Source: Olsenella uli (GTDB lineage: Bacteria; Actinomycetota; Coriobacteriia; Coriobacteriales; Atopobiaceae). Taken from it: DNA of 24,000 nt. Shown here one piece after another: positions 1 to 24,000 of the stretch. Both the position numbers and the translations under genes were made by a program. The notes below the pieces were generated by a model that was not told the origin of the DNA, did not search any database, and saw only the letters and a program-made list of their open reading frames with translations. The stretch covers positions 30,375 through 54,374 of the forward strand of contig NZ_CAAKOQ010000041.1 in NCBI RefSeq assembly GCF_901212675.1. Reading direction: 5' to 3'. Within the stretch, counting starts at the first letter, position 1; the number at the start of each line of letters is the position of its first letter.

Positions 1-1108
1 GCGCCTCGTCGTGGATGTCGAGCACCATGTTCTCGGCGACCGTGAACGGCAGCACCATGCCCCAGCGATGACGGTCGGACGGGATGGTGGCCACCGAGTG
101 GTCGAGCACGTTCTTGATCGAGGTGTTCTGGACCTCGGCGCCCTTGATGGAGATGGTGCCCGACTCGGCCTTGGCCAGGCCGTCGATGGCATAGGCGAGC
201 TCGGTCTGGCCATTGCCGTCGATGCCCGCGATGCCCACGATCTCGCCCGAGCGGACCTCGAGGTCAAGCCCCTTGACCTGCTCGATGCCGCGCTCGTCCT
301 TGACGTGCAGGCCATGCACGGCCAGCACCACGTCGCCGGGGGTGGCGGGCTTCTTGTCGACCTTGAAGCTCACGTGGCGTCCCACCATCTTGGAGGCGAG
401 CTCCTCCTCGCTCGAACTCGCCACGTCGACCGTGCCCATGTAGACGCCGCGGCGGATGATCGTGCACTCGTCGGCCGAGCTCATGATCTCCTTGAGCTTG
501 TGGGTGATGATGATGATCGTCTTGCCCTTGTTCACGAGGTCATGCATGATCTCGATGAGCTTGTCGATCTCCTGCGGGGTGAGCACGGCCGTGGGCTCGT
601 CAAGGATCAGCGTGTCGGCGCCGCGGTAGAGCACCTTGAGGATCTCGACGCGCTGCTGCATGCCCACGGAGATGTCCTCGATCTTGGCGTCGAGGTCGAT
701 GTCGAAGCCGTACTCGTCCGCGATCTGGGCCACCTTGGCGCGCGCCGCCTTGGGATCGAGGATGCCGGGGGCGCCGCACACCTCGTCGCCCAGCACGATG
801 TTCTCGGTGACGGTGAAGTTCTCCACAAGCATGAAGTGCTGGTGCACCATGCCGATGCCGTGCGTGATGGCATCGGTCGGGCTCTGGATGTCCACCTTCT
901 CGCCGTTGAGGAAGATGTCACCCTCGTCCGCCTGGTACAGGCCGTAGAGCACGTTCATGAGCGTGCTCTTGCCCGCGCCGTTCTCGCCCAGGATGGCATG
1001 GATGGACTGCTTCCTCACGTCGAGGTTGACGCCGTCGAGCGCCCGAAACGTGCCGAACACCTTGGTGATGCCGTGCATCTGGACCGCGTAGTCGGAACTG
1101 ACCTCCAT
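1..1108 (-). CDS. ABC transporter ATP-binding protein, tandem-NBD nucleoside/simple-sugar type (N-terminal ~369 codons; gene runs off the window start)
   Basis: Minus-strand frame starting at ATG 1108 is missing from the ORF track because it has no stop inside the window. It reads MEVSSDYAVQMHGITKVFGTFRALDGVNLDVRKQSIHAILGENGAGKSTLMNVLYGLYQADEGDIFLNGEKV... with Walker A GENGAGKST. It is still open at position 2 (...MVLPFTVAENMVLDIHDEA). SD GGGAGG lies ~6 nt upstream. It sits directly downstream of a BMP-family binding-protein gene. Confidence 0.85.
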   Translation of the reverse strand, partial: MEVSSDYAVQMHGITKVFGTFRALDGVNLDVRKQSIHAILGENGAGKSTLMNVLYGLYQADEGDIFLNGEKVDIQSPTDAITHGIGMVHQHFMLVENFTVTENIVLGDEVCGAPGILDPKAARAKVAQIADEYGFDIDLDAKIEDISVGMQQRVEILKVLYRGADTLILDEPTAVLTPQEIDKLIEIMHDLVNKGKTIIIITHKLKEIMSSADECTIIRRGVYMGTVDVASSSEEELASKMVGRHVSFKVDKKPATPGDVVLAVHGLHVKDERGIEQVKGLDLEVRSGEIVGIAGIDGNGQTELAYAIDGLAKAESGTISIKGAEVQNTSIKNVLDHSVATIPSDRHRWGMVLPFTVAENMVLDIHDEA

Positions 1109-1133
1109 GTGCCACCTCCCTCTCTTAGCATGT

Positions 1134-1165
1134 GTCGGGGGACGCCCCTGGGAGCGTCCCCCGAC
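1134..1165 (-). promoter_or_regulatory. Intercistronic GC-rich stem-loop between the binding-protein gene and the ATPase gene
   Basis: Perfect 12-bp arms GTCGGGGGACGC (1134-1145) and GCGTCCCCCGAC (1154-1165) flank an 8-nt loop. No U-tract follows on the minus strand, so it looks more like an mRNA stability or processing element than a terminator. Confidence 0.4.
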
Positions 1166-1198
1166 GTAGTGGGAATATGTGCTTGCCGGCTTCCGAGC

Positions 1199-2275
1199 CT
1201 ACGCCTTGAAGGAAGCCAGGTCGCTCTCGTTGGCGGGCGGCTTGATCTCGCCGCTCTTGATCTTGTCCTCAAGGGCGATGGCGTCGTTGTAGATCTCGTC
1301 GCCCATGATGCTGTGCTCCTCGGGAATGCCCACGCAGTCCTCCGTGGCGCCCAGGCTCACGTTGGTGCCACCCTCGATCTTGCCGCTCTGGAGCTGCGTG
1401 GAGACGTCGATGACGGCGGTGTTGACGCGCTTGAGCGCGGAGGTGATCACGTTTTCGGGAGCGAGGTAGGCCTGGTCGCGGTCGACGCCGATGGCGTACT
1501 TGCCGGCGTCCTTGGCGGCCTGGATGACGCCCGTGCCCACGCCGCCGGCCGCGTGGAAGACCACGTCGCAGCCGTCGGAGAACATCTTCTGGGCGATGGA
1601 CTTGCCCTTGGCGGAGTCGGAGAAGGACTCGGCGTACTGGCTCTGGACCTCGACGTTCAGGCCCTTCTCGGAGTTGGCGTACTGGACGCCGGCCTTGTAG
1701 CCAAACTCGAACTGGTCGATGACGTCAGACGAGATACCGCCCACGAAGCCGACCTTGCCCGTCTTGCTGAAGCGGGCCGCGATGTAGCCCACCATGAAGG
1801 ACGGCTCCTGCGCGCGGAACGTCACGCCGGTGATGTTGGCGGCGCCGGTGGGGTTGGCATTGTCGATGATGGCGAACTGGACGTCCGGGTTGGACTTGGC
1901 GCAGTTGCCCACGGCCTCGGCCATGGCAAAGCCGATGCCCCAGATCAGGTTGGAGCCGTCGTCGACCGCCTTGTCGAGGTTGGTGGCGTAGTCGCTCTCC
2001 TGCTTGGACTCCATGTAGCTGACGTCCCAGCCGTTGTCGGACTGGAGCTTCTGCAGACCCTCCCACGCGCTCTGGTTGAACGACTGATCGTTGACGCCGC
2101 CGGTGTCGGTGACCATCTCGATCTTGTAGCTGGCGCCGGACGCGGAGCCCGAGGTGGCAGCGGCGTCGCCGCCCGAGTTGCCGCCGCCACCGCAGCCCAC
2201 GAGGCCGAGGCCGGCAACCGCTGCCAGGGCACCCATGCCCTTGATGAAGCCACGACGGGAGATGTTGCTCTTCAT
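1199..2275 (-). CDS. BMP-family (PnrA/Med-like) ABC transporter substrate-binding lipoprotein, probable nucleoside-binding
   Basis: ORF 1199..2314 trimmed to the internal ATG at 2275, preceded by AAGGAAG. N-terminus MKSNISRRGFIKGMGALAAVAGLGLVGC has a twin-Arg-like signal plus lipobox LVGC. The body (VTDTGGVNDQSFNQSAWEG...GFVGG...AIGVDRDQ) is typical of the BMP/basic membrane lipoprotein family. Confidence 0.88.
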   Translation of the reverse strand: MKSNISRRGFIKGMGALAAVAGLGLVGCGGGGNSGGDAAATSGSASGASYKIEMVTDTGGVNDQSFNQSAWEGLQKLQSDNGWDVSYMESKQESDYATNLDKAVDDGSNLIWGIGFAMAEAVGNCAKSNPDVQFAIIDNANPTGAANITGVTFRAQEPSFMVGYIAARFSKTGKVGFVGGISSDVIDQFEFGYKAGVQYANSEKGLNVEVQSQYAESFSDSAKGKSIAQKMFSDGCDVVFHAAGGVGTGVIQAAKDAGKYAIGVDRDQAYLAPENVITSALKRVNTAVIDVSTQLQSGKIEGGTNVSLGATEDCVGIPEEHSIMGDEIYNDAIALEDKIKSGEIKPPANESDLASFKA

Positions 2276-2383
2276 TGGTACGCTTCCTTTCCCTTGCGAC
2301 CCGGCCTTCCGCACCGGGCCACCCTCGAGGCGGACTTCCGCCCCCTTATCAAACGGGCCGCACGGCCCGCCTCGTGCACATGC

Positions 2384-3103
2384 CTATGATGACACCGCGA
2401 CCTCCAGGGCGACCTCCATCATTTGGGTGAACGACGTCTGTCGGTCCTCGGCCGGTAGTCCCTCGCCCGAGAGCGGCAGGTCCGACACGGTGAGCAGGCA
2501 CAGCGCGTGCTTGCGCGCGCGGATGGCGTTGAGGTAGAGCGCCACGGACTCCATCTCCACCGCGAGCACGCCCATCGACGCCCAGCGCTCGTTGACCGTC
2601 TCGTCGTCGTTGTAGAAGACGTCCGAGGACAGCACGTTGCCAACCTTGTAGTCGTAGCCCAGGCGCTCGGCGGACTCGACGGCCTTGCGCAGGAGGCCAA
2701 AGTCGGCGATGGGGGCCAGCGTGCCCGGCATGCGGAACTGCGCGGCAAAGTTGGAGTCGGTGCAGGCGCCCATACCGATCACAAGGTCGCGCAGCCGGAC
2801 GTCGGGCGCGAGGCCGCCGGCCGTGCCGATGCGAATGATGTTGTTCACGTCGTAGAAGTTGAAGAGCTCGTAGGAGTAGATGCCGATGGACGGCACTCCC
2901 ATGCCCGAGCCCATGACCGAGACGGGCTTGCCCTTGTAGGTGCCCGTGAAGCCCAGCATGTTGCGCACCTGGTTGAAGCAGGTGACGTCCTCGAGGTAGG
3001 TGTCAGCCACGTACTTGGCGCGCAGCGGGTCGCCGGGCATGAGGACGGTCTTGGCGATCTGGCCCTCGGTCGCCTGGTTGTGGGGAGTGGGAGTCGCTGC
3101 CAT
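2384..3103 (-). CDS. deoD: Purine nucleoside phosphorylase, DeoD (hexameric) type
   Basis: 239 aa. Contains ...[21 protein letters not shown]...[30 protein letters not shown]...IRIGTAGG...VEMESVALY, typical of DeoD-type PNP. SD GGAGG upstream; the start lies 3 nt after the deoB stop. Confidence 0.93.
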
Positions 3104-3106
3104 GGC

Positions 3107-4318
<1,212 letters not shown>

Positions 4319-4699
4319 GTGGAGCCGCTCCTTCCTGGGGCGTACGTGTCCGCCAGTGCCGGTTGGCCCGGGTTCCGCAACGCTGCAGCGTAGGGTGGGT
4401 GGGATTGCGGCACTGGCTTGCTGGTCGCCTTGCGTTCTTAAGAAAAGTTTAGCCGACTGTCCCGATATTTCCATTCTGAAGACACTATTGCATCCAAGAC
4501 GTAACGAACAGGCAGCATATCGTTGGCCCCCGCGAGCGGTGGCGAGAATCCCGCGAATGGTATGCGGCCTTTCAACTTCTGTTGATAATGCGAGCGCGCG
4601 CCATGCACGGCGTGCCGGCGTGCGTTTGGGAAGGTGCCCGGCAGGCGCGTGCTCCGCATCTGGGCGCACGGCCGATGCGCCCGGCCCGCCCCGCGGCCC

Positions 4700-4788
4700 C
4701 GCACGCGCATGCGAAGCGCACCTTAACCTCGCGCTCAACATCATCCAATGTCGTTCCCGCAAGCTCGCACGCGCATGCGAAGCGCACC
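4700..4788. repeat. Perfect 23-bp direct repeat, two copies (4700-4722 and 4766-4788)
   Basis: CGCACGCGCATGCGAAGCGCACC occurs twice, 66 bp start-to-start. Each copy contains the near-palindrome GCGCATGCG. A degenerate third GCATGC-containing copy lies near 4815-4830. Confidence 0.8.
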
Positions 4789-4862
4789 CATCCGAAACAC
4801 GCCACCCATCATGCGAGCACACGCATGCCCGCAGCCGTCACAACCACGGATCACTCCTCATT

Positions 4863-4939
4863 GAACGTAGCGTTTTCGGACACGTGACGTCACAAAACCC
4901 CAGTTGGCAGAAAGCCGCTTGTCCAAAAACGCTACAGTC
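4863..4939. repeat. 77-bp palindromic intergenic repeat, copy 1 (MITE/REP-like)
   Basis: GAACGTAGCGTTTTCGGACA...CAAAACCCCAGTTGG...TGTCCAAAAACGCTACAGTC. The ~20-nt terminal arms are inverted complements (15 of 16 core pairs). Confidence 0.8.
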
Positions 4940-4975
4940 ACACATTCATGGGATTATGGACCTCACCCTTCTGCC

Positions 4976-5052
4976 GAACGTAGCTTTTTCGGACAAGCAG
5001 ACCCGCAAAACTCCAGTTGGTTGAAGACCTCTTGTCCGAAACTGCTACAGTC
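4976..5052. repeat. 77-bp palindromic intergenic repeat, copy 2
   Basis: GAACGTAGCTTTTTCGGACA...CAAAACTCCAGTTGG...TGTCCGAAACTGCTACAGTC. Same length and architecture as copy 1. Confidence 0.8.
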
Positions 5053-5080
5053 GCGCATCCTCGGGGGCCCGGCCCCTACC

Positions 5081-5157
5081 GAGCGTAGCGTTTTTGGACA
5101 GGCGGCCTTGCAAAACCGCAGTTGGCGGAGAGCGCCTTGTCCGAAAACGCTACGTTC
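5081..5157. repeat. 77-bp palindromic intergenic repeat, copy 3
   Basis: GAGCGTAGCGTTTTTGGACA...CAAAACCGCAGTTGG...TGTCCGAAAACGCTACGTTC. The arms pair along their whole length, and the stem extends inward (AGGCG/CGCCT). Confidence 0.8.
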
Positions 5158-5231
5158 GGGGTGTTGGGGTCTGTGATGGGTGTCGGCTGCTCGGCGGCAA
5201 TCAGCCGAAACACGCACGCAACCGAATCGCG

Positions 5232-5285
5232 CACGGGCGAGGGGCTTATCACGGGCGAGGGGCTAATCACGGGCGAGGGGTTTAT
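5232..5285. repeat. 18-bp tandem repeat x3 (iteron-like)
   Basis: CACGGGCGAGGGGCTTAT / CACGGGCGAGGGGCTAAT / CACGGGCGAGGGGTTTAT, head to tail. The array ends 75 bp upstream of the candidate -35 box. Confidence 0.85.
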
Positions 5286-5359
5286 CGAAGCGGACGCGGG
5301 CACAACCGCATGCCTTCACTGCCGTTTACCTGCGAATTCACCCTTTCTCCAGAGAGTGC

Positions 5360-5388
5360 TTTACGCCGCCCCACTCCCCTCGTATAAT
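5360..5388 (+). promoter_or_regulatory. Candidate sigma-70-type promoter for psuK-psuG-yjjI-yjjW
   Basis: TTTACG (5360-5365), 17-nt spacer, perfect TATAAT (5383-5388), followed by an AT-rich discriminator. It is the only consensus -10 in the region facing the plus-strand genes, and it implies a ~225-nt leader. Confidence 0.5.
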
Positions 5389-5619
5389 GCCTGTAGTAAA
5401 GAAATGATTATGGTTCTAAATCTTTGTTGATGTCGTTTCGACGCGGAGGCTGGGGCGCGGGGCCGTCAGGCACGAAGACCAGACCCCGACCGCGAAAGCC
5501 GGGCATCGGGCCAGCCACAATGACCGGTCACCCAACCCAGCACGCACACCAGACGACAGACCCCGACAAGGGACCAGGACAGACCCGCGGGCCCAGGGCA
5601 CAGCCGGAACGGAGGCAGG

Positions 5620-6759
5620 ATGGTCACCGAGCGCGAACGCCAAATCCTCGAGTGGATTCGCGAGGACCCCTCCATCAGCCAGAAGGAGATCGCGGAGCGG
5701 GCGAACATCTCGCGCTCCTCGGTGGCGGTCCACATCTCCAACCTCATCCGGAAGGGGGCCATCCTGGGCCGCCAGTACGTCCTGTCCGAGTCGCCCTACG
5801 CGGTGGTGGTGGGCGGTGCCAACATGGACATCGCCGGCAAGCCCTCCGAGCCGCTCGTGGCCCACGACTCCAACCCGGGCACGGTGCGTCTCTCCGCAGG
5901 CGGCGCCGGGCGAAACATCGCCCACAACATGGCCCTGCTCGGGTGCGACGTGAAGCTCATCTCGGCCTTTGGCGACGACGCACACGCCCGCGAGCTCATG
6001 GACGGCTGCCGGAACGCCGGCATCGACGCGCGCGGCTCGCTCGTGATCCCGGGTGCCACCACGTCCACCTACCTCTTCATCATGAACGAGGACGGCGACA
6101 TGGAGCTCGCCATCTCCGACATGGCCATCTACGACCAGCTGCTCCCCGCCCACCTCGAGCGCAAGCTCGACATCATCGAGAACGCGGCCCTCTGCGTGGT
6201 GGACACCAACATCCCCGCCGAGAGCCTGCGCTGGCTTGCCGACAACGTCTCCGTGCCGCTCTTCTGCGACCCGGTCTCCACCGTCAAGGCCACCAAGCTC
6301 GACGGCATCGTGGGAAAGCTCCACACCCTGAAGCCCAACCGCCTCGAGGCCGAGGTGCTCTCGGGCGTCCCCATCACCGACGAGGCGTCGCTCGGGCGAG
6401 CCGCCAAGGCCCTGCTCGACACGGGCCTTAAGCAGGTCTTCATCTCGCTCGACGCGCGCGGGCTCTACTGCGCCAACCACGAGCGCGCCGAGCTCCTCCC
6501 CATCATCAGGAGCCAGGTGACCAACGCCACCGGCGCGGGCGACTCCATGATGGCCGCCATCGCCTGGGCCTTCCTCGGCGGCGAGGACCTCGAGGGCCAG
6601 GGGCTCGCGGGGCTCGCCACCTCGTCGATCTGCGTAGAGTCGCCGGCGACCATCAACACCAACATCTGCGCCGACGCCGTCCGCAAGCGCATGGCGCAGG
6701 CAGATGCGGCGACCACGTTGCCCTCCCCCGCCACGCCCATGGCGGCCGCGGCCTCGTAG
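5620..6759 (+). CDS. psuK: Pseudouridine kinase family (PfkB) protein with N-terminal winged-HTH domain (PsuK/YeiI-like)
   Basis: 379 aa, SD GGAGG. N-terminus MVTERERQILEWIREDPSISQKEIAERANISRSSVAVHISNLIRKGAI is a wHTH. The PfkB kinase core follows (VVGGANMDI...GGAGRNIA...ATGAGDSMMAA). Sits immediately upstream of psuG. Confidence 0.85.
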   Translation: MVTERERQILEWIREDPSISQKEIAERANISRSSVAVHISNLIRKGAILGRQYVLSESPYAVVVGGANMDIAGKPSEPLVAHDSNPGTVRLSAGGAGRNIAHNMALLGCDVKLISAFGDDAHARELMDGCRNAGIDARGSLVIPGATTSTYLFIMNEDGDMELAISDMAIYDQLLPAHLERKLDIIENAALCVVDTNIPAESLRWLADNVSVPLFCDPVSTVKATKLDGIVGKLHTLKPNRLEAEVLSGVPITDEASLGRAAKALLDTGLKQVFISLDARGLYCANHERAELLPIIRSQVTNATGAGDSMMAAIAWAFLGGEDLEGQGLAGLATSSICVESPATINTNICADAVRKRMAQADAATTLPSPATPMAAAAS

Positions 6760-6873
6760 GCAGCCGGGCGCCCCGGCCAGCTGCCCCGGCGCCCACCAAA
6801 CCAGGTTCCACTCGCGCGTCGCACGCTGGCGCGCGCCCGTACGTCAAGGACAGCACGACACGAAAGGACACAC

Positions 6874-7803
6874 ATGAAGGAGCTCAACAAGTACCTCGAC
6901 ATCGCCCCCGAGGTCAAGGAGGCCCTCGACGCCGGCAAACCCGTCGTCGCCCTCGAGTCCACGATCATCTCGCACGGCATGCCCTACCCGCAGAACGTCG
7001 AGACGGCCCTCAAGGTCGAGCAGATCATCCGCGAGAACGGCGCCACGCCGGCCACTATCGCCGTCATCGGTGGGCGTCTGCGCGCGGGCCTCTCCAAGGA
7101 CGAGATCGACTACCTTGGCAAGAAGGGCCACGACGTCACCAAGGTGTCCCGTCGCGACCTCGCCGTGGTGTGCGCGCGCGGCATGGACGGCGCCACGACC
7201 GTGACCACCACGATGATCATCGCCCACATGGCCGGCATCGAGGTCTTCGCCACGGGCGGCATCGGCGGCGTGCACCGCGGTGCCGAGAAGACCATGGACA
7301 TCTCCGCCGACCTCGAGGAGCTCGCCAACACGCCGGTCATGGTCATCTGCGCCGGCGCCAAGTCCATCCTCGACCTGGGCCTCACCCTCGAGTACCTCGA
7401 GACCCACGGCGTGCCCGTGCTGGGCTACCAGACCTCCGAGCTGCCCGCGTTCTACACGCGCCACTCCGGCTTTGGCGTCGACTACGAGGTCGACTCGCCC
7501 GAGGACCTCGCCAAGATCTTCCACGCCAAGCGCGAGATGGGCCTGCGTGGCGGCGTGCTCGTGGGCAACCCCATCCCCGAGCAGTATTCGATGGACAAGG
7601 CCGTGATCGACAAGGCCATCGACGAGGCCATCGCCGAGGCCAACGAGAAGGGCATCCACGGCAAGGAGACCACGCCGTTCCTGCTTGCCAAGGTGGCCGA
7701 GATCACCGGCGGCGACTCGCTCGAGTCCAACATCGAGCTCGTCTTCAACAACGTGCGCCTGAGCGCCAAGACCGCCGTGGCCCTGCGCAACATCGAGGAC
7801 TAG
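6874..7803 (+). CDS. psuG: Pseudouridine-5'-phosphate glycosidase
   Basis: 309 aa, SD AAAGGA. Contains VALESTIISHGMPYPQN...TKVSRRD...GATTVTTTMIIAHMAGIEVFATGGIGGVHRG...DISADLEEL, characteristic of the PsuG/YeiN (IndA) family. Confidence 0.93.
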   Translation: MKELNKYLDIAPEVKEALDAGKPVVALESTIISHGMPYPQNVETALKVEQIIRENGATPATIAVIGGRLRAGLSKDEIDYLGKKGHDVTKVSRRDLAVVCARGMDGATTVTTTMIIAHMAGIEVFATGGIGGVHRGAEKTMDISADLEELANTPVMVICAGAKSILDLGLTLEYLETHGVPVLGYQTSELPAFYTRHSGFGVDYEVDSPEDLAKIFHAKREMGLRGGVLVGNPIPEQYSMDKAVIDKAIDEAIAEANEKGIHGKETTPFLLAKVAEITGGDSLESNIELVFNNVRLSAKTAVALRNIED

Positions 7804-7939
7804 CCGAGGGACGGCCGGCACCCGCCGCGCCGGTTGCGGCATCGTCATCGACCGTGCGGGCCTGGGGCGGCTCGACGCGGAGCTCAGGCACGAGCTTGAG
7901 TCGAACCTGCCGCATGGCACGAGAGAGAAGGAGTAGCCC

Positions 7940-9445
7940 ATGGCCACGCCCGAAGACGTGACGAGCATCGTCACCTCGAGGAAGCTCACCTACAAGCAGA
8001 AGAAGCTGCACCTGGCCCAGAGTGCCGAGAACAGCGTGAGTCCCATCAAGACCACCAAGCGCTTCGACTACTTCTTCGAGAACCACGCACTCGACGACAT
8101 GAGCGAGGGCAACGCGCCCTACCGGCCGCGCTACATCCTGCCCGACTACGAGCGCTTCGTCGAGAACGGCTCCAAGTTCCTCAAGCTCGATGCCCCCAAG
8201 GACCTCGACGACCTGCTCTGGGGCCTTGCGATGGTCTACGACAACGTGCCGTCGGTCACGAGCCGCCCGGTCTCGGTGGGTCAGCTCGACCGCATGATCG
8301 ACCCCTTCCTCGCGGGCGTCTCCGACGAGGAGGCAAAGGCCAAGCTCACGCGCTTCCTCACCTACATCGACCGCACGGTGGCCTCCGGCTACTGCCACGC
8401 CAACATCGGCCCGGAGGAGACCCGCGCCGGCAACCTGTTGCTCGAGGTCGAGGCCGAGGTCCAGAACGCCGTGCCCAACTTCACGATGAAGTACGAGGCG
8501 GGCGTGACCCCCGATGACTACGCACGCAAGGCCATCCGCTGCGCTATGAGGTGCGCCAACCCCGCGTTTGCCAACCACGCCATCCACAAGCACACCTACG
8601 AGGGCGACTACCAGGTCGTGAGCTGCTATAACGTGCTGCCCTACGGTGGCGGCGCCTATTGCCTCGACCGCCTGCTGCTGCCCGGCATGGCCAAGCTTGC
8701 GACGAGCGTCGACGACTTCATGGACAACGTCCTGCCCGAGGCGACGCTCGAGCTGTGCAACTACATCAACCAGCGCATCAGGTTCGAGGTCGAGGAGTCC
8801 GGGTTCTTCGACACGGATTGGCTCGTCACCGACGGCCTCGTGCACCGCGACCGCTTCGTGGCCATGTTCGGCCTTGCCGGCATGAGCGAGTGCGTGGCCA
8901 CCCTGCTGAACCTGCACAACGGGCGCGCCTACGGCACCGACCCCGAGGCCAACGCCCTGGCCGACCGCATCTGCGCGAAGGTCTACGACCTGGTCAACGG
9001 CTTTGACGCGGTGTACTCCGAGGCCGCGGTCGGGCGCTTCACCCTGCACGCGCAGGCCGGCTTCGGCGACCAGATGGGCGTCACACCGGGCGTGCGCATC
9101 AAGGTGGGCGACGAGCCCAAGGTCTTCTACGACCACATCCGCCAGGCCGCGAGCCTGCACAAGTACTTCAACGCCGGCGTCTCCGACATCTTCCCCGTCG
9201 AGCCCACGGCCGAGGGGAATCCCGACGCCATCCTCGACGTCATCAAGGCGGCGTTCGCCATCGGCGACAAGTACCTCTCGTTCTACTCGTCCGACTCCGA
9301 CCTGGTGCGCATCACGGGCTTCCTCGTGAAGCGCTCCGAGATCGAGAAGTACGCGCGCGGCGAGGTGGTGCTGGCCGACACGTCGCATGACGGCGAGGGC
9401 AACTGGCGGGCGAACGACCTCGGCGACCGGACGGTGCGCCTGTAG
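7940..9445 (+). CDS. yjjI: Glycyl-radical enzyme, YjjI family (DUF3029), function unknown
   Basis: 501 aa, SD AAGGAG 6 nt upstream, GC-rich third codon positions. EGNAPYRPRY block near the N-terminus. C-terminal glycyl-radical fingerprint DLVRITGFLV (Gly460 = codon 9317-9319), 41 residues from the end. Followed by a dedicated radical-SAM activase. Confidence 0.85.
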   Translation: MATPEDVTSIVTSRKLTYKQKKLHLAQSAENSVSPIKTTKRFDYFFENHALDDMSEGNAPYRPRYILPDYERFVENGSKFLKLDAPKDLDDLLWGLAMVYDNVPSVTSRPVSVGQLDRMIDPFLAGVSDEEAKAKLTRFLTYIDRTVASGYCHANIGPEETRAGNLLLEVEAEVQNAVPNFTMKYEAGVTPDDYARKAIRCAMRCANPAFANHAIHKHTYEGDYQVVSCYNVLPYGGGAYCLDRLLLPGMAKLATSVDDFMDNVLPEATLELCNYINQRIRFEVEESGFFDTDWLVTDGLVHRDRFVAMFGLAGMSECVATLLNLHNGRAYGTDPEANALADRICAKVYDLVNGFDAVYSEAAVGRFTLHAQAGFGDQMGVTPGVRIKVGDEPKVFYDHIRQAASLHKYFNAGVSDIFPVEPTAEGNPDAILDVIKAAFAIGDKYLSFYSSDSDLVRITGFLVKRSEIEKYARGEVVLADTSHDGEGNWRANDLGDRTVRL

Positions 9446-9459
9446 GTCGTCGTCAGAAG

Positions 9460-9537
9460 GGCGGGCAGGGCGTACTCCCAGCTCAGACAGCTCCGCTTGG
9501 TGCGGAGAACTCGCTGGGCCCGTACGCCCCGCCCGCC
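9460..9537 (+). promoter_or_regulatory. Large composite hairpin between yjjI and yjjW (candidate attenuator or mRNA 3'-stabiliser)
   Basis: Outer stem GGCGGGCAGGGCGTAC (9460-9475) pairs with GTACGCCCCGCCCGCC (9522-9537), 16 bp with 1 mismatch. Inner stems are CCCAGC/GCTGGG and CTCCGC-ttggt-GCGGAG. A T-rich run TTCTCTTTTTTCTTGTT (9560-9576) lies 22 nt further downstream. Confidence 0.55.
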
Positions 9538-9589
9538 TGACGCGGTTACGAGGCTGGGCTTCTCTTTTTTCTTGTTGGGAGTTCCTTGG

Positions 9590-10429
9590 ATGTCTGCGCA
9601 TGTGCCGGTGAACAATGTCATTCCGTTCTCCTTGGTGGACGGGCCGGGTGCGCGGTGCTCCATCTTCTTGCAGGGGTGCAACATCCGCTGCGCCTACTGC
9701 CATAACCCCGAGACGCAGCGGCTTTGCGTAGCTTGTGGCGAGTGCGTCCGGGCGTGTCCGGCGCACGCGCTCGCCATCGACGCCGGGGCGGTGACCTGGG
9801 ACGCGGACGCCTGCTGCGCGTGCGACACGTGCATCGGGACGTGCCGCCACCGCTCGAGCCCGCGCATCCGCCACCTCAGCGCCGAGGAACTGTATGCCGA
9901 GGTACGCGGCTTCATGCCCTTCATCCGCGGCGTCACCACTTCGGGCGGCGAGTGCATGCTCTACCCGGAGTTCCTGCGCGAGCTGTTTGCCCTTTGCAAG
10001 GGTGTGGGCCTGGGTTGCCTCATCGACTCGAACGGCACCATCGACTTCGCCCAGCACGAGGAGCTGCTCTCGCTTGCCGACGGCGTGATGCTTGACGTGA
10101 AGGCCTGGGACGACGACTGGTTCGTGCGGCTCACCGGCACCGACGGGGTGATGGTGCGCAAGAACCTCGCCCAGCTCAGCGAGGCCGGCAAGCTTGCCGA
10201 GGCGCGCGTCATCGTGACGGATGGCTGGAACGACCCGGAGGACGCCGTGCGCGGCATCGCGGCCACCGTGGGCAGTCGCGTGGGCTCCACGCGACTGCGT
10301 CTCATGCGCTTCAGGCACTTTGGCGTGCGCGGCGAGATGGCGAACGCCCCCTCGCCCACGGACGAGCGCATGGCTTCCATCGAGCGCGAGGCCCGAGGCC
10401 TTGGCTTTGGCGAGGTCGTCGTCTCGTAG
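9590..10429 (+). CDS. yjjW: Glycyl-radical enzyme activating protein, YjjW family (radical SAM)
   Basis: ORF 9497..10429 trimmed to ATG 9590; the upstream 31 codons lie inside the hairpin and T-tract. MSAHVPVNNVIPFSLVDGPGARCSIFLQGCNIRCAYCHNPE carries the CX3CX2C motif. Two ferredoxin-like clusters follow: CVACGECVRACP and CCACDTCIGTC. 279 aa. Confidence 0.88.
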   Translation: MSAHVPVNNVIPFSLVDGPGARCSIFLQGCNIRCAYCHNPETQRLCVACGECVRACPAHALAIDAGAVTWDADACCACDTCIGTCRHRSSPRIRHLSAEELYAEVRGFMPFIRGVTTSGGECMLYPEFLRELFALCKGVGLGCLIDSNGTIDFAQHEELLSLADGVMLDVKAWDDDWFVRLTGTDGVMVRKNLAQLSEAGKLAEARVIVTDGWNDPEDAVRGIAATVGSRVGSTRLRLMRFRHFGVRGEMANAPSPTDERMASIEREARGLGFGEVVVS

Positions 10430-10652
10430 CCAATGAGGCTGTTGATGGCTTGCAAGGCCTCAGGCTACGACCCGAATGGCGTTGGGCAGCCACGTGCGAG
10501 GTGCGTTGCAACGGAGTGATCGGCCGCAGGTGACAGCCGATAGCCCACGAGGCATCGTCGGGCGACCGCAAGGCGCCATCCGGAGCGAACAACCGCCAGC
10601 CCGCAGCCCGCAGCCCTCACCCCCGCAATCGCCCGCGCGTATACTGGTGTCC

Positions 10653-12362
10653 ATGAACACTCAGCCTGAAGTCGCCTGTCCCGCCGGCGCAGCCACCAGT
10701 CCCAGCCACCAGCCACACACGAGCCTCTCCAAGCTCGTCGAGCTCCTCGACGAGCGCGGCATCCTCGCGGGCGAGCGCGAGCTCGCGGCCGACACGCCCG
10801 TGACCGGCGCCGCCTGCGACTCGCGCTTCGTGCAGCCGGGCAACGTCTTCTTCTGCAAGGGACGCGCCTTCAAGCCTGCCTACCTCGCGTCCGCGCTCGA
10901 GAAGGGTGCCGTGGCCTACGTCTGCGAGCCTGCCCGCCTGAACGAGCTTGCCCAGGTGGCGCAGGGTGCACCCGCCATCGTCACGAGCGACATGCGCACC
11001 GCGATGGCCCTCGTCTCCGCCGCAGCGTTCGGCCACCCCGACCGCGCGCTTCCCCAGGTGGGCATCACGGGCACCAAGGGCAAGTCGACCTCGGCCTACA
11101 TGCTCAGATACATCATCGACGCCGCAAACGGACGCAAGACCTGCGGCGTCATCGGATCCATCGACACCTACGACGGCATCGAGGACGCCGAGTCGACCAA
11201 CACCACGCCCGAGGCCCCCGACCTCTGGCGCCACCTCGCCAACGCACGTGACGCCCGCCTCGACGCCATGGTGATGGAGATCTCGAGCCAAGCGCTCAAG
11301 TACGACCGCTCACTGGGCGTCGAGCTCGACGTCGCCGCCTTCCTGAACATCGGCACCGACCACATCTCGCCCGTCGAGCACCCCACGTTCGAGGATTACT
11401 TCGCAAGCAAGCTCAAGATCTTCCGCCAGGGTCGCGCCGCCGTGGTGAACCTCGGCAGCTCCCACATCGAGCGCATCCTGAGCTCGGCGCAGGGCGAGAA
11501 CTTCGAGGGCAAGGTGCCCACGCTCGTGGCCGTCTCCGCGCAGGGCCCCGACCCGGTCGAGTGCGGCAGCTGCGACATGGCCTTCCCCGACATCTGGGCC
11601 ACCGACGTGCGCCCCGAGGGGTCGCGCCTCACGTTCGTGGCACATGGCTCGGTAGGCTCTGCCAACGGCTCAAGCACCAAGGTTGCCGCCACGACCGACG
11701 AGGCCTGGCAGCTCCCGGTCACCATCAACTTCCCGGGGCTCTTCAACGTGGAGAACGCGCTCGTGGCCATCGCCTGCGCCAAGCTCCTCGGCATCTCGAA
11801 CGAGCATGTCGCCGCAGGTCTGGCGGCCTGCCGCGTGCCCGGCCGCATGGAGCTCGTGGGCAGTCCCGACGACCAGGTGGCCTGTGTGGTGGACTATGCC
11901 CACAACACCCTCTCCTACCAGAGCTTCTTTGCCTCGATGGCCAAGGAGTTCCCGGGCAGGCGCATCGTGGCGCTCATCGGTGCCCCGGGCGGCAAGGCCT
12001 ACGAGCGGCGCGTGGAGCTCCCGCGCGAGGCGGCGCGGTGGGCCAGCCACATCGTGGCCACCGAGGAGGACCCGGCCCACGACTCCAACGAGGACGTCTG
12101 CCGTGAGATGGACGACAACGTTCCCGCAGGCGCCACGCTTGCCGACGGCACGCCCGTGACGCACGAGTACGTGCTCGACCGCCAAAAGGCCGTGGCCCGC
12201 TGCCTCGACGTGGCGCTCTCCTACGGCCAGCCCGCCCTTGTGTGCCTGCTCGGCAAGGGCGACGAGACCCTCATCCACCGAGGCGACCGCTTCGAGCCCA
12301 TGATTCCCGACGCCGAGGCCTTCCGCCAGGCAGCCGCCGCACGCGGGCTCAGGCTCAGCTAG
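10653..12362 (+). CDS. murE: Mur ligase family protein, MurE-like (UDP-MurNAc-L-Ala-D-Glu : diamino-acid ligase, probably Lys/Orn-type)
   Basis: ORF 10476..12362 trimmed to ATG 10653. Contains TGAACDSRFVQPGNVFFCKGRAFKPAYLASALEKGAVAYV, P-loop GITGTKGKSTSAY and NVENALVAIA. The position equivalent to the DAP-specifying DNPR motif reads EDPA. TATACT lies 7 nt upstream of the ATG. Confidence 0.75.
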   Translation: MNTQPEVACPAGAATSPSHQPHTSLSKLVELLDERGILAGERELAADTPVTGAACDSRFVQPGNVFFCKGRAFKPAYLASALEKGAVAYVCEPARLNELAQVAQGAPAIVTSDMRTAMALVSAAAFGHPDRALPQVGITGTKGKSTSAYMLRYIIDAANGRKTCGVIGSIDTYDGIEDAESTNTTPEAPDLWRHLANARDARLDAMVMEISSQALKYDRSLGVELDVAAFLNIGTDHISPVEHPTFEDYFASKLKIFRQGRAAVVNLGSSHIERILSSAQGENFEGKVPTLVAVSAQGPDPVECGSCDMAFPDIWATDVRPEGSRLTFVAHGSVGSANGSSTKVAATTDEAWQLPVTINFPGLFNVENALVAIACAKLLGISNEHVAAGLAACRVPGRMELVGSPDDQVACVVDYAHNTLSYQSFFASMAKEFPGRRIVALIGAPGGKAYERRVELPREAARWASHIVATEEDPAHDSNEDVCREMDDNVPAGATLADGTPVTHEYVLDRQKAVARCLDVALSYGQPALVCLLGKGDETLIHRGDRFEPMIPDAEAFRQAAAARGLRLS

Positions 12363-12434
12363 CCCCCAGCTCGTACCCACGCGGCCGCCGGGCGGGCGGC
12401 CGCAGCCATGTCAGCCCGCGCCCAAGGAGGCCCC

Positions 12435-13352
12435 ATGCCCACCAGCCACCCCACGTTCCCGACGCGTCCAACCGGCGAGCTTGCGGAGCGCCTGCGCAAG
12501 GTGCGCTACGTCATCACCGACGCCGACGGCACCATGTTCACCGGCGCCAAGGCGACGGTGAACACCGCCGGCGAGCCGTCGGCCGAGCTCGTCGAGACGC
12601 TCGTGGAGCTCACGAAGGCGGGCGTGGGCGTCATCCCTTGCACCGGGCGCAACCGCGCCATGATCCAGGAGGACGCGCGCGTGCTGGGCTTTCCCGGCTG
12701 GATCGCCGAGATGGGCGGCGTGCTCTGCACCCGCCAGTCGAGCAACCCTGAGTGGCACTACTTCACGGGCACGATGCCCTACGACGAGGCGAGCGGCAAG
12801 ACCCCGCATGATGTCATCTGCGAGACGGGCGTCATCGACGAGGTGCTCGCGCGCTGGCCGGGACACCTCGAGACCTACCACGATAACGGCATCGGCTTCG
12901 AGTATCGCGAGGTCACGGTGGCGCTGCGCGGCGACGCCCCCGAGGACGACATCCAGGACATGCTCGACCACTCGGGCCTGCCGCTTTATCTTTCGGACAA
13001 CGGCATGGTCAACCACATCTCGGGCGCGAGCGAACTCGTCTGCGACCACGCGCACCCCGAGGGCATCCACACCTACCACATAACGCCCGCCGGCGTGAGC
13101 AAGGGCTCGGGCATCCTGCGCTTCATCGAGCTTGCCGGCCTCGAGCCCGACGAAGTGCTTGGCGCCGGGGACTCCCCCGCCGACTGCGTGATTGCCGACG
13201 CCGTGGGCACGTTCCTGTTCATGTGCAACGGCCTTGGGCACGAACGCGCCAAGGAGGAGCTGGCCGCCCGCGACAACATCCTCATCTCCACCAAGCGCGC
13301 GACCGACGGCTGGGTGGCCGCCATGCGGGGGCTACTCGCGGCGAAGGAGTAG
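12435..13352 (+). CDS. HAD-superfamily hydrolase (Cof/HAD-IIB-like phosphatase)
   Basis: Second ATG chosen because of the strong SD AAGGAGG 4 nt upstream. Motif I ITDADGT, motif II CTGR, motif IV GAGDSPAD. Substrate unknown. Confidence 0.75.
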   Translation: MPTSHPTFPTRPTGELAERLRKVRYVITDADGTMFTGAKATVNTAGEPSAELVETLVELTKAGVGVIPCTGRNRAMIQEDARVLGFPGWIAEMGGVLCTRQSSNPEWHYFTGTMPYDEASGKTPHDVICETGVIDEVLARWPGHLETYHDNGIGFEYREVTVALRGDAPEDDIQDMLDHSGLPLYLSDNGMVNHISGASELVCDHAHPEGIHTYHITPAGVSKGSGILRFIELAGLEPDEVLGAGDSPADCVIADAVGTFLFMCNGLGHERAKEELAARDNILISTKRATDGWVAAMRGLLAAKE

Positions 13353-13403
13353 CTGAAGGTCCGGCGCCCGGCCTCCGCGGTCTTCAAGGACGTGCGCCCT
13401 CGC

Positions 13404-13838
13404 CTACAGTTTGATGGGAATCCACTGTTCGTGGTCGCAGATCCAGGCCTCGGTCTCCTCGACCTTGGGGAAGGCGAGGGTCGGGTCGTCGGGCCCGTCG
13501 TAGTGCTCGCCCAGGCCCTCGAGGTGCTCGAAGCCGGCGCGCCGCACCTCGTCGCTCACGGGCGCGCGAAGGTCCACGCGACCGCGCAGCACGAGCCAAC
13601 CATGGCCCGGCCACCACGACGTGGCCTCGAACCAGGGGTTCTCCTCGAGCTCGTCCCACACGTCCTTGGTCGTCGCGGTGCAGAGCCTGAGCGCCCCGTC
13701 CTCGATCGCCGCGTACGAGAAGGGCCGCACGTGCGGCCGGTGGTCCACGCTCGTGGCGAGGTACCAGGCGCGCACCGACGTGAGGTAGCGGAGCACGAGC
13801 TCGAGGCCCTCTTCCTGGGGATGATTCGTCGCTGGCAT
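13404..13838 (-). CDS. Pyridoxamine-5'-phosphate-oxidase-like FMN-binding split-barrel protein
   Basis: ORF 13404..14159 trimmed to ATG 13838 (SD GGAGG). The 144-aa product MPATNHPQEEGLELVLRYLTSVRAWYLATSVDHRPHVRPFSYAAIEDGALRLCTATTKDVWDELEENPW... follows the pattern of small PNPOx-family flavoproteins. Lies 52 bp downstream of ecfT. Confidence 0.7.
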   Translation of the reverse strand: MPATNHPQEEGLELVLRYLTSVRAWYLATSVDHRPHVRPFSYAAIEDGALRLCTATTKDVWDELEENPWFEATSWWPGHGWLVLRGRVDLRAPVSDEVRRAGFEHLEGLGEHYDGPDDPTLAFPKVEETEAWICDHEQWIPIKL

Positions 13839-13890
13839 GCCAGCCTCCATCTCTGTCGAAGTCGAACGGGCGGCACCGAGCGCGCCAACG

Positions 13891-14694
13891 CTACCCGGCC
13901 AGTACGTTTGCCGCCACCACGGCCGCGAGCAGCACCACCATGACGGCGCAGCCCACGGCGTCGCGACGCGCAAGGCGCAGCGGATGCAGCTTGGTGCGTC
14001 CCTGCTCGCCATGGTAGCAGCGGGCGTCCATCGCGGCCGCCAGCGTCTCCGCGTGGCGGAACACGCTCGCGAACATCGGCACCGCCACCGACGAGAGCGC
14101 CCGCACGCCGCGCAGCGGGCTGCCCGAGAGCCGCGCGCCGCGCGAGAGCTGCGCCGCATACGTCGCGCGCATCTCCCCCGCGAGCTGGGGCATGAACCTG
14201 AGTGCGATGCCCAGCATCATGCCAAGCTCGTGCGCCGGCACGCCCACGCGCGCAAGCGGGGCAAGCAGGTGCTCGAAGGCAGTCGTGAGGTCGAGCGCGG
14301 TGGTCGTGAGGGTTACGAGCGACATGCCCGCCATCATCGCCGTGAGGCGCACGACCGTGGAGAGGCACGAGCGCAGGCTGCCCTCGCTTATCTGGAAGAC
14401 GCCCCACGACCACAGCGTCTCGCCGGCCTGGTCGGTGAACAGCCTGAGCACGCACACGAGCACAACGATGGGAAGCATGGGCGCAAGCGATCGCAGCGCA
14501 CGGCCGGCCGGTATGCCCGCCACGCGGTACAGCGCGACGACAAAGAGCGCGAGCACGGCAAGCGCCACCGGTGCCTGCCCCACGAGCGACACGATGAGGA
14601 AGCAGAGTCCAAGCGCGAGCTTGGCGCGCGGGTCCATCCGATGCAGTGGGCTGTCGCCAGGCCAGTAGCTGCCAAAGGAGAAGGCGTCCGTCAT
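13891..14694 (-). CDS. ecfT: Energy-coupling-factor transporter transmembrane component EcfT
   Basis: 267 aa and hydrophobic. MDPRAKL near the N-terminus and an ARG-type coupling helix region (AAQLSRGARL) are typical of the EcfT/CbiQ family. The start overlaps the ATPase stop by 4 nt. Confidence 0.85.
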   Translation of the reverse strand: MTDAFSFGSYWPGDSPLHRMDPRAKLALGLCFLIVSLVGQAPVALAVLALFVVALYRVAGIPAGRALRSLAPMLPIVVLVCVLRLFTDQAGETLWSWGVFQISEGSLRSCLSTVVRLTAMMAGMSLVTLTTTALDLTTAFEHLLAPLARVGVPAHELGMMLGIALRFMPQLAGEMRATYAAQLSRGARLSGSPLRGVRALSSVAVPMFASVFRHAETLAAAMDARCYHGEQGRTKLHPLRLARRDAVGCAVMVVLLAAVVAANVLAG

Positions 14695-16538
14695 GCAACC
14701 TCCCCCAGCATCGGAGCGAGCGCCCTGGCAAGCGAGGCCACCGAATAGAGGCGCCCCTCGGCAAGGGGCACGCCCCGGGCGCGCAGGGCCTCCGCCATTC
14801 GCTGGGCACTTGGCACACCAAGACCAATGCGCTGCAGGTCAGAACCTTTAAGGAAGACCTCATTGGGCGTTCCCTCGAGCGCGACGGAGCCCTCGTTCAT
14901 GATGACGAGGCGCGAGCAGAGGCTCGCAAGGTCGTCCATGTCGTGCGACACCATCACCACGGTGAGGCCCTCCTCGTGCAGCCGCGCGATGAGCGAGAGG
15001 AACGAGCGCCTCGACGCCGGATCGAGGCCGGCCGCCGGCTCGTCGAGCACGAGCACCTCGGGCTCCATCGCGAGCACGCCGGCAAACGCGACCCGGCGCT
15101 GCTGGCCGCCCGAGAGGTCGAACGGACTCTTCTCGCGCACAATGGCCGGGTCGAGCCCAACCTGGCGAAGCGAGCGCTCGGCGCGCCGGGCCACCTCCGC
15201 CTCGTCGCAGCCGAGGTTCCGCGGGCCAAACGCGACGTCGTCGAAGACGGTCTGCGCAAAGAGCTGGCGCTCGGGGTACTGGAAGACCACGCCGACACGC
15301 GCGACCACGTCCGCCGAGGCGCCCTTGCGAGCAAGGTCCTCGCCAAACGCGCACACCGTACCCCGCGTGGGATGCGCGAGACCGTTCATCTGCTGCACGA
15401 GCGTCGACTTGCCCGACCCCGTGTGCCCCGCGATGCCGAGGAACTCGCCGCGGCGCACCTCGAGGCTCACGTCGCTCAGCGCCCAGACGGCGTCCGGGTC
15501 GTTGCCCCAGGCTGCCCTGCCCCGCCGCGAGAGGCGGCCGTGCAGGAGGCGCCCGTGCTCCTTGGGAGGCTTGTAGCTGAACCAGACGTGGTCGAAGCTG
15601 ATGAGCGCGGAGGATGGGTCAGCTGGGCCAGCCGTGGAACCTGCAGACTCCCCGCCAGCGGCGATATCATGCCCAGCAGCGACGATGCCACTCCGGGCAG
15701 CCCTCGTCGCGAGCTGCTCCACGAGCTCGTCCTCGCGCACGCGGGGCTCCACGCCGCGCACGCCCTCCTCGCGCAGCGCAAGCGCGAGACGACATGCCGG
15801 CGGCACCTCGAGCCCCAGCTCGTCGAGCTCGTCTGCGCGGGTCAGGACCTCCTGCGGGGTCCCCTCCATGCGAATGCGGCCAGCGTCGAGCACGACGACG
15901 TAGTCGGCCTCGGCCGCCTCGGCCATGATGTGGGTCACCATAACGACGGTCATGCCCCGCCCGTTGAGCTCCCGGACGACCTTCATGAGGCCGTCGCGCC
16001 CGCGCGGGTCGAGCATGGCCGACGCCTCGTCCAGCACGAGCACCTCGGGGTCCATCGCAAGCGCCCCCGCAATGGCGACGCGCTGCTTCTGGCCACCGGA
16101 GAGCGCGTTGGTCTCGTGCCGCTCGAAACCCGTGAGCCCCACCTGCACGAGCGAGCGCCGCACGCGGGCGCCCAGTTCCTCCGTCGGCACGCCCAGGTTC
16201 TCGGGGCCAAACGCCACGTCGTCCTCGACGAGCGTGGCCACGAGCTGGTCGTCCGGGTTCTGGAACACCATGCCCACGCGCGAGCGCACGTCGTAGACGT
16301 ACTCGGGATCCGACGTGTCGAGGCCGTCGACCGCAACGCTGCCCGAGTCGGGGACCAGAAGCGCGTCGAGGTGCTTCGCGAGCGTGGACTTGCCCGAGCC
16401 GTTACCGCCAAGCACGCACGTGAGGCTGCCGCGAGGAACGGAGAGGCTCACGCCGTCGAGCGCGAGCCTCTGCCGGTCGTACGTGAACGTGACGTCCCCG
16501 CAGGAGATGATGGTCTTGGGACCTGGCGCCACTCGCAT
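14691..16538 (-). CDS. ecfA: Fused ECF transporter ATPase EcfA-EcfA' (two NBDs in one 615-aa polypeptide)
   Basis: ORF 14691..17084 trimmed to ATG 16538, which overlaps the ribU stop (TAATG). Two full ABC cassettes are present: GGNGSGKST...LSGGQKQRVAIAGALA...LVLDE, then GHTGSGKST...LSGGQQRRVAFAGVLA...LVLDE. Confidence 0.88.
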   Translation of the reverse strand: MRVAPGPKTIISCGDVTFTYDRQRLALDGVSLSVPRGSLTCVLGGNGSGKSTLAKHLDALLVPDSGSVAVDGLDTSDPEYVYDVRSRVGMVFQNPDDQLVATLVEDDVAFGPENLGVPTEELGARVRRSLVQVGLTGFERHETNALSGGQKQRVAIAGALAMDPEVLVLDEASAMLDPRGRDGLMKVVRELNGRGMTVVMVTHIMAEAAEADYVVVLDAGRIRMEGTPQEVLTRADELDELGLEVPPACRLALALREEGVRGVEPRVREDELVEQLATRAARSGIVAAGHDIAAGGESAGSTAGPADPSSALISFDHVWFSYKPPKEHGRLLHGRLSRRGRAAWGNDPDAVWALSDVSLEVRRGEFLGIAGHTGSGKSTLVQQMNGLAHPTRGTVCAFGEDLARKGASADVVARVGVVFQYPERQLFAQTVFDDVAFGPRNLGCDEAEVARRAERSLRQVGLDPAIVREKSPFDLSGGQQRRVAFAGVLAMEPEVLVLDEPAAGLDPASRRSFLSLIARLHEEGLTVVMVSHDMDDLASLCSRLVIMNEGSVALEGTPNEVFLKGSDLQRIGLGVPSAQRMAEALRARGVPLAEGRLYSVASLARALAPMLGEVA

Positions 16539-17137
16539 TACTCCTTGCCCTGGACCTGGTCCTTCTCCGGGGTGATGGAGTTGGAGATCGCCTTGTAGAC
16601 GCCCAGCGTGATGAGCGAGTTGAGGAACGTCTTGAGGAGGTTGAACGGAATGAGCGCCGGGACCACGAGCGGCAGCACCGCGTCGGGCGTGCCGTACCAG
16701 AAGGCCACGCCGATGGTGAGGTTGGCGACGACGGAGGCAACCGTGGCCACAACCATCGAGAGGACGAGGCCGCCGATGGCCGCCTTGTACGTGCGGCTCC
16801 GCGCGTAGATGATGGCCGCCGGCAGGATGTAGCCGAGCGTGGCGACGATGTTCATGAGCGAGCCGACCCACCCGCCGGTCAGAAGGCCGTGGAGCACGGT
16901 GATGAGCACGCCCACCGCGACGCCGGGGCCCGCGCCAAAGGCGAAGCCCGCCACCATGGCCGGGACGAGTGACGGGTCGTACGTGAGGAACGCCGCAGCC
17001 GGGAAGATCGGGAGTGCCACGAACGAGAAGATGGCACCGACGGCAACGAGGAGCGCCATGGTCACGAGTTGCCTCGTGCTCCACCTGTTCGTGTTCTCGA
17101 CGTGGATGTGTGCGGACTGCGCAGACTGTTCAGACAT
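16538..17137 (-). CDS. ribU: ECF transporter S component, riboflavin-specific (RibU) by riboswitch context
   Basis: Hydrophobic 199-aa protein of the ECF S-component type. Start set at ATG 17137 (MSEQSAQ...) because the upstream ATG at 17158 lies inside the conserved 3' end of the FMN riboswitch (GGAUGGAAGAG). Confidence 0.8.
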   Translation of the reverse strand: MSEQSAQSAHIHVENTNRWSTRQLVTMALLVAVGAIFSFVALPIFPAAAFLTYDPSLVPAMVAGFAFGAGPGVAVGVLITVLHGLLTGGWVGSLMNIVATLGYILPAAIIYARSRTYKAAIGGLVLSMVVATVASVVANLTIGVAFWYGTPDAVLPLVVPALIPFNLLKTFLNSLITLGVYKAISNSITPEKDQVQGKE

Positions 17138-17147
17138 GAGATCACCT

Positions 17148-17336
17148 GCCTCTTCCATCCGGACTTTGACCGTTGGTCCCGGACTCGAACCGGGTCAACC
17201 CTGCTGCGCGCCAGCGCAGACGGGCTCGCGGACTCGCCGGTTCCCGCACCACGTCCCTTTGACGTGGGCCCGCGGGCCCTGTGCCCGCGTCCGACCTACC
17301 GCCAGTGAGGAATTTCACCTCGCCCTGAAACAGCAA
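17148..17336 (-). promoter_or_regulatory. FMN riboswitch (RFN element)
   Basis: The minus strand reads ...CAGGGCGAGGUGAAAUUCCUCACUGGCGGUAGG...AGUCCGCGAGCCCG...GGGUUGACCCGGUUCGAGUCCGGGACCAACGGUCAAAGUCCGGAUGGAAGAGG. This matches the RFN consensus blocks GGUGAAAUUCC, GGCGGUA, CCGCGAGCC, GGUUGA..GGU and ACGGU.AAAGUCCGGAUG..AGA, with a long GC-rich variable stem. No terminator follows, so SD sequestration is likely. Confidence 0.9.
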
Positions 17337-17341
17337 CGCGG

Positions 17342-17370
17342 ATGATAGCACTCCGCGCGGGCACGCACAA
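17342..17370 (-). promoter_or_regulatory. Candidate promoter of the FMN-riboswitch / ribU operon
   Basis: The minus strand reads TTGTGC, 17-nt spacer, TATCAT. This places a TSS a few nt before the first riboswitch helix. Confidence 0.4.
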
Positions 17371-17407
17371 AGAGAAAGGGAGCCGAGGCCACGTGGCCCC
17401 GGCTCCC
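17369..17407 (-). terminator. Rho-independent terminator of the Fe-ADH gene
   Basis: The minus strand reads GGGAGCCGGGGCCACGTGGCCTCGGCTCCC followed by TTTCTCTTT, about 60 nt after the adh stop. Confidence 0.75.
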
Positions 17408-17466
17408 TGCCGAGTCTTGCATGTCGGGCGGCACGGCCGCCCGCGGTGCGCGTTGGCGCGGCTGGC

Positions 17467-18681
17467 CTAGAAGTCAGGCTGCTCGTCCTTGTAGACGCAC
17501 TCGAGCAGCTTCTCCATCTCCTCCTGCGTCGGCTGGCGCGGGTTCTCGGGGGTGCAGGCGTCGAGCAGCGCGTTCTTGGCGACCTCGGACTTCTTGGCCT
17601 CGAACTCGTCGTAGTCGATGATCGAGGCGTCGGACTTGACGCCGCCCTCGCCGTAGTTCTTGATGCCCTGCGGGATGTTGAGCTGGTCGTTCATGTGTCT
17701 GATCTCCTGAATCAGGTTGTCGATCAGCTGGTCGTCCGTGGTGCCCGGAAGGTGCAGAACCTCCTTGGCGACGTAGGCGTAGCGCTCGTGGGCACGGGCG
17801 TCCTTGGAGTTGAACTGGATGACCTTGCCAAGGTACATGGCGTTGGCGCAGCCGTGGATGATGTGGCCACCGGAGAACGCGGCACCCGTCTTGTGCGCCA
17901 TGGAGTGCACGATGCCAAGCAGGCCAGAGGAGAAGGCGATGCCGGCGATGCACTGGGCCTCGTGCATGTGCTGGCGAGCCTCGTGGTCACCGGCGTAGCT
18001 CTTGGGCAGCCACTCGTGAATCTCGCGGATGCCGTGCAGGGCGTTGGCGTCGGTGAACATGGAGGCGTACGTGGAGACGTAGGCCTCGATGCAGTGGGTC
18101 AGCGCGTCCATGCCGGTGTGCGCGCAGAGCTTCTGCGGCATGGAGTAGGTGAGCTCGGGGTCGACGATGGCGACGTCCGGGGTGATGTTGAAGTCGGCCA
18201 ACGGGTACTTGATGCCCTTCTGGTAGTCCGTGATGACGGAGAACGCGGTGACCTCGGTGGCCGTGCCGGACGTCGAGGAGATGGCGCAGAACTGGGCCTT
18301 CTTGCGCAGCTCCGGGAAGCTGAACGGCTGGATGATGTTGTCGAAGGACTCGTCGGGGTACTCGTAGAAGACCCACATGGCCTTGGCGGCGTCAATCGGC
18401 GAGCCACCGCCGATGGCGATGATCCAGTCGGGCTGGAACTCCTGCATGGCCTTGGCGCCCTTCATGACCGTCTCGATCGACGGGTCGGACTCGACGCCCT
18501 CGAACAGGCTGACCTCGAAGCCAGCGTCCTCGAGGTCCTTCTGGACGTCCTGCAGGAAGCCGCCGCGGCGCATGCTGTGACCGCCGGAGACGATGATGGC
18601 CTTCTTGCCCTTGAGGTTCTTGACCTCGTGACGAGCACCCTCGCCAAAGTACAGGTCACGCGGGTTGGTGAAACGTCCCAT
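17467..18681 (-). CDS. Iron-containing (group III) alcohol dehydrogenase
   Basis: 404 aa, SD GGAGGAA. Contains GGGSPIDAAKAMW, TTSGTATEVT-like SSTSGTATEVTAF, and the His-rich metal site HTGMDALTHCIEAY...GIVHSMAHKTG...HG. Resembles the ADH domain of AdhE. Confidence 0.88.
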   Translation of the reverse strand: MGRFTNPRDLYFGEGARHEVKNLKGKKAIIVSGGHSMRRGGFLQDVQKDLEDAGFEVSLFEGVESDPSIETVMKGAKAMQEFQPDWIIAIGGGSPIDAAKAMWVFYEYPDESFDNIIQPFSFPELRKKAQFCAISSTSGTATEVTAFSVITDYQKGIKYPLADFNITPDVAIVDPELTYSMPQKLCAHTGMDALTHCIEAYVSTYASMFTDANALHGIREIHEWLPKSYAGDHEARQHMHEAQCIAGIAFSSGLLGIVHSMAHKTGAAFSGGHIIHGCANAMYLGKVIQFNSKDARAHERYAYVAKEVLHLPGTTDDQLIDNLIQEIRHMNDQLNIPQGIKNYGEGGVKSDASIIDYDEFEAKKSEVAKNALLDACTPENPRQPTQEEMEKLLECVYKDEQPDF

Positions 18682-19092
18682 ACGAGTTCCTCCACATCAT
18701 TTGCGCCGGCAGCTAGGCCGACGAACTACCGGCGGCATATACCGTCAGCTCCCCGTTTGGCAGCCCCCTGTGGACGTGCCAGAAGCGCGCCGGCTCACAT
18801 TGCCCTGTCGCCTTGCTTCGCTCTAAATTGTATCCAGCGTGTTACAGACGCAGACGACCCAATCCGCAAGCGTGGAAAACCGACCGCCTACAGAATTTCA
18901 TGAGCTCTTGATTTACACGAGCGGTTGATCTTGCTCTGGTGGACATCTTGTCTCTCTAAGACATATGTCGCGAGACGGGCCGGCATCCTGGGTACGTACG
19001 CCAGCCGACGTGTGGCCTTACGCATGGGGGCGCCGAGCGAGCAGTCCCGCGCGACGCCCCCCGTAGTCCCCTCTTCCGGTTCCGCGACGGCC

Positions 19093-20250
19093 CTAGAGGT
19101 TGGCCTGCGCGATCGCCGCGACCGCCTGGCGCAGTACCTCGGGCGGCTGCACGAGCGCGATGCGCACGAAGCCCTCGCCGCCGGGGCCAAAGCTCGCGCC
19201 CGGCGTCACGATGACGCCCGCCCTCTCCATGAGCTCGAGCACGAAGGCCATGGAGTCCGTGCGACCGTGCGGCAGGCGCGCCCACACGAACATGGAGCCG
19301 TGCGCGTTGGGCCGCTCCCAGCCAATCGACTCGAGCCCGTCGCAGAGGGCGTCGCGCCGCTCCTGGTAGAGGTGCCCCTGGTCGACCACCTGGTCGCGCG
19401 GGCCCGTGAGTGCCGCGATGGCCGCGTGCTGGATGGGCAGGAACATGCCGTAGTCGAGCTGGCTGCGCAGCTTGTAGGTGGCAGCCACCACGTCCGGCCT
19501 GCCCACGAGGAAGCTGATGCGGGCGCCCGTGACGTTGAACGACTTGGAGAGGCTGAAGAACTCGACACCCACCTCGTCGGCACCGGGGTTGTTGAAGAAG
19601 CTGTGGCCCTCGACCCCGTCGAAGATGATGTCGCTGTAGGCGTTGTCGTGAACGATCAGCAGGTCATGGGCACGGGCGAACTCGACGATCTGGGCGTAGA
19701 CCTCCGGCGTGCCCACCGAGCCCACCGGGTTTGCCGGCAGCGACACCACCATGTACTTGGCACGGTCGGCCACCTCGGGGTCGATGCCGTCCACGTAGGG
19801 CAGGAAGTCGTGCTCGGCCGAGAGCGGGTAGAAGGCAAGCTTGGCCCCGACCATCACGGCCGAGGAGCGAAACAGCGGGTAGCACGGGTCGGGGACGAGC
19901 ACCGTGTCGCCCTCGTCGAGCAGCGCCAGCGCCAGGCGGCTCATGCCCTCCTGCGTGCCGTCGACGCTCATGACCATGTCGGGCGTGACAGTGACGCCGA
20001 AGCGGCTCTGGTAGTAGGAGCAGACGGCGTCCTTGAGCTCGGGAAGGTCCGAGATGGCATACTTCCAGTCGTTGGGGTCCTTCGCGGACGCCACGAGCGC
20101 GTCCATCACGTGCGCCGGCGGCTCGAAGTCCGGCGTGCCCACCGAGAGGTCGATGACCGTGCGATCCTGGGCCTCGAGCTCGTGCCTGCGGTGGTTGAGC
20201 GAGGCGAAGACCTCGTCGCCAAACTTGTCGAGTCGCTTCGAGAACTGCAT
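19093..20250 (-). CDS. Class I/II PLP-dependent aminotransferase (specificity not assignable)
   Basis: 385 aa, SD GGAGG. Contains the PLP-lysine motif SLSKSFNVTGARISF, LPANPVG and HDNAYSD. Confidence 0.8.
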   Translation of the reverse strand: MQFSKRLDKFGDEVFASLNHRRHELEAQDRTVIDLSVGTPDFEPPAHVMDALVASAKDPNDWKYAISDLPELKDAVCSYYQSRFGVTVTPDMVMSVDGTQEGMSRLALALLDEGDTVLVPDPCYPLFRSSAVMVGAKLAFYPLSAEHDFLPYVDGIDPEVADRAKYMVVSLPANPVGSVGTPEVYAQIVEFARAHDLLIVHDNAYSDIIFDGVEGHSFFNNPGADEVGVEFFSLSKSFNVTGARISFLVGRPDVVAATYKLRSQLDYGMFLPIQHAAIAALTGPRDQVVDQGHLYQERRDALCDGLESIGWERPNAHGSMFVWARLPHGRTDSMAFVLELMERAGVIVTPGASFGPGGEGFVRIALVQPPEVLRQAVAAIAQANL

Positions 20251-20261
20251 GCGTGCCTCCG

Positions 20262-20299
20262 GGAAGAAAGGGGCGCCCCGCCTGCACGGCGAGGCGCCC
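20262..20299 (-). terminator. Terminator-like hairpin downstream of gldA, abutting the aminotransferase SD
   Basis: The minus-strand RNA forms a 12-bp stem, GGGCGCCUCGCC-gugca-GGCGGGGCGCCC (one G.U pair), followed by CUUUCUUCCC and then directly GGAGGcacgcAUG. Confidence 0.55.
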
Positions 20300-20351
20300 G
20301 CATACGTGAATGGGCGTAATTGTACGACAGCGCGCGGACCTGGCCGAGCCG

Positions 20352-21461
20352 CTAGCAGCCCTCGGTGTTGTCACCCAGCACCTGGTGGCCCAGGGCGTCG
20401 GCAAGCACGATGGCGTCATAGAGCTCGTCGGGCGTGACGTCGCCGGCCATGTTGTGGATGGTCTCGCCCTCCACGCAGGAGTTCTTGGCGATGGTGCGGA
20501 CCTGCTCGTCGGCGGTGACGCCGATCTCGTCGAGCGTCACCGGCAGGCCCACGGACAGGCAGAAGTCCTGGACCTCCTTGAACTCGGCCGACGGGGCCTG
20601 CTCGACGAGCAGCTGCACGAGCGTACCGAACGCGACGCAGTTGCCGTGCGGGGCCGAGTGGCCGCCCAGCGAGGTGAGGCCGTTGTAGAAGGAGTGGGCC
20701 ACGGCCAGGCCACCGTTGTCGGCGCCCACGCCGGACAGGTACACGTTGGCCTCGATGACGGCATCGAGCTCGGGAGTCACGACGTGCTTCTCGGCCGCGA
20801 CGAGCGCCTGCGTGCCGTACTCGCGAAGCGTCTTGTAGCAGAGCTCGCAGAGCGCCATGGCGGAGCGGGTGATGCCGCCGAACTCAAGGGACAGCGAGTG
20901 CGTGCGGTCGCAGGCACGGGCCTCGAAGTAGGTGCCCAGGGCATCGCCCATGCCGGCCACGAGGAACGAGACGGGCGCATGGGCGATGACGTCGGAGTCG
21001 ATGATGACGGCCTCGGGGTTCTTGGGATAGAAGAGATACTTGTCGAACGAGCCGTCGTCGTTGTAGATCACAGACAGGCCGGTGCAGGGAGCGTCGGTGG
21101 CCGCGACGGTCGGCACGATGACCACCGGCAGCTTCTCGTAGTAGGCCGTGGCCTTGGCCGTGTCGCCGGCGGAGCCGCCACCCACGCCAACCACGACGTC
21201 GATGCCCTCGTCGGCGACGATCTTGCGCATCTTCTCGATCTCGCCGTTGGACGAGATGCCGCCGAAGATCTCGTAGCGACGCGTGGCGCCGGAGTCGCCG
21301 AAGCTCTTCTCGATCTTGTCGTGCGTGGCCTTGTAGCCGCTGTGCGAGCAGACGAACAGCCACTTCTTGCCGAGGAAGCCCAGCTCCTTCTCGAACTGGA
21401 GCAGGGCGTCCTTGCCCTGGACGTACTTCTGCGGAGCGCGCATGAGCTTGAGTGCTGCCAT
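20352..21461 (-). CDS. gldA: Glycerol dehydrogenase (GldA family, group III metal-dependent polyol dehydrogenase)
   Basis: ORF 20352..21764 trimmed to ATG 21461 (SD AAGGGAGAG). The 369-aa product MAALKLMRAPQKYVQGKDAL...VGVGGGSAGDTAKA...PTVAATDAPCTGLSVIY...HSFYNGLT...HG is typical of GldA. Confidence 0.85.
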   Translation of the reverse strand: MAALKLMRAPQKYVQGKDALLQFEKELGFLGKKWLFVCSHSGYKATHDKIEKSFGDSGATRRYEIFGGISSNGEIEKMRKIVADEGIDVVVGVGGGSAGDTAKATAYYEKLPVVIVPTVAATDAPCTGLSVIYNDDGSFDKYLFYPKNPEAVIIDSDVIAHAPVSFLVAGMGDALGTYFEARACDRTHSLSLEFGGITRSAMALCELCYKTLREYGTQALVAAEKHVVTPELDAVIEANVYLSGVGADNGGLAVAHSFYNGLTSLGGHSAPHGNCVAFGTLVQLLVEQAPSAEFKEVQDFCLSVGLPVTLDEIGVTADEQVRTIAKNSCVEGETIHNMAGDVTPDELYDAIVLADALGHQVLGDNTEGC

Positions 21462-21766
21462 AAAGACTCTCCCTTTGTCGTGGTCAAACCCCGGGCCAAG
21501 GCAGGCCCACCCCCTGTGGCCCCATCCAAGGAGCGAGGGTACCCATATGAGAAAGGTGACCGCCATCGAACGGTCGTCTTCTGCGAACGGTAGGTTTTTG
21601 CGTGCGAGCGGTACTTCTTGGAAAAGTGCTTGACAATGGGGCGTCGGAGCGGCGCGTATTGGGATGTCGCGACCGGTCCGCAACCCTGGAGCCCCTCTCG
21701 GCCCGCTCGTGGCCCTAGGCCGTCTCCAGGCCCGCCCGTAGTCCTGAGCCGTCCCCCGGGCCACCC

Positions 21767-22249
21767 CTACTCGAAGTCCCGCCTCGATCGAAGGGCCTTG
21801 CGCTCGCCGCGGATGTGCTTCGCCTTGAGCCGGCGCTCCTTCGAGCCCTTGGTAGGCTTGGTCTTCTTGCGTGGACGAGGCGGGTGGGCCCTCCGGGCGA
21901 ATATGTCGTGGAGCTTGGCCAAGCAGGTCTGTCGGTTCTGCAGCTGGCTGCGCGACTCGCGCGACACCACCGTGACGCCCGAGGGCACGTGGCGCATGCG
22001 CACGGCCGAGTCGGTCGTGTTGACGCCCTGGCCTCCCGGGCCCGTGGCACGGAAGACGTCCGTCACGCAGTCGCGGTAGATGCGCTCCGGCGACTGCTTG
22101 GCAAGCTCCGCGTACTCGCGCCAGCTGAGCTGCGGCGCAGTGGCCTTGTGCGTGGCCTCCCTCGCAGTACCCGGCGCACCCGCGCCTGACGCCGCCCCGC
22201 CGGCAGACGCCCTGCCGCCCACGGCCCCGCGTCCTCTTGCCTCGCCCAT
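21767..22249 (-). CDS. arfB: ArfB-like GGQ-domain peptidyl-tRNA hydrolase (alternative ribosome-rescue factor family)
   Basis: Start set at ATG 22249 (SD GGGAGG 5 nt upstream). Contains the GGQ motif FRATGPGGQGVNTTDSAVRMRHVPSG and ESRSQLQNR. The basic C-terminal tail PRKKTKPTKGSKERRLKAKHIRGERKALRSRRDFE resembles the ArfB/YaeJ tail. Confidence 0.75.
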   Translation of the reverse strand: MGEARGRGAVGGRASAGGAASGAGAPGTAREATHKATAPQLSWREYAELAKQSPERIYRDCVTDVFRATGPGGQGVNTTDSAVRMRHVPSGVTVVSRESRSQLQNRQTCLAKLHDIFARRAHPPRPRKKTKPTKGSKERRLKAKHIRGERKALRSRRDFE

Positions 22250-22299
22250 AGGCACCTCCCTTGCTCCCTACCGAGAGATTGTAGGGAGGTGCCTATGGG
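22245..22299 (-). promoter_or_regulatory. 17-bp perfect inverted repeat sequestering the arfB SD and AUG, with a competing 8-bp local hairpin
   Basis: CCCATAGGCACCTCCCT (22245-22261) is the exact reverse complement of AGGGAGGTGCCTATGGG (22283-22299), with a 21-nt loop. Within the loop, CTCCCTAC (22264-22271) pairs perfectly with GTAGGGAG (22281-22288). Confidence 0.7.
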
Positions 22300-22352
22300 A
22301 TGGTCTCGTCAATCGACGCGAGGCCTCGCGGCACGCGCCCGCCTCTGGAGGG

Positions 22353-23930
22353 CTAGGCGAGGGCCGCCGCCATGTCGGCCTCGGGGGTTGTCGTCGGGCG
22401 GATGCCGTAGGCGTCGACAAGCGTCTGGAGCACGCCCGGGGAGACGAAGGCGGGCAGCGTCGGGCCGAGGAAGATGCCCTTGATGCCGAGGTGCAGCAGC
22501 GTGAGCAGGATGGCGACCGCCTTCTGCTCGTACCAGGAGAGCACGAGCGTGAGCGGCAGGTCGTTCACGCCGCAGCCGAAGGCCTCGGCAAGTGCCGTCG
22601 CCACCACGAGCGCGCTGTAGGCGTCGTTGCACTGACCCATGTCGAGCAGGCGCGGAAGGCCCGTGTCGCCCAGCTCGCCGAGGTCGAGGTCGTTGAAGCG
22701 GAACTTGCCACAGGCCAGCGTGAGCACGATCGTGTCGGCGGGCGTGTTGCGCACGAAGTCCGTGTAGTAGTTGCGGCCGGGCTTGGGGCCGTCGCAACCG
22801 CCCACGAGGAAGATGTGGCGGAGCTTGCCGGCGCGGACGGCCTCGACCACCTTGTCGGCCACGCCAAGCACCGCGTCGTGCCCGAATCCCGTCGTGACGC
22901 TGCGACCGCCGTTCATGCCCTCCTGCTGGTGGAACTCGCCATATCCGCCCAGCTCGAGGGCCTTATCGATCACGGCTGAGAAGTCCTTGCGCCCATCCGC
23001 GGCCGCCTCGACGTGCGCACAGCCCTCGAAGCGCACCACGCCCGTCGTGAACACGCGGTCCTTGTAGCTGCCCCTGGGCGGCATGAGGCAGTTCGTGGTG
23101 AACAGTACGGGGGCCGGGATGGCGTCGAACTCGCGACGCTGGTTCTGCCAAGCCGTGCCGAAGTTGCCCTTGAGCTGCGGATGGGCCTTGAGCAGCGGAT
23201 AGGCGTGGGCGGGCAGCATCTCGCCGTGCGTGTAGACGTTGACGCCGCGGCCGTCGGTCTGCTCAAGCAGCTGCTCGAGGTCGCGCAGGTCGTGGCCGGT
23301 CACGACGATGAACGGGCCGGGCTCGATGCCAAGCTCGACGCACGTGGGAACCGGCTTGCCGTACGTGCCGGTGTTAGCGCCGTCGAGCAGGGCCATGCAG
23401 GAGAAGTTCTGCTCGCCCACCTCGAGCACGAGCGGCAACAGCTCGGAGGCGCCGGCATCGCTGCCGATTCCCGCGAGGGCGCGGCAGAAGAAGGAGGCGA
23501 GCTTGGGGTCGCGATAGTCGAGCACGGCCGCGTGGTGCGCGTAGGCCGCCATGCCGCGGATGCCGAACAGGACGAGCGACTTGAGCGAGCGCACATCCTC
23601 GGGCGCGTTCCAGAGCTCGTCCATGTCGTAGTCAGCGACCGCGACGCCGCGCTCGCTCGCGATGGAATCACGCTCGGCGTGGATGCGGTCGGTGAGTGCG
23701 CGGACGGCCGTAGGCTCGAAGTCGACGTTGGTCACGCAGGTGAACAGGCCGTCGAGCACGAGGTCGGACACGCGCCGGGAGGGCGCCTGGTCGCCGAGCG
23801 CGCGAGCGAGGCCAACGAGCGCGCCGGTGAGCTCGTCCTGCTCGCGCGCCGTGAGCGCCGACTTGCCGCACACGCCAGCGCTCGTGCAGCCGCCGCAGCC
23901 AGCCGTCTGTTCGCACTGGAAGCAGAACAT
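22353..23930 (-). CDS. hcp: Hybrid-cluster protein / hydroxylamine (NO) reductase Hcp
   Basis: Start placed at ATG 23930 so that the N-terminus is MFCFQCEQTAGCGGCTSAGVCGK (Cys3-X2-Cys6-X8-Cys15-X5-Cys21 spacing, as in class I Hcp). 525 aa. The frame stays open upstream to the window end, so the true start is uncertain. Confidence 0.85.
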   Translation of the reverse strand: MFCFQCEQTAGCGGCTSAGVCGKSALTAREQDELTGALVGLARALGDQAPSRRVSDLVLDGLFTCVTNVDFEPTAVRALTDRIHAERDSIASERGVAVADYDMDELWNAPEDVRSLKSLVLFGIRGMAAYAHHAAVLDYRDPKLASFFCRALAGIGSDAGASELLPLVLEVGEQNFSCMALLDGANTGTYGKPVPTCVELGIEPGPFIVVTGHDLRDLEQLLEQTDGRGVNVYTHGEMLPAHAYPLLKAHPQLKGNFGTAWQNQRREFDAIPAPVLFTTNCLMPPRGSYKDRVFTTGVVRFEGCAHVEAAADGRKDFSAVIDKALELGGYGEFHQQEGMNGGRSVTTGFGHDAVLGVADKVVEAVRAGKLRHIFLVGGCDGPKPGRNYYTDFVRNTPADTIVLTLACGKFRFNDLDLGELGDTGLPRLLDMGQCNDAYSALVVATALAEAFGCGVNDLPLTLVLSWYEQKAVAILLTLLHLGIKGIFLGPTLPAFVSPGVLQTLVDAYGIRPTTTPEADMAAALA

Positions 23931-24000
23931 CTTGCGGGCCTGGGCGGCCACCGCCTCGAGAACCCCCTCGTTTCCGACGGCACCCTCGCCGCTCGCGACG

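What the first reader, a model, noticed from the sequence alone, without database searches (positions are those of the whole stretch)
1..10429. Nucleoside/pseudouridine catabolic supercluster recruits the radical enzyme, echoing yjjWI-deoCABD in E. coli
Seen in sequence: deoB, deoD, a BMP nucleoside-binding lipoprotein and an ABC ATPase run on the minus strand. Divergent from them, psuK, psuG, yjjI and yjjW run on the plus strand. The plus-strand gaps are short (114, 136 and 144 bp) and contain no convincing promoter or canonical terminator. Established knowledge, from memory of the K-12 map: yjjW-yjjI (b4379-b4380) lie immediately next to, and divergent from, deoCABD (b4381-b4384). Inference: the same GRE pair sits beside deo genes in two very distant lineages, and here it is fused into a psuKG string. 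This argues for a functional link to anaerobic processing of a nucleoside-derived product (a pentose phosphate, uracil, or pseudouridine/PsiMP itself). One speculative option is an NrdD-like deoxygenation or dehydration of a pentose phosphate that feeds aldolase-type cleavage.
Basis: partly seen in the sequence, partly recalled or inferred. Interest (0 to 1): 0.78.

Follow-up and report, generated by a model that had tools for sequence, protein, structure and literature searches.

The report
Orphan radical enzyme in nucleoside-catabolism cluster
An oxygen-sensitive radical enzyme of unknown function (YjjI) and its activator sit inside a nucleoside and pseudouridine breakdown locus here, and the same pairing with nucleoside uptake or breakdown genes recurs in about two thirds of 91 genomes sampled, which gives a concrete, testable lead to what the enzyme does.

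Summary
On the minus strand lie a partial ABC ATPase, a Bmp/PnrA-type binding protein, deoD and deoB. Divergent on the plus strand lie an HTH-fused PfkB kinase (YeiI/PsuK-like), psuG, yjjI and yjjW, separated by gaps of 114, 136 and 144 bp. E. coli does have deoCABD divergent from yjjI-yjjW.

63 of 91 YjjI loci carry nucleoside uptake or catabolism genes within 10 kb or less, in at least 10 different arrangements. Three unrelated nucleoside transporter families (Bmp-ABC, NupG, NupC) lie next to yjjIW. In Lachnospiraceae the pair is inserted inside the Bmp-ABC operon. In an unbiased clustering of neighbours, almost no other functional class recurs.

YjjI models confidently as a compact NrdD-like glycyl radical enzyme with Gly460 and Cys229. 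It lacks NrdD's second cysteine, methionine, zinc ribbon and ATP cone, so it is not a ribonucleotide reductase.

Corrections to the finding:
- The yjjI-yjjW spacer holds a long hairpin that is conserved in position among relatives.
- Most relatives carry a Crp-family regulator upstream of yjjI and a deoC downstream; this window has lost both.
- Among Gammaproteobacteria the deo adjacency is limited to Enterobacteriaceae and Hafniaceae.

The substrate and the chemistry remain inferred, not shown.

The parts
1..1108 (-). ABC transporter ATPase, N-terminal part with two ABC_tran stretches; the gene runs off the window start
   Evidence: Pfam PF00005, E = 6e-42. It is homologous to the ATPase of the Bmp-ABC systems next to yjjI in 48 loci.
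1199..2314 (-). Bmp/PnrA-like nucleoside-type substrate-binding lipoprotein with a TAT signal; probable start at 2275
   Evidence: PF02608, 293.5 bits, and PF10518. Homologues lie near yjjI in 47 of 83 loci.
2384..3103 (-). deoD, DeoD-type purine nucleoside phosphorylase
   Evidence: NF004489, 342 bits (cutoff 230); TIGR00107, 299 bits (cutoff 232).
3107..4318 (-). deoB, phosphopentomutase (403 aa); its stop is 3 bp from the deoD start
   Evidence: NF003766, 500 bits; TIGR01696, 456 bits. The start 'MSESSRTNRR' was read at 4318.
4319..5619 (.). Divergent control region, about 850 bp longer than in the closest relative. It contains three tandem 90-nt palindromic units (4863-5170), 3x18 nt (5232-5286) and 2x33 nt (4690-4788)
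   Evidence: the repeat finder. Six 16-nt half sites against 0.16 expected. None in 83 other loci. Comparison with L003.
5360..5388 (+). Promoter-like site TTTACG-17-TATAAT upstream of the kinase gene; likely promoter of the plus-strand unit
   Evidence: 10 of 12 consensus matches. The same hexamers and flanking sequence are conserved in L003 just upstream of its psuK.
5620..6759 (+). Winged-HTH plus PfkB kinase (YeiI/PsuK-like); putative pseudouridine kinase, possibly also a regulator
   Evidence: PF13412 plus PF00294. NF007416, 275 bits, and NF007355, 216 bits, both below cutoff. Always paired with psuG in relatives.
6874..7803 (+). psuG, pseudouridine-5'-phosphate glycosidase
   Evidence: PF04227, 457 bits, covering 291 of 291 profile positions.
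7940..9445 (+). yjjI, a NrdD-fold glycyl radical enzyme; Gly460 in RITGF and Cys229 in VSCYN
   Evidence: TIGR04040, 589 bits. AF2 pLDDT 90.6. Foldseek best matches are class III RNRs. C229 and G460 are invariant in 86 of 86 homologues.
9447..9572 (+). Long GC-rich hairpin (9447-9545), then a small stem and T-run (9550-9572), between yjjI and yjjW; candidate partial terminator or transcript stabiliser
   Evidence: MFE -73.7 kcal/mol, z = -2.86. Terminator-like hit. Hairpins in the same spacer of L003 (z = -7.7), L004 (stem plus U-run), L005, L007 and L018.
9590..10429 (+). yjjW, radical-SAM activase with two auxiliary Fe-S motifs (279 aa; ATG at 9590 with a GGGAG ribosome-binding site)
   Evidence: TIGR04041, 354 bits. 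Translation shows C30-X3-C-X2-C, CVACGECVRAC and CCACDTCIGTC.
10425..10469 (+). Stem-loop overlapping the yjjW stop codon; likely end of the unit
   Evidence: MFE -23.5 kcal/mol, z = -3.19; 1 of 200 shuffles folds as well.

Best explanation
The window carries an anaerobic nucleoside and pseudouridine utilisation locus of an Atopobiaceae-type actinobacterium.

Layout:
- One strand encodes uptake and phosphorolysis: Bmp-ABC importer, DeoD and DeoB. Their product is ribose-1-P, then ribose-5-P.
- The other strand is one transcription unit from a conserved promoter at 5360-5388: HTH-PsuK, PsuG, YjjI, a hairpin, then YjjW.
- PsuK and PsuG turn pseudouridine into uracil plus ribose-5-P.

Proposed mechanism:
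- YjjW uses SAM and a reduced Fe-S cluster to place a radical on Gly460 of YjjI.
- The radical passes to Cys229, which abstracts a hydrogen from the substrate.
- The substrate is most likely the ribosyl unit that this locus imports or releases. Ribose-5-phosphate is the prime candidate; ribose-1-P or an intact ribonucleoside are alternatives.
- The step is most likely a C-O bond cleavage at C2' of the kind that begins the ribonucleotide reductase reaction.
- That would give a deoxy-pentose-level product that can go to a DeoC-type aldolase (glyceraldehyde-3-P plus acetaldehyde).
- The hairpin between yjjI and yjjW probably keeps the activase at a lower level than the enzyme.

Shown here: gene identities, fold, catalytic Gly and Cys, promoter and hairpin conservation, and the cross-genome association.

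Inferred: the radical relay (by family analogy), the substrate and the reaction.

My probabilities:
- About 0.8 that YjjI works in nucleoside utilisation.
- About 0.55 that it acts on the ribose part.
- About 0.25 that the product is a 2-deoxypentose phosphate feeding DeoC.
For: Association:
- 60 of 83 loci, and 63 of 91 with the added loci, have nucleoside genes within 10 kb or less.
- There are at least 10 distinct architectures. In Lachnospiraceae the order is Bmp>yjjI>yjjW>ATPase>permeases, so the pair sits inside the transporter operon.
- Three unrelated nucleoside transporter families are adjacent in different lineages: Bmp-ABC, NupG (PF03825) and NupC.
- The neighbours are Udp (TIGR01718), Cdd, DeoD, DeoB, true DeoC (TIGR00126, 253 bits), Add and PsuKG. 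No base-degradation or other pathway recurs.
- All of these enzymes converge on ribose phosphate, which has no dedicated consumer in the clusters apart from YjjI.
- Established knowledge, not tested here: the PsuG and DeoB equilibria favour pseudouridine-5'-phosphate and ribose-5-P, so a consumer placed right after psuG makes sense.

Enzyme:
- TIGR04040 and TIGR04041 score above their cutoffs.
- The AF2 model has pLDDT 90.6, with C229 and G460 at the tips of two beta-hairpins.
- The nearest solved folds are class III RNRs (E = 6e-16, TMq 0.72).
- Conserved residues (97% or more of 86 sequences) are dominated by Arg, His, Asn, Asp and Glu (R64, H153, N180, N212, N231, R244, H370, Q372, R386, E392, D416, R457), which fits a sugar or phosphate ligand.

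Anaerobic role:
- E. coli yjjI is directly FNR-activated (PMC3688515).
- yjjI and yjjW are induced anaerobically in Yersinia (PMC3792023).
- A Crp/Fnr-family regulator sits immediately upstream of yjjI in 36 loci.

Transcription unit:
- There is no promoter-like site in the gaps, and the promoter is conserved with L003.
Against: - No experiment bears on the substrate. Gene neighbourhood cannot separate ribose-5-P, ribose-1-P, a nucleoside or a modified nucleoside.
- YjjI has only one universally conserved Cys. NrdD's bottom-face Cys175 and Met382 have no counterpart: 'APYRPRY' and Val227 occupy those places in a low-confidence hhalign (probability 1.9%). A net NrdD-style reduction to a deoxy sugar is therefore not supported by residues.
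- No reductant partner (formate channel, thioredoxin, NrdH) and no ketoreductase recurs nearby.
- DeoC belongs to ordinary deo clusters without YjjI, so its presence may be hitch-hiking.
- 28 of 91 loci show no nucleoside neighbour. These include most Bacteroidota, Proteus, Providencia, Vibrio, Aeromonas, Microbulbifer, Chloroflexota and Haliovirga.
- The sample is the 80 best of at least 586 hits, so it is biased toward relatives of the query, and 23 loci are Atopobiaceae.
- Organisms with a working pentose phosphate pathway, such as E. coli, have no obvious need for such a bypass.
Confidence: 0.55

Rival explanations
1. YjjI acts on the intact imported nucleoside rather than on a pentose phosphate. 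It could dehydrate or reduce the 2' position to give (3'-keto-)2'-deoxynucleosides. Alternatively it could cleave a nucleoside that phosphorylases cannot handle, such as a modified or 2'-O-methyl nucleoside from RNA turnover.
For: - The commonest and closest partner is the transporter, not DeoB or DeoC: Bmp in 47 loci, with yjjIW inside the Bmp-ABC operon in Lachnospiraceae.
- Minimal clusters are just Crp-yjjI-yjjW-Bmp-ABC, as in L033, L035 and L029.
- The fold is that of a nucleotide-binding enzyme.
Against: - Phosphorylases for ordinary nucleosides are in the same clusters, so a second route seems redundant.
- 3'-keto-2'-deoxynucleosides are chemically unstable (established RNR chemistry).
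- No conserved ketoreductase or deoxynucleoside kinase lies nearby.
- In this window yjjI follows psuG, whose products are uracil and ribose-5-P, not a nucleoside.
Confidence: 0.2
2. The association reflects shared regulation or genomic hitch-hiking only. YjjI would handle an unrelated small molecule, and its gene merely tends to sit near nucleoside operons that are also anaerobically or CRP controlled.
For: - 28 of 91 loci have no nucleoside neighbour.
- In Gammaproteobacteria the link is confined to Enterobacteriaceae and Hafniaceae.
- An expression bicluster grouped yjjI with nitrate and nitrite genes (PMC3228777).
Against: - There are at least 10 independent arrangements across Actinomycetota, Bacillota, Spirochaetota and Pseudomonadota.
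- Three unrelated transporter families are adjacent.
- The pair is inserted within a transporter operon.
- No other functional class recurs in 5 or more loci.
Confidence: 0.12
3. YjjI is an anabolic, RNR-like enzyme. It would make deoxyribosyl donors (deoxynucleosides or deoxyribose-1-P) from salvaged nucleosides for DNA synthesis under anoxia.
For: - The fold is NrdD-like.
- It is linked to nucleoside import, and to phosphorylases and DeoB, which are reversible.
Against: - NrdD's reducing residues, allosteric ATP cone and zinc ribbon are missing.
- The neighbours are catabolic (DeoC, Cdd, Udp).
- An E. coli line lacking all three known RNRs needs deoxyribonucleoside supplementation (abstract of PMC10121223, listed). 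YjjI does not appear in that paper, since the yjjI search did not list it.
Confidence: 0.07
4. YjjI acts on the released base. Uracil is the candidate, being the common product of Udp, Cdd plus Udp, and PsuG.
For: The neighbours have a pyrimidine flavour: Udp in about 19 loci, Cdd in 18 and PsuG in 19.
Against: - No dihydropyrimidinase, ureidopropionase or other base-catabolic gene recurs.
- The purine-specific DeoD is equally common.
- The fold and the polar conserved residues fit a sugar or phosphate ligand better.
Confidence: 0.06

Closest known systems
E. coli YjjI/YjjW (TIGR04040 / TIGR04041; Pfam PF11230 'Glycyl radical enzyme YjjI-like')
   Same: Same family. Both proteins score above the curated cutoffs. 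The RITG(Y/F) glycine motif and the SCYN cysteine loop are shared, the activase is adjacent, and there are deo genes next door.
   Different: 37% identity. Here the pair sits behind psuK-psuG with a 144-bp hairpin-bearing spacer, whereas E. coli yjjI and yjjW overlap. E. coli has deoCABD but no Bmp-ABC or psuKG at the locus. The family has no assigned function in any paper I could search.
[quoted passage not shown]
   Same: Best structural match (Foldseek E = 6e-16, TMq 0.72). Both have a ten-stranded barrel with a Gly loop and a Cys loop, a radical-SAM activase and oxygen sensitivity, and both are linked to ribosyl substrates.
   Different: Only 12-14% identity, and no sequence-level hit to any PDB chain. 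About 500 aa against 600-700 aa. No ATP cone and no C-terminal zinc ribbon. No counterpart of Cys175 or Met382. The genomic context is catabolic.
YbiW/PflD anhydro-sugar-phosphate C-O lyases feeding an aldolase. PDB 8id7 and 8yjo are listed; the pathway itself is recalled from memory of a 2024 JACS paper and was not re-read here.
   Same: Conceptual parallel: a formerly orphan E. coli glycyl radical enzyme performs a radical C-O cleavage on a sugar phosphate, and the product is split by an aldolase into glyceraldehyde-3-P plus a C2 or C3 fragment.
   Different: Those are about 800-aa PFL-type enzymes with a Cys-x-Glu loop. YjjI is a 500-aa NrdD-type enzyme with Cys-x-Asn. The parallel is a lead, not a test.
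Classical deo (deoCABD) and psuKG (yeiC-yeiN) nucleoside catabolic modules with Bmp/PnrA-type ABC importers
   Same: DeoB, DeoD, PsuG and Bmp are bona fide members by HMM score.
   Different: Those modules as described contain no radical enzyme. Here, and in many anaerobes, a glycyl radical enzyme pair is embedded in them.

Membership tests
YjjI family glycyl radical enzyme (TIGR04040 / PF11230) | Full-length match above the curated cutoff | tested here: met
   TIGR04040, 588.8 bits vs 498.3; PF11230, 662 bits, covering 485 of 485 profile positions.
YjjI family glycyl radical enzyme (TIGR04040 / PF11230) | C-terminal glycine-radical motif and a mid-protein catalytic Cys loop | tested here: met
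   R457-I-T-G460-F and S228-C229-Y-N231. Both are 86 of 86 conserved and lie at hairpin tips in the model.
YjjI family glycyl radical enzyme (TIGR04040 / PF11230) | Adjacent dedicated YjjW-type activase | tested here: met
   TIGR04041, 353.7 bits vs 250.2. CX3CX2C plus two ferredoxin-like motifs. 144 bp downstream.
Glycyl radical enzyme superfamily | Actual formation of a glycyl radical, and oxygen sensitivity | not testable with these tools
   Needs anaerobic reconstitution and EPR.
Class III ribonucleotide reductase (NrdD) | NrdD-type barrel with Gly and Cys finger loops | tested here: met
   Foldseek top 28 hits are NrdD structures, TMq 0.59-0.74.
Class III ribonucleotide reductase (NrdD) | Second (bottom-face) Cys plus Met, or a Cys pair plus Glu, for substrate reduction | tested here: not met
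   Only C229 is conserved among 86 homologues. hhalign puts V227 at the Met382 position and leaves a gap at Cys175; the alignment is of low confidence.
Class III ribonucleotide reductase (NrdD) | C-terminal zinc-ribbon Cys motif and, usually, an N-terminal ATP cone | tested here: not met
   No Cys in the C-terminal 60 residues, and the protein starts directly with the barrel. The window protein has no hit to any family other than YjjI-like in Pfam or NCBIfam at the thresholds used, so no NrdD or ATP-cone model.
Pseudouridine kinase PsuK (YeiC) | Match to the equivalog model above cutoff | tested here: not met
   NF007355, 216.6 bits vs 540. The YeiI-type model NF007416 scores 275.6 vs 561. It is a PfkB kinase of that clade with an extra HTH.
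Pseudouridine kinase PsuK (YeiC) | Genomic pairing with psuG | tested here: met
   It lies directly upstream of psuG here. All 19 loci with psuG also hold this kinase (23 loci have the kinase).
Pseudouridine-5'-phosphate glycosidase PsuG | Full-length Indigoidine_A/PsuG domain | tested here: met
   PF04227, 456.9 bits, covering 291 of 291 profile positions.
deo genes (DeoB, DeoD) | Equivalog HMMs above cutoff | tested here: met
   TIGR01696, 456 vs 341; TIGR00107, 299.5 vs 232.
Single operon psuK-psuG-yjjI-yjjW | Co-transcription across the three gaps | not testable with these tools
   Indirect evidence only: no promoter-like sites in the gaps, the upstream promoter is conserved, and there is a hairpin in the third gap. 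Needs RT-PCR or RNA-seq.

The most novel reading that the evidence does not exclude
YjjI is the missing enzyme of a radical route for pentose breakdown in anaerobes. It removes the 2-hydroxyl of ribose-5-phosphate (or ribose-1-P, or a ribonucleoside) without NrdD's cysteine and methionine machinery. Formate held by the conserved Arg62/Arg64 could stand in for NrdD's Cys175, or the step could be redox-neutral and followed by a separate reduction. Ribose from any nucleoside, pseudouridine included, would then be split by DeoC into glyceraldehyde-3-P and acetaldehyde, bypassing the pentose phosphate pathway.
Probability: 0.2. Interest if true: 0.85.

Novelty: new variant of a known kind. Interest (0 to 1): 0.66.

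Why it matters
As far as I know, YjjI is the one E. coli glycyl radical enzyme that still has no function. That statement rests partly on memory. The searchable literature, including a June 2026 review of the superfamily, holds no paper assigning it a function, and that review mentions neither YjjI nor any nucleoside-linked enzyme of this kind.

The family is abundant in gut and oral anaerobes. More than 2000 sequence clusters matched, and one holds 1528 member sequences.

A robust link across phyla to nucleoside import and catabolism narrows the substrate search to a handful of commercially available compounds, so the question becomes directly testable. If the enzyme does act on the ribose unit, it would add a radical step to a pathway thought to be fully known (deo and psu). 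It would also show how an RNR-type fold was reused for catabolism.

Tried and rejected
- Sequence searches of YjjI, alone and as a 57-sequence profile, against all PDB chains gave only noise. The NrdD relationship is therefore structural only.
- hhalign against E. coli NrdD gave probability 1.9%. I use it only as a hint for the Cys384/C229 match and for the missing Cys175 and Met382.
- Rfam at E <= 1 found no riboswitch or known RNA in 1-10,600. The leader and the three gaps are not a known RNA element.
- Folding of gaps 1 and 2 was not better than shuffles.
- The 16-nt palindrome arm of the intergenic repeats was not found in any of 83 loci, so I could not classify the repeats.
- I looked for an alternative conserved context in the loci without nucleoside genes. 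Apart from the NupG symporter beside yjjW in Neobacillus (L030), which moved that locus into the nucleoside-linked set, neighbours were unrelated: histidine kinase, GNAT, SPOUT methyltransferase, pectate lyase, RibBA, autotransporter and others. No second theme emerged.
- I considered uracil or other base degradation and reductant partners (formate, thioredoxin). No such genes recur.
- The first call to the search for homologous proteins timed out and was repeated.
The null rests on the internal result that no unrelated family recurs, and on a rough estimate that under 5% of random 20-kb windows would contain such genes.
- From memory only, and not verified: H. influenzae HI0520/HI0521 may lie beside deoD and nupC.

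Full report
**1. What is in the window.**

The sequence is about 67% G+C. Its YjjI is 91% identical to that of an uncultured Coriobacteriaceae genome and 63-73% identical to those of Atopobium, Tractidigestivibacter and Coprovicinus genomes. The organism is therefore an Atopobiaceae-type actinobacterium.

| Coordinates | Strand | Gene | Evidence |
|---|---|---|---|
| 1-1108 | - | ABC ATPase, cut by the window edge | PF00005 |
| 1199-2314 | - | Bmp/PnrA-like binding protein with TAT signal | PF02608 |
| 2384-3103 | - | DeoD | TIGR00107 |
| 3107-4318 | - | DeoB | TIGR01696 |
| 5620-6759 | + | winged-HTH + PfkB kinase | closest to YeiI/PsuK models, below both cutoffs |
| 6874-7803 | + | PsuG | PF04227 |
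| 7940-9445 | + | YjjI | TIGR04040, 589 bits (cutoff 498) |
| 9590-10429 | + | YjjW | TIGR04041, 354 bits (cutoff 250) |

- The mechanical ORF for deoB runs to 4822, but the real start, 'MSESSRTNRR', is the ATG at 4318.
- YjjW has the CX3CX2C motif plus two ferredoxin-like cysteine motifs.
- The three plus-strand gaps are exactly 114, 136 and 144 bp.

**2. The transcription unit.**

- The only promoter-like site on the plus strand is TTTACG-17-TATAAT at 5360-5388.
- The same hexamers and the sequence after them are conserved just upstream of psuK in the closest relative, L003. This supports a real promoter.
- No promoter-like site lies in the three gaps. Gaps 1 and 2 fold no better than shuffled sequence.
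- Gap 3 is different. It holds a roughly 100-nt GC-rich hairpin at 9447-9545 (-73.7 kcal/mol for the 150-nt stretch folded, z = -2.9), then a small stem and a T-run at 9550-9572.
- Hairpins of unrelated sequence occupy the same spacer in five relatives: L003 (z = -7.7), L004 (a 14-bp GC stem followed by UUUUCUUUA), L005, L007 and L018.
- I read this as a conserved partial terminator or transcript stabiliser that lowers activase expression relative to the enzyme. That reading is an inference.
- A further stem-loop overlaps the yjjW stop codon (z = -3.2).

**3. E. coli.**

- An annotated E. coli record shows deoD<deoB<deoA<deoC< >yjjI>yjjW with a 257-bp divergent spacer.
- The same layout is found in Enterobacter.
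- It is also found in Edwardsiella, with different outer flanks. There a NupC-type nucleoside transporter sits convergent to yjjW.
- Proteus has radA-serB-ytjB-yjjI-yjjW with no lplA-deo block.
- Providencia, Vibrio, Aeromonas and Microbulbifer also lack nucleoside neighbours.
- The E. coli adjacency is therefore real but confined to part of the Enterobacterales.

**4. The co-localisation test.**

A profile of 11 YjjI sequences retrieved at least 586 genomic relatives. The best 80 were kept with up to 10 kb on each side, one per species.

tblastn with the window's proteins and E. coli's proteins, plus representatives found by clustering, gave the following.

| Measure | Loci |
|---|---|
| At least one nucleoside gene | 60 of 83 |
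| Bmp | 47 |
| its ABC ATPase | 48 |
| PNP-family | 36 |
| DeoB | 27 |
| DeoC | 25 |
| PsuK-like kinase | 23 |
| PsuG | 19 |
| Cdd | 18 |
| DeoA | 2 |

- Of the PNP-family hits, about 19 are uridine phosphorylase (TIGR01718) and about 21 are DeoD.
- The Atopobiaceae DeoC is a true deoC (TIGR00126, 253 bits).
- Neobacillus adds a NupG symporter directly after yjjW.
- With the eight extra proteobacterial and Chloroflexota loci the total is 63 of 91.

The arrangements differ between lineages:
- Atopobiaceae: Bmp<DeoD<DeoB< >PsuK>PsuG>[Crp]>YjjI>YjjW> <DeoC.
- Lachnospiraceae: [Udp]>Bmp>YjjI>YjjW>ATPase>permeases>[Cdd, DeoD, DeoC, DeoB]. The radical pair sits inside the transporter operon.
- Tissierella, Epulonipiscium and Hungatella: Crp>YjjI>YjjW>Bmp>ABC.
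- Filifactor and Peptoniphilaceae: YjjI>YjjW>Cdd>Bmp>ABC, with PsuK>PsuG further downstream in Filifactor.
- Anaerotruncus: PsuG<PsuK...ABC<Bmp<Cdd< Crp>YjjI>YjjW.
- Caproiciproducens: Udp> <DeoB Crp>YjjI>YjjW.
- Clostridium drakei and C. thailandense: YjjI>YjjW...PsuK>PsuG.
- A second Bmp subfamily with a GntR regulator occurs in a Spirochaetaceae genome and several Clostridia.

As an internal control I clustered all ORFs of the loci without prior labels. Outside Atopobiaceae, the families that recur in five or more loci are these:
- YjjI and YjjW.
- Bmp, the ABC ATPase and the permeases.
- A Crp-family regulator.
- PNP/Udp, DeoC, Cdd, DeoB and the PsuK-type kinase.
- One YitT-family membrane protein.

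Every other family is seen in four loci or fewer. No universal single-copy housekeeping family reaches the counts of the single-copy genes deoB, deoC or cdd. A rough estimate is that a handful of such loci per 2-5 Mb genome gives under 5% for a random 20-kb window. That figure is an inference, not a measurement.

Limits of the sample:
- It is biased toward relatives of the query.
- 23 loci are Atopobiaceae.
- Several contigs are truncated.

**5. What is derived in this window.**

- In 14 of 23 Atopobiaceae loci, and 36 loci overall, a Crp/Fnr-family regulator gene lies directly upstream of yjjI. It has a cNMP-binding domain plus an HTH and no N-terminal Cys cluster.
- In 13 Atopobiaceae loci deoC lies convergent to yjjW.
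- The window and its nearest relatives L003 and L005 have neither. yjjI follows psuG directly, and a Mur-ligase paralogue follows yjjW.
- The 'fusion into a psuKG string' is therefore a recent, lineage-specific loss of the dedicated regulator. It probably puts yjjIW under the psuK promoter.

**6. What YjjI is.**

- AlphaFold2 with 57 homologues gives pLDDT 90.6 and pTM 0.91.
- The best solved-structure matches are class III ribonucleotide reductases (E = 6e-16, TMq up to 0.74, 12-14% identity). PFL-type enzymes follow, including YbiW and PflD.
- Cys229 (VSCYN) and Gly460 (RITGF) sit at the tips of two beta-hairpins, as in all glycyl radical enzymes. Both are invariant in 86 of 86 full-length homologues from seven phyla.
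- No other cysteine is conserved. The next best are 64 of 86 and 60 of 86.
- A low-confidence profile alignment to E. coli NrdD pairs C229 with Cys384. It puts Val227 at the Met382 position and the conserved 'APYRPRY' where Cys175 lies.
- There is no ATP cone and no C-terminal zinc ribbon.
- YjjI therefore shares the NrdD fold but fails the residue tests for a ribonucleotide reductase.
- The conserved residues (97% or more of 86 sequences) are mostly Arg, His, Asn, Asp and Glu. This fits a sugar or phosphate ligand (inference).

**7. Mechanism.**

Shown here:
- A radical-SAM activase and a glycyl radical enzyme with intact catalytic Gly and Cys.
- Their embedding in nucleoside uptake and catabolism loci.

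From the literature:
- E. coli yjjI is directly FNR-activated (PMC3688515).
- CRP binds in the yjjI/deoC spacer (PMC4287617).
- yjjI and yjjW are induced anaerobically in Yersinia (PMC3792023).

Inferred:
- YjjW puts a radical on Gly460. The radical passes to Cys229, which abstracts a hydrogen from a ribosyl substrate.
- Every neighbouring enzyme (Udp, DeoD, DeoA, Cdd, Add, DeoB, PsuK, PsuG) converges on ribose phosphate plus a free base. No base-degrading genes recur.
- Ribose-5-phosphate is therefore my first candidate. An intact nucleoside is second, because the transporter is the tightest partner.
- The likeliest chemistry, given the fold, is loss of the 2-hydroxyl as in the first half of the RNR reaction.
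- Whether the product is reduced, which would feed DeoC, or stays at the keto level is open.
- The missing Cys and Met, and the absence of any recurring reductant or ketoreductase gene, argue against a simple copy of NrdD chemistry.

**8. Novelty.**

- The family is catalogued in TIGRFAM and Pfam but carries no function.
- Full-text searches for yjjI, yjjW, DUF3029 and PF11230, and for glycyl radical combined with pseudouridine, nucleoside or ribose terms, found no functional study.
- The only prediction found was 'nitrogen metabolism', from expression biclustering (PMC3228777).
- A June 2026 review of the superfamily mentions neither YjjI nor nucleosides.
- Papers in subscription journals are not covered, so prior work cannot be excluded.

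**9. Verdict.**

- The specific chemistry is unproven, and in its NrdD-like reductive form it is disfavoured by the residues.
- The result is a solid, testable lead on an orphan enzyme rather than a new kind of system.

Noticed in passing
window 17143-17336 (-), with ORF 14691-17084 (-): An FMN riboswitch (RF00050, 82.6 bits vs gathering score 66.2) lies 59 nt upstream of a 797-aa ORF. The ORF has two ABC_tran domains from residue 209, and its N-terminal 208 residues match no Pfam family. It is probably a flavin-regulated transporter ATPase fusion.
   Followed up: partly
window 4319-5619: The deoB-psuK divergent region is about 850 bp longer than in the closest relative. It holds three tandem 90-nt units (4863-5170), each with 16-nt inverted arms GTAGCGTTTTCGGACA / N37 / TGTCCGAAAACGCTAC, plus 3x18-nt (5232-5286) and 2x33-nt (4690-4788) repeats. 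None occur elsewhere in the window or in 83 other loci. Their nature is unknown; they could be a mobile repeat, an operator array or a small RNA.
   Followed up: partly
window 5435-5605: A GC-rich insertion of about 170 nt in the psuK leader, relative to L003. In L003 the ATG follows the conserved promoter by about 55 nt. No Rfam match.
   Followed up: partly
window 9447-9572; L003:11500-11649, L004:11498-11610, L005:3868-3985, L007:11474-11575, L018:11489-11590: A strong stem-loop always sits between yjjI and yjjW in Atopobiaceae, although its sequence is not conserved. In E. coli and many Firmicutes the two genes overlap or abut instead.
   Followed up: yes
L004, L006-L012, L014-L017, L023-L026, L029, L030, L033, L035, L038, L041-L043, L050, L057, L061 and others (36 loci): A Crp/Fnr-family regulator gene (about 245 aa, no N-terminal Cys cluster) lies directly upstream of yjjI in many phyla but is missing in this window. 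A GntR/FCD regulator takes that place in L028, L031, L034 and L036.
   Followed up: partly
L052:9953-13851: An Oscillospiraceae locus has two yjjI paralogues flanking a single yjjW.
   Followed up: no
L049:12320-13390, L059:12336-13421, L060:10786-11874: A conserved 356-361-aa ORF immediately follows yjjW and has no Pfam or NCBIfam match.
   Followed up: partly
L024-L027, L031, L036, L066, L067, L076: A YitT-family membrane protein (PF02588) is the only recurrent neighbour (9 loci) that is not obviously nucleoside-related. In the L024-L026 group it is accompanied by an ECF S-component, an EcfT and a LacI regulator.
   Followed up: partly
window 10476-13352 (+): A Mur-ligase-family paralogue of 628 aa follows yjjW. 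It matches a MurE model at 307 bits against a cutoff of 762, and its roughly 100-residue N-terminal extension has no match. A HAD-IIB hydrolase comes next. The Mur-ligase paralogue also follows yjjW in L003.
   Followed up: partly
window 13353-14690: A 1.3-kb stretch has long overlapping ORFs on both strands (435 aa on the minus strand, 303 aa on the plus strand). None has a Pfam hit even at E <= 1, and none has a homologue in any fetched locus.
   Followed up: partly
window 17467-23951 (-): This stretch encodes an Fe-alcohol dehydrogenase, a class I/II aminotransferase, a second Fe-ADH-like protein, an RF-1-domain (ArfB-like) protein and a hybrid-cluster protein. The first Fe-ADH is syntenic downstream of yjjW and deoC in 11 relatives, which would fit disposal of acetaldehyde.
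   Followed up: partly
L071, L049: Two bins labelled Senegalimassilia and Alistipes carry YjjI loci whose gene order matches that of the Lachnospiraceae and Eubacteriales loci. They may be mis-binned contigs.
   Followed up: no

What the first reader, a model, noticed from the sequence alone, without database searches (positions are those of the whole stretch)
7940..10429. Orphan YjjI-family glycyl-radical enzyme and its YjjW activase: a radical enzyme with no assigned substrate
Seen in sequence: a 501-aa ORF carries the glycyl-radical fingerprint RITGF (Gly460) 41 residues from its C-terminus. It is followed by a 279-aa radical-SAM protein with CNIRCAYC plus two ferredoxin-like Cys clusters. 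Established knowledge: this short (~500 aa) architecture with a dedicated activase is the YjjI/YjjW family (DUF3029). It is much smaller than PFL-, CutC- or glycerol-dehydratase-type GREs (~800 aa). To my knowledge it has no biochemically defined reaction. Inference: because it is embedded in a catabolic gene string here (see next finding), this locus gives an unusually explicit hint to its substrate class.
Basis: partly seen in the sequence, partly recalled or inferred. Interest (0 to 1): 0.8.

Follow-up and report, generated by a model that had tools for sequence, protein, structure and literature searches.

The report
Orphan YjjI radical enzyme in nucleoside operon
The window encodes an oxygen-sensitive radical enzyme of unknown reaction (YjjI) and its activating partner (YjjW), and their neighbours here and in many other anaerobes suggest they help break down nucleosides, probably the ribose part.

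Summary
ORF 7940-9445 (501 aa) is a full-length YjjI-family glycyl-radical enzyme (PF11230 662 bits; TIGR04040 589 bits, cut-off 498). ORF 9590-10429 (279 aa) is its YjjW activase (TIGR04041 354 bits, cut-off 250).

Gly460 and Cys229 are invariant down to 32% identity. In a confident AF2 model (pLDDT 90.9) each sits at a beta-hairpin tip. The closest solved folds are class III ribonucleotide reductases. However, YjjI lacks NrdD's reductive-half-reaction Cys, the finger-loop Met, the Zn ribbon and the ATP cone.

I found no substrate in the papers searched, no solved structure, and only placeholder database names.

The context hint is real and wider than pseudouridine. Of 43 dereplicated lineages, 32 carry nucleoside uptake or catabolism genes within 10 kb. 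These include a PnrA/BMP ABC importer, DeoD or Udp, DeoB, DeoC, Cdd and PsuK/PsuG. In several Clostridia yjjI-yjjW lies inside the transporter operon. The link is absent in several Proteobacteria, Bacteroidales, Fusobacteriota and Chloroflexota.

My best reading is an anaerobic radical enzyme acting on the ribosyl moiety in nucleoside catabolism. The exact reaction is unresolved. This is a new member of a known orphan family.

The parts
7940..9445 (+). yjjI: 501-aa YjjI-family glycyl-radical enzyme
   Evidence: PF11230 662 bits; TIGR04040 588.8 bits (cut-off 498.3). 37% identical to E. coli YjjI over the full length. AF2 model pLDDT 90.9, pTM 0.91.
8624..8626 (+). Cys229 codon: putative thiyl-radical Cys in the S-C-Y-N loop
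   Evidence: Invariant in 30 sequences down to 32% identity. Lies between strands 224-227 and 231-234 in the model. Aligns with E. coli NrdD Cys384 by hhalign.
9317..9319 (+). Gly460 codon: glycyl-radical site in R-I-T-G-F
   Evidence: Invariant. Lies between strands 455-458 and 461-464. Aligns with E. coli NrdD Gly681.
9590..10429 (+). yjjW: 279-aa radical-SAM activase
   Evidence: TIGR04041 354.3 bits (cut-off 250.2). Next-best matches are ferredoxin-insert GRE activases; NrdG matches are weak. 40% identical to E. coli YjjW.
9677..9700 (+). Radical-SAM CX3CX2C motif (C30, C34, C37)
   Evidence: Read from the sequence; PF04055 match.
9725..9844 (+). Two ferredoxin-like Cys clusters (C46/49/52/56 and C75/78/81/85)
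   Evidence: Read from the sequence; Fer4 and Fer4_9 matches.
6874..7803 (+). psuG: pseudouridine-5'-phosphate glycosidase family
   Evidence: PF04227 456.9 bits, full profile length. Same strand, 136 nt (7804-7939) upstream of yjjI, with no convincing terminator between them.
5620..6759 (+). psuK-like kinase with an N-terminal wHTH (YeiI/YeiC-like PfkB kinase)
   Evidence: PfkB 169 bits plus HTH_24. PRK09954 275.6 bits and PRK09850 216.6 bits, both below their cut-offs.
5360..5388 (+). Promoter-like site upstream of psuK (TTTACG-17-TATAAT)
   Evidence: 10 of 12 consensus positions matched. 2 sites found against 0.5 expected in shuffles. This is a consensus match only.
3107..4318 (-). deoB: phosphopentomutase (403 aa from the ATG at 4318)
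   Evidence: PRK05362 502 bits (cut-off 256). Homology begins at residue 176 of the longer ORF. Start checked.
2384..3103 (-). deoD: purine-nucleoside phosphorylase
   Evidence: NF004489 342 bits (cut-off 230); TIGR00107 299.5 bits (cut-off 232).
1199..2314 (-). PnrA/BMP-family nucleoside-binding lipoprotein of an ABC importer
   Evidence: PF02608 293.5 bits; TAT signal and lipobox.
1..1108 (-). ABC importer ATPase, running off the window's left end
   Evidence: Translation shows Walker and ABC motifs. It clusters with the ATPases of BMP-type transporters next to yjjI in 56 loci.

Best explanation
yjjI-yjjW encode a two-component anaerobic radical system. YjjW is a radical-SAM enzyme with one SAM cluster and two auxiliary ferredoxin-type clusters. 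It abstracts a hydrogen from Gly460 of YjjI. The stable glycyl radical then generates a thiyl radical on Cys229 at the tip of the opposing finger loop inside a class III-RNR-like barrel. This much is inferred from family membership, invariant residues and a confident structural model. It has not been shown experimentally.

The system works in anaerobic nucleoside catabolism. Its substrate is most likely the ribosyl part that all the neighbouring enzymes converge on. That means ribose-1-phosphate or ribose-5-phosphate, or a (pyrimidine) ribonucleoside itself.

The most likely chemistry starts with Cys229 abstracting a sugar C-H. A vicinal leaving group is then lost, as in the first half-reaction of a ribonucleotide reductase. 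YjjI has only one invariant Cys and lacks NrdD's reducing Cys/Met pair. No reductant gene is conserved nearby. I therefore favour a redox-neutral outcome (elimination, dehydration or lyase) over an NrdD-type reduction. That last step is the weakest inference.
For: Identity: scores above curated cut-offs; orthology to E. coli YjjI/YjjW.

Catalytic residues: Gly460 and Cys229 are invariant in 86 close sequences and in 30 distant ones. Each sits between two short strands in the AF2 model.

Fold: the top 30 Foldseek PDB matches are all class III RNRs (E from 8e-16 to 3e-12, TMq 0.58-0.75), followed by other GREs. hhalign places C229 on NrdD C384 and G460 on G681.

No reducing apparatus: NrdD C175 falls in a gap, M382 corresponds to Val, and the Zn ribbon is absent. 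The role of C175 and the Met is taken from PMC4493059.

Context: within 10 kb of yjjI in 43 dereplicated groups I find YjjW in 42, any nucleoside gene in 32, PnrA/BMP SBP in 26, DeoD/Udp in 22, DeoB in 13, DeoC in 10, Cdd in 10, PsuK in 10 and PsuG in 8. Operon nesting with gaps of -47 to 148 nt is seen, for example L081 DeoD-BMP-YjjI-YjjW-ATPase-permeases-Cdd-DeoB-Add, plus L073, L046 and L061. In E. coli yjjW-yjjI lie divergent from deoCABD.

Anaerobic control: E. coli yjjI is directly FNR-activated (PMC3688515). Yersinia yjjI rises 4.3-fold without O2. A Crp/Fnr-family regulator sits next to yjjI in 17 of 43 groups.

Anionic substrate is plausible: R64, R244 and R386 are invariant outside the Gly motif.
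Against: No biochemical data exist for any family member.

The association is not universal. Eleven of 43 groups have no nucleoside gene nearby. Proteus, Vibrio, Aeromonas, Microbulbifer, Haliovirga and a Chloroflexota genome have isolated yjjIW pairs. In Proteus yjjIW sits next to smp-serB-radA without deo, so the E. coli adjacency may be partly accidental synteny.

A polar-amino-acid-type ABC transporter, not a nucleoside one, directly precedes yjjI in four loci from three phyla.

I could not obtain model coordinates, so the Cys229-Gly460 distance and the pocket lining were not measured.

The hhalign match to NrdD is only 49-53% probability, so the statement that the second Cys is absent rests on a weak alignment, supported by the fact that no other Cys is invariant.

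A 2-deoxy-3-keto sugar product would be chemically unstable, and no conserved downstream enzyme for it was found.
Confidence: 0.4

Rival explanations
1. YjjI is a formate-dependent, RNR-like 2'-reductase acting on a free ribosyl metabolite. Either ribose-5-P is reduced to 2-deoxyribose-5-P, or a ribonucleoside to a deoxyribonucleoside. Ribose from ribonucleosides would then be split by DeoC into acetaldehyde and glyceraldehyde-3-P. This would be a pentose-phosphate-pathway-independent, electron-consuming fermentative route.
For: The closest solved folds are class III RNRs. DeoC is the immediately adjacent gene in several different arrangements: E. coli divergent, Atopobiaceae convergent (L005-L018, L026), and L074, L059 and L047. 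DeoC occurs in 10 of 43 groups, and also in loci built around ribo-only substrates such as pseudouridine. The product would be a stable, known metabolite. Formate is abundant in FNR-induced anaerobic metabolism. Formate is the NrdD1 reductant (PMC12662201).
Against: The Cys of the reductive half-reaction (E. coli NrdD C175) and its Met partner have no counterpart in YjjI. C205, the only other well-conserved Cys, is Val or Ser in some Bacillaceae members and is not invariant family-wide. DeoC is a normal member of nucleoside loci for deoxynucleosides, so adjacency is not specific. No formate transporter, PFL or thioredoxin is conserved nearby.
Confidence: 0.2
2. The enzyme is specific to the pseudouridine branch, acting on pseudouridine, pseudouridine-5'-P or the released uracil.
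For: In the window the order psuK-psuG-yjjI-yjjW is on one strand with no convincing terminator. PsuK/PsuG recur beside yjjIW in Atopobiaceae and in several unrelated Clostridia: L047, L054, L055, L061, L063 and L077. In Clostridia the partners are Cdd, uridine phosphorylase and PsuK/PsuG, all of which release uracil.
Against: PsuK and PsuG are present in only 10 and 8 of 43 groups. Many loci have purine-type partners only (DeoD, Add) or none. E. coli keeps psuKG (yeiCN) elsewhere, not at yjjI. PsuK and PsuG already complete pseudouridine cleavage hydrolytically. Uracil has only vinylic C-H bonds, which makes it a poor target for a thiyl radical (established chemistry, from memory).
Confidence: 0.1
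3. The nucleoside context reflects co-regulation or gene-order history, and the substrate is unrelated to nucleosides. Examples would be an amino-acid-like or other small polar compound, or a role in anaerobic nitrogen or NO metabolism as proposed from E. coli co-expression.
For: Isolated yjjIW pairs occur in six distant genomes and in the Bacteroidales loci. An amino-acid-type ABC transporter lies directly upstream in L062, L070, L073 and L078. E. coli yjjI is biclustered with nar/nir genes and carries an FNR motif (PMC3228777). About a hundred columns are invariant between E. coli and the window protein despite their different contexts.
Against: Nesting of yjjI-yjjW between the binding-protein gene and the ATPase gene of a nucleoside importer (L073, L081), and tight same-strand packing with Cdd, Udp and PsuKG, are hard to explain without a shared function. 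Enrichment is about 50% for a DeoD/Udp gene within 20 kb, against roughly 2% expected for 1-3 copies in a 2-5 Mb genome (my own estimate).
Confidence: 0.25
4. YjjI is a stripped-down class III ribonucleotide reductase that makes dNTPs for DNA synthesis.
For: Foldseek ranks NrdD structures first. Many homologues carry weak precomputed PF13597 (NRDD) hits.
Against: It lacks the reductive Cys, the finger-loop Met, the Zn ribbon and the ATP cone. The window protein matches only PF11230 at E<=1e-3. Bona fide nrdD-nrdG coexist with yjjIW in E. coli and lie 4 kb downstream of yjjIW in Neobacillus L034. The activase is of the ferredoxin-insert type, not NrdG-like.
Confidence: 0.03

Closest known systems
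E. coli YjjI (b4380) / YjjW (b4379); TIGR04040 / TIGR04041, Pfam PF11230 (formerly DUF3029)
   Same: Full-length orthologues (37% and 40% identity). Same length, same S-C-Y-N and R-[IV]-T-G-[YF] motifs, same gene pair order, and anaerobic control.
   Different: Here the two genes are separated by 144 nt (9446-9589) instead of overlapping. They follow psuK-psuG and face deoB-deoD and a BMP importer, not deoCABD. No function is known for either protein.
Class III ribonucleotide reductase NrdD with activase NrdG
   Same: Best structural match. It shares a barrel with a Gly loop and a Cys finger loop, and the thiyl Cys and radical Gly align. Both handle ribosyl chemistry, if the context inference is right.
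   Different: YjjI is about 200 residues shorter. It has no ATP cone, no C-terminal Zn ribbon, and no counterpart of the reductive-half-reaction Cys (C175), Met382 or Asn405. Its activase carries two extra ferredoxin-type clusters and scores poorly against NrdG models.
1,2-eliminase glycyl-radical enzymes (glycerol and propanediol dehydratases, CutC, HypD, IslA) with PflC-type activases
   Same: Second tier of fold matches (8iof, 9rcp, 1r8w, 5fay). The activase is of the same ferredoxin-insert class: TIGR02494 142 bits and HypD activase 144 bits, both below cut-offs. A single catalytic Cys and redox-neutral chemistry are what I propose here.
   Different: Those enzymes are about 800 aa. From memory, they carry a G-C-[VI]-E Cys loop with a catalytic Glu two residues after the Cys. 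YjjI has S-C-Y-N. No microcompartment genes lie nearby.
Pyruvate formate-lyase PflB / PflA
   Same: Same superfamily. A few homologues carry weak PF02901 hits.
   Different: YjjI has no Cys-Cys pair, is much smaller, and its activase has extra clusters.

Membership tests
YjjI-family glycyl-radical enzyme (TIGR04040 / PF11230) | Full-length match above the curated cut-offs | tested here: met
   TIGR04040 588.8 bits against 498.3. PF11230 662 bits against 23, covering profile positions 1-485 of 485.
YjjI-family glycyl-radical enzyme (TIGR04040 / PF11230) | C-terminal R-[IV]-T-G-[YF] glycine motif and an invariant S-C-Y-N cysteine | tested here: met
   R457, G460, S228, C229 and N231 are invariant in 30 sequences down to 32% identity. 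Positions verified.
YjjI-family glycyl-radical enzyme (TIGR04040 / PF11230) | Dedicated YjjW-type activase encoded next to it | tested here: met
   yjjW lies 144 nt downstream in the window (gap 9446-9589). YjjW is adjacent in 42 of 43 dereplicated groups.
YjjI-family glycyl-radical enzyme (TIGR04040 / PF11230) | Formation of a stable glycyl radical on Gly460 | not testable with these tools
   Needs anaerobic reconstitution and EPR.
YjjW-family GRE activase (TIGR04041) | Score above cut-off, CX3CX2C radical-SAM motif, and two ferredoxin-like Cys clusters | tested here: met
   354.3 bits against 250.2. C30/C34/C37, C46/49/52/56 and C75/78/81/85 are present.
Glycyl-radical enzyme superfamily | Barrel fold with Gly loop and Cys loop at the tips of opposing hairpins | tested here: met
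   AF2 pLDDT 90.9. Hairpins are 224-227/231-234 and 455-458/461-464. There are 60 PDB matches at E<=1e-3, and the 50 best listed are all GREs. The Cys-Gly distance was not measured because no coordinates were available.
Class III ribonucleotide reductase (NrdD) | Thiyl-radical Cys on the finger loop and a radical Gly | tested here: met
   C229 aligns with C384 and G460 with G681.
Class III ribonucleotide reductase (NrdD) | Conserved Cys of the reductive half-reaction (E. coli C175 / T4 C79) and its finger-loop Met partner (PMC4493059) | tested here: not met
   C175 falls in a 2-residue gap after Y65. M382 aligns with V227. No second Cys is invariant. The alignment probability is only about 50%.
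Class III ribonucleotide reductase (NrdD) | C-terminal Zn-ribbon (CxxC...CxxC) before the Gly loop, and a match to the NRDD Pfam model | tested here: not met
   The Zn-ribbon region is gapped in YjjI. Only PF11230 is reported for the window protein.
1,2-eliminase GREs (dehydratases, CutC, HypD, IslA) | Cys loop G-C-[VI]-E with a catalytic Glu at Cys+2 (motif recalled from memory); about 800 aa | tested here: not met
   The loop is S-C-Y-N and the length is 501 aa.
Pseudouridine catabolic pair PsuK/PsuG (neighbours) | PsuG: Indigoidine_A fold at full length. PsuK: equivalog score. | tested here: inconclusive
   PsuG PF04227 457 bits: met. The kinase scores 216.6 bits on PRK09850 against a cut-off of 540, and carries an extra HTH like YeiI: not met at equivalog level.

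The most novel reading that the evidence does not exclude
YjjI is an RNR-like radical enzyme that works on a free ribosyl metabolite and not on a nucleoside triphosphate. One possibility is a formate-driven ribose-5-phosphate (or ribonucleoside) 2'-reductase feeding DeoC. Another is a ribose-phosphate dehydratase or lyase. Either would define a previously unrecognised anaerobic route for pentose and nucleoside fermentation. Either would also be a living 'minimal' relative of the ribonucleotide reductase catalytic core.
Probability: 0.2. Interest if true: 0.85.

Novelty: new member of a known kind. Interest (0 to 1): 0.55.

Why it matters
YjjI/YjjW is one of the few glycyl-radical enzyme families with no assigned reaction. 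It is present in E. coli K-12, where it belongs to the unannotated 'y-ome', and in many gut anaerobes.

The comparative context narrows a previously open substrate search to about a dozen cheap, commercially available nucleosides and pentose phosphates. It also suggests which organisms to use: Clostridia or Atopobiaceae with the nested operon.

If the substrate is ribosyl, the enzyme would extend RNR-type chemistry into catabolism. It would also bear on how the ribonucleotide reductase fold evolved. If it is not, the family still marks an unknown anaerobic reaction that is common in the gut.

Tried and rejected
1. PDB by sequence: phmmer with the protein and hmmsearch with the 86-sequence profile gave only chance hits.

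3. Literature: searches on YjjI, YjjW, DUF3029, PF11230 and TIGR04040, and on 'glycyl radical' combined with pseudouridine, nucleoside, deo-enzyme names or uridine, found no substrate. Subscription-only papers are not covered.

4. NrdD homologue search: it returned only sequences at least 86% identical. The NrdD profile for hhalign is therefore shallow: 7 sequences, including one 36% relative found by chance in L034.

5. C205 as a second catalytic Cys: rejected because it is Val or Ser in some members and not invariant.

6. E. coli deoCABD adjacency as strong evidence: downgraded after Proteus, Vibrio, Aeromonas and Microbulbifer showed no deo genes nearby.

7. Single-linkage dereplication of lineages over-merged. 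It was replaced by greedy clustering.

8. Terminator scan between psuG, yjjI and yjjW: nothing above the shuffle expectation. Reading 7804-7939 by eye found no FNR/CRP box.

9. Rfam: no RNA element in or next to the locus.
Full report
**1. The observation**

The window is 67% G+C, with third-codon-position G+C near 0.95 in real genes. This picks out the coding frames among many shadow ORFs.

ORF 7940-9445 (+) encodes 501 aa. It matches Pfam PF11230 'YjjI-like' end to end (662 bits, E=5e-199) and NCBIfam TIGR04040 at 588.8 bits, above the curated 498.3.

The next gene is listed from a TTG at 9497. The homology-supported start is the ATG at 9590. This gives a 279-aa protein that matches TIGR04041 'YjjW activase' at 354.3 bits (cut-off 250.2).

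R-I-T-G460-F lies 41 residues from the C-terminus. CNIRCAYC corresponds to C30/C34/C37. Two ferredoxin-like clusters follow.

The window proteins are 37% and 40% identical to E. coli YjjI and YjjW over their full lengths.

**2. Anatomy of the enzyme**

I aligned 86 relatives at 51-78% identity, and then 30 sequences reaching 32% identity. The second set includes E. coli, Proteus, Vibrio, Microbulbifer, Haliovirga and a Chloroflexota genome.

A small invariant core survives: E56, R64, Y65, D117, D144, H153, N180, S228-C229-(Y)-N231, R244, H370, Q372, R386, R457, G460 and R497. C229 is the only invariant cysteine. C205 is Val or Ser in some Bacillaceae.

An AlphaFold2 model built on the 86-sequence alignment is confident (pLDDT 90.9, pTM 0.91). 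It places C229 between strands 224-227 and 231-234, and G460 between strands 455-458 and 461-464. These are the two hairpin tips expected of a glycyl-radical enzyme.

Foldseek against the PDB returns only glycyl-radical enzymes among the 50 matches listed. The first 30 are all class III ribonucleotide reductases: 9dau, 8p2s, 1h78 and 4coj, with E from 8e-16 to 3e-12 and TMq 0.58-0.75. The dehydratase and lyase types follow from E=5e-12. No YjjI-family structure is in the PDB by sequence or by fold.

The family is compact. Only 422 representatives at 50% clustering reach E<=1e-3 among 1.84 billion proteins, with no domain fusions.

**3. Relation to NrdD**

Profile-profile alignment to a small NrdD profile is weak but consistent with the fold result (probability 49-53%, E from 2e-5 to 2e-4). 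It puts C229 on E. coli NrdD C384, the thiyl cysteine, and G460 on G681.

The cysteine of the reductive half-reaction is C175 in E. coli and C79 in T4. It pairs with a finger-loop methionine (PMC4493059). In YjjI, C175 falls in a two-residue gap after Y65. M382 aligns with V227 and N405 with A239. The CxxC...CxxC zinc ribbon and the ATP cone are missing.

The activase scores best, after its own model, against the ferredoxin-insert activases of the eliminase and decarboxylase GREs (about 142-144 bits). It scores poorly against NrdG (42-72 bits).

YjjI is therefore not a class III RNR. It resembles a bare RNR/GRE catalytic core with a PflC-type activase.

**4. Surroundings in the window**

Upstream on the same strand lie a wHTH-PfkB kinase of the PsuK/YeiI type (5620-6759) and PsuG (6874-7803, PF04227 457 bits). 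The gaps are 114-144 nt, there is no convincing terminator, and a promoter-like site sits at 5360-5388.

Divergent from these, across a 1.3-kb non-coding gap, lie four genes on the minus strand:
- deoB (3107-4318)
- deoD (2384-3103)
- a PnrA/BMP-family nucleoside-binding lipoprotein (1199-2314)
- the ABC ATPase (<1-1108)

Downstream is a MurE-like ligase, which is unrelated. No deoC is present in the window.

**5. Is the context conserved?**

One scan of 185,579 species genomes returned 589 confirmed relatives. The best 80 loci were kept.

I called ORFs in all loci, clustered them all-against-all, and annotated the recurrent clusters with Pfam and NCBIfam.

After greedy dereplication at 80% YjjI identity there are 43 groups. 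The counts within 10 kb are:

| Neighbour | Groups (of 43) |
|---|---|
| YjjW | 42 |
| Any nucleoside uptake or catabolism gene | 32 |
| BMP binding protein | 26 |
| DeoD/Udp-family phosphorylase | 22 |
| Crp/Fnr-family regulator | 17 |
| DeoB | 13 |
| DeoC | 10 |
| Cdd | 10 |
| PsuK | 10 |
| PsuG | 8 |
| Transketolase | 5 |
| Adenosine deaminase | 3 |

For one to three phosphorylase genes in a 2-5 Mb genome, about 2% would be expected in a 20-kb window. That figure is my own estimate, not a computed control.

The gene orders are operonic:
- L081: DeoD-BMP-[28 nt]-YjjI-[overlap]-YjjW-[148 nt]-ATPase-permease-permease-Cdd-DeoB-YczE-Add-Crp
- L073: Udp-Cdd-BMP-YjjI-YjjW-ATPase
- L046 and L061: YjjI-YjjW-Cdd-BMP-ABC, followed by Udp or PsuK-PsuG

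In L073 and L081, yjjI-yjjW sit between the binding-protein gene and the ATPase gene of the importer.

In Clostridia the phosphorylase is usually uridine phosphorylase (TIGR01718 above cut-off). This gives those operons a pyrimidine-ribonucleoside flavour. In Atopobiaceae, the window's relatives, it is DeoD plus DeoB plus PsuK/PsuG, often with DeoC immediately after yjjW. In E. coli K-12, yjjW-yjjI lie divergent from deoCABD.

**6. Limits of the association**

Eleven of the 43 groups show no nucleoside gene. All the Bacteroidales loci are among those without a clear link.

Six additional distant genomes have isolated yjjIW pairs: Haliovirga, a Chloroflexota genome, Vibrio, Proteus, Aeromonas and Microbulbifer. 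Proteus keeps yjjIW beside smp-serB-radA, as E. coli does, but without deo. The E. coli adjacency may therefore be partly historical.

Four loci from three phyla have a polar-amino-acid-type ABC transporter directly upstream of yjjI. I cannot explain this.

The 80 loci are those most similar to the query, so the 74% figure is biased towards Firmicutes and Atopobiaceae.

**7. What is known**

E. coli yjjI is a directly FNR-activated operon (PMC3688515). Yersinia intermedia yjjI rises 4.3-fold anaerobically (PMC3792023). CRP ChIP peaks lie in the yjjI/deoC intergenic region (PMC4287617).

A 2011 biclustering paper guessed 'nitrogen metabolism' from co-expression with nar genes (PMC3228777).

None of the 29 papers naming YjjI, and none found with five other keyword sets, reports a substrate. 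Subscription-only literature was not searchable.

**8. Mechanism**

The following is supported by homology and the model, but is not experimental. YjjW reductively cleaves SAM and abstracts a hydrogen from Gly460. The glycyl radical oxidises Cys229 to a thiyl radical. That radical abstracts a substrate hydrogen.

The next step is inferred from context. The substrate belongs to nucleoside catabolism. The neighbouring enzymes all converge on ribose-1-P or ribose-5-P plus a free base:
- Cdd then Udp
- Add then DeoD
- PsuK then PsuG
- DeoB

Sugar C-H bonds next to oxygen are what thiyl radicals abstract, whereas the vinylic C-H bonds of uracil are not. I therefore favour the ribosyl moiety as the target: a pentose phosphate, or the nucleoside itself. 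Three invariant arginines outside the Gly motif fit an anionic substrate.

The least secure step concerns the net reaction. There is one catalytic Cys and no NrdD-type reducing pair, and no conserved reductant gene lies nearby. The net reaction is therefore more likely a redox-neutral 1,2-elimination, like the first half of the RNR reaction, than a reduction.

The main rival is a formate-driven reduction of ribose-5-P or a ribonucleoside to the 2'-deoxy form, which DeoC would then split. It is attractive because the product is stable and DeoC is so often adjacent. It needs formate to substitute for the missing cysteine.

**9. Verdict**

The finding is real and correctly interpreted. It is a new member of a known orphan family, not a new kind of system.

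What this analysis adds:
- The nucleoside link is broad and operonic, not specific to pseudouridine.
- C229 is the catalytic cysteine.
- The fold is closest to the class III RNR core, but the reductive apparatus is missing.
- The association is lineage-restricted.

The exact reaction remains open and is now cheaply testable.

Noticed in passing
window 4320-5619: A 1.3-kb non-coding gap lies between divergent deoB and the psuK-like gene. It holds three ~90-nt repeat units (4863-4952, 4976-5065, 5081-5170; 71-74% identity), each bounded by a 20-25 nt inverted repeat (GTAGCGTTTTCGGACA / TGTCCGAAAACGCTAC). It also holds a 3x18-nt tandem repeat (5232-5286) and a 2x33-nt repeat (4690-4722, 4756-4788). 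This may be a REP/MITE-like element or a set of regulator binding sites.
   Followed up: partly
window 17143-17336 (-): An FMN riboswitch (RF00050, 82.6 bits against a gathering score of 66.2) lies directly upstream of the 14691-17084 (-) gene, which encodes a protein with two ABC ATPase domains. This is probably a riboflavin-regulated transporter.
   Followed up: no
window 22353-23951 (-): Hybrid-cluster protein (Prismane family, PF03063, 508 bits), another marker of anaerobic life. It is 12 kb from yjjI and I do not consider it linked.
   Followed up: no
window 17446-22979: Several long ORFs with a strong GC3 signal have no Pfam match at E<=0.01: 17446-18903, 18925-20319, 20310-21593 and 21618-22079. 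The 22080-22979 ORF also has no match, tested at E<=0.001. For some, the opposite-strand ORF may be the real gene.
   Followed up: no
L087 7827-9359 (Aeromonas caviae KAM479): The yjjI orthologue has an in-frame stop inside the otherwise invariant G-x-L-D motif. This is either a pseudogene or a sequencing error.
   Followed up: partly
L062, L070, L073, L078 (upstream of yjjI): A polar-amino-acid-type ABC transporter (SBP_bac_3-like binding protein, permease, ATPase) sits directly upstream of yjjI-yjjW in Alistipes, Treponema and two Lachnospiraceae. This second transporter type does not fit the nucleoside story.
   Followed up: partly
L034 15890-17779 (Neobacillus MAG): A bona fide nrdD (34.5% identical to E. 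coli NrdD by BLASTP) and an NrdG-like activase lie about 4 kb downstream of yjjI-yjjW. The two radical systems therefore coexist in one genome and even in one neighbourhood.
   Followed up: partly
L027-L030 and L031-L051 (Clostridia loci): Other recurrent neighbours of unknown role: a YczE/YitT-like membrane protein (9 groups), a PF00756 'putative esterase' (7 groups), a GntR regulator (9 groups), and an ECF-type transporter with a LacI regulator.
   Followed up: partly
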